From assembly GCA_963921345.3 (NCBI GenBank), contig OZ001228.1:670536-702535 (forward strand): a stretch of DNA of 32,000 nucleotides, in the 5' to 3' direction. Shown piece by piece: positions 1 through 32,000 of this stretch (within the stretch, counting starts at the first letter, position 1; each line of letters begins with the position of its first letter). The stretch comes from Rhizobiaceae bacterium. GTDB lineage: Bacteria; Pseudomonadota; Alphaproteobacteria; Rhizobiales; Rhizobiaceae. The position numbers and the translations under genes were made by a program. Below the pieces are notes generated by a model. It was not told where the DNA came from. It saw only the letters and a program-made list of their open reading frames with translations, and searched no databases.

Positions 1-534
1 GCAGAGCCGCCCGTAACTGACAATTTCACCGCGCCGCAGCGCACCGGGACGCGGGTTCCCGATCTCGCCGAGATCCGGCAACCGGAAGATATCCTGCGTC
101 TCGCACCGGTTCTGGGCCACGTTGTGGGCAAACCCGATCAGGTCGCGATCGACACGCTGCTGTGGGTCTACCGCCAGGTCATGACGGCGGATGTGACCCA
201 CACGGATCTTGCTGCCTTCTGCGGCGTGCCCGAGACCGTCATCGAGCGGTTCGCCGAAGGCGGCTATGCGCGCATATCGGAAGTCCCCCAGGGTTTGGTG
301 ACGGGATTGGGTCAGGTGCTCCATGACGTGATCCTTCGGGTCTGTCATTACGGGCAGCACCATCGCGTGTCTCTGGGTCAGTGCCTGCGGATATGGAGCG
401 ACTTCCTGAACGAGGCCGAGCCTCTTCTGATGTACGATTATCCGGGCACCGTCTCCGCGAAAATCCGCGAACGCTGCACGCCTGCACAGGAGGCGATGCG
501 GCCGCAGGACACGGATGGGGAGCGCCACTCATGA
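1..534 (+). CDS. C-terminal end of putative MuA-like transposase (5'-partial at window edge)
   Basis: Frame 1 is open from nt 1 to TGA 532-534; the track starts at 124 only because no start codon lies upstream. The stop overlaps ATG 531 of the MuB-like gene. Product is assigned by synteny only; no catalytic motif is visible in this fragment. Confidence 0.4.
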   Translation, partial: AEPPVTDNFTAPQRTGTRVPDLAEIRQPEDILRLAPVLGHVVGKPDQVAIDTLLWVYRQVMTADVTHTDLAAFCGVPETVIERFAEGGYARISEVPQGLVTGLGQVLHDVILRVCHYGQHHRVSLGQCLRIWSDFLNEAEPLLMYDYPGTVSAKIRERCTPAQEAMRPQDTDGERHS

Positions 535-1508
535 GCGAAGCCGTCACACGCCTGCACCCGGACAGCGACAGCACGCTGGTGCGTCAGGAGGACCTGACGT
601 GGATGGATCGTGTCCGCGCCGCCGTTTCGGCCGAGACGGCCGATCACGGGCTCAGCCAGAAAGATGCGGCCGCCGGGATCGGCGTCAGCGACACGACGCT
701 CTACCGCTGGCTGCGTGGCGACTACCGGGGCGACAACCCGGCCGTCACGGCCAAGGCCGAGACCTGGCTGCAGACCCGTGCGGAAGGTCGCGCCCTGACG
801 CTGTCGCCGGCGCGGCTAGACGTGCATGCGGACCTCGGCCTCACCGATAGCGTCATGGCGGCGCTTGCCCATGCCCACGCAACCGGTGAAGTGGTGCTCA
901 TCTGCGGCCGTTCGGGTTCGGGCAAGAGCCATGCCCTGGCGCGCTATGCCGCCACGAGGGCGGGTGTTCACCTGGTGACGGTGACCTCGGGCGTCAACTC
1001 GCTTTCCGGTCTCTATGGCCGGGTGTGCCGGGCGCTGGGCATTGCCGGGCGCTACGGATCGGCGCTTGCCGCCGAGGACGCCATTCTGGAGCGCCTGGAG
1101 GGCCGTCAGGCGCTGCTGGCGGTGGATGAGGCCCAGCGCCTTGGTGCGCGGCTCCTGGACGCTCTCAGGGACCTGCGCGACCTGTCGGGCTGCGGCCTGG
1201 CGCTGGTCGGTGACGACACGATCCGCATGACGCTGTCGCGCTGTCCGCAGGTGGACGGTCGCCTCGGCATGCGCGTGCGCCTCGGCCAGCCGAACCAGGA
1301 CGATGTGGCGCGGCTGCTTTCGACGGTTCTGGAGCGCACGCCTGCTTCGGCCGAGCGCAAGGCCGCCCGCACGGCGGTGTCGGCCCCCGGTGGCCTGCAC
1401 GCGCTGCGCCGGCTTCTGGCCAGCGCCTTCATGATCGCCCGCGCCGACGGCCGAGGCGCGATCGCCGCCACCGACATCACCGCCGCCGTCGCCGGCATGG
1501 AAACCTGA
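531..1508 (+). CDS. MuB-like AAA+ ATPase (transposition target-DNA activator)
   Basis: ATG 531 sits inside ORF 381..1508. N-terminal HTH-like GLSQKDAAAGIGVSDTTLYRWLRG, Walker A GRSGSGKS, Walker B LLAVDEAQ. Position directly after the transposase frame. Confidence 0.8.
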   Translation: MSEAVTRLHPDSDSTLVRQEDLTWMDRVRAAVSAETADHGLSQKDAAAGIGVSDTTLYRWLRGDYRGDNPAVTAKAETWLQTRAEGRALTLSPARLDVHADLGLTDSVMAALAHAHATGEVVLICGRSGSGKSHALARYAATRAGVHLVTVTSGVNSLSGLYGRVCRALGIAGRYGSALAAEDAILERLEGRQALLAVDEAQRLGARLLDALRDLRDLSGCGLALVGDDTIRMTLSRCPQVDGRLGMRVRLGQPNQDDVARLLSTVLERTPASAERKAARTAVSAPGGLHALRRLLASAFMIARADGRGAIAATDITAAVAGMET

Positions 1509-1519
1509 AGGAGGCACCA

Positions 1520-1867
1520 ATGCTGAGCCGTGACCTGAAACTGCTTCACGCCCTGTTCTCTCCACACCGCAGGAGCGGCATGCCCCTGGACTCCGAGGTG
1601 GTCGGTCGCGTCTGCGATGCGATCGAGGCGATGACCCGGCAGGCGATGGAACTGGAGGCTGCCTGCCTGTTGGCGGGTGTGAAGCCGCAGGGCGGTTTGC
1701 CGGACGGCGTCACGGTGATGTCGCTCGAAGCCTTGCGGAGGCAAGAGATCCCGCCAGTGGTTCGTCTCAACAAAGGCAAGCAGAGCGACGCCGTACCACA
1801 AAGGCGGCAAAGCCGCCGGACTTACGAAGACGGTGCCGGAGATCCCGATCCGGGAGATGCGGCGTGA
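1520..1867 (+). CDS. hypothetical phage early protein
   Basis: ATG 1520 preceded by GGAGG (1509-1513). Co-directional in the early operon. No recognisable domain. The 3' part contains hairpin-repeat copy 1. Confidence 0.45.
   Translation: MLSRDLKLLHALFSPHRRSGMPLDSEVVGRVCDAIEAMTRQAMELEAACLLAGVKPQGGLPDGVTVMSLEALRRQEIPPVVRLNKGKQSDAVPQRRQSRRTYEDGAGDPDPGDAA
1787..1817 (+). repeat. hairpin repeat copy 1 (GACGCCGTACCACAAAGGCGGCAAAGCCGCC)
   Basis: Stem GGCGGC/GCCGCC with an AAA loop. Shares its left arm with copies 2-4. Confidence 0.8.
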
Positions 1868-2100
1868 CAGGAAAGCCCGGGATGCTCTCGCTCACCGACA
1901 AGATCGCCCTGGCGACCCTGGCGAGCCTCGGTGTCCTGGCGGTTCTTTACGCCTGGGAGATCGAGCTTGCCCGGCAGGCGCTGGAAGGGGCGGTGTTATG
2001 CCAGGCAAGCACGGGCGGCTCTGCCGCCCTTGGCGGTACGGCGGCGCTGCGCTTGCCTCTAGCGCCGCCGTGCTCAGAAGGGCGGCAAAGCCGCCCGTGA
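1864..2100 (+). CDS. hypothetical small protein with one hydrophobic helix
   Basis: GTG 1864 overlaps the upstream stop (GTGA). Hydrophobic stretch LSLTDKIALATLASLGVLAVLYAW. Ends just after hairpin-repeat copy 2. Confidence 0.3.
   Translation: MTGKPGMLSLTDKIALATLASLGVLAVLYAWEIELARQALEGAVLCQASTGGSAALGGTAALRLPLAPPCSEGRQSRP
2062..2096 (+). repeat. hairpin repeat copy 2 (GCGCCGCCGTGCTCAGAAGGGCGGCAAAGCCGCCC)
   Basis: Stem GGGCGGC/GCCGCCC with an AAA loop. Confidence 0.8.
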
Positions 2101-2299
2101 AACATGAGACGCGGACTCCGGCGCATCTGGCGCACGCGACCGCCTTCACCCGCACCGGCAAGCGAGACATGAAAAACCGCAAGCCGTTCCGCAGCAAGCC
2201 CATGAAGGCGATGGCGAAGCGCATGGCGGCCAAGGACAAGGACGGCGCGTTCCGATCAACGGCGCCGGTGCGCTTTCACGACTGAACAGGAGACAAGCG

Positions 2300-2833
2300 A
2301 TGACTGAGAAGAAGGCCAAACGTCTGGCAACCAACTATCCGGTTCCGCAGAACCGGGATGACTGCGATGCGATGATCCGCCAACTCGGTGATCTGCGTCG
2401 TGAGATCGCCCGGATCGAAGCTGACATGAACGATCGTCTTGCCCGTATCAAGGAACGGTTCGAGGAGCGCGCCGAGCCTCTGCGCGACAAGGCGACCGAA
2501 CTGCTCTCCGGTATCGAACACTACTGTGCGGCCAACCGCGAGGAGTTGACCGGCGGCGGCAAGGTCAAGTTTCACCGTTTCAAGAATGGCGATGTCAACT
2601 GGCGCAAGCGTCCGTCGAAGGTGACGCTTCGCGGCACCGAGGCCGTGATCGAACGGCTCAAGGAACTCGGTCTCAAGCGGTTCATCCGCACCGCCGAACA
2701 GGTCAACAAGGAAGCCGTGCTCAGCGATCCGGAGGCCGTCAAATCCGTCAAGGGCCTTTCCATCGGCTCGGAAGGCGAAGACTTCGTGGTCGAGCCGTTC
2801 GAGGCCGAACTCAACGGGGCAAAGGCGGGCTGA
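2300..2833 (+). CDS. gam: Mu Gam-like host-nuclease inhibitor protein
   Basis: AGGAG-type RBS (acaggagacaagcgATG). 177 aa with the family's coiled-coil N-terminus (IRQLGDLRREIARIEADMNDRLARIKERFEE) and C-terminal KLKELGLKRFIRT-type segment. Position in the Mu-like early region. Confidence 0.85.
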   Translation: MTEKKAKRLATNYPVPQNRDDCDAMIRQLGDLRREIARIEADMNDRLARIKERFEERAEPLRDKATELLSGIEHYCAANREELTGGGKVKFHRFKNGDVNWRKRPSKVTLRGTEAVIERLKELGLKRFIRTAEQVNKEAVLSDPEAVKSVKGLSIGSEGEDFVVEPFEAELNGAKAG

Positions 2834-2836
2834 TAA

Positions 2837-3094
2837 ATGGACTGCCCGCACTGCAATCGTTTCTTCCGCTGTCCGGACTGCGAGCGCAACCAGGCCGAGG
2901 TCAGCCTCATCGCGCACGAACTCGGTTTCTGGAAGCGCCAGGCCATCTGGCACCGGGCGTGGATCCTCGCCGGCTTCAAGGAACCGGATGATGTCGATCT
3001 CAAACGGGCCGAGGCCGAACTCGAACGTGCCCGACAGGACGAGAACCGCGAGCAATACGCTCACGCCGAGCCATACAGGGAGGTCGGATCATGA
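2837..3094 (+). CDS. hypothetical phage protein, CxxC...CxxC zinc-ribbon-like N-terminus
   Basis: ATG 4 nt after the Gam stop. MDCPHCNRFFRCPDCERN. Stop overlaps the next start (ATGA 3091). Confidence 0.5.
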   Translation: MDCPHCNRFFRCPDCERNQAEVSLIAHELGFWKRQAIWHRAWILAGFKEPDDVDLKRAEAELERARQDENREQYAHAEPYREVGS

Positions 3095-3360
3095 GTGATC
3101 CAATTACCGCACAGGACCTGCGCGAATGCTCGGCAGACTTCGAAGCCCATCTGCGGCTCGCCGGCGGCGGCTACATGTTCATCAAGCGCTGCGTCGAACA
3201 TCCCTCGCTGACGGTCACGGAGGGCCGTGAGAACCGCAAGGCGAAGCCCTATCGGTCAATCATGGTGGGCGACGAAGAATGCGACACGCTGGAAGATGCC
3301 GCCCGGCTGCTGACGCAAGAGCGCGACGTCGAGGCTTCTCGGGAGGATATCGGATCATGA
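3091..3360 (+). CDS. hypothetical phage protein
   Basis: GGAGG upstream. ATGA overlaps at both ends (3091, 3357). No recognisable domain. Confidence 0.5.
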   Translation: MSDPITAQDLRECSADFEAHLRLAGGGYMFIKRCVEHPSLTVTEGRENRKAKPYRSIMVGDEECDTLEDAARLLTQERDVEASREDIGS

Positions 3361-4076
3361 GCACGAAAACACTTGGCAGTGCCCCGGACCCTGTCGTCGC
3401 CCGGCGGCGCCAACGCGTGCTGGCCCTGTTCGAGGCGGGCATGAGGCCGAAGCAGATACTCGAACCCGTGCGCGCCGAATTCGGCCGCAGTGTGACCATA
3501 GTCGCCATCGATAACGACATCAGATGGCTACGCCGTAACGGTGCGGTCATGCAGAAAGGCGCAACCTGGGCCGACGACATGGACAGGCGTTGCCTGGCGC
3601 TCAAGAAGGCGGGCCACAGCTACGGCGCGATTGCCGAGGAACTGGGTATCAGCCGCAGTGCCGTGGGCGGACGTCTCCACCGCATTGCCCAGCGCAAACA
3701 AAAGGCAGCCCAGGCAACCAAAGCGACGCCGTGCACAGAAGGGCGACAAAGTCGCCCCCAGTCGAGCCACCCGAAGTCGACTACCAAACCAAGCCCCCGG
3801 CGGCCTTCCCAGGCTGCAAAGCGCAGGCGACTGGATGACTGGCCGGACATGAGCGAGCAATCACCGGTACCAGCCATCGTGGCAAGCCAGGACACTGCCT
3901 ACCCGCCCGGCGCGCCGACGGCGGTGATGACGGCAAAGCCCGGCACATGCCGCTGGCCGATCGGCGAGCCTCGGGATAGTGATTTCCGTTTCTGCGGCGC
4001 GAAGGCCCTCGACGGCTCCTCCTGGTGCGCCGACTGCGCCGCCATCGCCTGGCCGACCGGCGGAGGTACATCATGA
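3357..4076 (+). CDS. GcrA-like cell-cycle-type transcriptional regulator with N-terminal extension
   Basis: ATG 3357 inside ORF 3279..4076. WADDMDRRCLALKKAGHSYGAIAEELGISRSAVGGRLHR matches the GcrA N-terminal DNA-binding region. CRWPIGEPRDSDFRFCGAKALDGSSWCADCAAIAW matches the GcrA C-terminal box. About 65 extra residues precede the GcrA region. The linker contains hairpin-repeat copy 3. Confidence 0.7.
   Translation: MSTKTLGSAPDPVVARRRQRVLALFEAGMRPKQILEPVRAEFGRSVTIVAIDNDIRWLRRNGAVMQKGATWADDMDRRCLALKKAGHSYGAIAEELGISRSAVGGRLHRIAQRKQKAAQATKATPCTEGRQSRPQSSHPKSTTKPSPRRPSQAAKRRRLDDWPDMSEQSPVPAIVASQDTAYPPGAPTAVMTAKPGTCRWPIGEPRDSDFRFCGAKALDGSSWCADCAAIAWPTGGGTS
3723..3757 (+). repeat. hairpin repeat copy 3 (GCGACGCCGTGCACAGAAGGGCGACAAAGTCGCCC)
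   Basis: Stem GGGCGAC/GTCGCCC. Two substitutions relative to copy 2 are complementary and keep the pairing. Confidence 0.8.
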
Positions 4077-4594
4077 GCAGAACGAAGCCACAGGCCTCAC
4101 GCGGCCCATTGATCCGCGCCTGCCATGCGGCGGTGCGCGCCGCCGGTTTCGATGAAGATGCGCGCCATGATTTCCAGATGCGCGTGACCGGCAAGGCGTC
4201 GATGCGCGACATGAGCGTCGCAGAGCTTCGGCACTTGCGCGACGAACTCAACCGCATCACCGGCTTCGGCCGGGGCGGTCGCGGCAAGGGCCGGCGCGGC
4301 GGGAAACCCGCCGTAGGCAAGGCGGCAGGCCGCCCCAGGGCCGACTATCATCCGCCGTCCGAGCGCGGCGACGTGCGGCTCATCCACGCGCTGTGGGGCG
4401 AGCTTGGCCGGAGCGGTGTCCTGAAGCGTCCGGACCGTGCCGGGCTCAACGCCTTCATCCGCTCGCGCTTCGAAGGCCACTGGTCGTTTGTGCCGGTCGA
4501 TGTCGACGTGCTCTCCGACACCGACAACATCACCGACGTCATCCAGGCACTGAGGGCCATGCTGGCGCGGGCAGAGAAAGGGCAGACGCCATGA
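4073..4594 (+). CDS. GemA / Mu gp16-like protein (DUF1018 type)
   Basis: ATG 4073 overlaps the upstream stop. N-terminal LIRACHAAVRAAGFDEDARHDFQMRVTGKASMRDMSVAELRHLRDELN resembles the gp16/GemA family. Early-region position. Confidence 0.65.
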   Translation: MSRTKPQASRGPLIRACHAAVRAAGFDEDARHDFQMRVTGKASMRDMSVAELRHLRDELNRITGFGRGGRGKGRRGGKPAVGKAAGRPRADYHPPSERGDVRLIHALWGELGRSGVLKRPDRAGLNAFIRSRFEGHWSFVPVDVDVLSDTDNITDVIQALRAMLARAEKGQTP

Positions 4595-5037
4595 GCGAGC
4601 TTCTGACCTACAGTTGCAGCTACACCTGCCCCTATGGAAACCGGTTCCCTACCGATGTTCGGGCTACGCCTGATACGATCGCCGAGGTTCTTGCCCAACG
4701 CAATATCGGCGAAACCCTGGGCGACTGCGTGCCGACCAAACGCCCGCCCTACAACAGGCCGCTTTACAAGCTGCTGGAGCGCGATGGCGTGACACCCAAG
4801 ACACTTCACCACGCCGTGTTCATCTGCTGGCAGGCAATCCGATCAGGCGCGGCAAGTGCCGATGACGCTTTGGGCGATTGCGGGCTTGTGCACGAGATGG
4901 TCCACGCCCTGCAATTTGGTGGGGAAAGGCCGTTCGTTGTCGGACGGCAGTTCAGCGACCTGGTCGAAATGGCCCGCCAGATCGAGGGGGCCATTCCGGG
5001 GTCCTTTGTCAGCAGCAAACCGGAGCGAGCGTCATGA
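4591..5037 (+). CDS. hypothetical phage protein
   Basis: ATGA overlaps at both ends. 148 aa, no recognisable domain. Confidence 0.5.
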   Translation: MSELLTYSCSYTCPYGNRFPTDVRATPDTIAEVLAQRNIGETLGDCVPTKRPPYNRPLYKLLERDGVTPKTLHHAVFICWQAIRSGAASADDALGDCGLVHEMVHALQFGGERPFVVGRQFSDLVEMARQIEGAIPGSFVSSKPERAS

Positions 5038-5324
5038 CGTATCCGCAGATCACCTATCATGCGGTGCTGCGCTACCTGGAGCGCGGTCTGGGCGTTGATA
5101 TCGACGGGCTGCGCTGCCGCATGGCCACGAGACTGCCCGAGGCGCAGTCGGTGGTGGAGCAGTTCGGCGAGGGCGCGATCATCAGGGACGGCCTGTGTTT
5201 TCATCTCAGACGCCGCGACGACGGGTCGGCCGTGCTGGTGTCGGTCACCAGCGCCCAGGCGTCTCAGTTGTCGAACCGGGCGCTGCGGCTCAGGCGAAGG
5301 AGGAAGCGGGCATGCCAGACGTGA
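5034..5324 (+). CDS. hypothetical phage protein
   Basis: ATG 5034 overlaps the upstream stop. 96 aa with a basic C-terminus. No recognisable domain. Confidence 0.45.
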   Translation: MTYPQITYHAVLRYLERGLGVDIDGLRCRMATRLPEAQSVVEQFGEGAIIRDGLCFHLRRRDDGSAVLVSVTSAQASQLSNRALRLRRRRKRACQT

Positions 5325-6206
5325 CGGCCCGTTTCGACAACGCCACGCTCCACCATGGCGACTGTCTCGACCTGCTACCGGCGATCTTGGTGCAAGACGG
5401 CCCGTTCGATCACGTGATCGCCGATCCGCCTTACGAGGACGCCCTGCATGAAGCGGCCGCCAAGGGTTCGATCGCCCGCACCGATGGCCGGCGCGAACCG
5501 CGCGGCCCACAATTCGCCGGCATATCGGAACTCTCGTTCGGTGCTGCGGTTTGCCTCCGGCTTCCTCCCCATCCGCGATGAGGCCGCTGCCGCCATGGTG
5601 GCGGCTTCGAACGGCTGGGTGCTGGCCTTTTGCCTGGCAGAGGGCGTCGGCGCCTGGGAGACAGCGTTGACGAACGCCGGCGCGAAGTGGGACACGACGC
5701 TTGCCTGGGTCAAGCCGGATGCCGCCCCGCGCTTCAACGGCCAGGGTGCTGCGCGCGGCTTCGAGTGCATCTGCACCGCCTGGGCCGGTACCGGCCACCG
5801 GCATTGGAACGGCGGCGGACGGCGCGGCGTGCTGGAGCATCTGACCGCCAAGGGCGGCCACGAGACGGCCAAGCCGGTCGATCTGATGATGGCGCTGATC
5901 GCACTCTATACGCGTCCTGGCGATCTCGTATGCGATCCGTTCATGGGGTCCGGCACCACCGGCGTCGCAGCACTTCGCCTCGGTCGGCGCTTTGTCGGCA
6001 TCGAGAAGGACGAGCGACATTTCGCCACCGCCCGCGCGCGGATCGCCGCGATCGACGTCGCGCCCATGCTGCCTTTCGAAGCAAGCCCGGCGGGTTCCCC
6101 GCCGTCTGCGACGCCGTGCCACAAAGGCGGCAAAGCCGCCTTCGAGGGATCGAAGGCCGTCCAGGCAAGCCTTGAACTGGACAGCTTTGGACTGGAGACG
6201 TCATGA
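5312..6206 (+). pseudogene. beta-class DNA methyltransferase (N6A/N4C type), split by a frameshift
   Basis: The N-part (frame 2, 5312..5581) carries DPPY (VIADPPYED). The C-part (frame 3, to 6206) carries HETAKPVDLM and the AdoMet motif DPFMGSGTTG followed by RRFVGIEKD. Motif order IV then I indicates beta class. The two halves need a 1-nt frame change somewhere in 5528-5568, where there is a CCCC run at 5565-5568. Confidence 0.7.
6108..6142 (+). repeat. hairpin repeat copy 4 (GCGACGCCGTGCCACAAAGGCGGCAAAGCCGCCTT)
   Basis: Stem AAGGCGGC/GCCGCCTT with an AAA loop. Lies in the C-terminal tail of the methyltransferase frame. Confidence 0.8.
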
Positions 6207-6541
6207 CTGCATCGGACGAACTGCCCGGTGTGCTTGCCGAGATCGCGGCCGTGGCGGGCCGTGACGCAGCGCTCATGATCGCCTGGAAGCATGGCGGCGA
6301 CGATGGCTGGGACGTTCCTCGCGGCGATACGACCGCAGCGGCTGAACTGGCGCGGCTGATCGGCAAGGGGCCGGCAGCAGGCATCATGCGCCGTTTCGGC
6401 GGCAACAGCGTCGCCGTTCCGCTGGCGCGCCGTCATCTGGCGCCGTGGCTTGCCGGTCGCGGCATGAACGCCACCGAGATCGCCACCGCCATGCGCATCA
6501 CCCGCAGGACAGCGCGGCGCTACATGAAGGCATCGTCTTGA
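6203..6541 (+). CDS. Mor-family transcriptional activator (Mu Mor/C-like)
   Basis: 112 aa. C-terminal HTH GMNATEIATAMRITRRTARRYMK. Lies between the early genes and the head module as in Mu-like phages. ATGA overlap at 6203. Confidence 0.65.
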   Translation: MTASDELPGVLAEIAAVAGRDAALMIAWKHGGDDGWDVPRGDTTAAAELARLIGKGPAAGIMRRFGGNSVAVPLARRHLAPWLAGRGMNATEIATAMRITRRTARRYMKASS

Positions 6542-6635
6542 GACATCATTGCAGCGGACCATGGTCCGCTGCCCGGCAGACGCGTGGACAGGTAATGTGA
6601 TCGGGAACCACCCAACCCGTCGCCGGAGCCCGCCC

Positions 6636-7007
6636 ATGCAAATCACCGCCGAACACTGGCAGACCTTTGCCGCCATGATTGCCATCCTGGGCATTCTGGC
6701 CGGAGCCCGGGTATCGCTGCGCAAGCTGGGCTTTCTGCGCCCACCCGAACCGCCGGCAGCACCTGCGGCCTCCACGGAGATCGCCGAGCGGCTCGAGCGT
6801 CACGCCGAGCGGTTGACCAAGCTGGAGGCGGCGGTGGTGGGGCTGGCGAGCCGCGACGACATTCACAAGCTGCAGATTGCGATCGAGCGCCAGGGCGGCG
6901 ACATGCGCAAGCTGCAGACGGCCATCGAACACGACGCCAAGGCGGTCGATCAGCTCTCGGCCGCGATCATCCGCATCGAGGACCACCTGCTTGGAGAAAA
7001 ACGCTGA
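6636..7007 (+). CDS. small membrane-anchored coiled-coil phage protein (Mu gp25-position, DUF2730-like)
   Basis: ATG 6636 inside ORF 6549..7007. TM helix WQTFAAMIAILGILAGARV, then a heptad-like region (LTKLEAAVVGLASRDDIHKLQIAIERQ...). The family name is from memory only. Confidence 0.5.
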   Translation: MQITAEHWQTFAAMIAILGILAGARVSLRKLGFLRPPEPPAAPAASTEIAERLERHAERLTKLEAAVVGLASRDDIHKLQIAIERQGGDMRKLQTAIEHDAKAVDQLSAAIIRIEDHLLGEKR

Positions 7008-7318
7008 TGAGCTATGCCGCCACGCTAGAGGAACACCGGCGCCTGGCCGTCCTGATCCATCTGTCGGCCTGTCTCGACTATGCCTCCAATTCGGAGATCC
7101 TGCTGGATGTGGTCAACGGCGTCGGCATCACCACCAGCCGCGATCAGCTGACCGAAACGCTCGCCTGGCTCGGCCAGCAGGAACTGGTCTCGATCGAGGA
7201 TCATGAAGGCTTCCTCATTGTCGAAGCGACGGCGCGTGGCGTCGACGTTGCGCAAGGCCGCGCGCTTGTACCAGGTGTCAGACGCCCCGCGCCAAAACGC
7301 GCGTCGAAGGGATGCTGA
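7007..7318 (+). CDS. hypothetical phage protein (Mu gp26-position)
   Basis: ATG 7007 shares a base with the upstream TGA. 103 aa. Conserved position just before the gp27-like gene. Confidence 0.5.
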   Translation: MSYAATLEEHRRLAVLIHLSACLDYASNSEILLDVVNGVGITTSRDQLTETLAWLGQQELVSIEDHEGFLIVEATARGVDVAQGRALVPGVRRPAPKRASKGC

Positions 7319-7319
7319 G

Positions 7320-7859
7320 ATGCCGCAGCGCCGCAAGATCGACCTGTTGCCGGTGGAACTGCGCGAGTGGCTCCAGGAAGAACTGAAGAAACGCGGCTTT
7401 CGCCACTACGAGGACCTGACCGAGGCGCTGAACGCCCGGCTCGAGGAGGAAGGGCTGGAACTGCGCGTCGGCCGCTCGGCCGTGCATGCCTATGGCCAGT
7501 CCTATCTCGAATATGCCACCATGCAGGAGCAGGCCCAGGACCAAATCCGCCTGTTCCTGGAAGAGGCCAGCCTGAAGGAGGAGGTCGATGTGACCTCCGC
7601 GCTGTTTCAGCAACTGACAACCCTGCAATGGCGGTTGCAGATGATGCTGGCCGATCCGGAAAAGTTGCCGGATCCGCGCGGCATGAAGGACCTGACCACG
7701 GCGCTCAACAACCTGATCCGCTCGACCAGCCTGCGCAACGGCATCCTGAAGGCCGAACAGGCCAGGCAGTCGGAGCGGCTGGAACAGGCCGTCGAGGCCG
7801 GCGAGATCGACCAGGTCGCCGCCCGCAAGGCGCGCGAGATCATGGGCTTCGGCGCATGA
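7320..7859 (+). CDS. Mu gp27-like terminase small subunit (DUF3486 type)
   Basis: ATG 7320 inside ORF 7203..7859. N-terminus PQRRKIDLLPVELREWLQEELKKRGFRHYEDLTEALN is typical of gp27-like proteins. Immediately precedes and overlaps the large terminase gene. Confidence 0.7.
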   Translation: MPQRRKIDLLPVELREWLQEELKKRGFRHYEDLTEALNARLEEEGLELRVGRSAVHAYGQSYLEYATMQEQAQDQIRLFLEEASLKEEVDVTSALFQQLTTLQWRLQMMLADPEKLPDPRGMKDLTTALNNLIRSTSLRNGILKAEQARQSERLEQAVEAGEIDQVAARKAREIMGFGA

Positions 7860-9334
7860 CCGTCCACGCCCCGGTCATCGATTTCCTGCCGTACCAGAAG
7901 GCGTGGATGAACGACCCGTCACGCTTCAAGATCGGCATGATCACGCGGCGCGGCGGCAAGACCTTTGCCACCGTGGGCGAGGCGGTCGACGACTGCATCA
8001 ATGCGGAGATCGAGCGCCGCAAGACGCGTTGGACGATCCTCAGCCGATCGGAGGCCACGGCCCGCGAGGCCGTCGACGAGGCGGCCCGGCCGATGACCAG
8101 CGCCTGGTACGAGGTCTATTCGACCCTGGCCAGACGCGGCCGGCCGGAATTCAGCGAAGAGGACTTCGTCGTCCCGGCCCATACCAGGCAACTGATCCAG
8201 ATGGGCCAGGTCTTCGAGGTCCATGTCGAGCAGGCCACCTACAAGGCGCAGGAAGTGCGCTTTCCGGGCGGCTCAAGGATTACCGCGATCTCCGCCTCGC
8301 CGCACGCCGCACGCGGCTTTGGCGGCAACCTGATCCTCGACGAGTTCGCCTTCCACCAGGACAGCCGCCGCATCTGGGGCGCCGCCTTTCCGGTCGCCGC
8401 GCGCGGCAGGCACAAGATCCGCATCATCTCGACCCCGAACGGCAAGGGCAACAAGTTCTACGAGATCATGACCACGCCGGACAATGGCTGGTCGAAGCAC
8501 CATGTCGACATTCATGAGGCCGTCGAACAGGGCCTCGACGTCGACCCCGATGAACTGCGCAGGGCGCTCAACGACGAAGACGTCTGGGCGCAGGAGTTCA
8601 TGCTCAAATGGATGGAGGCCGCCAGTGCGTGGCTCACCCATGAACTGATCTCGTCCTGCGAGGACCCGCGCGCCGGTCACCCCGAGGTCTATGCCGGCGG
8701 CCTGTGCTTCGTCGGCGTCGATATCGCGGCAAGGAACGACCTGTTCGTGATCTGGGTCGCAGAGATGGTCGGCGGCCAGTTGATCACCCGGGAAATCATC
8801 ACGGATCGCAAGATCAGCTTCGCACGCCAGGACGATATGCTGGCCGATGTGTTCCGCCGCTATCGTGTGGTGCGTTGCTGCATGGACCAGACCGGCATGG
8901 GCGAAAAGCCGGTCGAGGATGCCAGAAGGGCGCATGGGACAAGCCGTGTCGACGGCATCCTGTTCAGCGTCACGTCCAAGCTGGACCTGGCGATCGGCAT
9001 GAAGGATCGCATGGAAGAACGCGGCCTGCTCATTCCCGAAGGCGATCCCCTGCTGCGCGCCGACCTGCATGCGATCAAGTCGGTCACGGGCGCGACCGGA
9101 ATCCGCCGCCTGATAGCCGATGGCGACACGGATGGTCATGCCGACCGGTTCTGGGCCGCCGCACTGGCCTGCGCGGCCGCGGGCTCGACCGCGGGCCCCT
9201 TCGAGATGCGAGTGGGGCCGCAACTGGCCACCACGGCGCTCGGCGGCGGTCCGGGGGGCGCGGCGGGCTACCGCGTCGATCCGCATCTCAACATCGTCCG
9301 CTCGCCGCTGGCGGGCCCTGTCGGCTGGAGGTGA
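7856..9334 (+). CDS. terminase large subunit (Mu gp28-like)
   Basis: ATG 7856 (residue 164 of ORF 7367..9334) overlaps the gp27 stop. LPYQKAWMND, P-loop-like TRRGGKTF, Walker B LILDEFAF, C-terminal nuclease-like VGVDIAARNDLFV. Confidence 0.85.
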   Translation: MTVHAPVIDFLPYQKAWMNDPSRFKIGMITRRGGKTFATVGEAVDDCINAEIERRKTRWTILSRSEATAREAVDEAARPMTSAWYEVYSTLARRGRPEFSEEDFVVPAHTRQLIQMGQVFEVHVEQATYKAQEVRFPGGSRITAISASPHAARGFGGNLILDEFAFHQDSRRIWGAAFPVAARGRHKIRIISTPNGKGNKFYEIMTTPDNGWSKHHVDIHEAVEQGLDVDPDELRRALNDEDVWAQEFMLKWMEAASAWLTHELISSCEDPRAGHPEVYAGGLCFVGVDIAARNDLFVIWVAEMVGGQLITREIITDRKISFARQDDMLADVFRRYRVVRCCMDQTGMGEKPVEDARRAHGTSRVDGILFSVTSKLDLAIGMKDRMEERGLLIPEGDPLLRADLHAIKSVTGATGIRRLIADGDTDGHADRFWAAALACAAAGSTAGPFEMRVGPQLATTALGGGPGGAAGYRVDPHLNIVRSPLAGPVGWR

Positions 9335-9340
9335 CGCGCC

Positions 9341-10915
9341 ATGGATACCAGGGACACCGAGATCCCCAAACGCCCCGATACCGAAGAACAGACCGCGCCG
9401 CAGCTGACCGCGCGGCTGGGCGGCCTCGGCGTCTGGGGCCAGACCGCCGGCTGGCTGGAGGGCCTGGGATCGGGCCTTGCCGGAACGGCCGGCGGCTTCA
9501 CGGCGGGAGCGTTTGGCGACAATGCCGCGATCGACGCCGCCGAGATCGCGCTCACCGACAGCAAGGTATCGGCCGTGCTGGGTCAGCGCATCGACGGGCT
9601 GCTGGCGGCGCCGCTGATGATCGAGCCCGCCAGCGACACCCCGCTGGACGTGGCGGCCGCCGACGATCTGCGCGCGCAGTTGCAGGCCATCGACATGAAC
9701 CGCGTCAGCCGCGCGCTCCTGCACGCGATCTGGTACGGCTACGCCCTCAGCGAGTGCCTGTGGGCGATCGACGGCCGGCGGGTGCGGCTCGTCGACATCC
9801 GCAGCCGCGATCCGCGCCTCATCCGCTACGACTGGACCACGCTGGAACCGCTGTTGGTGACGCGCGGCCAGCCCGGCGGCATCAACCTGCCGCCGGCCAA
9901 ATACATCCTGCATCGCAACCCGCCGCGCCATGGCGGGCAGCCCTTCGGGCTCGGCGCCGCGCACTGGTGCATCTGGCCGGTCTGGCTCAAGCGGCAGGCG
10001 ATGCGCATGTGGTCGGTGGCGCTGGAGAAGTTCGGCACGCCGACGCTGGTGGGCAAACACTTGCGCGATGCCCCCAAAAGCCAGGTGGACGCGTTGCTGG
10101 CCACGATGGCCGCGGCGATCAGCGCCAGTTGCATCGCCCTTCCCGACGACCAGGACGTGCAGATCCTGGCCGCCGCGAAATCCGGCACATCGGGCGGCTC
10201 GGGTGGTTCCGGCGGCGGCGATTTCAAGGCCATGGTCGCCGCCCTCGACCGCATGATCGCAGAGGCCGTCGTCGGCCAGCACGCAACCTCCGAAATCGGC
10301 CAGCACGTGGGCACCGCGCAGGTCCAGAACGAAACACTCCAGGCGCTGATCGCCAGCGACGAACACAGGCTCTCCGAATGCCTGCGCTCCACCGTGGCGA
10401 CATGGCTCACCGCCTGGAACTTCCCGGGCGCCGCCGTCCCGCGCCTGCGACGCGACACCGCGCCGCCGGAGGACCTGGAAGCCCGCGCCCGACGCGACCT
10501 CTATATCGCAAAGGCGTCCGGCCGAAGACCTGCGGCCGACTATGTCGAGGAGGTCTATGGCGGCACATGGGAAGAGGCCGCACCCGACCCCGGTGCGGAC
10601 CCCGCCAGGTTCGCGGCGGCCGCCGCTCCGACCGACGCAATCACCGGCCTCGTCAATCACCTCATCGGCGAGGACATCGCGCTCGAGGCCGCCGCCGCAA
10701 CCGTGCTGCCCGTCGAAGAGGCCATCGCCGGGGCGACATCGCTTCAGGACCTGCGCACCCGGCTCGACCGCATCGCACAGGCACCACCGCCGGACGCTCT
10801 GACACAGCTCTACGCCCGCGCCGACTTCATCGCGGGCATGGCCGGAAACGCCGGCGTTCCGCTGGGCCATGCGTCGGGAGGACCCGACGGTGATGAAGAC
10901 GATCCGCAGACCTGA
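9341..10915 (+). CDS. portal protein (Mu gp29-like, DUF935 type)
   Basis: 524 aa ORF directly after TerL. Size and position fit; internal region resembles DUF935 portals. Confidence 0.75.
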   Translation: MDTRDTEIPKRPDTEEQTAPQLTARLGGLGVWGQTAGWLEGLGSGLAGTAGGFTAGAFGDNAAIDAAEIALTDSKVSAVLGQRIDGLLAAPLMIEPASDTPLDVAAADDLRAQLQAIDMNRVSRALLHAIWYGYALSECLWAIDGRRVRLVDIRSRDPRLIRYDWTTLEPLLVTRGQPGGINLPPAKYILHRNPPRHGGQPFGLGAAHWCIWPVWLKRQAMRMWSVALEKFGTPTLVGKHLRDAPKSQVDALLATMAAAISASCIALPDDQDVQILAAAKSGTSGGSGGSGGGDFKAMVAALDRMIAEAVVGQHATSEIGQHVGTAQVQNETLQALIASDEHRLSECLRSTVATWLTAWNFPGAAVPRLRRDTAPPEDLEARARRDLYIAKASGRRPAADYVEEVYGGTWEEAAPDPGADPARFAAAAAPTDAITGLVNHLIGEDIALEAAAATVLPVEEAIAGATSLQDLRTRLDRIAQAPPPDALTQLYARADFIAGMAGNAGVPLGHASGGPDGDEDDPQT

Positions 10916-12288
10916 TGCCTGATCCGATTGATCTCAGCCCCCCGGTGAAGGCCATCGGCCTCGATCCCCAGGAGGCGATTGAATTCTTCCGCTCCAAAGG
11001 CTACGCACCGCCCGAAAGCCGGTTTTCCTATCGCGACTGGTTCGGCGCATCACACGCCCGCGGCTTCGTCGTCGCCAAGGCCATGCAGGACGATCTGCTC
11101 GCAACCATCCGTGAGGCCGTCGATGACAGCCTTGCAAAAGGCCTGACCCTGGACAACTTCAACGACACGCTCATCCCCAAGCTCAAGGCCGCCGGCTGGT
11201 GGGGCCAGAAGACCATGCGCGATCCGCTCACAGGCGAAATGCGAACCGTCCAGCTCGGCTCCAGGCGCCGCCTCGCCGTCATCTTCGACACGAACCTGAG
11301 AACCTCATACGCCGCCGGCAAATGGACCCGCATCCAGCGTACGAAGGACCTGCTGCCCTACCTGCTCTATACACAGCTCCAGAGGGTCACCAAGCGCGAG
11401 GCGCACACACGCTTCCACCGCCTGGTCCTGCCCGCCGATCATCCGCTGTGGGCCACCCACTATCCACCCAACGGATATTACTGCGCCTGCACCGTGCGCC
11501 AGATGAGCCGGACCATGCTGGACAACGAGGGGATCGCCGTCTCGGCCGAACCGCCGATCAAGTACAAGACCTGGACCGATCCCCGAACCGGCCGACGGCT
11601 GCGGGTGCCCGAAGGCATCACTCCGGGCTTCGACACCAATCCCGGAGCCACCTTTCTCGCCGACCAAGGACGCCATGACAGCATCGCGGGTGACCTCACC
11701 CCGGAAGCCCGCGGAGCCGAACTGGGACTGATCCACGAAGCCCGAAGCCGGGGGCTCAGAACCGGCAGCCGCCATCTCGCCGCGATGGATAACGACATGC
11801 CGAGCGGTTGGATCGACGGAGGATCACAACGCCCGCTGCCCGATGACACGCTCAAGGTCCGGCTCGCCGATCCCGCCGCAAGCATCGCGCTGATCCGAAA
11901 CCAGCCGGCATCGCAGGGCCTGTCGTCCGCCGACCTGCAAGACCTCGAAACATGGCCAGGCCTTTCCCGCACCGTCGCCGTCGCCCACGACGGATCCCTC
12001 CACAGGGCAAGCCTGCGAGCCGAAACACCGCAGCCCGGCCTCGCCGCCGCGACCGCATCACTGCTGAATATCGCCCGCCAGAAGATCCGCTCCATGAGCG
12101 AGCCTGGAACCGACGACCGCGTCATCGAGACGCTCGCCATCCTCGCCACTGCACGAACGCTCGATCGCGCCGGACTGATCGACTACGCATGGACCCTCGC
12201 AGGCGGCAGCAAGCTGATGCTCGACAACTTCGGCACAAGCCGCATGGACAGTCTGGTCGCCGAAATGGCCGCCAGCCTCACGCCCTGA
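10915..12288 (+). CDS. MuF-like head morphogenesis protein (Mu gp30 family)
   Basis: HTRFHRLVLPADHPLWATHYPPNGYYCACTVRQMS is the characteristic Phage_Mu_F core. Follows the portal gene with a TGATG overlap. Confidence 0.8.
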   Translation: MPDPIDLSPPVKAIGLDPQEAIEFFRSKGYAPPESRFSYRDWFGASHARGFVVAKAMQDDLLATIREAVDDSLAKGLTLDNFNDTLIPKLKAAGWWGQKTMRDPLTGEMRTVQLGSRRRLAVIFDTNLRTSYAAGKWTRIQRTKDLLPYLLYTQLQRVTKREAHTRFHRLVLPADHPLWATHYPPNGYYCACTVRQMSRTMLDNEGIAVSAEPPIKYKTWTDPRTGRRLRVPEGITPGFDTNPGATFLADQGRHDSIAGDLTPEARGAELGLIHEARSRGLRTGSRHLAAMDNDMPSGWIDGGSQRPLPDDTLKVRLADPAASIALIRNQPASQGLSSADLQDLETWPGLSRTVAVAHDGSLHRASLRAETPQPGLAAATASLLNIARQKIRSMSEPGTDDRVIETLAILATARTLDRAGLIDYAWTLAGGSKLMLDNFGTSRMDSLVAEMAASLTP

Positions 12289-12319
12289 ACAAGGAAGAAT
12301 ACCGGCGCGATTTTACAGG

Positions 12320-12489
12320 CCGTTTAACACCCTCGAAAACGCAGGAAAAAACACCGTTTAAACGACCTTCAGGCAAGCCGATCCGCCGGGATTGAGCAAA
12401 TCACCGTCGCATGGCCGTTTCCAGACCGCGCCCTCCAATCGGCAAGATACTACCCGCAGACCCCCTACGTTACCGCCGTTTCGGTACTC
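12320..12489 (+). repeat. four direct CCGTTT(N3-5)AC motifs in the non-coding spacer
   Basis: CCGTTTAACACC (12320), CCGTTTAAACGACC (12354), CCGTTTCCAGACC (12415), CCGTTTCGGTACTC (12476). The last two spacings are both 61 bp. Confidence 0.6.
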
Positions 12490-12490
12490 T

Positions 12491-12530
12491 CATCCGGCTT
12501 CATCCGGGAACTTCCGGCTTCTTCCGGTTT
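12491..12530 (+). repeat. 4 x 10-bp tandem repeat, consensus CWTCCGGNTT
   Basis: CATCCGGCTT CATCCGGGAA CTTCCGGCTT CTTCCGGTTT, read directly from the sequence. One helical turn per unit. Confidence 0.85.
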
Positions 12531-15500
12531 GAGCATTATTTATGTCGTCCTACACTTCCTGCTGGCGGACGATCCAGGTGCCGGCAAGACGATCATGGCC
12601 GGCCTTTTGATGAAGGAACTGATCGCGCGCGGCGATCTAGAACGCTGCCTGATTGTCGCACCGGGCAGCCTGGTCGAACAGTGGCAGGACGAACTCGGCG
12701 AGAAGTTCGCGCTCGAATTCGACATCCTGACGCGCGACATGATCGAGACCGCACGATCCGGCAATGTGTTCAAGGACCGCGACCGCCTGATCGTCCGGCT
12801 CGATGTGCTGGCGCGCAACGAAGAGCTTCAGGACAAACTGCTCGGATCGCCGGAATGGGACCTGATCATCTGCGACGAGGCGCACCGCATGTCGGCGACC
12901 TGGTTCGGCGGCGACGTCAAATACACCAAGCGCTACCAGGTCGGCCAGAAATTGGGGCGGATCTGCCGTCACCTGCTGTTGATGTCGGCAACGCCACACA
13001 ACGGCAAGGAAGAGGACTTCCAGTTGTTCATGGCGCTGCTTGACGGCGACCGGTTCGAGAGTCGTTTCCGCGACGGCGTACACTATGCCGACACCGAAGA
13101 CATGATGCGCCGGCTCACCAAGGAGGAACTGCTGCGCTTCGATGGACGACCGCTGTTTCCCGAGCGGCGCGCCTATACGGTGAAATACGATCTGTCGCCG
13201 AAGGAAGCGGCACTATATGCGGCGGTGACGGATTATGTCCGCACCGAGATGAACCGGGTACAGCGCTTTGCCGCGACAGACGGCAGGAAGCTCAACACGG
13301 TGGGCTTCGCCCTGCAGATCCTGCAGCGGCGCCTCGCCTCTTCGCCTGCTGCCATCCACAGGTCGCTGATGCGCCGGCGCGAGCGCCTTGAGAGCGAACT
13401 CGCCGAAGCGCGGCTCGCCGCAAGGGGCGGCCGGGCCTCGATCAATGCGACCGATGTCGGCGACGACATCCTGCGCAATATCGATGAATATGGCCAGGAG
13501 GATGTCGACGACCTGGAGGAACGGATATCGACCGGCGCGACCACGGCGGAAACGATTGAGCAACTGGCGATCGAGGTCGAGACGCTGAAGTATCTCGAAG
13601 CAGAGGCCCTGGGCGTGCTGGCTTCCGGCGAGGACACGAAATGGCGGCAACTCGACCGCATCCTCGATGACAACCTGATGGTTGATGGCGACGGCAATCG
13701 CCGCAAGCTGATCATCTTCACCGAACCCAAGGACACGCTGCACTATCTGTGCGACAAGGTGCGCGCCCGGCTGGGCAGGCCGGAGGCCGTCGATGTCATT
13801 CATGGCGCGGTGACGCGCGAAGAGCGCCGCAAGGTGATCGAACGCTTCATGCAGGACCGCGACCTGCTGGTGCTGATCGCCAACGATGCCGCCGGCGAAG
13901 GCGTCAACCTGCAGCGCGGCCATCTGATGGTGAACTACGACCTGCCGTGGAACCCGAACAGGATCGAACAGCGCTTCGGACGCATCCACCGGATCGGCCA
14001 GACCGAGGTCTGCCACCTGTGGAACATCGTTGCGGCGGACACGCGCGAAGGCGAGGTCTATGGCCGCCTGCTGGAAAAGCTGGAGGCCGCACGCGCTGCC
14101 CTTGGCGGGCGCGTCTACGATGTGCTCGGCGAGTTGTTCGAAGGTGTCGCGCTGAAGGACCTTCTGATCGAAGCCATCCTCTACGGTGAAAGGGATGAAG
14201 TGCGCGAGCGCCTGTTCCGACAGGTCGACGGCGTGGTCGATCAGACTCACCTGCTCGACCTTCTCAAGCGCCGCGCGCTGACGAATGACACCATGCCGCA
14301 GGCGAAGGTCCGGAAACTGCGCCTCGACATGGAACGGGCGGAAGCGCAGCGGCTTCAGCCGCATCACGTGCAGAGCTTCTTTGTCGAGGCGTTTCAGCGG
14401 CTGGGCGGCCGGTTGAAGGCGCGGGAGGATGGCCGCTGGGAGATCACGCATGTCCCCGTGCGCCTTCGCGAACGCGACCGGCAGATCGGAACCGGTGCTC
14501 CGGTCCAGAAGAAATACGAGCGCATCTGCTTCGACAAGGCCGGGATCAACCGGCAACCGGTCGCGGCCTTCATCTGTCCGGGTCACCCGCTGCTTGAAGC
14601 GGTCATCAGCATCGCGCGCGAAGATCACGGCCACCTGATGAAGCAGGGCGCGGTCATGATCGACGATGCCGACGACAGCATGGCACTGTCGGCCATCTTC
14701 CTCATCGAACACAGCGTGCAGGACGGCTGTCGTACCGGCGCAGACAGGCCGCACATTGTTTCGCAAAGGCTGCAATTCGCGGCGATTGCTGAAACCGGTG
14801 TGACGACCGATGCCGGGATCGCGCCGCACCTCAACCTGCGTCCGGCCGATGCGGACGAGATCGCACACGCCGAAGACCTGCTCGATCAGGACTGGCTGAC
14901 GTCCGACCTGGAAAAACCCGCGCTGGAATTCGCGACCGTGGAATTGGCGCAGCGGCATGTTGCGGAGGTGAAGGCACGGCGCCTTCCCGAGATCGACAAG
15001 GTCGCGGCCGAGGTCAAGGCGCGGCTTGGCAGGGAAATCAATCACTGGGACAAACGCGCCGCCGAGCTTCGGGAAGAGGAAAAGGCCGGCAAGAAGACCC
15101 GCCTCAACTGGCAGAACGCCGAGCGCCGTGCCGAGGAACTTGCCGAACGGCTGAAGCGCCGGCAGGCACAGCTTGACGCGGAACGGCTGATCACCGCGCA
15201 ACCGCCCCGTGTGCGCGGCGGTATGGTCGTCATTCCGCGCGGCCTGCTCGAAGAACGTCGTGGCGATGCGGTGAAAGACGGCATGGCACCGCCGGGATTT
15301 GCCGAAGACCCGGAAGCGCGCAGCAGGGTAGAGGTCGCCGCCATGGATGCTGTGATGGAGGCGGAAAAGGCGCTAGGCAACCATCCGGAAGATGTTTCGG
15401 CGCAGAAGGTCGGCTATGACATCGCCTCCTTCGATCCGACGGCTGACCGCATGCGGTTCATCGAAGTCAAGGGCCGGGTCGAAGGGGCGGATACGGTGAT

Positions 15501-15699
15501 GATCACGCGCCAGGAGGTCATCACCTCGCTGCACGAACCCGACCGGTTCATCCTCGCCATCGTGAGTGTAAAGGACAGTTTTGCGCATGCCCCGCGCTAT
15601 GTGCGCGGACCGCTCGTGGAGCGCGAGCCGTCGTTTTTGGAGACCGCGATACAATTCAGCCTGAAACGCCTGCTGGAGCGGGCGGAGGAGCCGGAATGA
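12529..15699 (+). CDS. SNF2/DEAH-type helicase with C-terminal DUF3883 domain, apparently 5'-truncated
   Basis: Walker A DDPGAGKT sits about 15 codons from the TTG start. DEAH (ICDEAHRM), SATPHNG, helicase-C motifs ANDAAGEGVNLQ and QRFGRIHRIGQ. C-terminal GYDIASFDPTADRMRFIEVKGR...RFILAIV is the DUF3883 signature. No ATG or SD at the 5' end, and the upstream frame is unrelated. Confidence 0.8.
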   Translation: MSIIYVVLHFLLADDPGAGKTIMAGLLMKELIARGDLERCLIVAPGSLVEQWQDELGEKFALEFDILTRDMIETARSGNVFKDRDRLIVRLDVLARNEELQDKLLGSPEWDLIICDEAHRMSATWFGGDVKYTKRYQVGQKLGRICRHLLLMSATPHNGKEEDFQLFMALLDGDRFESRFRDGVHYADTEDMMRRLTKEELLRFDGRPLFPERRAYTVKYDLSPKEAALYAAVTDYVRTEMNRVQRFAATDGRKLNTVGFALQILQRRLASSPAAIHRSLMRRRERLESELAEARLAARGGRASINATDVGDDILRNIDEYGQEDVDDLEERISTGATTAETIEQLAIEVETLKYLEAEALGVLASGEDTKWRQLDRILDDNLMVDGDGNRRKLIIFTEPKDTLHYLCDKVRARLGRPEAVDVIHGAVTREERRKVIERFMQDRDLLVLIANDAAGEGVNLQRGHLMVNYDLPWNPNRIEQRFGRIHRIGQTEVCHLWNIVAADTREGEVYGRLLEKLEAARAALGGRVYDVLGELFEGVALKDLLIEAILYGERDEVRERLFRQVDGVVDQTHLLDLLKRRALTNDTMPQAKVRKLRLDMERAEAQRLQPHHVQSFFVEAFQRLGGRLKAREDGRWEITHVPVRLRERDRQIGTGAPVQKKYERICFDKAGINRQPVAAFICPGHPLLEAVISIAREDHGHLMKQGAVMIDDADDSMALSAIFLIEHSVQDGCRTGADRPHIVSQRLQFAAIAETGVTTDAGIAPHLNLRPADADEIAHAEDLLDQDWLTSDLEKPALEFATVELAQRHVAEVKARRLPEIDKVAAEVKARLGREINHWDKRAAELREEEKAGKKTRLNWQNAERRAEELAERLKRRQAQLDAERLITAQPPRVRGGMVVIPRGLLEERRGDAVKDGMAPPGFAEDPEARSRVEVAAMDAVMEAEKALGNHPEDVSAQKVGYDIASFDPTADRMRFIEVKGRVEGADTVMITRQEVITSLHEPDRFILAIVSVKDSFAHAPRYVRGPLVEREPSFLETAIQFSLKRLLERAEEPE
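12542..12554 (+). repeat. TG..CA-type terminal inverted-repeat-like sequence (ATGTCGTCCTACA)
   Basis: Its reverse complement TGTAGGACGACAT matches 11/13 the left terminus TGTAGGGCGACAG of the IS21-family element at 27640. It lies exactly where helicase homology begins. Confidence 0.45.
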
Positions 15700-17165
15700 G
15701 CAAGACAAGAGAGACCGCTTCGGACAAGCGCAAGCAGCCAAGAAGTATCAGGATCAAGGTGAGCGATTTCGGGCCGATCTCCAAGGGCGAAGTTGACCTT
15801 CGTCCACTCACCGTGTTCGCCGGCCCGAGCAACACTGGCAAGTCCTGGCTGGCGACGCTGATCTATGTAATGGATCAATATCTCAGCGACACTACGAAAT
15901 CTGTATTCAGATGGCCACTGTACCCCAAAAAGGACCCGTCGGTTCGATTTCCCGAGAAGCCCGCCATTTGGCTTGAAAGCATCGGCAACAAAGAAGCGGT
16001 GCCGCTGACCAACAGTGACCGTAAAATACTTGCAACAGCCCTCAAGGCCGATCGTCTCGAATTTGGAACGCAACTCTTGCGCAGCTTTGGACTGACTGAA
16101 CTGCGTCACCTTTCACGCGAGGGCAGCAACCGTACCGCAAGATTCAATTTCTTCGATGAAGATGCTACCCGTTCCCCCGCAACCCGTTATCAATTTGCCA
16201 TTACCGATAATGACAATGTCGCACTCCGAGTGGACATCGCCAATCAATTGAAGCTTGGACTGTTCGAGAATTCGCAACGGCTTTTGGCCGATATCAGTCA
16301 TGACATCCAAACAGATGACGAAGATACCAGGCAAGTGATGCGATTTATTCATCACATTTTTTCGTCCGAAAACAGCAAATTTGCGTTCTATCTGCCGGCG
16401 GACCGTGGCGGGGTGATGCATGCGCACCATACGGTTGTCAGCGCACTTATACAGAATGCATCGCGTGGAGGCCTCATTCGCAATGCACCGTTGCCGATGC
16501 TATCGGGTATACTGGGCGATTTTCTGCAAAACCTTCTAAATGTTGTGCAGAACCAGCAAGGTGGCATGTCCTCCTGGCTTGCTCTCAGGGGCAAAGAACT
16601 GGACGGCGCACGAGCCGACCGTCTAGAGAACAATGTCCTTAACGGGAGGGTCGAGGTTGAAAAATCAAGTGTCGATTACCCGCGCTTTACCTACATTCCA
16701 GATGGGTGGGACAGGCCGCTTTCCCTTGTGGGTGTCTCGTCCATGGTCTCGGAACTGGCCCCGGTGTCGCTTTATCTGCGCCATCATGTCCGGGAGGGTG
16801 ATCTTCTGATTCTCGAGGAACCAGAAGCGCATCTGCATCCCGCCATGCAGGTTGCATTCCTCCGCGAAATCGCGGAATGGGTCAGGCAGGGAATTCGCGT
16901 CATCCTGACGACCCACAGCGAATGGGTGCTTGAGGAACTTGCGAATATCGTGGCAACCGGTGAATCCGATTGCCCTGAAGGACTTCCCAATGAGGATGTC
17001 GGACTTTGGCTGTTCGAAACGATTGACGCCAAAAATCCAGACAAGGGTTCGACAGTGCGTGAAATCCTTTGGGACCCGGATGGTGTCGGATACGATACCG
17101 GCTTTGAAGATGTCGCAATGGCGCTGCACAACGAATGGGTCAATCTCGCGGGAGCTGAGGATTGA
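15696..17165 (+). CDS. ABC/SMC-like AAA ATPase (AAA_15/AAA_21 type)
   Basis: ATG overlaps the helicase stop (ATGA), with a GGAGGAG RBS. Walker A FAGPSNTGKS, Walker B LLILEEPEAHLHP, then ILTTHS. Sampled lines 45-53% GC against 65-70% in flanking genes. Confidence 0.8.
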   Translation: MSKTRETASDKRKQPRSIRIKVSDFGPISKGEVDLRPLTVFAGPSNTGKSWLATLIYVMDQYLSDTTKSVFRWPLYPKKDPSVRFPEKPAIWLESIGNKEAVPLTNSDRKILATALKADRLEFGTQLLRSFGLTELRHLSREGSNRTARFNFFDEDATRSPATRYQFAITDNDNVALRVDIANQLKLGLFENSQRLLADISHDIQTDDEDTRQVMRFIHHIFSSENSKFAFYLPADRGGVMHAHHTVVSALIQNASRGGLIRNAPLPMLSGILGDFLQNLLNVVQNQQGGMSSWLALRGKELDGARADRLENNVLNGRVEVEKSSVDYPRFTYIPDGWDRPLSLVGVSSMVSELAPVSLYLRHHVREGDLLILEEPEAHLHPAMQVAFLREIAEWVRQGIRVILTTHSEWVLEELANIVATGESDCPEGLPNEDVGLWLFETIDAKNPDKGSTVREILWDPDGVGYDTGFEDVAMALHNEWVNLAGAED

Positions 17166-17176
17166 AAGGCGGCTTG

Positions 17177-17629
17177 ATGAAAACTGTGAGGCAGGAGTTC
17201 AACAAATGCTGCCTCGTAACAAATTGCAGAAGAGACGGCTGCTCCGTCGATCTCAGAGGGATTGCTCATCCTTACCTACTTGTTGATTTCGACAGTCGTT
17301 GTGCTCCTTTCAAGCAGCATGAAACACGCTGTGACTACCTGTTGATTGGGGAAGGCAATCCCGCGCTGGTGGTGCCTATTGAACTGACTCGGGGCCGAAA
17401 AAAACAAAATATCTTGGTTCGGCAATTACAGGCTGGTGCCGAAGCGGCAGAAAGTGTTCTGCCTGACAATTTGGCCGTGCAATTTCAGCCCGTTCTTGTG
17501 GGTAAGTCAAAAAAATACAACCTGTCCAGCGGGAGAGAGCCGACAGTCAGCTTTCGAGGCAAGTCGGAGGGCATCTTAAAGATCGATTGCGGCGGCGTGC
17601 TGAAAGATGCATTGAGGAAAGCGAAATGA
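17177..17629 (+). CDS. hypothetical 150-aa protein; Cys cluster plus a weak nuclease-like D...ExT/R motif
   Basis: ATG 17177 (residue 6 of ORF 17162..17629) with AAAGG 8 nt upstream. CCLVTNCRRDGC near the N-terminus. CDYLLIGEGNPALVVPIELTRGRKK (D at 17333, E at 17381). Stop overlaps the methyltransferase ATG. AT-rich like the preceding ATPase gene. Confidence 0.6.
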   Translation: MKTVRQEFNKCCLVTNCRRDGCSVDLRGIAHPYLLVDFDSRCAPFKQHETRCDYLLIGEGNPALVVPIELTRGRKKQNILVRQLQAGAEAAESVLPDNLAVQFQPVLVGKSKKYNLSSGREPTVSFRGKSEGILKIDCGGVLKDALRKAK

Positions 17630-20550
17630 CGCATAGCCGCAAGAAAAAGCTGATCGAAGTCGCGATACCGCTGGATGTCATCAACGCTGCATCGGCGCGT
17701 GAGAAGTCGATTCGTCACGGGCATCCCTCGACGCTGCATCTGTGGTGGGCGCGTCGGCCATTGGCGGCTTGCCGGGCGGTGCTGTTCGCGCAGCTTGTCG
17801 ATGATCCTTCGGAGCATGTCGAGGACCTGCTCGGCGATCCCGATCTTCGGAAAGCGGCCGAAAAGGAACTGGCCGAAAGACTGGAGAAGCGCGGGAAGGA
17901 AAAGCAAGACGGTAGCGTCAATGCGGCGGATGACAGGCCGGTGACGCTGGAGGATGTGATCGTTGAACGCGAACGCCGACGCCTGTTCGCGATCATCGGG
18001 GATCTGGTGCGGTGGGAGAACTCGACGAACGAAGAAGTGCTTGAGCGCGCCCGAGCCGAAATCCGTCGAAGCTGCGGTGGCGAAATGCCGCCGGTCTACG
18101 ATCCATTCTCCGGCGGCGGGTCGATTCCACTGGAAGCGCAGCGCTTCGGACTGCCTGCTTTTGGCTCCGATCTCAATCCGGTGGCGGTGATGATCGGCAA
18201 GGCGATGATCGAAATCCCGCCGAAATTCAGGGACCAGCCGCCGGTGCATACGGACGTACGGGAGCGGCAGTTCTACCGCAATGCCGAAGGGCTGGCGGAG
18301 GACGTCAAGCACTATGGCGCGTGGATGCGCGAGCAGGCCTGGTCTCGCATCGGTCACCTCTACCCGGATGTTGAACTGCCGGAGGACGAGGGTGGCGAAG
18401 AGGCGACGGTGATCGCCTGGATCTGGGCGCGCACGGTACCGAGCCCGGACCCGGCTTTTTCGGATGTGCATGTGCCGATTGCCTCCAGCTTCCTGCTGAG
18501 TTCCAAGCCGGGCAAGAAAGGAGCCTGGATTGAACCGGTGGTTGACCGGCAGGCCAGGACGATTGCCTACCGCATCAGACGCGGCGGCACAAAGGACGAG
18601 ATTGCCAAGGTTAGAGAGGGGACCAAGGCCGGGCGCGGTGCGAATTTCCGTTGCCTGATGTCCGGCACGGCGATCACGCCGGATTATGTCAAGAGCAAAG
18701 GCAAGTCCGGACAGATGGGTCAAACGCTCATGGCCATTGTTGCCGAGGGCAAAACTGGCAGGGCCTACGTGGCACCGTCGGTCGAGCATGAGACAATCGC
18801 GTTTTCTGCCGAACCCAAGTGGAAGCCGGACACAAACCTGCCGGATGATCCACGGAATTTCTGGACGGTGGATTACGGCATGAAGACCTTCGGCGATCTT
18901 TTCACCGACCGTCAGTTGGTTGCGTTGAACACGTTCAGCGACTTGGTGCATGATGTGCGGGCGCAGGTGGAAGCGGACGCGCGTGAGGCGGGCCTGTCCT
19001 TTGATGACATACCACTGCGTGACGGCGGCAGCGGCGCAAAGGCCTACGCCGAGGCGGTGAGCGTGTATCTGGGGTTTGCGATTACCCGTCTGGCAGACCG
19101 CGGCAGCACTATTTGCGGCTGGGATTCTGGATATACGAAGATTCGCAACACATTTGGACGCCAAGCCATCCCCATGACCTGGGATTTTGCAGAAGGCAAT
19201 CCATTTTCAGATTCAACAGGCAATTGGAAATCATGTGTTGCTTGGATTTGGAAGGTTTTGGACGCGCTGGTTCCAGTTGGTTCTGGAAACGAGCGCCAGC
19301 ATGACGCCCAAACGGTCAACTATCCCGCCGATACCGTTATTTCGACCGACCCGCCCTACTACGACAATATCGGCTACGCTGATCTGTCCGATTTCTTCTT
19401 CTGCTGGATGAAGCCAGTCATCCGCCCCGTATATCCTGATCTGTTTGGAATATTGGCCGCACCCAAAGCGGAGGAACTGGTCGCCACTCCTTACCGCCAC
19501 GGTGGCAGGGAGGCAGCAGAAGCTTTCTTCCTTGATGGAATGAGCCGTGCCATCGGCAACATGGCGCGGCAGGCCAGCGATTTGTTTCCGGCCACGATCT
19601 ACTACGCCTTCAAGCAGAGCGAGGTCGACCGGGAAGGCATGAGTTCCACGGGATGGGCGACGTTCCTGCAAGCGGTGATCGATGCCGGATTTGCGGTCGT
19701 TGGCACATGGCCGATGCGAACGGAGATGGCAAACCGGATGATTGCGTCAGGCACCAACGCCCTTGCCAACTCCGTCGTCCTCGTCTGCCGCAAGAAGGCG
19801 GCCGATGCCGAGGTGATCACCCGCACCGAGTTCACCCGCGCCCTGAAGCGCGAATTACCGTCGGCGATTGGCGCACTTCGAACGGCCAACATCGCGCCCG
19901 CCGACATGCCGCAATCGGCGATCGGACCGGGCATGGGTATCTTCTCGCGCCACGCGGCCGTGCTGGAATCCGACGACAGCCCGATGCCGATGAAGACCGC
20001 GCTACAGCTCATCAATCACGAACTCGACGCGTTCCTGAACGATGTTCAGGGCGAATTCGATGCCGACACCCGTTTTGCCATCACCTGGTTCGAGCAAAAT
20101 GGCATGACCGCCAGCGATTACGGCACGGCAAACAACCTCGCCACGGCCCGCGGCCTTTCGGTCGAGAGTGTCAAACATGCCGGCATCGTCGAAAGTCGGG
20201 CTGGCAAGGTGCGCATTCTGAAGCGCGACGAATTGCCGGTCGAATGGGACCCGGCGACCGACACGCACCTTGCGGTCTGGAAGTGCTGCCAATACCTCAT
20301 CAGGACACTCGAAAACGATGGCGAACAGGCCACGGCCATGCTCTTGAAGAGGATCGGTGCGGACAAGGCTGATGCCGCCAAGGAACTCGCCTACTGCCTC
20401 TATGATATATGCGCCAACAAACGCGGAGACGCGAATGAAGCGACGTCTTACAACGCGCTGATCGCGGACTGGCCGGAACTGACACGGCAGGCGGCCAGGA
20501 TCCATGAAACCGATCTCGACGGCGACCCGCAGACCGCGATGAATTTGTGA
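17626..20550 (+). CDS. DUF1156-domain DNA methyltransferase (gamma-type motif order, DPPY)
   Basis: ATG 17626 overlaps the upstream TGA. The N-terminus KKLIEVAIPLDVINAASAREKSIRHGHPSTLHLWWARRPLAACRAV is the DUF1156 signature. AdoMet motif DPFSGGGS...GSDLNPVAV. Catalytic DPPY at 19348-19359. Confidence 0.85.
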   Translation: MTHSRKKKLIEVAIPLDVINAASAREKSIRHGHPSTLHLWWARRPLAACRAVLFAQLVDDPSEHVEDLLGDPDLRKAAEKELAERLEKRGKEKQDGSVNAADDRPVTLEDVIVERERRRLFAIIGDLVRWENSTNEEVLERARAEIRRSCGGEMPPVYDPFSGGGSIPLEAQRFGLPAFGSDLNPVAVMIGKAMIEIPPKFRDQPPVHTDVRERQFYRNAEGLAEDVKHYGAWMREQAWSRIGHLYPDVELPEDEGGEEATVIAWIWARTVPSPDPAFSDVHVPIASSFLLSSKPGKKGAWIEPVVDRQARTIAYRIRRGGTKDEIAKVREGTKAGRGANFRCLMSGTAITPDYVKSKGKSGQMGQTLMAIVAEGKTGRAYVAPSVEHETIAFSAEPKWKPDTNLPDDPRNFWTVDYGMKTFGDLFTDRQLVALNTFSDLVHDVRAQVEADAREAGLSFDDIPLRDGGSGAKAYAEAVSVYLGFAITRLADRGSTICGWDSGYTKIRNTFGRQAIPMTWDFAEGNPFSDSTGNWKSCVAWIWKVLDALVPVGSGNERQHDAQTVNYPADTVISTDPPYYDNIGYADLSDFFFCWMKPVIRPVYPDLFGILAAPKAEELVATPYRHGGREAAEAFFLDGMSRAIGNMARQASDLFPATIYYAFKQSEVDREGMSSTGWATFLQAVIDAGFAVVGTWPMRTEMANRMIASGTNALANSVVLVCRKKAADAEVITRTEFTRALKRELPSAIGALRTANIAPADMPQSAIGPGMGIFSRHAAVLESDDSPMPMKTALQLINHELDAFLNDVQGEFDADTRFAITWFEQNGMTASDYGTANNLATARGLSVESVKHAGIVESRAGKVRILKRDELPVEWDPATDTHLAVWKCCQYLIRTLENDGEQATAMLLKRIGADKADAAKELAYCLYDICANKRGDANEATSYNALIADWPELTRQAARIHETDLDGDPQTAMNL

Positions 20551-20563
20551 AGGACCGCGACGC

Positions 20564-23500
20564 ATGGCCAAGAGTACACGTCAATATGTCTTCGAGGGGA
20601 TGGAACTTTTGCCGGAAGCGCTCATTGCGTTCGTCGAAAAGCGCCTTGAAAGTGCGGTGAAGGGCCACTGGCAGGTGGAGGTCGCGGAGCGGGTCTCTGG
20701 CCTTCGGGTGACCGGTGGCACCGTTTCCTGGGACCAGCAGGGCTTGCTGAGGGCCATGATGGCGTTCTGGAAAGATTGCTTCGCTGCCGTGCTCGGTCAT
20801 CAGGAACGGTCCCATGTTTCCGAACTGCTCGATGTCAGGAACCGGCTGTCGCACAACGAGACCTTCACCTATGACGACGCGGAACGGGCGCTCGACACGA
20901 TGCGTCGGTTGATGGAGGCGATCAGTGCCGGCGAGACCGCCGCGAAGATTGGCAAGATGCGCGACACGATCCTGCGCACCAAATATGCGGAGTTGCAGCG
21001 CAACGAGGAACGCCGCAAGACAAGACGGCTGAACCTTTCGGTGGAAACGGTTGCGGGTCTGCTGCCGTGGCGCGAGGTGGTGGAACCGCATCAGGATGTT
21101 GCGACCGGCGAGTTCCAGCAGGCCGAATTTGCTGCCGATCTTGGCAAGGTGCATGCGGGCAGCGCACCTTCGGAATATCAGAACCCGCAGGAATTCTTCA
21201 GCCGCACCTATCTGACCGAGGGATTGGGCACACTGCTTGCCGGCGCGGCCAGACGCCTGTCGGGGGCGGGCGGCGATCCTGTTGTTGACCTGCAGACCAA
21301 TTTCGGCGGCGGCAAGACGCACGCGATGCTGGCGCTTTACCATATGGCGGGCGGCACGCCGTCGGGGGATCTGCCCGGCCTCGATCAACTGCTTTCTGAT
21401 CAGGAACTCGAAGTCCCGGAAAAGATCAGCCGGGCTGTGCTCGTCGGCACGGCGCGCGGGCCGCATGACCCGGTCCGTGGCGATGATGGGCACGAGGTCC
21501 GCACGACCTGGGGCGAACTTGCCTGGCAACTCGGCGGCGCGGACGCCTATGGGATGATCTCCGACAATGACGCGAAGGGCATCGCGCCCGGTTCTAACCT
21601 GCTGGAGGCGATCTTCAGGAAATGCTCGCCCTGCCTGATTCTGATCGATGAATGGGTCGCCTATCTGCGGCAGATCTACAAGGTCGACGGCCTTCCGTCC
21701 GGCTCGTTCGACGCCAATCTGTCCTTCGTCCAGTCCCTGACGGAAGCCGTCAAGGCGAGCCCCGGCACGCTGCTCGTCGCCTCGCTGCCCGCCTCGCAGA
21801 TCGAGGTCGGCGGTGAAGGCGGACAGGAAGCACTGGTGCGACTGAAGCAGACGTTCAGCCGTGTGGAATCGTCATGGCGTCCGGCGTCGCAGGAAGAGAG
21901 CTACGAGATCGTCCGCCGCCGGCTGTTCAAGGACATTCCGGGCGACAGGCATCACCACAAGGACAACACGCTGAAGCAGTTCGCGAAGCTCTACCGGGAG
22001 AACGCCAACGATTTTCCGCAGGGCTGTGCGGACGAGGACTACCGGCGCAAGCTGGAAAAAGCCTACCCGATTCATCCAGAACTGTTCGACCAGTTGTACA
22101 CGGGTTGGGGATCGCTGGAGAAATTCCAGCGTACACGTGGCGTGCTGCGGCTGATGGCACAGGTCATTCACGAATTGTGGATGGGCAACGATCCCTCGGT
22201 GATGATCATGCCGGGCGGCGTGGCGGTCGGCTCGGCTAGGGTCGAACCGGAACTGCTGCACTATCTCGACGTGAACTGGCAATCGATCATCGCCGCCGAT
22301 GTCGACGGCGAGGCCGCGACACCCTACAGGATCGACCAGTCCGCCCCGAACCTGAACCGCTATTCGGCGACGAGGCGCGTGGCGCGCGCGGTGTTCATGG
22401 GTTCGGCCCCTACGCACCGGGAACAGAACCGGGGGCTTGACGACAGGCAGATCAACCTCGGCGTCATCCAACCGGGCGAGAAGACCGCCATTTTCGGCGA
22501 CGCTCTGCGCCGTCTGACCAACCAGGCGCGGTTCATGCACAGCGATATGGGGCGCACTTGGTATTCTACATCGCAAAGCCTCAATCGCCTGGCCGCCGAC
22601 CGGGCCGGGCAGATCGAGGAAGCGCTCGTGCTGATGGAAGTCGACAAGGCGTTGAAGACGTATATGGACGGGATCGGCGACCGCGGGCATTTCGATGCGG
22701 TACAGGTGGCACCGTCCTCATCGGCCGACATTCCTGACGAGGGGGGCGGCGTTCGCGCTGTGGTGCTCGGTGTTGCGCACCCCCATTCGGTCCGTGACGG
22801 GTCGGAGGCGCTGGTCGAAGCAAAGGATATCCTGATGCAGCGTGGTGCGACACAACGCGTCTACCGCAATACGCTGGTGTTCCTGGCCGCCGACGCCCGG
22901 CAGGTCGACAACCTCAAGGATGGCGTTCGCTCGGTACTGGCATGGAACGGGATCGTTCGCGACACGGAACGTCTTGACCTGACACAGAGCGGCAGCGCTC
23001 TCGCCAAGCAAAGGGCGCAGGAAGCGGACGAGACGGTCATCACACGTCTTCGCGAATGCTGGTGTTACCTCATCTATCCATATCAGGAGAACGCGCAGGC
23101 GGATGTCGAATGGACATCCGGCAAGGTTTCGACGCAGGATGGCCTGCTACACCGGTCCGGCAAGATGCTGGTGAGCGATAACACGCTGCTGCCGGAACTC
23201 GGTCCCCAGCGTCTCGATCGCGATCTGAAGCGCTATATCTGGAAAGACAAGCCGCACCTTTCGCTGAAGGAGTTATGGGACTATCTCAACCGCTATACCT
23301 ATCTGCCGCGATTGAAAGACCGCGAGGTTCTGGCAAGGGCCGTGCAGGCAGCCGTATCGGGCCTTTTACCCGGCCCGTTCGCCTATGCGCAAATGTGGGA
23401 CGAGGAAACGCAGACCTATTGCGGCCTCATCATCGACAATGCAATCGCCGCGCCTGTCGTGATTGACGACGACAGCGTGATCGTCGCGGCGGAAGTGGCG

Positions 23501-23857
23501 AAGCGCCACCGGCCCGAACCGGTGCCCGAAGGTGCCAATGCGGGGTTTGATGAGGAAGATGGCAAAGGCGGTTACCAATCTGCAACCACAGGCCCGGGCG
23601 ACCCGAAGGCCGGCCAGGAAGAACGCCTGCCGACGCGCTTTACCGGAACGGTGATGATCTCGTCCGAGCGGCCGGCCCGCGACATGAACAAGATCATCGA
23701 GGCGATTATCGACCAGTTGACGATGCTGCCCGGCAGCGAGGTAACCCTGACGCTGGAAATCGACGCGGAAGTTTCCGAAGGGCTCGACCGGTCGAAGGTC
23801 CGTACGCTGATCGAGAATGCTGGCACGCTCGGATTCAACGAAAAGTCGGTGCGGTAA
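20564..23857 (+). CDS. DUF499-type P-loop ATPase with N-terminal Swt1-like HEPN domain
   Basis: RNRLSH (Rx4H) at 20837-20854. Walker A NFGGGKTH (~21301-21324). Walker B LILIDEW. 1097 aa. Starts 13 nt after the methyltransferase stop, with an AAGGA RBS. Confidence 0.8.
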   Translation: MAKSTRQYVFEGMELLPEALIAFVEKRLESAVKGHWQVEVAERVSGLRVTGGTVSWDQQGLLRAMMAFWKDCFAAVLGHQERSHVSELLDVRNRLSHNETFTYDDAERALDTMRRLMEAISAGETAAKIGKMRDTILRTKYAELQRNEERRKTRRLNLSVETVAGLLPWREVVEPHQDVATGEFQQAEFAADLGKVHAGSAPSEYQNPQEFFSRTYLTEGLGTLLAGAARRLSGAGGDPVVDLQTNFGGGKTHAMLALYHMAGGTPSGDLPGLDQLLSDQELEVPEKISRAVLVGTARGPHDPVRGDDGHEVRTTWGELAWQLGGADAYGMISDNDAKGIAPGSNLLEAIFRKCSPCLILIDEWVAYLRQIYKVDGLPSGSFDANLSFVQSLTEAVKASPGTLLVASLPASQIEVGGEGGQEALVRLKQTFSRVESSWRPASQEESYEIVRRRLFKDIPGDRHHHKDNTLKQFAKLYRENANDFPQGCADEDYRRKLEKAYPIHPELFDQLYTGWGSLEKFQRTRGVLRLMAQVIHELWMGNDPSVMIMPGGVAVGSARVEPELLHYLDVNWQSIIAADVDGEAATPYRIDQSAPNLNRYSATRRVARAVFMGSAPTHREQNRGLDDRQINLGVIQPGEKTAIFGDALRRLTNQARFMHSDMGRTWYSTSQSLNRLAADRAGQIEEALVLMEVDKALKTYMDGIGDRGHFDAVQVAPSSSADIPDEGGGVRAVVLGVAHPHSVRDGSEALVEAKDILMQRGATQRVYRNTLVFLAADARQVDNLKDGVRSVLAWNGIVRDTERLDLTQSGSALAKQRAQEADETVITRLRECWCYLIYPYQENAQADVEWTSGKVSTQDGLLHRSGKMLVSDNTLLPELGPQRLDRDLKRYIWKDKPHLSLKELWDYLNRYTYLPRLKDREVLARAVQAAVSGLLPGPFAYAQMWDEETQTYCGLIIDNAIAAPVVIDDDSVIVAAEVAKRHRPEPVPEGANAGFDEEDGKGGYQSATTGPGDPKAGQEERLPTRFTGTVMISSERPARDMNKIIEAIIDQLTMLPGSEVTLTLEIDAEVSEGLDRSKVRTLIENAGTLGFNEKSVR

Positions 23858-23917
23858 GACGCAGAAGTCTACCGGCGTTCAATTTGTGTTGCGACGCTAT
23901 TTGTGGGGTGACTCGAG

Positions 23918-25126
23918 ATGCAGGAATTGCTGACGGACCGTGAACTGGAAGCGCTTTTTCGCGACGGCGAGAGCGACAGGGTCGAGTTCAAGCGCAATGC
24001 GACCAATCTTGACAGGATCAGGCAGGCGGTCTGTGCGTTCGCCAACGATCTTGCCAACAATCGCGCACCCGGTGTGGTGTTTGTCGGCGCGGAGGATGAC
24101 GGCCGCTGCGTCGATCTGGACATCGGCGATGATCTTCTCAGGCGCCTTGCACAGATCAGGGACGATGGCAGCCTGACAGCTTTTCCGGGCATGGAAGTAC
24201 GCAAGGTCGTTCTTTCCGGCTGCAACATGGTGGTTATTGTCGTTCAGCCATCGGACAACCCGCCCGTGCGCTTCAACGGACGAACCTGGATCCGGGTCGG
24301 CCCGCGCCGGGCAATCGCGACGCCGGAAGAAGAAACGCGGCTTGTGGAAAAGCGCCGCTTCGCCAACCTCGCCTTCGACGCAAGGCCGGTGCCCGGCGCA
24401 ACCATAGACGATCTTGATCTGGATCGCTTCCGCTCGGAATACCTGCCGGCCCTTGTTTCCCATGACACCATTGCCCGGAACCGCAGGTCGGAAGCGCAAC
24501 AACTCCTGGCGCTGCGTCTCACCGGCAAGAACGGCGTTCCGACCGCCACGGCCATCCTCATGCTAGGCAAGTCTCCGCAGGATCATTTCCCGGGCGCGCA
24601 TATAGCATGGAGACGGGTGGACGGAACCGATGTGACGGGCGAGACAATCGACGAGAAAGTTCTGACTGGCACGATTGCAGATCAGCTTCGCAGGATCGAC
24701 GACATCATCGATGCAGCCAATGCCCACGGCGTGGAGATGGGCCGGTCGACCCATGCGAGGACCGCCGACTATCCGCTGGAAGCACTCCAGCAGTTGGTAC
24801 GCAATGCGGTGATGCATCGCACCTATGAGGGAACAGCCGCGCCCGTGCGCGTGACCATGTATTCGGATCGGATCGAGATATTGAACCCGGGCGGCCCGTT
24901 CGGGGCCGTGACGCCCGAGACGTTTGGATTGCCCGGCGTCACCGACTATCGCAATCCCACGCTTTCGGAGGCACTGAAGGGTTACGGATTCGTCGAGCGG
25001 TTCGGCCAGGGTTTGGAAATCGCCCGTCGCTCCCTTGAAGCAAACGGCCACGCGGCGCCGGAATTCGACTTCGAGCCACAAGTTGCCCCGGCCTGGACCA
25101 ATGTGACGGTGAGGAGGCATCCATGA
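23918..25126 (+). CDS. AlbA_2/Schlafen-like domain protein with HATPase_c_4-like C-terminal half (COG2865 type)
   Basis: N-terminus ESDRVEFKRNATNLDRIRQAVCAFANDLANNRAPGVVFVGAEDDG is typical of AlbA_2. Later ALQQLVRNAVMHRTYE...IEILNPGG resembles the ATPase-like module of this family. I see no C-terminal HTH. Confidence 0.7.
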   Translation: MQELLTDRELEALFRDGESDRVEFKRNATNLDRIRQAVCAFANDLANNRAPGVVFVGAEDDGRCVDLDIGDDLLRRLAQIRDDGSLTAFPGMEVRKVVLSGCNMVVIVVQPSDNPPVRFNGRTWIRVGPRRAIATPEEETRLVEKRRFANLAFDARPVPGATIDDLDLDRFRSEYLPALVSHDTIARNRRSEAQQLLALRLTGKNGVPTATAILMLGKSPQDHFPGAHIAWRRVDGTDVTGETIDEKVLTGTIADQLRRIDDIIDAANAHGVEMGRSTHARTADYPLEALQQLVRNAVMHRTYEGTAAPVRVTMYSDRIEILNPGGPFGAVTPETFGLPGVTDYRNPTLSEALKGYGFVERFGQGLEIARRSLEANGHAAPEFDFEPQVAPAWTNVTVRRHP

Positions 25127-26133
25127 AAACGATTGCATTCTTCAACAACAAGGGCGGCGTCGGCAAGACATCACTGCTTTATCACCTGGCGCACATGTTC
25201 GCCCTCGAGGGTTTGCGGGTCGTCGCGGCCGATCTTGATCCGCAGTCAAACCTGTCGGGCATGTTCCTTCAGGACCCGCGCATCGAGGACCTATGGTCGG
25301 CCGGGGGATCGGGGACCGTGCACTCCGCCATGCAACCGCTCATCGCCGGAACCGGCGATCTGCTGGAGGTAACCCCCGAGATCATCACCGATCGCCTTGC
25401 CCTGCTTGCGGGCGACCTGGGGCTTTCGGAGGTCGAGGACGAACTCTCGAACCAGTGGCCGCGTTGCCTGAACGGCGAAGAACGCGCTTTTCGGGTGACA
25501 GCGGCATTCGACCGCATGATACGGACCGCAGGCCGGGGTGCGGAAGCCGATATTGCGCTGATCGATGTCGGGCCTAACCTCGGCGCGATCAACCGCTGTG
25601 CGCTTGTTTCGGCGGACCATGTCGTCATTCCGATCGGAGCGGACCTGTTCTCGATCCGGGGCTTGCAGAATGTTGGACCGAAACTGCGGGAATGGCGGCG
25701 TCAATGGGGTCAGCGCCTTGATGCTCAACCGGGGGGACTGAATTTCGAATTGCCACCGGGCGACATGGAACCGATCGGCTATGTCGTATCAAGGTATTCG
25801 TCCTTCGGCCGTGGTGCCGCGAAATCGTTCCAGAGATGGCTGGATCGTGTGCCGCGCGTTTATGCTGAGGGCGTCTTGCAGGATGAAGTCACAACCAGCG
25901 ACATCGCTGCGGACACGAACCGGCTTGCACAACTCAAGGACTATCGGTCGCTGATGCCGATGGCGCAGGAAGCACGCAAACCCATGTTCATGCTCAAGCC
26001 GGCGGATGGGGCGATCGGCGGACACCAGACTGCAGTTCAGGATTGCTACAGAGCCTTCCAGGCACTGGCGGCAAAAATATGCGACCGCATTGCGCTGGAT
26101 CCTATCGACCGGTCTTCAGCATCATCGGGATAG
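25123..26133 (+). CDS. ParA/Soj-superfamily ATPase, long form (336 aa)
   Basis: ATG overlaps the upstream stop (ATGA). Deviant Walker A NNKGGVGKTS, DLDPQSNLS, Walker B-like IALIDVGP. About 100 aa C-terminal extension. No parB-like gene or obvious parS nearby. Confidence 0.75.
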   Translation: MKTIAFFNNKGGVGKTSLLYHLAHMFALEGLRVVAADLDPQSNLSGMFLQDPRIEDLWSAGGSGTVHSAMQPLIAGTGDLLEVTPEIITDRLALLAGDLGLSEVEDELSNQWPRCLNGEERAFRVTAAFDRMIRTAGRGAEADIALIDVGPNLGAINRCALVSADHVVIPIGADLFSIRGLQNVGPKLREWRRQWGQRLDAQPGGLNFELPPGDMEPIGYVVSRYSSFGRGAAKSFQRWLDRVPRVYAEGVLQDEVTTSDIAADTNRLAQLKDYRSLMPMAQEARKPMFMLKPADGAIGGHQTAVQDCYRAFQALAAKICDRIALDPIDRSSASSG

Positions 26134-26455
26134 CGATAATGGCGCGGCAAGCATGGAGACCGGGCGGGGTCGCGATGCAACCGTCATTGGCAACAATCCG
26201 AACAGGCGATGCCCGACCGGCGCTTGCGCCAGACGGTCTCCACAGCCGTCAGCACGACCGTGCTGATTGGCAGTGTGGTGGCGATTTCATCCGGCGACCG
26301 GAACCCGATCAGCGCTGATAACGATAGCTCCCGAGCAAGTGGCAAGATGTATGCTGTCATTGAATAGCCACGATCACAATTGGAGTGTTATCCAACAATT
26401 GATGGGGCGGTAAAAAGTCGATTCCACGGAGCATTGCTGTGCTTTATGATGAGGC

Positions 26456-27639
26456 ATGTTGACTTTGCGCGATCGACGGACGAATGATCTCTTTGATCAC
26501 TGGTCCTTTCTTGGGGAGAAACGCCGGCAGTTACTGGAACGATCCTGGGCCGGTGTTTTTCGTTGTCATCTTCTTCAGGCTCTTCCGGTCGAAGCTTTTT
26601 GCGGTCATTTCAACGACCGTCTTGGCCGACCCTCGAAAGATCTTCATGTTGTCATCGGCGCCCTGCTGTTGCAGCAGTTACAGGATCTGACTGACGCACA
26701 AACGGTGGAAGCTCTTGCCTTCAATATGGCTTGGCACTACGCCCTTGACATCAGAACGGAATCTGACAGCTATTTTTGCGAAAAGACCGTCCGAAACTAT
26801 CGCCGCCGTGTCATTGATGACGGTCTCGACGAGGTCATGTTTCGCGCGTTGACGGATCGTTTGATGGTTGCATTCGATGTTGATGCGAGCCGACAACGGA
26901 TGGACTCGACAGCTCTTCGCTCGGCAATGCGCAGTCTGACGCGGCTCGGCATCGTTGTCGAGGGGATCGCAAAATTCGTTCGCGAGCTCTCGCGCCATCA
27001 TCCTGATTTGCATGCCCGGATCAGTACGGATGTGATCCGCCGCTATGTCGACCGTGAGGGCGATAGCGCCTTTGCCCACACTGCTCCAAGCGTTTCCAGA
27101 CGACGCCTTGGCGAGGCTGGCCAGGACCTCCTGGCTATTGTTATGCAATTCCGCGACACACCGGCGGCGACGCTTGAAAGTTTTGTCATTCTTGAGCGGG
27201 TTCTCCGTGATCAATTCGAAATCAGTGATCGAGACGACGACAAGGCCGGCCTCACTGCGGTCATTCGTGATCCCAAGGATGTGCCCTGTGACACCGTTGG
27301 TAATCCGGCCGATCCCGACGCCAGCTTCAACGCGCACAAAGGTCATGGCTATCTCGCACAGATCGTTGAAACGTACTGTGAGGATGAAGAGAGTGGGAAT
27401 GGGGGCATCGCGATGGCGCCTAATCTGATCACCTATGTGAGCGTCAATAAAATGACGATCCACGATGGTCACCGTCTGCCGGATGCGCTCGACGAACTTG
27501 CCGCACGCTCGCTGACGCCAAAGGTCATGCTGGCCGATTCCCACTATGGCTGCGACGACAATATGGCGCTGACCAAAGAACGTGATATCGACCTCGTAGC
27601 GCCTGCTCGACCAGCCAAAGGCGCGCGCTCCGGGCGGAT
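26456..27639 (+). pseudogene. IS1182-like transposase, N-terminal fragment (interrupted)
   Basis: N-terminal DUF772-type region (FDHWSFLGEKRRQLLERSWAGVF...PSKDLHVVIGALLLQQLQDLTDAQTVEALAFNMAWHYAL). The frame runs into the IS21 left end at 27640. Confidence 0.75.
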
Positions 27640-27796
27640 TGTAGGGCGACAGTTCATTTTGACCGTAAGGCGACAGCTACCTTTACGAGGTGGCAACAGC
27701 CTTAGCTCATCGATTTTCCGTCAACAATTGGCGGAAAAAGACGATGAGCTTTCTCGCAAAAGAGGAACGGACAGCCATGGCTGTATTGTTGAAACA

Positions 27797-27850
27797 GGGG
27801 CATTCCCAGAGCGCTAGTGGCGCGGGCTTCTCGGGGCATTCCCAGAGCGC
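27797..27850 (+). repeat. 18-bp perfect direct repeat GGGGCATTCCCAGAGCGC x2 (27797-27814, 27833-27850)
   Basis: Read directly. Located in the 5' region of istA where the reading frame changes. Confidence 0.85.
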
Positions 27851-27898
27851 ACGGAGGGCACGGTTCGATATCATCACAAGCGCCGATCGGCGGGCGTA

Positions 27899-29020
27899 TT
27901 GGATGGTAGGTCCAAGCAGACATTCAAGGCCGCCGATTATGCGGAAGCGATCTCGCATTGGCGCTCTCAGCAAGAGGACGGCCGTGTAAACCTGGTGGAT
28001 CTTCATCGGTGGCTGCAGCGCGAGCATGGTTATGGCGGGAGCCTGCGATCGGTTCAGAGATATTGGAAGGCGACGTATCCGGCCCCGAAGGTCCGGGCGA
28101 GACGTCGTGTTGAGACGCCGGCCGGCGCACAGGCCCAGGTGGACTGGGCGGAGTTTCCCGGCGTGGTTCTTGGCGACGAGGTTGTCGATCTTTCTGCCTT
28201 GATCGTGACGCTTTCTTGGAGCCGCAAACGGGCGGTTGTCTGGTCTCGTTCGAAGGACATGTTGTCCTGGCAGTCTTGCAATACGGCGTGTTTGCGTCGC
28301 TTGGGCGGTTCAGTCGCGGTTCTGCGCATCGACAACGTGAAGACGGCGATCTCCAAGGGGGCCGGCGCCTGGGGCGTCATCAACGAGACGTATCGGCGCT
28401 TTGCAGCGCAACTGAACTTCCATGTCGACGCCTGCCAACCTCGGCATCCGGAGGGAAAGGGTAAAGTCGAGAGACATGTGCGCGACCTTCGTGAGACGGT
28501 TGATCCTCGCAAGGAGGCCTTTGACAGCCTGGAACAGCTGCAGGCCGTGACCGATGCGCGGCTTGAAGAGCGTGCCGGCCGCCTGCGGTGCCCGGCGACC
28601 GGCACCAGTGTCGCCGAAGCGTGGGAACAGGAGCGTCGTCTTCTGACGCCATTGCCCGAGACGCTGCCGGAACCGTTCGACATCGTCGTGCGCAGGCCCG
28701 TCGGAATTGACTGCCTCGTCAGCTTCGAAGGCCGACAATACAGCGTGCCGTTCCGTTTCGTCGGCCAGGACGTGGAGGTGCGCGGTCTGGCCGGGCACGT
28801 GCAGATCCTCAAGAATGCCGAAGTGATCGCCATGCATCCGCGCCGCACCGAGCGGCTGATCGTGTGTGACGATGCACACTTCGATGGTGATGACACCGAT
28901 CGTGTCCGCGCGCCGATGCCGCTTGGCAAGATGGGGCGAGGCCTTCAGGCGCTGGCGGCCAGCAATGTTCAGCAGCGCTCGATCGACATCTACGCCCGTC
29001 TGGCGGAGGTGGCCCGATGA
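27899..29020 (+). CDS. istA: IS21-family transposase IstA (main ORF; N-terminal HTH lies in another frame)
   Basis: DDE-type core after VDWAEFPGV..., overlapping istB (ATGA 29017). The track start is TTG 27899. The same frame is open upstream back to a TAG at 27815 and encodes ...TEGTVRYHHKRRSAGVLDGRSKQ. The expected first HTH (MSFLAKEERTAMAVLLKQGHSQSA, ATG 27744) is in frame 3. Confidence 0.7.
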   Translation: MDGRSKQTFKAADYAEAISHWRSQQEDGRVNLVDLHRWLQREHGYGGSLRSVQRYWKATYPAPKVRARRRVETPAGAQAQVDWAEFPGVVLGDEVVDLSALIVTLSWSRKRAVVWSRSKDMLSWQSCNTACLRRLGGSVAVLRIDNVKTAISKGAGAWGVINETYRRFAAQLNFHVDACQPRHPEGKGKVERHVRDLRETVDPRKEAFDSLEQLQAVTDARLEERAGRLRCPATGTSVAEAWEQERRLLTPLPETLPEPFDIVVRRPVGIDCLVSFEGRQYSVPFRFVGQDVEVRGLAGHVQILKNAEVIAMHPRRTERLIVCDDAHFDGDDTDRVRAPMPLGKMGRGLQALAASNVQQRSIDIYARLAEVAR

Positions 29021-29796
29021 CGTCTCGGAGCATAAAACTGGATATTGACGTAACCCGCGAGAAGCTGGACGCACTCGGCCTTGGCTACGCATCCGAGGCG
29101 CTGGACACTTTGCTGTCGGAGGCCGTCAGCACCGAGATGTCCGCTCACCAGTTACTTGAACGGATTCTCGATATTGAGCGTGCCGGCCGCGAAGAACGGC
29201 GCATCAAGACGATGATGAAGACGTCGAAAATCCCGACCGGGCAGACGTTGGAAAACTTTGATTTTGCCTTCCAGCCGGCAATCGAGCGTTCCCGCATCGA
29301 CACCTTGGCGACCGGGGCCTGGATCCGGAATGCCGAGGTTGTCCTGCTTCAGGGGCCGCCCGGGGTCGGGAAGTCGCACTTGCTCGTGGGACTGGGCATC
29401 CGGGCGATCCAACTCGGCTTCTCAGTCCAGTACTATCGCTTTGATGAACTGCTGACGGCCATCAAGGCGGACGCGCTTCTGCCGCCTACAAGGCTAAAGG
29501 GCCGGAAATACATGTCCAGTTCGCTGCTGCTGATCGATGAAATGGGTTTTGATCCGATGAACCGGGAAGAGGCCGGCCTCTTCTTCCGGCTGGTCAGCTA
29601 TCGCTACGCTCGGGGTGCGATGATCATCACCACCAACAAGAGCATTCGCGACTGGACCGAGTTGCTCGCCGGCGATGAAGTCCTTGCTGCCGCGATCCTC
29701 GATCGGCTCCTTCACCGATCTCATGTGCTCAACATCAAAGGCCGCTCATATCGGCTGCGCGACCTCGAAGAACTTCTGACAAAAGAGAGCGCCTGA
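29017..29796 (+). CDS. istB: IS21-family helper ATPase IstB
   Basis: Walker A QGPPGVGKSH, Walker B LLLIDEMGF, typical 259 aa length. Overlaps the istA stop. Confidence 0.9.
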   Translation: MTSRSIKLDIDVTREKLDALGLGYASEALDTLLSEAVSTEMSAHQLLERILDIERAGREERRIKTMMKTSKIPTGQTLENFDFAFQPAIERSRIDTLATGAWIRNAEVVLLQGPPGVGKSHLLVGLGIRAIQLGFSVQYYRFDELLTAIKADALLPPTRLKGRKYMSSSLLLIDEMGFDPMNREEAGLFFRLVSYRYARGAMIITTNKSIRDWTELLAGDEVLAAAILDRLLHRSHVLNIKGRSYRLRDLEELLTKESA

Positions 29797-29815
29797 ACGG
29801 GCAAATTTTGGCGCC

Positions 29816-29847
29816 GCGATTTGGGGGGCGTACGCCCCCCAAATCGC
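29816..29847. repeat. perfect palindrome, 15-bp arms (GCGATTTGGGGGGCG TA CGCCCCCCAAATCGC)
   Basis: Read directly. Lies 20 nt after the istB stop, inside the IS21 right end. No T-tract follows, so I do not call it an intrinsic terminator. Confidence 0.85.
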
Positions 29848-29909
29848 GCTGTCCTCGTAACACTGGGTGTCGTCTTAACTCGTAAGTGTAGGTGTCGCTT
29901 GACACGGAT

Positions 29910-30333
29910 CACCCTGGAGGACTTCGTCCTCGATGACCGGGGACTGGTTGTCCGGTGCCCGAATGATGTCGCGCCCGTCTCGGTCTCAGCCGCGACGGTC
30001 AAGCTGCAGGCCCGTTTTGACCTGTCCATCTGCCGGGCATGCTCGCATGCGCAGCAATGCCCGGTAAAGGCGGCCAGGAATGACAGCCAATTTGCGCGGT
30101 TCCAATACACCCCAAAAAGGGCCGCATATCAAAAGCGTCGGTTGTATGAGAAGAGTGAAGCCTTTCGCGACATTTATCGCTGGCGCGCCGGCATCGAAGC
30201 AACCATGTCCCGCCTCAAACGCCAGATGAACATGACGAACCTGCGTATCCGAGGCATGAGCGCCATGCGCTATGTCGTCCATCTGCGGGCACTTGGGCTC
30301 AACATTCACCGATGTGCCGCTGCGGAGCCGTAA
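29910..30333 (+). pseudogene. IS1182-like transposase, C-terminal fragment
   Basis: Deleting 27640-29909 joins ...ARSGR-I-TLEDFVLDD... in frame and restores a 535-aa ORF. C-terminus CRACSHAQQCP...YRWRAGIEATMSRLKRQMNMTNLRIRGM is typical of this transposase family. Confidence 0.75.
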
Positions 30334-30510
30334 AGTGGCCCGGCAGGGCCAAAACGGCGCACAAAAAATTCTGAAATGGCCGAGGCAGCCATTTCAACAT
30401 CCGGACCTACCGAAGAACCACAGATTATGATCGATCTGGGAATACTCAGCGCCAAGTTTCCAAATAGCCTTTTTACCGCCCCATCAACAATTGGGGAAGC
30501 GGGTAAAGCG

Positions 30511-32000
30511 GTGCAGTTCCTAGAAGGTGGTCCCGAAATTCCAGATGAACTCCTGCTCGCGCTTGATGAGGGGCGCGTGGTTTTCTTCTGTGGCGCGGGT
30601 GTTTCTCGTGCCAAGGCCGGTTTGCCGGATTTCTTCTGTCTGGCGAAGCAAGTTTTGGACACGCTTAGTGTTCCTGACGACTCTCCTGCCATCAGGATTC
30701 TCGATGAGGCACGCGCAATAGAAGATCGAACAGGCGTGCCCGGTTTGATTTCAGTCGATCGTGTGTTTGGCCTTCTTGAGCGCGACTTTCTGGAAAGTGA
30801 TATAGAACGCGCAGTCGCGCAAGCGCTCAAACGCGAAAATGGCGTTAATCTGGAGGCACATGAACTTCTTCTGGACCTGGCCACGACCAGGGAAGGTGTC
30901 ACGAAGCTGGTAACGACCAACTTCGACCGTTTGTTTGAAAGTTGCGGGCGCGGGCAGAAAACATGGCAACCGCCTGGACTGCCTGACCCGGCAAGACCCG
31001 GAGACCTGCACGGGATCGTCTACCTGCATGGTCGTGCGACAAAAGAGTACGACGGTTGCGAAGGTGACGGTTTCGTTTTGTCGAGTGCCGATTTCGGTCG
31101 GGCCTATCTCGCGGGAGGTTGGGCAATCCGTTTTTTCAAAGACGTTATAGACCGCTATACCGTGGTGTTCATTGGCTACAGCGCCGATGACCCGCCGGTT
31201 CAATATCTGCTCGAAGCCTTGAAAAAGTCTGGAGGAAAGCTCGATGATGTTTATGCTTTTCAATCCGGCGATGCGGAAGACGCAAGCGCGCGCTGGTCAT
31301 ATAAAGGCGTTAAAGCTATCTCCTACGACAGCACGGACGGACATGCAGCGCTATGGGAGACCCTCAAGGAATGGGCTAAACGCGCGCGGGACCCCGAAGG
31401 CTGGCAGGCTCGGACCATAGCGATGGCCCGGCGTGGCCCCGAAGCTCTTTCGCCTGTTGAACGGGAGCAGGTCGCGCATTTGGTTTCGACCAGGGATGGT
31501 GCAAGAAAGTTCCTCGAAAGTGACCCGCCTGCGCCAGCGACCTGGCTTTGTGTTTTCGATAAATCAATTCGCTATTCGAACCCGGGCACAATCAGTTCCG
31601 GCGAAAACAAAGGCAAAGTTATAGATTCGTTTTCCTTGTACGGCTTGACCAGCGACCCTGTACCCACGCCAATTCATCCGGAAGACATCGATCCAAAACG
31701 CGAAATCCCGAGAACAGCGTGGGACGCCTTCGCACTCAACCGCCGGGACTGGCTGGAATTGGGGGACGAGCACATAACACCCATGCGTGGCAGCCAATCT
31801 CTCTATGCGCGTCAATTGCCAGACAGAATTGCTAAACTAGGGCTTTGGATTGGAAAGGTATCCAATCAAAATGCGGCTGTATGGTGGGGTGCACGGCAGA
31901 GCGGCTTGCACCCGGCCATCCAGCAAATAATACGACTAAATTTGGAGAAAGGTGAGGCAGATTATGCCCCTCACATCTTCCAGGCTTGGCATTATCTTTT
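30511..32000 (+). CDS. SIR2-family (SIR2_2-type) protein, 3'-partial at window edge
   Basis: Not in the ORF track because there is no stop in the window. I translated frame 1 by hand from 30334 to 32000 and found no stop. Motifs VVFFCGAGVS, VTTNFD, IVYLHGR, FIGYSADDP. The start is uncertain: GTG 30511 is 18 nt past the IS target duplication, and in-frame ATGs at 30376 and 30427 lie inside the IS. Confidence 0.7.
   Translation, partial: MQFLEGGPEIPDELLLALDEGRVVFFCGAGVSRAKAGLPDFFCLAKQVLDTLSVPDDSPAIRILDEARAIEDRTGVPGLISVDRVFGLLERDFLESDIERAVAQALKRENGVNLEAHELLLDLATTREGVTKLVTTNFDRLFESCGRGQKTWQPPGLPDPARPGDLHGIVYLHGRATKEYDGCEGDGFVLSSADFGRAYLAGGWAIRFFKDVIDRYTVVFIGYSADDPPVQYLLEALKKSGGKLDDVYAFQSGDAEDASARWSYKGVKAISYDSTDGHAALWETLKEWAKRARDPEGWQARTIAMARRGPEALSPVEREQVAHLVSTRDGARKFLESDPPAPATWLCVFDKSIRYSNPGTISSGENKGKVIDSFSLYGLTSDPVPTPIHPEDIDPKREIPRTAWDAFALNRRDWLELGDEHITPMRGSQSLYARQLPDRIAKLGLWIGKVSNQNAAVWWGARQSGLHPAIQQIIRLNLEKGEADYAPHIFQAWHYL

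Follow-up and report, generated by a model that had tools for sequence, protein, structure and literature searches.

Within the 32,000-nucleotide stretch of Rhizobiaceae DNA analysed here (the window), a run of phage genes ends with a gene for a MuF-like minor head protein, and the genes of an Hma defence operon lie beyond it (Table 1). As originally predicted, the MuF stop codon at 12288 is followed by non-coding DNA. All three Hma signature genes defined by the PADLOC profiles HmaA, HmaB and HmaC are present in their canonical order, with very strong profile matches. The locus departs from other Hma systems in that hmaA is split by a prophage, an ATPase gene and a small gene sit between hmaA and hmaB, and HmaC bears an N-terminal HEPN domain. 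An operon with HmaA, HmaB and HmaC all intact is not found, owing to the split hmaA, and the Hma locus of this strain is a disrupted member of the Hma defence system. The expectation that the first defence gene had been decapitated, leaving the methyltransferase side intact, holds, hmaB and hmaC both being full length. Their expression may be uncoupled from the operon promoter, which would now lie 42 kb away.

Table 1. Features of the locus in window coordinates, with strand and supporting evidence.
Feature	Position	Strand	Evidence
Prophage right arm: MuB-like ATPase, Gam, GcrA-like, methyltransferase, TerS, TerL, portal, MuF	1..12554	+	Pfam/PHROG
MuF-like minor head protein gene, last of right arm	10915..12288	+	PF04233, E 1.7e-10
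MuF-side terminal region of prophage, non-coding, attL-like site spacing	12289..12554		shared by copies and relatives
Four CCGTTT(N3-5)AC motifs, at 12320, 12354, 12415 and 12476	12320..12487	+	motif search
Inner candidate transposase site (L2-like), CGACGGTGATTTGCTCAA	12392..12409	-	CGAC-N7-8-TGCTCAA; kept in all family members
Tandem array, 4 x 10 bp, CATCCGGCTT / CATCCGGGAA / CTTCCGGCTT / CTTCCGGTTT, abutting the terminal site	12491..12530	+	Tandem Repeats Finder
Terminal inverted repeat, ending ...CCTACA-3'	12525..12554		25/30 identical to inverted other end, TGTAGCGCGACG...
Terminal candidate transposase site (L1-like), CGACATAAATAATGCTCAA	12529..12547	-	CGAC-N7-8-TGCTCAA match
5-bp target duplication CTTCC, right copy	12555..12559		left copy C1:641082-641086; both junctions read directly
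hmaA, SNF2/DUF3883 helicase gene, in two pieces 42 kb apart		+	PADLOC HmaA profile
hmaA 3' fragment (codons ~125-1171)	12555..15699	+	PADLOC HmaA profile 123 to ~1173 of 1176
ABC-type ATPase and small partner gene within Hma operon	15696..17629	+	AAA_15/AAA_21, PADLOC PD-T4-4_A / HEC-type matches
hmaB, DUF1156 adenine methyltransferase, full length	17587..20550	+	PADLOC HmaB profile 7-958 of 967
hmaC, DUF499 ATPase with N-terminal Swt1-type HEPN, full length	20564..23857	+	PADLOC HmaC profile 3-937 of 941; PF18731

The prophage and the two pieces of hmaA

The helicase of the window had been suspected of lacking at least 100 N-terminal residues, including the PHQ region, and by the HmaA profile about 122-125 are absent; the 3' fragment of hmaA is promoterless and has neither a start, nor the N-terminal domain, nor the Q-motif. 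The missing 5' piece, expected at the far end of the prophage, is indeed there: it spans 126 codons at G000:C1:640711-641091, on the same strand and 42 kb upstream of the 3' piece, contains the PHQ Q-motif, and is closed by a TAG that arises at the junction (HmaA profile positions 1-134 match C1:640711-641112). Together the two pieces tile a Bradyrhizobium homologue (WP_166354623, residues 3-127 and 124-1164), and in-silico removal of the element with one copy of the duplication restores an intact hmaA of 1171 codons, a 3516-nt ORF. Uninterrupted hmaA genes occur in four relatives, where the match runs continuously across the junction at 77-78% identity, and also on Bradyrhizobium plasmids; the match to a plasmid homologue begins exactly at window position 12556, with 125 codons ahead of it; full-length homologues do not start near the Walker A motif. 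HmaA is likely to be non-functional in its present state.

As called, the helicase ORF extends from a TTG at 12529 to 15699, and this in-frame start, which opens 1056 codons, would suit a naturally short helicase gene with the spacer (12289-12554) as its native promoter or regulatory region. We give this reading almost no credence, since homologues carry 125 extra residues that include the Q-motif, relatives that possess the whole hmaA gene do not have the spacer, and a scan of 12100-12800 returned no promoter-like site; terminators were likewise not found in that interval. Queried as DNA against 40 related genomes, the spacer matched nothing outside the source genome.

Between the hmaA halves lies a Mu-like prophage of 42,003 bp (G000:C1:641087-683089), the right limit of which corresponds to window position 12554. 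Its left 29.4 kb fall upstream of the window, and the left arm encodes, on the minus strand, the protease, scaffold, capsid, sheath, tape measure and a gpD-like hub. Mu-type genes include those for the portal (Portal_Mu, E 3e-74), MuF (Phage_Mu_F) and Gam (Mu Gam, E 3e-39). The transposase matches the rve core (E 2.5e-11) and, on a continuation ORF, Mu-transpos_C (E 1.8e-5); its MuB-like partner has an AAA_22 match and a weak Phage-MuB_C match, and the repressor is an S24 (LexA/CI-type) protein. The prophage is probably no longer autonomous, as its transposase gene holds one in-frame TAA and an IS66-family element sits at its centre.

The termini are of the TG..CA type (TGTAGCGCG... at one end and ...GTCCTACA at the other). 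Three features sought on the strength of the original prediction were recovered, namely the 5' piece of the helicase gene, a short target duplication, present as a 5-bp copy at both junctions, and agreement of the inverted spacer end with the other prophage end; with these in hand, the proposed insertion of a TG..CA transposable phage end into the helicase gene is well supported. We consider it very probable that 12289-12554 is the MuF-side terminus of this prophage, transposed as one unit into hmaA at about codon 125. Insertion would have followed the usual course of Mu strand transfer, with a stagger of 5 bp. The event is a clean yet rather ordinary example of a mobile element breaking a gene. 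At the right junction, phage DNA stops at 12554, and CTTCC at 12555-12559 is already hmaA sequence.

A deletion, whether transposition-associated or illegitimate, that took away head and tail genes of the prophage as well as the start of hmaA, so that a truncated prophage became joined to the helicase gene, would also leave MuF with no head gene after it and the helicase short of about 125 N-terminal residues. The 5' piece, however, is intact at the other prophage end beside a matching 5-bp duplication, the head and tail genes sit on the other arm, and the identical layout recurs in three other copies and three other genomes. Because the two halves tile the full-length protein exactly, no hmaA sequence was lost, and the transposition-associated deletion offered as one option in the original prediction is unsupported; deletion in any form is highly improbable.

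A resemblance of the terminus to an IS21-family end had also been put forward, and the match itself is real: the reverse complement of 12542-12554 is 11/13 identical to the left terminus, TGTAGGGCGACAG, of the IS21 element at 27640. IS21 termini begin TGTAGG.CGACA.. and carry repeated subterminal CGACAG motifs, and the IS21 transposase is distantly related to MuA. IstA has a Mu-transposase-type C-terminal domain, which, like the terminal match, would fit the end of an IS21-family or other small insertion sequence instead of a phage. The resemblance, however, is a 13-nt stretch that is weak and near chance, shuffled sequences giving 0.31 such matches, and the local organisation is nothing like IS21. 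An IS21 element carries IstA and IstB between its termini and is about 2-2.5 kb long, whereas no such pair belongs to the terminus at 12554: there is no IstA or IstB gene nearby, and the nearest pair (27899-29796) is bounded by termini of its own. The partner inverted repeat lies 42 kb off, adjoining phage tail genes, and the spacer is kept at the ends of prophage copies only. The suggested IS21-like element thus does not agree with the position of the partner terminus, and we assign it minimal likelihood.

Three further collinear prophage copies (C5, C8 and C9) occupy other loci of the source genome besides the C1 copy described above. The C5 end is 100% identical to the C1 end region; C8 and C9 match it at 77-80% identity over the final ~175 bp, and both of them finish ..CCCAAA, not ..CA, at the MuF side. 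The C9 copy is flanked by ATTTG/ATTTG, and C5 and C8 share GCACT and AGATC crosswise. Such repetition raises the question of whether the junction is an assembly chimera, produced by collapse or misjoining of the four near-identical copies. The 6 kb next to the C1 junction are 99-100% identical to the C5 copy, with 99.1% over the last 6 kb, and an assembler could in principle swap arms there; C5 and C8 bear each other's target duplications; and the assembly comprises 11 contigs, with contamination estimated at 6%. On the other hand, an identical CTTCC stands at both C1 junctions, and joining the flanks regenerates a single in-frame ORF, an outcome that a random misjoin would not yield, making a chimera very unlikely.

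Repeated sites at the prophage ends

All three motifs noted earlier are parts of an end that the phage family conserves, made up of a terminal transposase-type site, a tandem array of 2-4 units of 10 bp, motifs of the CCGTTT type and an inner site roughly 140 bp further in. The four CCGTTT(N3-5)AC motifs and the four tandem 10-bp units described earlier are present, the latter also according to Tandem Repeats Finder (12490-12527, period 10, 3.8 copies, 75% matches, score 41). CCGTTT occurs 15 times on the plus strand of the 32 kb, and 4 of these copies are packed into 162 bp of the end region, where ~0.06 would be expected (P roughly 1e-6, a Poisson estimate before correction for scanning). 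No copy was found within 330 bp of the opposite prophage tip, and the motif is specific to the MuF end; a C(C/G)G(T/N)TT core stands at aligned positions of related ends.

The pattern CGAC-N7-8-TGCTCAA is matched twice in the window (0.03 expected), each time within the spacer, at 8-26 and 146-163 bp from the tip. Three close copies lie within 100 bp at the tail-gene end in inverted orientation, so that the five sites occur solely at the two ends and all point inward (2 + 3 against 0.03-0.04 expected). Judging from their sequence and placement, these CGAC..GCTCAA repeats are putative binding sites for a MuA-type transposase; the MuF end, with its gapped L1...L2 arrangement, would correspond to Mu attL and the tail end to attR, and the 10-bp array and CCGTTT motifs may be end-specific accessory sites.

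Bacteriophage Mu shares with this element the TG..CA termini, the 5-bp target duplication, several inward-facing subterminal sites with unequal spacing (gapped L1...L2 at one end, close-set at the other), which here are candidate transposase sites, the rve and Mu-transpos_C transposase, the MuB-like ATPase, Gam, a Mu-type portal and MuF, and insertion at many sites in one genome. In Mu, the spacings of L1-L3 and R1-R3 differ, and HU binds the L1-L2 spacer (PMC3145075). Unlike in Mu, the sites here bear no sequence relation to the Mu consensus, an S24-type protein serves as repressor, and the L1-L2 spacer opens with a 10-bp tandem array.

Terminal MuF in a family of transposable phages

In Mu, MuF lies mid-genome (16-17 kb of 36.7 kb) and is followed by protease and capsid genes, whereas in the present element the block from transposase to MuF is turned round with respect to the ends, and hence MuF abuts the attL-like end. 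This position follows from two divergent arms, one leading from the transposase genes to terminase, portal and MuF, the other from protease and capsid to the tail genes. The MuF product shares 35-40% identity with its counterparts in Mu and in roseophages; a phage database search returned no close homologue among deposited phages (best 40% identical), and a protein search of 300 genomes of the order gave only distant matches, at most 49% identical. In Ruegeria, Dinoroseobacter and an alphaproteobacterial MAG, elements with MuF relatives end 230-830 bp past MuF with a like end anatomy, the three further copies of the source genome also stop at that distance, and the capsid gene in Ruegeria is 27 kb from MuF in the opposite orientation. 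The split layout, with terminase, portal and MuF apart from protease, scaffold and capsid, was seen in the C1, C5, C8 and C9 copies and in Ruegeria. Terminal MuF is therefore native to the phage family, contrary to the implied view that the absence of a head gene after MuF marks a truncated prophage. A recent internal inversion or deletion as the cause of the terminal position was considered and is ruled out, the layout being common to four diverged copies and three other genomes.

The nearest described organisation is that of the Burkholderia phage KS10 (NC_011216), a phage with a split head module (Goudie et al. 2008, PMC2628397) in which the MuF stop lies 204 bp from the left end (266 bp here). 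KS10 likewise has MuF as its terminal gene, keeps terminase, portal and MuF apart from protease, scaffold and capsid, has two terminal transposase sites at the MuF end, where the element here has candidate ones, and carries a short repeat of 10-bp period (34-56) just inside the terminal site. The two differ in that the transposase genes run in the direction of the protease-to-tail arm in KS10 and in that of the terminase-to-MuF arm here, the KS10 repeat is an A-tract and the unit here has a TCCGG core, the KS10 host is a betaproteobacterium, and no DNA similarity is detectable.

The 10-bp array beyond the phage

What might the array at the terminal site do? In C8, C9, Ruegeria, Dinoroseobacter and the alphaproteobacterial MAG, the corresponding position holds an array of 2-4 x 10 bp whose units are specific to the lineage, and an Rfam search with the spacer and two array-bearing loci returned nothing relevant. 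Our best guess, held with middling confidence, is a site within the L1-L2 spacer that aids transpososome assembly, whether architecturally, by bending or through an accessory protein; a packaging (pac or small-terminase) site is an alternative that we find rather unlikely. The array of the phage end is also found in non-phage elements of the source genome, which speaks against a role in phage packaging alone. These elements have a terminus of the TG..CA type, and 11-kb repeats lie at contig ends; a search of them for the other end and for transposition genes found neither. Between the transposable phage and these large TG..CA-ended elements, which carry helicase-based defence islands, the array is about 92% identical over 51 bp. 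We speculate, at a likelihood lower again than that of the packaging role, that 10-bp-phased arrays with a TCCGG core are a portable accessory module of TG..CA (Mu-superfamily) ends, bound by a host or element factor and apparently exchanged between phage and non-phage elements, whose islands possibly include Hma. Should the array serve as a signal for packaging or transposition, the phage could mobilise or package those islands.

An odd, decapitated defence gene is thus turned into a fully explained insertion event, and exact prophage boundaries are obtained. Prophage finders often miss the boundaries of Mu-like elements. In this strain the Hma system is disrupted, with its methyltransferase and ATPase genes intact. 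The split head module of KS10, called unique in 2008, also marks a family of alphaproteobacterial transposable phages, which are present in multiple copies in at least two genomes and have a conserved end anatomy in common. The 10-bp arrays, found beside the terminal site and at the ends of defence-island elements, offer a small clue to the accessory sites that Mu-type transposition or packaging may use.

A Mu-like prophage within hmaA

The MuF-like reading frame stops at 12288, and the next long frame, that of the helicase, begins at TTG 12529. The PADLOC HmaA profile matches this second frame only from position 123 of 1176, while the HmaB and HmaC profiles match the downstream genes over their full length, and on these grounds the operon is read as an Hma (helicase–methylase–ATPase) defence system in which about 125 N-terminal codons are missing from the first gene, a truncation already recognized in the original prediction. 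The prediction had also proposed, as one of two readings, that a transposable element had inserted into the helicase gene, in which case the missing 5′ fragment should lie elsewhere with a matching target duplication. A profile search of the window's own genome located that fragment 42 kb upstream in the same orientation, and the same short direct repeat flanks the intervening DNA. The left junction reads ...TTGCG CTTCC / TGTAGCGCGACGAAAATAATGCTCAATCC... and the right one ...GGTTTGAGCATTATTTATGTCGTCCTACA / CTTCC TGCTGGCGG..., with the first 30 bases of the insert identical to the inverted last 30 at 25 positions.

Removal of the insert and one CTTCC copy in silico yields an open frame of 3516 nt, encoding 1171 residues. 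A full-length homologue on a Bradyrhizobium barranii plasmid (1165 aa) is tiled by both hmaA fragments, the 5′ piece corresponding to residues 3-127 and the 3′ piece to residues 124-1164, each at 79% identity. Similarity of the window DNA to this plasmid begins exactly at 12556, and a continuous 77-78% match crosses the junction in four related genomes, two of them of the same genus. The 266-bp spacer between the MuF stop and the helicase fragment was present in 0 of 40 relatives searched. Since the homologue has residues upstream of the junction and the spacer is absent from relatives, the insertion reading stands. It is conceivable that four near-identical prophage copies led to a local misassembly; the matching duplication and the in-frame reconstruction of hmaA argue strongly that the junctions on contig C1, which carries the window, are real.

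Within the window, on the plus strand, the right arm of the insert carries genes for a MuB-like AAA+ ATPase, Gam, a GcrA-like regulator, a DNA methyltransferase, the small and large terminase subunits, a Mu-type portal and MuF. Directly upstream of the window lie a minus-strand gene for an S24-type repressor and the transposase gene, whose product combines an rve core with a Mu-transposase C-terminal domain. The left arm, on the minus strand and reading toward the other prophage end, specifies a head maturation protease, scaffold, major head protein and head-tail adaptor, followed by baseplate J, tail fibre, sheath, tape measure and gpD-like hub proteins. An amidase gene, an Acb2/Tad1-hairpin protein gene and an IS66-family insertion occupy the centre. 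With all these parts, the insert is a complete Mu-like transposable prophage whose two arms diverge. The earlier statement that no head gene follows MuF is true locally, but head genes exist on the opposite arm. The hairpin protein (176 aa; PF24729, E 2e-17), whose gene adjoins the amidase gene outside the window, is a candidate anti-CBASS or anti-Thoeris sponge.

Coordinates of the prophage, its ends and associated features (C1-C11, contigs of this genome)
Feature	Location	Strand	Remarks
hmaA 5′ piece	C1:640711-641112		extent of the HmaA profile match, positions 1-134
Insert (prophage)	C1:641087-683089		42,003 bp; last base = window 12554; begins TG, ends CA
Direct repeat CTTCC	C1:641082-86 and window 12555-59		5 bp, flanks insert
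C5 copy	wraps around contig C5		collinear with C1 copy
C8 copy	C8:86382-129704		collinear with C1 copy
C9 copy	C9:1954759-1993159		collinear with C1 copy
CGAC-N7-8-TGCTCAA, 32-kb window	12392-12409, 12529-47	minus	n=2 vs 0.03 expected
CGAC-N7-8-TGCTCAA, other end	8-26, 31-48, 79-96 bp from tip	plus	n=3 vs 0.04 expected, in 19 kb around that prophage end
CCGTTT(N3-5)AC motifs	window 12320, 12354, 12415, 12476
Tandem 10-bp units	window 12490-12527		period 10, 3.8 copies
Array unit, C1 and C5 copies			CATCCGGCTT
Array unit, C8 and C9 copies			CATTCGGGTT
Array unit, Ruegeria			GATAGGCCCG
Array unit, Dinoroseobacter			TTATCCCGGN
Array unit, alphaproteobacterial MAG			CATAGTCCGG
Array with ~10 flanking bases	C4:1174683, C9:6626, C9:2157422, C1:638033, C10:50045, C8:1259		90-92% identity
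Further non-phage element loci	C4:1304204, C11:10877, C11:755248, C3:763856, C8:387804, C9:3415705
Acb2/Tad1-hairpin protein gene	C1:662432-662962
IS66-family element	C1:663266-664638		100% identical copies at C9:3596039 and C6:120887
Transposase TAA	C1:669829-669831		~700 bp upstream of window start

MuF at the prophage end as the native layout

Three further collinear copies lie at other loci of this genome, 75-99% identical to the C1 copy and with the same gene order and ends. The C9 copy is flanked by ATTTG (5 bp) at both ends. The 5-bp duplications of the C5 and C8 copies are crosswise, with GCACT at C5-left and C8-right and AGATC at C8-left and C5-right (C5:251105 and C5:10248; C8:86382 and C8:129704), which implies either that prophages on two replicons recombined reciprocally or that the copies were misassembled. 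Taken alone, the C1 junctions are ambiguous, in that 5 bp plus TG is readable as a 7-bp duplication; the C5, C8 and C9 copies settle this, so that the C1 target duplication is read as 5 bp and the element as beginning with TG.

MuF relatives 54-61% identical were found in a Ruegeria MAG (six loci compared), a Dinoroseobacter MAG and another alphaproteobacterial MAG. Homology or a recognizable terminus ends 230-830 bp past MuF in all of these, with the transposase and MuB genes upstream of MuF on the same strand; the capsid gene of Ruegeria is 84% identical and oppositely oriented, at a distance of about 27 kb. Burkholderia phage KS10 likewise has a split head module and, as gp01, a MuF gene that stops 204 bp from the left end, a layout termed unique by the authors at that time (PMC2628397). 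Given the copies in this genome, the MAG relatives and the KS10 precedent, a terminal MuF is the native layout. Ruegeria sp. MAG CBDAQX01 (loci L048-L055) carries at least six or seven related two-arm copies in 6.1 Mb, with ends 99% identical and different flanking DNA at each.

KS10 differs in having its transposase genes on the protease-to-tail arm, and resembles the present prophage in a 2.3-copy repeat of 10-bp period directly inside the terminal site. We infer that the present layout may represent that of Mu after one inversion, between the ends, of the block running from the repressor to MuF.

Anatomy of the 266-bp end

What are the repeats that fill the spacer? All three elements described originally were found: the CCGTTT motifs, the tandem 10-bp units, and ATGTCGTCCTACA at 12542-12554, whose reverse complement agrees with the IS21 terminus at 27640 at 11 of 13 positions, a match with a chance expectation of 0.31. 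Clusters of CGAC-N7-8-TGCTCAA mark, genome-wide, exactly the eight ends of the four prophage copies, and we take these motifs to be predicted transposase binding sites. One predicted site is terminal at the MuF end and a second lies about 140 bp inside; at the other end the sites are close together. In Mu, the L1-L3 and R1-R3 spacings differ, and HU bends the L1-L2 spacer (PMC3145075); the closely spaced sites of the tail-gene end parallel attR, and the gapped sites of the MuF end parallel attL.

An alignment of six MuF-side ends revealed conservation of both transposase-type sites, of a GGAAAAAA..CGTTT block, of a CCGCCGTTT..CTCATCC block, and of a tandem array of 2-4 × 10 bp abutting the terminal site, whose unit varies by lineage. 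Each of the four CCGTTT motifs falls where a C(C/G)G(T/N)TT core recurs; the 330 bp at the tip of the other prophage end contain none. Because they are kept at related MuF-side ends, the three elements are real parts of one conserved transposon end.

The array also recurs outside the phage, and five further loci have a second unit type, AAGTCCGGAT. These non-phage elements carry 3-4 × 10-bp TCCGG-core arrays, of which one unit type shares about 92% identity with that of the phage. The arrays lie 110-150 bp inward from the boundary of a repeated element ending ...GATCGCGCCTYAYGACA, which read inward is a TG..CA-type terminus. This recurrence makes it less likely that the array serves phage packaging alone, and suggests either that Mu-superfamily ends share an accessory site or that elements have exchanged end modules. 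The terminus at C1:637913 points into the DNA bearing hmaA, and another array-bearing terminus precedes a DISARM-like helicase gene pair on C9; the Hma island may be cargo of one such element. The other ends and transposition genes of these elements were searched for and not found. Several of the elements adjoin helicase-type defence genes, and the C1 terminus and array (C1:637913-638075) lie 2.6 kb upstream of the hmaA start.

Other repeats are abundant. The phage early region contains hairpin-type repeats of about 45 bp (window ~1773-1818, ~3711-3757 and the window start), members of a family dispersed across the genome, with dozens of loci on C2, C6, C7 and C9 and matches of 86-96% at many loci, mainly in other prophage-like regions. 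About 35 near-identical copies of the 2.25-kb IS21-family element, including the one at window 27640-29900, are present in this genome, along with about 20 of another IS, 1.34 kb long.

Consequences for the Hma operon and the prophage

The hmaA 5′ piece is closed by a TAG created at the junction (CTG/TAG), the sole start of the 3′ piece is its TTG inside the phage end, and a sequence scan found no promoter-like site near this start. The HmaA helicase is very probably inactive. The hmaB and hmaC genes and the embedded ATPase pair remain intact; 42 kb now separates them from the upstream region of the operon.

The prophage in turn bears lesions of its own. In the C1 and C5 copies, an in-frame TAA interrupts the transposase gene and splits the Mu-transpos_C domain; the C8 and C9 copies lack it. 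Only the C1 copy has the IS66-family element, which lies between protease arm and repressor gene. The C1 copy is probably not autonomous, and could be complemented in trans. Its genome layout, KS10-like but in Alphaproteobacteria, is mildly unusual, and the finding as a whole is a Mu-like prophage end together with the insertional disruption of a defence gene.

Follow-up and report, generated by a model that had tools for sequence, protein, structure and literature searches.

A 5'-truncated Hma locus with two attached defence-type gene pairs in a Rhizobiaceae bacterium

The forward strand of the window (the whole 32,000-nt stretch of Rhizobiaceae DNA analysed here) carries five co-directional genes: gene 1, hmaA (open frame 12529–15699); gene 2, encoding an ABC ATPase (15696–17165); gene 3, encoding a 150-aa protein (17177–17629, likely from ATG 17177; the mechanical ORF begins at TTG 17162); gene 4, hmaB (17626–20550, likely from ATG 17626; the mechanical ORF begins at TTG 17587); and gene 5, hmaC (20564–23857). 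Genes 1 and 2 share an ATGA overlap at 15696–15699, with GGAGGA 8 nt upstream, and genes 3 and 4 share another at 17626–17629. The ABC ATPase gene stops at 17165, ahead of the ATG at 17177, and hmaB stops at 20550, ahead of the hmaC ATG at 20564. Inspection of ORFs and junctions agrees with the arrangement given in a first-pass annotation of this DNA, which was silent on the truncation of hmaA and on the continuation of the coupled array past 23857, where a Schlafen-like gene (23918–25126) and a ParA-like gene (25123–26133) overlap each other by 4 nt. Because an ATGA overlap lies at each end of the pair embedded between hmaA and hmaB, all seven genes are tightly coupled, and functional cross-talk between the added pairs and the hma genes is conceivable.

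The locus is an ordinary case of Hma (helicase, methylase, ATPase), a known anti-phage system, with two smaller defence-type gene pairs attached. We assign genes 1, 4, and 5 to HmaA, HmaB, and HmaC of that system, which was described in Payne 2021 (PMC8565338) and now also goes by the newer name of Type-1 DUF499-centred BREX-related (BR) system (NAR 2026, PMC12839542); its first notice is credited to a 2013 HEPN survey (PMC12839542). The methylase, ATPase, and helicase trio that the first-pass annotation described as a predicted R-M-like or BREX-like module corresponds to Hma (PMC8565338). The PADLOC profiles for HmaA (1395 bits), HmaB (1229 bits), and HmaC (950 bits) are each the best match for their protein, with E-values (0 for HmaA and HmaB, 4.5e-286 for HmaC) far beyond chance. 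In agreement with the PADLOC definition of Hma, homologues of all three proteins occur once each, and they are encoded on one strand with no more than three embedded genes between neighbors: two genes separate hmaA from hmaB, and hmaB is followed directly by hmaC. The curated set of Payne 2024 admits no hma pseudogene and would leave this locus out, as its hmaA lacks the first 124 codons.

The remaining part of hmaA (12556–15699, + strand) encodes a fusion protein of an SNF2 helicase and a NOV_C/DUF3883 PD-(D/E)xK nuclease, with Pfam matches to SNF2-rel_dom, Helicase_C, and NOV_C (DUF3883; 73 bits). The helicase part still has DDPGAGKT (motif I), DEAH, and QRFGRIHRIGQ (motif VI), and the nuclease part FIEVKGR; the nuclease residues D964 and E979-V-K981 are present, as expected for the Swi2/Snf2 helicase of Type-1 BR systems, which ends in an active PD-(D/E)xK nuclease (PMC12839542). 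The hmaB gene (17626–20550, +) is predicted to encode a full-length DUF1156 N6-adenine-type DNA methyltransferase of 974 aa (DUF1156, 95.5 bits) with motif I FSGGGS at 161 and motif IV DPPY at 575; over its full length it is 76% identical to the HmaB of relative L012 and 64% to that of L001. By these domains and motifs, HmaB appears to be the N6-methyltransferase with a DUF1156 N-terminal domain expected of a Type-1 BR system. The hmaC gene (20564–23857, +) encodes a full-length, 1097-aa fusion of a Swt1-like HEPN domain (aa 12–121; HEPN_Swt1, 92.6 bits) to a DUF499 AAA+/STAND-like ATPase (DUF499, 112 bits), with the HEPN motif RNRLSH at 92–97 (R92-x4-H97), GGGKTH at 248, and LILIDE at 358. 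It is 87% identical to its L012 counterpart, and its PADLOC match spans only aa 166–1094. HmaC thus has the DUF499 STAND/ORC-like AAA+ ATPase of Type-1 BR systems together with the optional N-terminal HEPN domain, a fusion found in 1370 of 2446 Type-1 BR taxa (PMC12839542). The DUF3883, ABC ATPase, DUF1156, HEPN, and DUF499 domains named in the first-pass annotation were all recovered by Pfam.

The 5' end of hmaA is missing. Its product matches the PADLOC HmaA profile at positions 123–1172 of 1176, is 79% identical to an intact 1165-aa HmaA from a Bradyrhizobium plasmid starting at residue 124 of that protein, and likewise aligns from residue 124 with the intact 1171-aa HmaA of L014. At the nucleotide level, homology to L001, L002, L012, and L014 in every case starts at 12555/12556. 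No copy of the missing N-terminus occurs anywhere else in the window. The open frame of the truncated gene reaches back only to TTG 12529, which is preceded by no Shine-Dalgarno sequence, and no promoter-like site was found, although this is weak evidence. The absent portion includes the N-terminal Tudor-like domain, so that this copy lacks the Tudor feature of Type-1 BR systems, and the PHQ Q-motif, which lies just ahead of motif I in intact HmaA. L001 and L014, whose hmaA is intact, keep the Tudor-like region.

To the left of hmaA lies a fragment of a Mu-like transposable prophage (381–12288, +), recognized from Pfam and PHROGs matches and by comparison with how the genes are ordered in Pelagibaca phage vB_PeaS-P1. 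It includes genes for a MuB-like ATPase (381–1508), gp27 (7203–7859), the large terminase (7367–9334), the Mu portal (9341–10915), and the Mu F head protein (10915–12288). The prophage is cut off after Mu F; the protease, capsid, and tail genes that occupy approximately 19 kb beyond Mu F in a complete relative are absent. Between Mu F and the truncated hmaA is a non-coding rearrangement joint (12289–12555; 56% GC, no codon bias; no strand assigned) that shows no match in plasmid or phage collections and no Rfam family; a 10-bp unit, TCATCCGGCT, is repeated 3.8 times at 12490–12527. Rearrangement appears to have removed both the promoter and the first 124 codons of hmaA.

HmaA alone protects against phage T4, an effect that depends on motif VI of the helicase as well as on the NOV_C nickase (PMC11232893). 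Of the candidate effectors proposed in the first-pass annotation, which are plausible, the DUF3883/NOV_C nickase of HmaA is thus the one shown experimentally (PMC11232893). As hmaA lacks its first 124 codons, the main Hma effector is probably disabled, and we consider HmaA most likely dead in this copy. All other genes, including hmaB, hmaC, and both added pairs, are full length with intact motifs. The R-M-like role of HmaB is putative: in classical restriction-modification, methylation at a defined motif shields DNA from the cognate nuclease, but the sole published test with HmaB was negative, as phage T4 propagated on a host expressing HmaB showed no difference (PMC11232893).

The first gene of the embedded pair (15696–17165, +) encodes a 489-aa ABC-type ATPase (Pfam AAA_15/AAA_21) with Walker A GPSNTGKS (43–50), Walker B LLILEEPE, and an H-loop TTH. 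It has more than 4200 homologues, and its gene has a GC content of 53% (GC3 57%). Its best PADLOC matches are PD-T4-4_A (E = 1.6e-28, with the best stretch spanning only aa 313–420) and PDC-M47A (E = 6.8e-25). The second gene (17177–17629, +) encodes the 150-aa protein, a putative PD-(D/E)xK-like nuclease based on a motif, an AlphaFold2 model, and weak Foldseek matches; it belongs to no Pfam, NCBIfam, or PHROG family. Its conserved residues are D39, C52-D53, E69-L70, and four cysteines, and position 71, that of the ExK lysine, is T in this copy and K in most of the family. In the confident model (pLDDT 88.6), one strand begins at D53 and the following strand ends with E69-L-x71, and the weak list of Foldseek matches is dominated by restriction-endonuclease folds (best E = 0.017, none below 0.001). 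The protein is a candidate for the PD-(D/E)xK nuclease fold, which has an alpha-beta-beta-beta-alpha-beta core and places D and (D/E)xK on neighboring strands.

The family of the 150-aa protein comprises 1537 clusters in a library of 1.84 billion proteins. Among 55 members scanned with PADLOC, 27 match PDC-M47B (best 1.4e-7), one matches PD-T4-4_B (E = 0.0028), and one matches SduA. The protein in the window itself matches PDC-M47B weakly (E = 0.007) and does not match the PD-T4-4_B model. Taken with the ATPase matches, this indicates that the embedded cassette may be a distant relative of PDC-M47, an experimentally unvalidated PADLOC candidate, and of PD-T4-4, a system composed of a PD-(D/E)xK nuclease and a P-loop NTPase (10.1101/2025.07.10.664194).

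Embedded genes are carried by 62.7% of 1,485 Hma systems, ABC ATPase pairs being the commonest family (10.1101/2024.01.29.577857). In the loci inspected, the 150-aa gene always directly follows the ATPase gene. The pair occurs among housekeeping genes, with no hma gene nearby, in L003–L011, representing at least four different contexts, and L002, L012, and L014 carry a cassette of the same family within Hma. In L001, the closest plasmid-borne Hma locus, the slot between hmaA and hmaB is filled by a quite different cassette. GC3 is 54–57% in the cassette versus 71–79% in the hma genes. Between relatives, identity is about 90% for the hma genes, versus 41–59% at the protein level for the embedded cassette; against L014, nucleotide identity is 90–92% for the hma genes and 72% for the ATPase core, and the 150-aa protein has 41% amino-acid identity. 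The three loci with the full gene order are close relatives from one metagenome sample, and their synteny is therefore not independent evidence. The composition and distribution of genes 2 and 3 mark them as an apparently separate, autonomous two-gene cassette outside the evolutionary unit of Hma, and the single five-gene system proposed in the first-pass annotation does not stand.

A prokaryotic Schlafen gene (23918–25126, +) follows hmaC. Its 402-aa product combines AlbA_2/SLFN (SLFN_AlbA_2, 47 bits) with a histidine-kinase-like HATPase_c_4 domain (62.7 bits), as in pSlfn-HisKinase proteins; this is the commonest pSlfn architecture (Nat Microbiol 2026, PMC13056530). The adjoining gene (25123–26133, +) encodes a 336-aa ParA/MinD-like ATPase with KGGVGKT (Pfam AAA_31/CbiA). 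The loci fetched number 80 and span more than 15 phyla; in 77 of them the Schlafen gene is immediately upstream of the ParA-like gene, and the pair has no other conserved neighbor in the 80 loci. It lies inside Hma in approximately 8–10 loci, between type III mod and res in approximately 9, and otherwise mostly alone. At least 1017 taxa have Schlafen-HisK-wHTH proteins linked with BREX/BR loci (PMC12839542). PADLOC 2.0.0 offers no model for the pairing with a ParA-like gene, and the Schlafen and BREX/BR papers searched do not refer to it. To the right, homology to L014 stops at 26225, and an IS5-family element (26392–30494, +; Pfam; 32-nt terminal inverted repeats) forms the boundary. Its transposase gene is split (26456–27817 and 29821–30333) by an IS21-type insertion identified with Pfam (istA 27899–29020, istB 29017–29796).

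Compared with described Hma/Type-1 BR systems, this locus has the core genes in the canonical order hmaA, hmaB, hmaC, an SNF2 and NOV_C HmaA, a DUF1156 HmaB with DPPY, an HmaC with the common N-terminal HEPN fusion, and an insertion hotspot between hmaA and hmaB; a Tudor N-terminus, HEPN fusion, and Schlafen accessory have all been described for Type-1 BR systems (PMC12839542). It differs in that hmaA lacks codons 1–124, with the Tudor-like domain and Q-motif, and in being joined directly to part of a prophage. The helicase also resembles BrxHII of Type 3 BREX and DrmD of DISARM (PADLOC 283–363 bits), and the methylase and ATPase of Type-1 BR systems are homologous to BrxX and BrxC (PMC12839542). 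Unlike BREX and DISARM, however, the locus has no PglZ, BrxA, BrxB, BrxL, DrmB, or DrmC; among the ten proteins scanned, none matches PglZ or other Brx core models, and only the helicase resembles BrxHI/BrxHII. Against the NCBIfam DrmD model, the helicase scores 360 bits, short of the 610-bit cut-off.

The embedded pair resembles other Hma-embedded pairs (HEC-01/02/03, PDC-M47) and PD-T4-4 in having an approximately 490-aa AAA_15/AAA_21 ATPase followed by a small effector gene, and it sits between hma genes as embedded ABC ATPase pairs do. Its small partner, if a PD-(D/E)xK-type nuclease as predicted, would correspond to those of PD-T4-4 and HEC-02 (NERD protein). However, the matches to PDC-M47 and PD-T4-4 are partial or weak (A mainly over the C-terminal 100 residues, B at the E-value given above), and the 150-aa protein differs in its lack of a Pfam family and its T for the ExK lysine. 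The Schlafen protein shares the AlbA_2/SLFN and HATPase_c_4 domains, and the association with R-M-like and BREX-like systems, of pSlfn-HisKinase(-HTH) proteins (PMC13056530), from which it differs in the ParA/MinD-like ATPase gene that follows it, here as in 77 of 80 relatives.

Based on these comparisons, the locus very likely comprises three defence modules on one strand, with a truncated Mu-like prophage on one side, an IS nest on the other, and a 5'-truncated hmaA. The first would be Hma, with a translocase-nickase (HmaA), an adenine methyltransferase (HmaB), and a HEPN-DUF499 ATPase (HmaC); following the literature, HmaB would mark host DNA, HmaC would assemble on DNA and scan, and HmaA would translocate along foreign DNA and nick it. 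The second would be an independently acquired cassette of the PD-T4-4/PDC-M47 nuclease-NTPase type between hmaA and hmaB, in which the ABC ATPase may serve as sensor or regulator and the small PD-(D/E)xK-like protein as nuclease; it probably works alone, merely sharing operon transcription. In the third, a Schlafen/histidine-kinase-like RNase gene would be coupled to a ParA-like ATPase gene after hmaC, likewise as a mobile two-gene unit. We propose only tentatively that both guest cassettes are defence systems in their own right and that the Schlafen/HisK-like protein is obligately paired with the ParA/MinD-like ATPase, which might be a DNA-bound sensor or switch gating a Schlafen tRNase.

Alternatively, the five proteins could make up a single R-M-like machine that Hma cannot do without the ABC ATPase and 150-aa protein, which might for instance supply the true restriction effector. 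The ATGA overlaps that bound the pair on either side and the shared arrangement in L002, L012, and L014 are in keeping with this, but the pair is found apart from Hma in four or more unrelated contexts, the insert is missing or of another kind in many Hma loci (L001; 10.1101/2024.01.29.577857), the GC3 of the pair is much below that of the hma genes, the pair diverges far faster than the hma genes on its flanks, and HmaA gives defence by itself (PMC11232893); we regard a single machine as very unlikely.

The loss of the HmaA N-terminus allows two further explanations, both of which we favor less than three separate modules with a dead HmaA. With HmaA disabled, HmaB and HmaC might use the HEPN domain, the PD-(D/E)xK-like protein of the cassette, and Schlafen for methylation-linked defence, an unlikely compensation that accords with the intact state of every gene except hmaA and with the proposal that nearby nucleases act as substitutes where the helicase-nuclease fusion is missing, as it is in 21% of Type-1 BR loci (PMC12839542). 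However, the same cassettes already stand beside an intact hmaA in L014 and therefore were not recruited as replacements, there is no evidence of HmaC signalling to the cassette or Schlafen proteins, and loss of the hmaA 5' end also took away the operon's native promoter region. Alternatively, the truncated HmaA could still be a working effector, with translation starting at TTG 12529 and transcripts reading through from the prophage late genes. Its frame is open from that codon, the nuclease motif and helicase motifs I to VI are all preserved, and the upstream Mu F gene is co-directional, but the loss of 124 residues including the PHQ Q-motif and the lack of a Shine-Dalgarno sequence count against it, as does, weakly, the failure to find a promoter-like site; we judge this quite unlikely.

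We view this locus as one more Hma (Type-1 BR) example of the published 'embedded defence' architecture with its main effector gene broken, and as a clean natural case of effector loss in which the methylase is kept. Cassette turnover is visible in the conserved hma genes and diverged embedded cassette, which is a divergent addition to the PDC-M47/PD-T4-4-like nuclease-ABC ATPase group, with a small-protein family of approximately 1,500 clusters. As a minor lead, the Schlafen and ParA-like pair is widespread, and 'guilt by embedding' would nominate it as a defence candidate.

Five long ORFs occupy the plus strand of the window where the first-pass annotation had placed them: hmaA (12529–15699), an ATPase gene (15696–17165), the gene for a 150-aa protein (17177–17629), hmaB (17626–20550), and hmaC (20564–23857). 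The junctions also read as described. An ATGA stop/start overlap at 15696–15699, with GGAGGA upstream, joins hmaA to the ATPase gene, whose stop at 17165 precedes the next ATG, at 17177; hmaB then opens with another ATGA overlap (17626–17629), and a 13-nt gap separates the hmaB stop (20550) from the hmaC ATG (20564). The array is real and far above chance. A Pfam scan recovered all of the domains that had been named, with SNF2-related, Helicase_C, and NOV_C (DUF3883) in the first product, AAA_15 and AAA_21 in the second, no family in the third, DUF1156 in the fourth, and HEPN_Swt1 plus DUF499 in the fifth. The cited motifs were located as well (DPPY at HmaB 575, RNRLSH at HmaC 92–97, and the Walker A sites).

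PADLOC models identify the first, fourth, and fifth genes as HmaA (1395 bits), HmaB (1229 bits), and HmaC (950 bits), the helicase, methylase, and ATPase of the Hma system, which was named by Payne et al. 2021 on the basis of 1,638 operons of three genes spread over 26 phyla (PMC8565338). A 2026 comparative study renamed it the Type-1 DUF499-centred BREX-related (BR) system, credited its first sighting to a 2013 HEPN survey, and reported an HEPN domain fused at the N terminus in 1370 of 2446 taxa and a helicase domain order of Tudor, Swi2/Snf2, inactive REase, and active PD-(D/E)xK REase (PMC12839542). The first-pass annotation, which took the trio for a previously predicted R-M-like or BREX-like module, was therefore right. 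Membership in BREX, DISARM, Dpd, or Zorya was rejected, as the helicase alone resembles their components (PADLOC, NCBIfam). We regard both the identity of the locus as Hma and its modular structure as well supported.

HmaA of Halomonas meridiana alone guards E. coli against phage T4, an effect that depends on helicase motif VI and on the metal-dependent NOV_C nickase, and T4 sensitivity was unchanged after growth on an HmaB-expressing host (PMC11232893). Which component acts as the effector, a point raised on first reading, is answered in part by this published work.

The view of the array as a single five-gene system did not stand. The two middle genes, encoding the ABC ATPase and the 150-aa protein, are a guest cassette, separable from Hma on four lines of evidence: context, replaceability, composition, and mosaic divergence. 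Among the homologous loci fetched for comparison, each homologue of the 150-aa protein lies directly 3′ of an ATPase of ~500 aa with AAA_15/AAA_21 domains. In nine of these loci (L003–L011) the pair sits amid housekeeping genes, with neighbors including recJ, ligA, polyphosphate kinase, and glycosyltransferases, and without a nearby hma gene; in three related Hma loci (L002, L012, and L014) it lies between hmaA and hmaB, and in L013 it adjoins a mere NOV_C remnant. The closest plasmid-borne Hma locus (L001), on Bradyrhizobium barranii plasmid pB323S2c, encodes an HmaA 79% identical to that of the window, and its hmaA–hmaB slot holds a different four-gene insert (12120–17726 of L001) comprising three small hypothetical ORFs plus the gene for a 1407-aa ATPase. 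Immediately upstream of hmaA, this plasmid locus has a WYL-domain regulator gene. Composition differs too, with GC and GC3 of 50–53% and 54–57% in the cassette versus 60–63% and 71–79% in the hma genes. In the comparison with L014, which like L012 comes from the same metagenome, nucleotide identity is 91.5% over hmaA, 91.8% at the start of hmaB, and 89.7% from hmaB to the ParA-like gene, whereas it is only 72% over the ATPase core, and the two small proteins share 41% of their residues. The pattern against L012 is similar (ATPase 59%, small protein 32%).

This arrangement is embedding as described by Payne et al. 2024, who detected it in 62.7% of 1,485 Hma systems; the family embedded most often was that of ABC ATPase pairs, and seven of nine tested Hma-embedded candidates were active by themselves (10.1101/2024.01.29.577857). 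The same embedding hotspot was reported by Liu et al.

The cassette ATPase contains ABC-type motifs on motif reading, finds its best PADLOC matches in PD-T4-4_A and PDC-M47A, and belongs to a large family (over 4,200 homologues at E ≤ 1e-10). For the 150-aa protein, NCBIfam and PHROGs, like Pfam, gave no family. An apparent rarity of its family was rejected: the 16 relatives returned by the first search were a word-index artefact, and an exhaustive profile search of 1.84 billion representatives yielded 1,537 clusters, nearly all of single-domain proteins of 150–165 aa. Conserved positions include C17, C22, D39, R51-C52-D53-Y54, P67, E69-L70, G73, Q83-L84, and C138. In a confident AlphaFold2 model (pLDDT 88.6), D53 heads one strand and E69-L-x71 ends the one after it, as in the PD-(D/E)xK layout. 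A Foldseek search of this model against the PDB gave nothing significant (best E = 0.017), and the weak list consists mostly of restriction-endonuclease folds (BsmI, SgrAI, Nt.BspD6I, EcoO109I, McrC, Cas4, and EndoMS). When 55 family members were searched with PADLOC, 27 matched PDC-M47B (best 1.4e-7) and one each matched PD-T4-4_B and Shedu SduA. PD-T4-4 is a system of a PD-(D/E)xK nuclease and a P-loop NTPase that forms higher-order complexes (10.1101/2025.07.10.664194). Based on the PADLOC matches, conserved residues, model layout, and weak fold list, we infer that the cassette pair is a distant PDC-M47/PD-T4-4-like nuclease–NTPase system, with the ATPase as its presumed sensor or gate and the small protein as its presumed nuclease. 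In place of the ExK lysine, the window's protein and its closest relatives have T or S, and a lysine follows only four to six residues further on; the activity of this particular small protein is therefore uncertain.

The array is also longer than first described, as two further plus-strand genes follow hmaC. One encodes a 402-aa protein with Schlafen/AlbA_2 and HATPase_c_4 domains (23918–25126), the other a 336-aa ParA/MinD-like ATPase (25123–26133), both assigned with Pfam; the first begins after a gap of 60 nt and overlaps the second by 4 nt. The two genes are likewise found 3′ of hmaC in L012 and L014. Among prokaryotic Schlafen proteins, the Schlafen-HisKinase(-HTH) architecture is the most common (PMC13056530), and it is listed as often accompanying BREX/BR loci (PMC12839542). 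A ParA partner is mentioned in neither paper, and the pair lacks a PADLOC 2.0.0 model. Searching 185,579 species genomes with the ParA-like protein returned 382 relatives. Among the best 80 of these, which span more than 15 phyla, a Schlafen gene lies directly upstream in 77 loci, and the pair has no further conserved neighbor. Within the same 80, the hmaA–hmaB slot hosts about 8–10 pairs, including that of Rohdeia mirabilis Pla163 (NZ_CP036290, L047), the mod and res genes of type III R-M systems enclose about nine (as in L018), and most of the rest are solitary; the L015 pair, for instance, has metG, tatD, and a metallo-beta-lactamase-fold gene to one side and a transporter gene opposite. 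Given these varied contexts and the 77-of-80 adjacency, the pair is a second mobile cassette, here appended to Hma and not embedded in it. Published work already covers the Hma system, its HEPN fusion, embedding, the paired ABC ATPase genes, and Schlafen as an accessory; the near-obligate association between Schlafen-HisK and a ParA-like ATPase is the only point for which we found no description.

Going by the literature and domain logic, HmaB might mark self DNA, HmaC would scan DNA, and HmaA would translocate and nick, with the HEPN and Schlafen domains as possible RNase back-ups; the ABC ATPase/nuclease pair would act independently.

The window's HmaA matches its 1176-position PADLOC profile only from position 123 onward. 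In the intact relatives, of 1165 aa (L001) and 1171 aa (L014), the first 123 residues comprise an N-terminal domain and the PLPHQ Q-motif ahead of motif I. For four loci, nucleotide homology with the window begins exactly at 12555/12556, the missing 5′ part of hmaA is absent from the entire window, and the frame is open back only to a TTG at 12529, which lacks a ribosome-binding site. The other six genes are full length with their motifs kept, judging from alignment to relatives and motif reading. The locus is most likely a disarmed Hma in which the methylase, HmaC, and both cassettes are intact. The related Hma loci L014 and L012 are also decaying. In L014, hmaB is broken by a transposase insertion (13327–14128 of L014) and hmaC is split. 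In L012, hmaA is called as pieces (4480–7847), for which low-coverage long-read errors may be the cause instead.

The right limit of the locus is an IS5-family element (26392–30494) with 32-nt terminal inverted repeats (26392–26423 and 30463–30494), whose transposase gene is interrupted by a nested IS21-type istA/istB insertion (27899–29796). Several minus-strand ORFs at 30306–32000 (204, 170, 83, and 71 aa) went unmatched in Pfam and PHROGs. Rfam detected no RNA family anywhere in the window, and promoter and terminator scans gave nothing over background.

To the left of the hmaA breakpoint lie 267 bp of non-coding DNA, including 3.8 tandem copies of the 10-bp unit TCATCCGGCT (12490–12527) immediately beside it. 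A fragment of a Mu-like transposable prophage precedes this DNA (381–12288; MuB-like, GcrA-like, gp27, terminase, portal, and Mu F); the left end of the prophage falls outside the window. The stretch 12289–12554 might be the Mu right end, with hmaA as the transposition target; its similarity to the ends of Pelagibaca phage vB_PeaS-P1 was not above that of shuffled controls, and the stretch, repeat included, has no match in phage and plasmid collections. The fragment ends after Mu F, without protease, capsid, or tail genes, whereas a complete relative has a further ~19 kb of structural genes. Candidate protein-binding sites from the end of a lost element are two CCGTTTAA(A)C motifs near 12322 and 12353. 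The prophage fragment also contains a DNA methyltransferase-like ORF (5448–6206; PHROG 67).

Follow-up and report, generated by a model that had tools for sequence, protein, structure and literature searches.

A gene pair for an ABC ATPase and a predicted restriction-endonuclease-fold nuclease at the hmaA/hmaB junction of a Rhizobiaceae Hma operon

Embedded ATPase–nuclease pairs and the Hma operon of the window

Embedded genes have been reported in 62.7% of Hma systems, with pairs of an ABC ATPase and a nuclease being the commonest (Payne et al, 2024, bioRxiv 10.1101/2024.01.29.577857), and a pair consisting of an AAA_21 ATPase and an unannotated partner was described within hmaABC of Halomonas (Liu et al, 2024, PMC11232893). 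Thus, the embedding of ATPase plus nuclease pairs in Hma is already published and its analogy with PrrC has been discussed (Payne et al, 2024; Liu et al, 2024). The characterised or named relatives of the gene pair studied here are WonAB, PD-T4-4 and PDC-M47. WonAB of the WASA-1 prophage of V. cholerae comprises an OLD-type ABC ATPase and a “novel REase”; neither gene is dispensable for its defence, nor are the ATPase motifs or the nuclease lysine (the K71A mutant of WonB is dead), and it acts through abortive translation shut-off (PMC12137116). PD-T4-4, an experimentally protective pair of an ABC ATPase and a PD-(D/E)xK nuclease (Vassallo et al, 2022), has been classed as a PD-(D/E)xK nuclease-NTPase system (bioRxiv 10.1101/2025.07.10.664194), and PDC-M47 is a PADLOC phage-defence candidate with the cassette FAM_00005>>FAM_02059. 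The general phenomenon and the system class being already published, the locus described below overturns no current view; it provides a clean and well-delimited instance of defence-in-defence embedding.

The analysed stretch of 32,000 nucleotides from a Rhizobiaceae genome (contig OZ001228.1, positions 670,536–702,535), hereafter the window, carries an operon that is a PADLOC Hma system with HmaA, HmaB and HmaC all matched. On the plus strand, hmaA (12556–15699; PADLOC HmaA, E = 0) encodes an SNF2 helicase with a C-terminal NOV_C nuclease domain (Pfam SNF2-rel_dom, Helicase_C and NOV_C). It is truncated at the 5′ end, lacking the first ~124 codons together with the native region upstream of them; the PADLOC match covers profile positions 123–1172 of 1176, and homology to intact hmaA starts exactly at 12556, which is the breakpoint in tblastn and blastn comparisons with loci L089, L090, L091 and L001. 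The mechanical start of this ORF is a TTG at 12529. Further downstream on the same strand, hmaB (17626–20550; PADLOC HmaB, E = 0; Pfam DUF1156) encodes a DNA methyltransferase with FSGGG at aa 161 and DPPY at aa 575, and hmaC (20564–23857; PADLOC HmaC, 4.5e-286) encodes a protein with HEPN_Swt1 and a DUF499 ATPase as identified by Pfam. These are followed by the plus-strand genes for a Schlafen protein (AlbA_2/HATPase_c_4, 23918–25126) and a ParA-like AAA_31 ATPase (25123–26133), both assigned by Pfam, which travel with this Hma lineage in that they are found in the same order and with 90–94% amino acid identity in L090 and L091. The synteny common to the window and L091 stops at ~26225. A truncated Mu-like prophage and IS elements flank the locus.

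Between hmaA and hmaB lie gene A (15696–17165, plus strand; an ATG ORF of 489 aa) and gene B (17177–17629, plus strand; 150 aa). The start of gene A overlaps the stop of hmaA by 4 nt in an ATGA, and the end of gene B at 17629 overlaps the hmaB ATG at 17626, again in an ATGA, so that the pair is stitched into the operon at both ends as the sequence-only reading had claimed. The best start of gene B is the ATG at 17177 with AAAGGCGG just upstream. Since the pair lies between two hma genes in their orientation and is also known outside Hma, it qualifies as an Hma-embedded cassette. It resembles HEC-01/02/03 (Payne et al, 2024) and the Halomonas pair (Liu et al, 2024) in placing an ABC ATPase before a small effector, in the same orientation, between hma genes; HEC-02B is likewise a PD-(D/E)xK (NERD) protein and the published pairs are likewise mostly found outside Hma. 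It differs from the HEC pairs in that its partner is neither TOPRIM, NERD nor PIN and in having no full-length HEC match.

The ATPase and its small partner

Gene A encodes an ABC ATPase of the OLD/PtuA-like type. The motifs quoted in the sequence-only reading are all present, with Walker A GPSNTGKS at aa 43–50 (15822–15845), Walker B/D-loop LLILEEPEAHLHP at aa 370–382 (16803–16841) and H-loop TTHS at aa 405–408 (16908–16919); together with a signature-like SSMVSELAP at 16737–16763 (all plus strand), these are invariant across 23 homologues. The assignment to ABC/SMC-type heads in the neighbourhood of OLD, Septu and PARIS was borne out by Pfam (AAA_15 and AAA_21), by PADLOC (PD-T4-4_A, 1.6e-28; PDC-M47A, 6.8e-25; also AriA and GajA) and by Foldseek with an AF2 model (pLDDT 79.6, pTM 0.83), which returned PtuA, SMC and Rad50 heads at E values of 1e-13 to 1e-9. 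The closest solved structures are those of PtuA from Septu (E ~1e-13 to 1e-10). As in Septu, OLD, Gabija and PARIS, the ABC ATPase is partnered with a nuclease; however, the partners there are HNH (PtuB) or TOPRIM domains in contrast to the PD-(D/E)xK-type gene B, and the sequence likeness is limited to the Walker B/H-loop. Neither gene A nor gene B matched TOPRIM or DUF4435 in PADLOC or Pfam and the AriA and GajA matches are confined to the ATPase, so an identity as OLD, Gabija or PARIS was rejected. The matches of gene A to HEC-01A, HEC-02A and HEC-03B (E 3e-11 to 3e-9) cover the Walker B/H-loop region only, that is, ~50–80 residues.

Gene B encodes a predicted restriction-endonuclease-fold (PD-(D/E)xK-type) nuclease. 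A profile search for its family gave 1,537 representatives at 50% clustering, and the D-x15-E-x-T segment that had been regarded as only loosely nuclease-like turned out to be real. In 240 family members D53 is conserved at 97%, E69 at 98% and Q83 at 95%, and 84% have K at position 71, giving the consensus D53-x15-E69-x-K71…Q83, from which the window copy differs by having T71 (core at 17333–17425, plus strand). The N-terminal CCLVTNCRRDGC cluster reported earlier was also found, and the conserved cysteines are C12/C17, C22, C52 and C138. The AF2 model (pLDDT 88.6, pTM 0.87) is a compact alpha/beta domain in which D53 directly precedes the strand 54–58, E69 is within the strand 63–70, T71 is just past that strand and Q83 is on the helix 77–94. 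No sequence match to gene B was found in Pfam, NCBIfam or PDB, and no HEC partner profile matched it. Foldseek gave no structural neighbour at E < 1e-3; its weak matches, mainly PD-(D/E)xK enzymes, were mostly restriction endonucleases, McrC and Cas4. The pair defines a sizeable family of small predicted REase-fold effectors that has no entry in Pfam or NCBIfam and whose members consistently have a specific ABC ATPase as their partner.

Among the named systems in PADLOC, PDC-M47 comes closest to the two genes taken together. The gene A match to PDC-M47A is partial, and PDC-M47B was matched over the D…E-x-K core by 11 of the 17 B-family members searched (best 1.8e-5) and by the window copy at E = 0.007 only; the matches being partial and weak, the pair is probably a sister family rather than a clear member. 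PD-T4-4 is the best PADLOC match for gene A, but this match (98 bits) covers part of the profile only in two partial stretches, the best aligning aa 313–420 with profile positions 275–378 of 460, and none of the 17 B-family members matched PD-T4-4_B at E ≤ 1. WonAB has the same gene order and similar sizes, and its ATPase shares EEPEAHL[HY]P and TTHS of the ABC head with gene A, although gene A is ~90 aa longer with different inserts. WonB and the B family share a Cys directly before the catalytic Asp, an E-L-K-G about 15 residues on, a downstream Q and N-terminal Cys residues, and hhalign of gene B with WonB homologues gave a probability of 62–68% over ~50 aligned columns at the CD[YF]L…ELK core. 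They differ in that gene B of the window carries T instead of the Lys and its fourth conserved Cys is C-terminal (C138) and not in a “VDGC” motif; the WonAB homologues map to PDC-M29A/B and not to PDC-M47.

Because gene B has T71 and WonB K71A is dead, activity of gene B would require a relocated Lys. E-x-[T/S] marks a recurrent sub-lineage, which makes up ~12–14% of the B family and to which all five closest relatives belong, and Lys at positions 74–76 is found in 65% of the members without K71 vs 34% of the rest (p = 7e-4). From these alignments, the catalytic Lys appears to have moved in one B sub-lineage, with K75 and K76 as the candidates in the window copy.

Distribution, composition and recombination of the pair

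A survey of whether such pairs occur alone or always in the operon was carried out on the 79 species-level loci recovered with the gene A profile, and the pairs were mostly stand-alone. Gene B was directly downstream of gene A in ~90% of these; a B match was obtained in 71 of the 79, and in at least two more B is divergent but retains the CD…E-x-K motif. At least 73 loci (~92%) have no Hma genes within 10 kb, the stand-alone pairs having housekeeping genes as neighbours, and Hma-like context was seen in four clear and two weak cases at three different junctions. These findings agree with the proposed independence of this two-gene unit, and its occurrence mostly outside Hma indicates an autonomous module. 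The five closest homologues of gene A (L090, L091, L092, L001 and L037; 52–59% identity) are nevertheless all at the hmaA|hmaB junction, while a closely related Bradyrhizobium Hma operon (77% nucleotide identity) holds an unrelated four-gene cargo at the same junction. The pair family is strikingly common in sponge-symbiont genomes, sometimes as tandem duplicates.

The compositional break claimed at the pair was confirmed with sliding-window GC. The interval of 1934 nt has a GC content of 52.4%. Sliding a frame of this length along the whole 32 kb gave a minimum of 52.3% with the frame beginning at 15724, within the interval; the mean was 62.2% (sd 4.0) and no more than 0.13% of the frames had so little GC, making the pair the most GC-poor 1.9-kb stretch. 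The flanks at 60–65% GC had been slightly overstated as 65–70%, but the dip itself is real. The GC3 values are 0.573 for gene A and 0.530 for gene B vs 0.787, 0.715 and 0.761 for hmaA, hmaB and hmaC, respectively. The window has other GC-poor stretches as well, namely a shorter dip within hmaB (54% at 19001–19500) and its right end, which is rich in IS elements and has 52–57% GC. Of 87 loci compared, 81 have a pair with less GC than its surroundings (Wilcoxon p = 3e-15; median difference −4.7 points), so low GC belongs to the pair itself, irrespective of the locus. The relatives have the dip too, and it is therefore no sign of a very recent change in this genome. Within this Hma lineage, low GC coincides with segments apparently replaced by divergent alleles through recombination.

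When the window was compared with L091, the Hma, Schlafen and ParA proteins were 83–94% identical, against 54% for A and 41% for B. The sliding identity profile divides the pair into three parts with sharp breakpoints, all on the plus strand. Block 1 (15850–16740) contains the inserts of gene A between Walker A and the signature (aa ~55–348) and shows 45–65% nucleotide identity vs ~93% in the flanking hma genes, with dS of 2.1 vs an operon background of 0.19–0.26. The conserved island at 16741–16920, carrying the signature, Walker B and H-loop, is near the operon background at 87–93% nucleotide identity (dS 0.42 and dN 0.027 for aa 346–412). Block 2 (16921–17580) contains the C-terminal extension of gene A (aa ~410–489) and nearly all of gene B, with 42–67% nucleotide identity and dS of 1.13 for aa 413–489 of gene A and 1.95 for aa 1–135 of gene B. 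In the identity profiles, hmaB has a hypervariable block of its own at ~19080–19780 (plus strand). The synonymous divergence of the pair is thus 5–10 times the operon background, which upholds the earlier suggestion that its history differs from that of the operon; such divergence in otherwise near-identical operons points to replacement of the A/B segments by recombination. As judged from these alignments, the pair behaves in one Hma lineage as a hypervariable mosaic cassette, a pattern not described in Payne et al (2024) or Liu et al (2024), and the locus may serve as a concrete system for studying the recombination-driven diversification of embedded abortive-infection modules.

Possible roles of the pair

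[quoted passage not shown] By analogy with WonAB, gene A would dimerise through its ABC head and its variable inserts may sense an infection cue, the presumed trigger. Gene B would dock on the C-terminal extension of gene A to form the putative A–B complex, in which ATP binding or hydrolysis would license it to cleave its presumed nucleic acid substrate, either DNA or RNA, and the predicted defence function would be protection of the abortive-infection type.

The arrangement recalls PrrC and RloC in type I R-M loci, where an ABC-ATPase-based second-line module is likewise nested in a modification-dependent operon, and the PrrC precedent was discussed for Hma (Payne et al, 2024). Were the pair such a guard, intact HmaA/B/C would silence it and it would fire once a phage anti-defence protein disables Hma. 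The ATGA overlaps, as translational coupling, are compatible with this, and the constant junction of the five closest homologues leaves room for Hma coupling in the nearest clade; the hypervariable block of hmaB could also co-vary with the pair. However, PrrC carries a fused anticodon nuclease and its gene is almost exclusively embedded, unlike the separate predicted REase-fold gene B and a pair whose Hma contexts number four clear and two weak in 79 loci. The predominance of stand-alone copies, the varied junctions and the unrelated Bradyrhizobium cargo argue against an obligate coupling with Hma, and WonAB acts alone. Furthermore, L092 keeps the pair beside a mere NOV_C remnant of hmaA and the hmaA of the window is itself truncated, indicating that the pair persists intact without a complete Hma. 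A guard of Hma is thus not favoured and is unlikely.

A more specific form of the guard, which we regard as quite unlikely, is that the pair is dedicated to Hma and re-assorted rapidly in step with the hypervariable block of hmaB. In that case the sensor inserts, the C-terminal docking extension and the nuclease would be exchanged as mosaic blocks between near-identical operons, and the hmaB block would probably be specificity-determining, so that each operon variant would represent a matched “methylase specificity + second-line trigger”.

It is improbable that the pair is instead an addiction or stabilisation (toxin–antitoxin-like) unit or a regulatory accessory that retains or controls the operon and does not sense phage. 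AAA_21 is also the “AbiEii/type IV TA” Pfam family, overproduced WonB is toxic (PMC12137116), and a “selfish benefit” of embedding by linked transfer was proposed by Payne et al (2024); but the WonAB ATPase is needed for the toxicity and does not neutralise it, against a simple TA logic, the stand-alone copies among housekeeping genes have nothing obvious to stabilise, and an arms race accounts for the hypervariable, sensor-like inserts better than a maintenance role does. Least probable is a decaying or inactive remnant, with low GC as the mark of a recent foreign insertion without current function, to which T71 in place of the Lys essential in WonB, the truncated hmaA and the flanking prophage and IS elements would be suited, since both ORFs are intact with invariant ATPase motifs, gene B keeps D53, E69, Q83 and the Cys set, relatives share the GC dip, and the recurrence of E-x-[T/S] with enrichment for a Lys 3–5 residues downstream indicates purifying selection and not decay.

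Gene pair A–B in the Hma operon and its composition

The interval 15696–17629 contains two co-oriented genes on the forward strand, gene A coding for a 489-aa ABC ATPase (ATG 15696 to TGA 17165) and gene B coding for a putative nuclease of 150 aa (ATG 17177 to TGA 17629). The mechanical open reading frame of B starts at TTG 17162, and ATG 17177, which is preceded by AAAGGCGG, was taken as the best start. ATGA overlaps join the hmaA stop to the A start and the B stop to the hmaB start (17626); thus, the stop/start overlaps described at both ends in the sequence-only reading are present, as are all the motifs it had quoted for A and B.

The genes flanking the pair match the helicase-methylase-ATPase (Hma) defence system of PADLOC essentially perfectly. 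HmaA (E = 0) carries the Pfam domains SNF2, Helicase_C and NOV_C, HmaB (E = 0) is a DUF1156 methyltransferase and HmaC (4.5e-286) contains HEPN_Swt1 and DUF499. The hmaA gene is 5′-truncated, its homology with four intact relatives beginning exactly at 12556, and it lacks ~124 codons together with its native upstream and promoter regions. The Hma system of this genome may thus be defective or non-functional, though A and B are intact. Upstream of hmaA, Mu-like transposable prophage genes span 381–12288 and include a MuB-like AAA_22/Phage-MuB_C ATPase (381–1508), a GcrA-like protein (3279–4076), an N6_N4 DNA methylase (5448–6206), DUF2730 (6549–7007), the large terminase (7367–9334), the Mu portal (9341–10915) and MuF (10915–12288). 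This prophage fragment is without capsid or tail genes and ends after MuF, immediately 5′ of hmaA. An alphaproteobacterial host is hinted at by the GcrA-like gene and by the best nucleotide matches, which are to Bradyrhizobium, Rhodobacter and Rhizobium. On the 3′ side of hmaC, a Schlafen AlbA_2/HATPase_c_4 gene is followed by a ParA-like AAA_31 gene (23918–26133). The same order was noticed in the close Hma operons L090 (18273–20485) and L091 (19104–21319), with 90–94% amino acid identity across the three loci, and both genes may be accessory parts of the island of this Hma lineage. The synteny common to the window and its relatives stops at ~26225, and a cluster of IS genes (26456–30333) lies directly past the island, with an IS1182-like transposase (26456–27817), IS21 istA/istB (27899–29796) and a DDE_Tnp_1_6 fragment (29821–30333).

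The GC content of 15696–17629 was found to be 52.4%, against a mean of 62.2% (sd 4.0) for 1934-nt windows, of which only 0.13% are as low. The minimum among all such windows in the 32 kb (52.3%) begins at 15724, inside the A–B interval, so the compositional break proposed from the sequence is real, with the flanks at 60–65% GC and not the estimated 65–70%. The GC3 values were 0.57 for A and 0.53 for B versus 0.79, 0.72 and 0.76 for hmaA, hmaB and hmaC, respectively. A promoter and terminator scan of 12200–17800 gave a number of sites not above that in shuffled sequence and is uninformative on an internal A–B promoter. Over 87 loci, the difference in GC between A–B and its 10-kb flanks had a median of −4.7 points and was negative in 81 (Wilcoxon p = 3e-15), and Hma-embedded relatives also show the dip. 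The reading of the dip as a recent insertion in this genome was rejected because relatives whose A is only 52–59% identical are embedded likewise and show it too. Low GC is a lasting feature of A–B rather than the trace of a very recent event in the source genome.

An ABC ATPase and a putative nuclease related to known defence systems

Gene A contains the Pfam domains AAA_15 and AAA_21, and its best PADLOC matches are PD-T4-4_A (1.6e-28), PDC-M47A (6.8e-25), NsnB, AriA and GajA; the PADLOC matches to HEC-01A, HEC-02A and HEC-03B are limited to the Walker B/H-loop region. The alignment of 23 homologues showed an invariant Walker A, a signature-like SSM-x-SEL-x-P, Walker B/D-loop (EEPEAHLHP) and H-loop (TTHSEW). 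The AF2 model of A (pLDDT 79.6, pTM 0.83) has PtuA (Septu, retron I-A) and SMC and Rad50 heads as Foldseek neighbours (E 5e-13 to 1e-9). The solved proteins nearest by sequence (an OLD-family protein, UvrA and PtuA) match in the Walker B region only, and tblastn against the plasmid collection returned only matches to this region. These domain, motif and fold matches place A among the ABC ATPases close to OLD and PtuA, bearing out its earlier description as ABC/SMC-like. Membership of the pair in OLD, Gabija or PARIS was rejected because the TOPRIM domain is absent.

B had no match in Pfam, NCBIfam or PDB sequence searches, and tblastn found nothing in the plasmid and phage collections. A word-indexed search returned only 16 homologues. 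The B profile was then run against 1.84 billion cluster representatives and recovered 1,537 at E <= 1e-3, with 270 at E <= 1e-30; the best 150 of the 1,537 are mostly 150–165 aa long. Among 240 aligned members, D53 (97%), E69 (98%) and Q83 (95%) are conserved, with K (84%), T (10%) and S (2%) among the residues at position 71. The consensus …R-C-D-Y-L…(x15)…P-I-E-L-K-x-G…Q-L-x-x-G reads, at the sequence level, as the classical D…(D/E)-x-K arrangement. The AF2 model of B (pLDDT 88.6, pTM 0.87) puts the Asp directly before one strand and the Glu within the strand that comes next, with residue 71 just past it; the Gln belongs to the helix that follows. Foldseek with this model gave no significant neighbour in PDB and BFVD, and its weak top matches were mostly restriction endonucleases, McrC, Cas4, EndoMS, Mrr and UL24-like PD-(D/E)xK proteins. 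The loose resemblance to PD-(D/E)xK nucleases noticed in the sequence-only reading is thus supported by the family consensus. The B of the window carries T71, and this E-x-[T/S] form is common to its four closest relatives. Lys at positions 74–76 was found in 24 of 37 members of the E-x-[T/S] type versus 68 of 202 K71 members (Fisher p = 7e-4), which hints that the catalytic-type Lys has been relocated in these proteins rather than decayed. The conserved Cys residues are C22, C52 and C138 (92–95% of the 240), with C12 and C17 at 66–78%. B variants in L090 (11521–12003) and in another locus, L010 (11376–11855), have R-P-D-F-L in place of R-C-D-Y-L and neither C22 nor C138, so the Cys site is dispensable in some lineages.

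Pairs of this kind have been characterized. WonAB consists of an OLD-type ABC ATPase and a “novel REase”; neither gene is dispensable for its defence, nor are the ATPase motifs or WonB K71, it acts through abortive, lysis-independent translation shut-off, and WonB toxicity needs active WonA (PMC12137116). PD-T4-4 is classed with the PD-(D/E)xK nuclease–NTPase systems. Three WonB homologues (PMC12137116 supplement) could be aligned to the profile of B across the (R/K)-C-D-[YF]-L…E-L-K…Q core (hmmsearch E 1e-5 to 2e-4 when searched against those three sequences only; hhalign probability 62–68%). In PADLOC, however, the WonB homologues fall under PDC-M29 and the B family under PDC-M47, which makes the pair of the window a sister family in a class already known. 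No model in Pfam-A, NCBIfam or PADLOC-DB v2.0.0 matched A–B as a member. The embedding has precedents too: embedded genes occur in 62.7% of 1,485 Hma systems, for which the PrrC analogy has been raised (Payne et al, 2024, bioRxiv 10.1101/2024.01.29.577857), and a pair of an “AAA_21 ATPase + unannotated protein” lies within Halomonas hmaABC, in a region described as an insertion hotspot for defence genes, in the study that validated HmaA-dependent defence (Liu et al, 2024, PMC11232893). Both the kind of system and its Hma embedding are thus already published.

Occurrence of the pair outside Hma

An A homologue precedes B in all five inspected contigs with a B homologue, one in an Hma operon and four among housekeeping genes. 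A scan with the A profile, using one genome per GTDB species, yielded 79 loci. B was matched in 71 of these, nearly always directly downstream of A; at least two further loci have a divergent B keeping the CD…E-x-K motif, and the remaining ones are truncated or IS-interrupted. A clear position within Hma is seen only in four loci (L012, L013, L021 and L037), at hmaC|hmaB, hmaB|hmaC or hmaA|hmaB junctions, and two others (L017 and L049) have neighbours that resemble Hma genes weakly. The pair stands alone in at least 73 of the 79. In L089, the Hma of Bradyrhizobium barranii plasmid pB323S2c (77% nucleotide identity in hmaA), the hmaA|hmaB junction holds an unrelated four-gene cargo. The stand-alone majority and this unrelated cargo together mark A–B as an autonomous module that does not belong to the Hma core, in support of the independent acquisition proposed earlier. 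The alternative, that the pair belongs to the core of Hma, was rejected because A–B is absent from the Bradyrhizobium Hma and from the PADLOC Hma definition and most copies stand alone. The further suggestion that A–B could monitor the surrounding Hma complex as its guard is disfavoured as an obligate relationship.

The cargo of L089 (11120–16726) comprises three small hypothetical genes and a 1,407-aa “ATPase”, and a WYL-domain regulator lies upstream of the intact 1,165-aa hmaA. The degraded region 9720–11940 of L092 retains of hmaA only a 94-aa NOV_C remnant, which precedes an intact A–B pair and, past it, fragments of IS elements; this pair has survived the loss of its host operon. Most of the 79 loci come from MAGs of Poribacteria, Caldilineaceae, Dehalococcoidia and Paracoccaceae, which we take, not from sample metadata, to be typical sponge-symbiont lineages. 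Tandem duplicates and several copies per genome were observed in Candidatus Poribacteria (L040, 7787–11933; L062, 9983–13801), with L039 and L065 on the same Poribacteria chromosome, and L042 and L067 share one MAG. In L059 (10557–12086), one reading frame uninterrupted by stops is matched by the A profile as well as by the B profile; it may be an A–B fusion or an assembly frameshift.

Mosaic hypervariability in near-identical operons

The five closest A homologues (52–59% identity; L001, L037, L090, L091 and L092) all lie at hmaA|hmaB, and L090 and L091 have the whole seven-gene layout of the window. Comparison with L091 adds a result to the record, that A–B and a block of hmaB are hypervariable in a mosaic pattern while the operons are otherwise near-identical. 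The amino acid identity to L091 was 93% for HmaA, 83% for HmaB, 93% for HmaC, 93% for Slfn and 94% for ParA, against 54% for A and 41% for B. The nucleotide identity is ~93% across hmaA, falls to 42–67% over ~15,850–~17,580 and is again 93–100% from 17,640, with a conserved island within A at 16,740–16,920 (signature, Walker B and H-loop; 87–93%). The dS values were 0.19–0.26 for hmaA, slfn and parA, 0.45, 2.1, 0.42 and 1.1 for A residues 1–60, 61–345, 346–412 and 413–489, respectively, and 1.9 for B. Because a five- to ten-fold rise in dS is not producible by protein-level selection, the variable blocks must have a different, older coalescence, pointing to their replacement by divergent alleles through recombination. 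These blocks are the ATPase inserts, the C-terminal extension of A and the nuclease itself. The inserts are proposed as specificity determinants, and the counterpart of the C-terminal extension in WonAB is the predicted nuclease-docking surface. The five alleles are mutually 52–64% identical, and local GC follows local identity along the operon (Spearman 0.47, p = 4e-6), the divergent windows having 53.3% GC versus 62.0%.

A second hypervariable block was observed in hmaB at 19080–19780 (HmaB aa ~400–720), around the DPPY motif (aa 575). It shows 47–72% nucleotide identity to L091 and in places 30–50% amino acid identity to L090, against >90% elsewhere. GC dips to 54% in the same place, and the block probably represents the part of the methylase that recognises its target.

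What the first reader, a model, noticed from the sequence alone, without database searches (positions are those of the whole stretch)
23918..26133. Overlapping AlbA_2/Schlafen-like protein and long ParA-like ATPase: candidate two-gene module
The two genes share an ATGA overlap at 25123 and lie 60 nt downstream of the DUF499 gene. I see no parB, parS-like repeats or replication genes, so a plasmid-partition role is not supported. The ParA-like protein is about 100 aa longer than typical ParA/Soj. Its C-terminal segment (…LAQLKDYRSLMPMAQEARKPMFMLKPADGAIGGHQTAVQDC…) has no function that I recognise. Schlafen/AlbA_2 domains recur in defence contexts. Pairing one with a deviant-Walker-A ATPase is not a named system that I know of. 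It could be an accessory of the upstream operon or an independent immune or addiction module.
Basis: inference. Interest (0 to 1): 0.6.

Follow-up and report, generated by a model that had tools for sequence, protein, structure and literature searches.

The report
Schlafen RNase plus ParA-like ATPase pair
Two overlapping genes, a Schlafen-type RNA-cutting enzyme with its own ATP switch and a dedicated ParA-like ATPase, form a fixed portable pair found across many bacterial phyla; it is most likely a small immune or suicide module, was described by computer analysis in an October 2026 preprint, and has never been tested at the bench.

Summary
ORFs 23918-25126 (402 aa) and 25123-26133 (336 aa) share an ATGA overlap and start 60 nt after the HEPN-DUF499 gene (HmaC) of an Hma defence operon.

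- **Gene 1** is a "Schlatpase": a Schlafen/AlbA_2 nuclease domain with an intact E-x4-E-x-K motif, plus a GHKL (histidine-kinase-type) ATP-binding domain. It has no HTH tail.
- **Gene 2** is a complete ParA fold with all the ATPase motifs. The extra length comes from internal inserts.
- **Linkage runs both ways.** 78 of 80 ParA-type loci (at least 14 phyla) have the Schlafen gene directly upstream. 18 of 18 evaluable Schlafen-type places have the ParA downstream. 59 of 66 pairs keep the 4-nt overlap.
- **Context.** Neighbours are otherwise variable and mostly housekeeping; about 8% of loci sit in Hma systems. The pair was not found in 16 same-genus genomes, and there is no parB, parS or plasmid link.

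The pair matches the "ParA-effector system, Schlafen-histidine-kinase subtype" of Li, Burroughs and Aravind (bioRxiv, 22 Oct 2026). It is therefore already described, but only computationally. Earlier notes of this scan found the same pair on other DNA and called it undescribed.

The parts
20564..23857 (+). Context: HmaC (HEPN_Swt1 + DUF499 ATPase), last core gene of the Hma operon. The pair follows it.
   Evidence: Pfam and PADLOC HmaC, E = 4.5e-286.
23858..23917 (+). 60-nt spacer between HmaC and the Schlafen gene. No promoter-like or terminator-like site was detected.
   Evidence: Sequence; scan.
23918..25126 (+). Gene 1: stand-alone Schlafen-GHKL protein ('Schlatpase', pSlfn-HisKinase class), 402 aa, no C-terminal HTH tail.
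   Evidence: Pfam PF04326 + PF13749. AF2 model pLDDT 90. Foldseek hits to 3lmm, SLFN11/12/13/14/5, the SAMD9 tRNase domain and histidine-kinase catalytic domains.
23969..23992 (+). Schlafen catalytic motif E18-x4-E23-x-K25 (ESDRVEFK).
   Evidence: E18 and E23 are each present in 66 of 67 homologues. K25 is K in 39 and T in 28. The motif is defined in PMC13056530.
24803..25075 (+). GHKL / histidine-kinase-type ATP-binding core: N-box N296..H300-R301, glycine lid G325/G329, YRNP 344-347, G363-x-G365.
   Evidence: All these residues are invariant or nearly so in 46-67 homologues. Pfam HATPase_c_4 covers 308-386.
25113..25126 (+). GGAGG ribosome-binding site inside the end of gene 1, followed by the ATGA stop/start overlap (translational coupling).
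   Evidence: Sequence. The same 4-nt overlap occurs in 59 of 66 homologous pairs.
25123..26133 (+). Gene 2: ParA-like (SIMIBI) ATPase, 336 aa.
   Evidence: Pfam AAA_31/CbiA. AF2 pLDDT 92, pTM 0.91. Foldseek hits to 3pg5, then Soj, ParA and McdA over the full length.
25150..25170 (+). Deviant Walker A K10-GGVGK15-T16, preceded by N8-N9.
   Evidence: Invariant or nearly invariant.
25231..25245 (+). Sensor motif D37-L-D39-P-Q41 (DxD plus Q).
   Evidence: Invariant in 67 of 67. PriB1-type signature according to the preprint.
25375..25512 (+). Insert of about 40 residues relative to Soj, between core strands beta2 and beta3 (residues 85-130). Carries invariant E105, L108, W112, F123, R124. Candidate partner-binding surface.
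   Evidence: HMMER alignment to Soj skips query residues 85-130. Secondary structure; conservation. The partner-surface role is an inference.
25549..25566 (+). Walker B D143-IALI-D148.
   Evidence: D148 invariant.
25924..26046 (+). Conserved basic residues K272, R275, K286.
   Evidence: Model. Full-length Foldseek alignment to Soj and McdA. Residues 281-300 have the second-highest 20-residue-block conservation in the protein, after the Walker A block (residue counts).
26134..26401 (.). Non-coding tail up to the inverted repeat of the IS1182-like element. The 91%-identical relative L084 matches up to 26354.
Evidence: blastn.

Best explanation
The two genes are one autonomous, horizontally mobile conflict module of the 'ParA-effector' type.

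Gene 1 is the effector. Its Schlafen nuclease domain has an intact catalytic motif. By analogy with tested bacterial and human Schlafens it would cut tRNA and shut down translation. Its GHKL ATP-binding domain would drive the oligomerisation needed to assemble the active nuclease, as shown for Schlafen-Argonaute.

Gene 2 is a catalytically complete ParA-type ATPase made in fixed proportion through translational coupling. It is inferred to be the switch or sensor. As an ATP dimer, probably bound to DNA through its conserved C-terminal basic surface, it keeps the Schlafen protein inactive. A disturbance caused by an invader (foreign DNA, loss of the nucleoid, or a phage protein) would release it, giving growth arrest or abortive infection.

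Shown here: domain content, motif conservation, near-obligate two-way linkage, translational coupling, patchy distribution, and absence of partition partners.

Inferred: tRNA as substrate, the direction of control (ParA restrains the RNase), the trigger, and the immune pay-off. In this window the cassette rides at the 3' end of an Hma operon as a guest, not as a working part of it.
For: - **Linkage from the ParA side.** 78 of 80 ParA-type loci from at least 14 phyla have the Schlafen gene directly upstream on the same strand.
- **Linkage from the Schlafen side.** 18 of 18 evaluable Schlafen-type places in a 400-genome Pseudomonadota sample have the ParA downstream.
- **Coupling.** 59 of 66 pairs have the identical 4-nt overlap. 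Distance matrices of the two proteins correlate (Pearson 0.59, Mantel p = 0.001).
- **Effector motifs.** Schlafen E18 and E23 are near-invariant (66 of 67 each), and the window protein has the full E-x4-E-x-K motif. The GHKL N-box and glycine motifs are invariant.
- **Effector fold.** The model matches SLFN11/12/13/14/5, the SAMD9 tRNase domain and histidine-kinase ATP-binding domains.
- **ParA motifs.** Walker A, DxD-Q and Walker B are invariant, and the full ParA fold is predicted.
- **Accessory behaviour.** Not found in 16 same-genus genomes. Neighbours are variable. The pair recurs between or beside Hma genes, a known site for embedded defence genes (bioRxiv 10.1101/2024.01.29.577857).
- **Swappable partner.** A 32%-identical ParA paralogue in a same-family genome is paired with a SIR2_2 protein instead.
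- **Decay pattern.** The Schlafen gene is interrupted by IS elements or truncated while ParA stays intact in several loci (L044, L068/L100, L023, L043, L050). No intact Schlafen gene without ParA was seen.
- **Literature.** The pairing is listed as a ParA-effector system. pSlfn proteins defend through tRNA cleavage. GHKL ATP binding assembles the Schlafen nuclease in SLFN-pAgo. The preprint reports that a ParA-HeH-HEPN relative was recently characterised as an antiphage system in Salmonella.
Against: - No member of this pair has been tested. The Slfn-HisKinase proteins tried in E. coli gave no protection against the phage panel used.
- Immediate neighbours of most homologous pairs are housekeeping genes, not defence genes.
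- Both proteins are evenly and strongly conserved, with no hypervariable sensor surface. The ParA C-terminus is the most conserved region, not 'rapidly evolving' as the preprint proposes for these systems.
- The motif lysine K25 is threonine in 28 of 67 homologues.
- PADLOC and NCBIfam have no model for the pair.
- The decay asymmetry is biased, because the first locus set was chosen by its ParA gene.
- No complex model could be computed.
Confidence: 0.65

Rival explanations
1. A selfish toxin-regulator (addiction-type) cassette with no immune benefit. The Schlafen RNase is a toxin and the ParA-like ATPase its neutraliser, and the pair persists by post-segregational or anti-deletion killing.
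For: - Tight two-gene unit with a 4-nt overlap.
- Solo islets between housekeeping genes.
- IS hits and truncations fall on the Schlafen gene while ParA stays intact, and no intact Schlafen gene lacking ParA was seen.
Against: - Both proteins are large ATP-using enzymes, unlike classical small antitoxins.
- The family is almost absent from plasmids (3 distant hits in 72,556 records) and phages, where addiction modules thrive.
- It recurs embedded in Hma defence loci.
- Related Schlafen and ParA-HeH-HEPN systems do defend.
Confidence: 0.12
2. A working accessory of the upstream Hma operon: a back-up effector controlled by the HmaABC machinery and not an independent system.
For: - Same strand, 60 nt after HmaC, with no detectable promoter or terminator between them.
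- The same Hma-Schlafen-ParA block is kept in a 91%-identical relative.
- In L024, L037, L048 and L071 the pair sits between HmaA and HmaB.
- PMC12839542 reports Schlafen-His-kinase proteins linked to BREX and BREX-related loci in at least 1017 taxa.
Against: - Only about 6-7 of 80 loci have any Hma gene nearby.
- All other loci have unrelated, mostly housekeeping neighbours.
- The position inside Hma loci varies (after HmaC here, between HmaA and HmaB elsewhere). This is the behaviour of guest cassettes.
Confidence: 0.07
3. A non-conflict role: a DNA- or cargo-positioning or partition pair (the AlbA_2 protein as adaptor in place of ParB), or a COG2865-type transcription regulator with an ATPase helper.
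For: - Full ParA fold with intact ATPase motifs and a conserved basic C-terminal surface, as in nucleoid-binding ParA, Soj and McdA.
- AlbA_2/HATPase_c_4 proteins are often annotated as regulators.
- Even conservation and housekeeping neighbours.
Against: - No parB, no parS-like repeats, and no ParB_N on the contig.
- Essentially absent from plasmids and phages.
- Not found in 16 same-genus genomes, and present in only 18 of 400 sampled Pseudomonadota genomes.
- The nuclease motif is conserved, and no HTH domain was detected in gene 1.
- Gene order and partner type differ from every characterised ParA-adaptor pair.
Confidence: 0.06

Closest known systems
ParA-effector systems, histidine kinase-Schlafen subtype (ConB1 assemblage; Li, Burroughs and Aravind, bioRxiv 10.64898/2026.10.19.760177, 22 Oct 2026)
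   Same: - Two-gene unit of a ParA NTPase and a Schlafen RNase fused to a histidine-kinase-type domain.
- Wide and patchy phyletic spread, including cyanobacteria, planctomycetes and myxobacteria.
- Walker A with a leading N and an internal V, and DxD followed by Q.
- A sister arrangement with a Sirtuin effector was found here too.
   Different: - The preprint is purely computational and proposes that a rapidly evolving ParA C-terminal extension intercepts invader DNA. In this subfamily the C-terminus is the most conserved region.
- I could not see the preprint's accession lists or tree, so placement in ConB1 rests on motifs only.
'Schlatpase' supradomain and SLFN-pAgo (RzAgo; Kuzmenko et al., bioRxiv 10.64898/2026.05.29.728809)
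   Same: - PF04326 + PF13749 architecture. PADLOC's pAgo model PDLC02394 aligns to residues 21-384 of gene 1.
- GHKL motifs are conserved.
[quoted passage not shown]
   Different: - There the sensor (the Argonaute core) is fused in the same chain. Here there is no fused sensor and no HTH tail, and a separate ParA-like ATPase is coupled instead.
- That paper reports no conserved gene partner for SLFN-pAgo.
Prokaryotic Schlafen defence proteins (pSlfn; Perez Taboada et al., Nat Microbiol 2026, PMC13056530)
   Same: - E-x4-(E/D)-x-K motif.
- Slfn-HisKinase is the commonest architecture (34%, plus 19% with an added HTH).
- tRNA cleavage and phage defence were shown for RorSlfn5, and defence for EcoSlfn7.
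   Different: - The proteins proven to defend carry Ig-like or DUF262 partner domains. The HisKinase representatives tested gave no defence.
- The main text does not mention a ParA partner.
Classical ParABS / Soj-Spo0J and McdAB positioning systems
   Same: Same fold over the whole length (TM-score normalised to the target 0.77-0.84 for Soj and McdA). All ATPase motifs are present, including the signature lysine K10.
   Different: - No ParB or adaptor with an N-terminal stimulating peptide, and no parS.
- Not on plasmids.
- About 80 extra residues in inserts.
- The partner is a nuclease-ATPase encoded upstream.
Hma system (Type-1 BREX-related) and its embedded guest cassettes (HEC; Payne et al., bioRxiv 10.1101/2024.01.29.577857; PMC12839542)
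   Same: - The pair is attached to an Hma operon here, and lies between HmaA and HmaB in four other loci.
- Schlafen-His-kinase proteins are listed as auxiliary effectors of BREX and BREX-related loci.
   Different: - The pair is not one of HEC-01 to HEC-09 and has no PADLOC model.
- About 90% of its occurrences are outside Hma loci.
PDB 3lmm (DIP2311) and 3pg5 (DIP2308), Corynebacterium diphtheriae structural-genomics proteins of unknown function
   Same: They are the best structural matches of gene 1 and gene 2 respectively (Foldseek E = 7e-20 and 2e-17). 3pg5 shares the beta2-beta3 insert. The two locus tags are three apart in one genome, which suggests a related pair.
   Different: - Only 19-24% identity.
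- DIP2311 is longer (583 aa, with an extra C-terminal part).
- The genes are not adjacent by tag number, and I could not inspect that locus.

Membership tests
ParA clade of SIMIBI NTPases | Deviant Walker A KGGxGK[ST] with signature lysine | tested here: met
   K10-GGVG-K15-T16. K10 in 64 of 67, K15 in 65 of 67, T16 in 67 of 67.
ParA clade of SIMIBI NTPases | DxD sensor motif, Walker B DhhhhD, and the ParA fold | tested here: met
   D37-L-D39 and D143-IALI-D148. D37, D39 and D148 are invariant. The AF2 model matches Soj, ParA and McdA over the full length.
ParA-effector system, Schlafen-HisKinase subtype (bioRxiv 10.64898/2026.10.19.760177) | Conserved two-gene neighbourhood of a ParA gene and a gene for Schlafen RNase + histidine-kinase-type domain | tested here: met
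   78 of 80 and 18 of 18 adjacency. 4-nt overlap in 59 of 66 pairs. Pfam PF04326 + PF13749.
ParA-effector system, Schlafen-HisKinase subtype (bioRxiv 10.64898/2026.10.19.760177) | ParA belongs to the PriB1/ConB1 branch (N at the start of Walker A, V inside Walker A, Q two residues after DxD) | tested here: inconclusive
   The motifs fit (N8/N9, V13, Q41 conserved). No tree against the preprint's reference set could be built.
ParA-effector system, Schlafen-HisKinase subtype (bioRxiv 10.64898/2026.10.19.760177) | Rapidly evolving C-terminal extension of ParA, proposed to intercept invader DNA | tested here: not met
   Residues 281-300 are among the most conserved (mean top-residue frequency 0.84). 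Only residues 241-260 and the last 15 residues vary. This is a proposed property, not a formal criterion.
ParA-effector system, Schlafen-HisKinase subtype (bioRxiv 10.64898/2026.10.19.760177) | Immune (anti-phage or anti-plasmid) function | not testable with these tools
   No experiment exists for any member.
Prokaryotic Schlafen nucleases (pSlfn) / Schlatpase | Schlafen fold with the E-x4-(E/D)-x-K active-site motif | tested here: met
   E18-SDRV-E23-F-K25 in the window protein. E18 and E23 are each present in 66 of 67 homologues; K25 is K in 39 and T in 28. Foldseek hits to SLFN11/12/13/14/5 and SAMD9.
Prokaryotic Schlafen nucleases (pSlfn) / Schlatpase | GHKL (PF13749) ATP-binding domain with N-box and glycine motifs | tested here: met
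   PF13749 E = 3e-17. N296, H300, R301, G325, G363 and G365 are invariant. Histidine-kinase catalytic-domain fold hits.
Prokaryotic Schlafen nucleases (pSlfn) / Schlatpase | ATP-driven oligomerisation and tRNA cleavage | not testable with these tools
   Known only for RzAgo and RorSlfn5.
Plasmid or chromosome partition system (ParABS) | Adjacent parB or other centromere-binding adaptor, and parS repeats | tested here: not met
   No ParB_N on contig C1; the canonical parAB pairs lie on C2 and C3. No repeat array.
Plasmid or chromosome partition system (ParABS) | Occurrence on plasmids, phages or next to replication genes | tested here: not met
   3 of 72,556 plasmid records, all at 32% identity. 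1 phage record at 23% identity. The Vibrio plasmid hit is not that plasmid's own small ParA-plus-partner pair.
Hma system core | Being one of HmaA, HmaB or HmaC, or always co-occurring with them | tested here: not met
   No PADLOC Hma model hits the pair. Hma genes are near the pair in only about 6-7 of 80 loci.

The most novel reading that the evidence does not exclude
The ParA-like ATPase replaces, in trans, the HTH tail that most Schlafen-GHKL proteins carry. It would work as a nucleoid- or DNA-state sensor, so that two ATP switches act in series: the ParA dimer on DNA, then GHKL-driven assembly of the tRNase. Loss or remodelling of host DNA during infection, and not recognition of a variable phage protein, would then trigger tRNA cleavage. 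This would explain why neither protein has a hypervariable surface.
Probability: 0.2. Interest if true: 0.65.

Novelty: already known. Interest (0 to 1): 0.35.

Why it matters
Schlafen-GHKL proteins are the commonest bacterial Schlafens, yet the representatives tested so far did not defend, and how they are switched on is unknown. This pair supplies a dedicated, near-obligate partner for one large subfamily. That gives a concrete two-protein system in which to test how a human-like tRNA-cutting immune effector is controlled, and whether ParA-type ATPases really act in immunity. Structural-genomics homologues of both proteins are already in the PDB. For this genome it is one more guest module in a mosaic defence island.

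Tried and rejected
- **Named-system models.** PADLOC gives only partial hits for gene 1 (a pAgo model and SIR2-PNTD models) and a Walker A-only hit to PDC-M28B for gene 2. NCBIfam has nothing for gene 1 and only sub-threshold ParA/RepA hits for gene 2. No named model fits.
- **Hma-embedded candidates.** The HEC paper does not contain the pair.
- **Apparent natural fusion.** P0108 (PF13749 + ParA, 428 aa) starts at an internal Met of the Schlafen gene and runs into ParA after a frame change. I treat it as a frameshift or gene-call artefact, not as evidence of interaction.
- **Signals and repeats.** Promoter, terminator and repeat scans around the pair showed nothing above shuffled expectation and no parS-like array.
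- **Plasmids and phages.** Searches found only remote relatives.
- **Neighbour clustering.** No third conserved gene emerged. The one recurring housekeeping neighbour, gyrA in three loci, looks like a lineage-specific insertion site.
- **Supplements.** None are held for the two key papers.
- **Limits.** My ORF calling in the loci is crude. The family tallies list only the 25 commonest families, so 'mostly housekeeping' is semi-quantitative.
Full report
**Observation.** The ATG of the second gene overlaps the TGA of the first (ATGA at 25123-25126), and a GGAGG lies five bases upstream of it. The preceding gene ends at 23857, which leaves a 60-nt spacer.

**Setting in the window.** By PADLOC the upstream genes form an Hma system:
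- HmaA, 12529-15699.
- HmaB, a DUF1156 methylase, 17587-20550.
- HmaC, HEPN_Swt1 + DUF499, 20564-23857.
- An ABC-ATPase plus small-gene guest pair lies between HmaA and HmaB.

Downstream lie an IS1182-like and an IS21-like element.

**What the proteins are: gene 1.**
- Pfam gives SLFN_AlbA_2 (residues 18-130) and HATPase_c_4 (308-386).
- An AlphaFold2 model built on 46 homologues is confident (pLDDT 90).
- Its best PDB match is 3lmm (DIP2311 of Corynebacterium diphtheriae). Next come the nuclease domains of SLFN11, 12, 13, 14 and 5, the SAMD9 tRNase domain, and the ATP-binding domains of histidine kinases and PDK4.
- The Schlafen active-site motif defined by Perez Taboada et al. (E-x4-(E/D)-x-K; PMC13056530) is present as E18-SDRV-E23-F-K25.
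- Across 67 homologues E18 and E23 are each present in 66. K25 is replaced by T in 28. D60 is D in 58 and N in 9.
- The GHKL motifs N296, H300, R301, G325, G329, R345, G363 and G365 are invariant or nearly so.
- The protein ends 16 residues after the Pfam GHKL match. It therefore has no room for the C-terminal HTH tail that most such proteins carry.
- This is the stand-alone 'Schlatpase' supradomain of Kuzmenko et al. (bioRxiv 10.64898/2026.05.29.728809). It is also the Slfn-HisKinase class, the commonest architecture among bacterial Schlafens.

**What the proteins are: gene 2.**
- It is a complete ParA-type ATPase: N8-N9-K10-GGVGK15-T16, D37-L-D39-P-Q41, D143-IALI-D148 and N183, all invariant or nearly so.
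- The model is very confident (pLDDT 92, pTM 0.91).
- It aligns over its whole length with 3pg5 (DIP2308 of C. diphtheriae), and then with Soj, ParA and McdA. TM-scores normalised to the target are 0.77-0.84 for Soj and McdA.

**The length and the 'unknown' C-terminus.**
- HMMER aligns Soj to query residues 2-84 and 131-198. About 40 extra residues therefore sit between core strands beta2 and beta3. In the model they form a hairpin plus helices (residues 85-130).
- The rest of the excess lies in loops at about 201-215 and 253-266, and in a disordered tail (323-336).
- This segment is conserved, not divergent. Residues 281-300 have a mean top-residue frequency of 0.84, second only to the Walker A block.
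- It carries conserved basic residues K272, R275 and K286. In nucleoid-binding ParA proteins, the basic residues of this region contact DNA (summary). That these residues do so here is an inference.

**Is the pairing real?**
- A scan of one genome per species with a ParA-family profile returned at least 573 loci, of which 80 were kept. They come from at least 14 phyla: Alpha-, Gamma- and Deltaproteobacteria, Acidobacteriota, Planctomycetota, Cyanobacteria, Chloroflexota, Nitrospirota, Nitrospinota, Latescibacterota, Binatota, Armatimonadota, Actinomycetota and Fusobacteriota.
- In 78 of the 80 a homologue of gene 1 (38-79% identity) lies directly upstream on the same strand.
- Of the two exceptions, one is a lone ParA inside an Hma locus (L047) and the other a lone ParA near a fumarase gene (L079).
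- Among 66 cleanly delimited pairs, 59 have exactly the same 4-nt stop/start overlap.
- To remove the ascertainment bias I searched from the other side. In 400 sampled Pseudomonadota genomes, 18 carry a close homologue of gene 1 (E <= 1e-50). In all 18 evaluable places the ParA gene follows. The two places without it are cut off by contig ends.
- Pairwise distances of the two proteins are correlated (Pearson 0.59, Mantel p = 0.001). Related sequences inflate such a figure.

**Context and mobility.**
- The ParA type was not found in 16 other species of the same genus. Among the 40 sampled relatives (same genus, family and order) the only match was a 32%-identity paralogue in one same-family genome.
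- Neighbours of the pair are not conserved. No neighbour cluster occurs in more than 7 loci.
- Of 70 immediate neighbours, most are housekeeping enzymes such as aminotransferase, GidA, cysteinyl-tRNA synthetase, ribonucleotide reductase and ETF. Only a handful are defence-type.
- Among 44 tightly linked same-strand neighbours there are four DUF1156/HmaB methylases, three HmaA-type helicases and three gyrA genes (probably one lineage-specific site). The rest are housekeeping.
- In L024, L037, L048 and L071 the pair sits between HmaA and HmaB. This is the position where Payne et al. found embedded defence genes.
- A metagenome contig 91% identical to the window over 19345-26354 carries the same Hma-Schlafen-ParA block.
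- The pair is thus a portable cassette. It usually stands alone and sometimes lodges in Hma loci. It is not a constant part of Hma.

**Not a partition system.**
- No ParB_N domain lies on the 830-kb contig. The genome's recognisable parA-parB pairs are on contigs C2 and C3.
- There is no repeat array near the pair.
- Among 72,556 plasmid records only three hold a relative, all at 32% identity. Among 50,697 phage records there is one, at 23% identity.
- The Vibrio plasmid relative is a lone gene beside a type I restriction system. It is separate from that plasmid's small ParA-plus-partner pair.

**What is already known.**
- The exact pairing appears in Li, Burroughs and Aravind (bioRxiv 10.64898/2026.10.19.760177, posted 22 Oct 2026). 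Their 'ParA-effector systems' couple a ParA gene to a variable effector gene. [quoted passage not shown]
- The motif signatures they give for the PriB1/ConB1 branches are a leading N and an internal V in Walker A, and a Q after DxD. All fit gene 2.
- I confirmed the swappable-effector theme independently. The 32%-identity ParA paralogue in a same-family genome overlaps a SIR2_2 gene.
- That work is computational. Its suggested mechanism is that ParA sequesters invader DNA through a rapidly evolving C-terminal extension, and the effector is released if this fails. That does not match the strong conservation of the C-terminus in this subfamily.
- PMC12839542 independently lists Schlafen-His-kinase proteins as auxiliary effectors at BREX and DUF499-type loci in at least 1017 taxa, without mentioning ParA.
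- Earlier notes of this scan found the same pair on other DNA and judged it undescribed. The preprint changes that.

**Most likely mechanism.**
- Shown: an intact Schlafen catalytic motif, an intact GHKL ATP site, an intact ParA ATPase, fixed stoichiometric coupling, near-obligate linkage, and accessory, horizontally spread behaviour.
- From the literature: bacterial Schlafens cut tRNA and defend. In SLFN-pAgo, ATP binding by the same GHKL domain tetramerises the protein and so builds the active nuclease, which stays locked until the fused sensor fires.
- Inferred: here the missing fused sensor or HTH tail is supplied in trans by the ParA-like ATPase. This ATPase, probably as a DNA-bound ATP dimer, holds the Schlafen protein inactive until infection disturbs it. 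tRNA cleavage then arrests translation.
- The enlarged and conserved beta2-beta3 insert coincides with the surface that classical ParA proteins use for their partners. It is my candidate docking site.
- The direction of control (restraint and not activation) is suggested by the decay pattern. IS insertions or truncations hit the Schlafen gene in L044, L068/L100, L023, L043 and L050 while ParA stays intact. No intact Schlafen gene lacking ParA was found. The first locus set was chosen by ParA, so this is weak evidence.

**Cautions.**
- No member of the pair has been tested, and the Slfn-HisKinase proteins tried in E. coli gave no defence.
- Most homologous pairs lie among housekeeping genes.
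- There is no hypervariable surface, and the motif lysine is T in 42% of homologues.
- A pure addiction cassette, an Hma back-up effector, or a non-conflict positioning or regulatory role remain possible. I rate them at about 0.12, 0.07 and 0.06.

**Verdict.** The system is ordinary in the sense that it is a typical member of a pairing already catalogued, though only in silico and only weeks ago. What this analysis adds:
- Quantified two-way linkage.
- The conserved 4-nt coupling.
- An explanation of the extra length and the C-terminus.
- The missing HTH tail.
- Conservation that disagrees with the proposed 'rapidly evolving' sensor.
- The pointer that both proteins have solved homologues from one C. 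diphtheriae locus.

Noticed in passing
L082:618-2532 (- strand), genome G017 of the same family: A 348-aa ParA paralogue (32% identical to gene 2) overlaps a downstream SIR2_2 gene (306 aa) and follows a DUF3363 gene. This is a ParA-Sirtuin pair, another subtype of the ParA-effector theme, with the gene order reversed (ParA first).
   Followed up: partly
L041, L051, L074 (upstream neighbour, gap 6-8 nt): In three proteobacterial MAGs (a Gallionella sp., a Nitrosomonadales bacterium and an unclassified Proteobacteria bacterium) the pair sits immediately downstream of gyrA. This looks like one lineage-specific insertion site.
   Followed up: no
L068:4726-6001 and L100:2592-3867; L044:4121-5543: IS elements are inserted in the Schlafen gene while the ParA gene stays intact. 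In L068 (a Roseateles chromosome) and in the similar L100 the insert is an IS5-like DDE transposase. In L044 it is a transposase with an HTH_32 domain.
   Followed up: partly
L084:1-11340 (ENA metagenome contig, 108 kb): This locus is 91% identical to window 19345-26354. Here the HmaB gene is broken by a DUF4096 transposase-type insertion and the DUF499 gene is called in two pieces. The contig ends 329 nt after ParA.
   Followed up: partly
G000:C7:36199-37626 (L107:2700-4127, - strand) and flanks: A second Schlafen/AlbA_2 protein of this genome (475 aa, no HATPase_c_4 by Pfam, no ParA next to it) lies between an SF1 helicase-PLD nuclease gene (1020 aa) and an odd ORF. That ORF combines an N-terminal HTH with the MutL middle and C-terminal domains but lacks the MutL ATPase.
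   Followed up: partly
Gene 1 residue 25 (window 23990-23992) across homologues: The lysine of the E-x4-E-x-K Schlafen motif is threonine in 28 of 67 members of this ParA-linked subfamily. The two glutamates are each present in 66 of 67.
   Followed up: no
PDB 3lmm (DIP2311) and 3pg5 (DIP2308): The best solved-structure matches of gene 1 and gene 2 are two uncharacterised proteins of the same Corynebacterium diphtheriae strain, with locus tags three apart. They may come from a distant version of the same module.
   Followed up: no
L083 (Vibrio campbellii plasmid p1, 27084-28091): A lone 32%-identical ParA-family gene sits between a recombinase gene and 'mobile mystery protein A/B' genes, next to a type I restriction system. 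It is separate from the plasmid's own small ParA-plus-partner pair.
   Followed up: no
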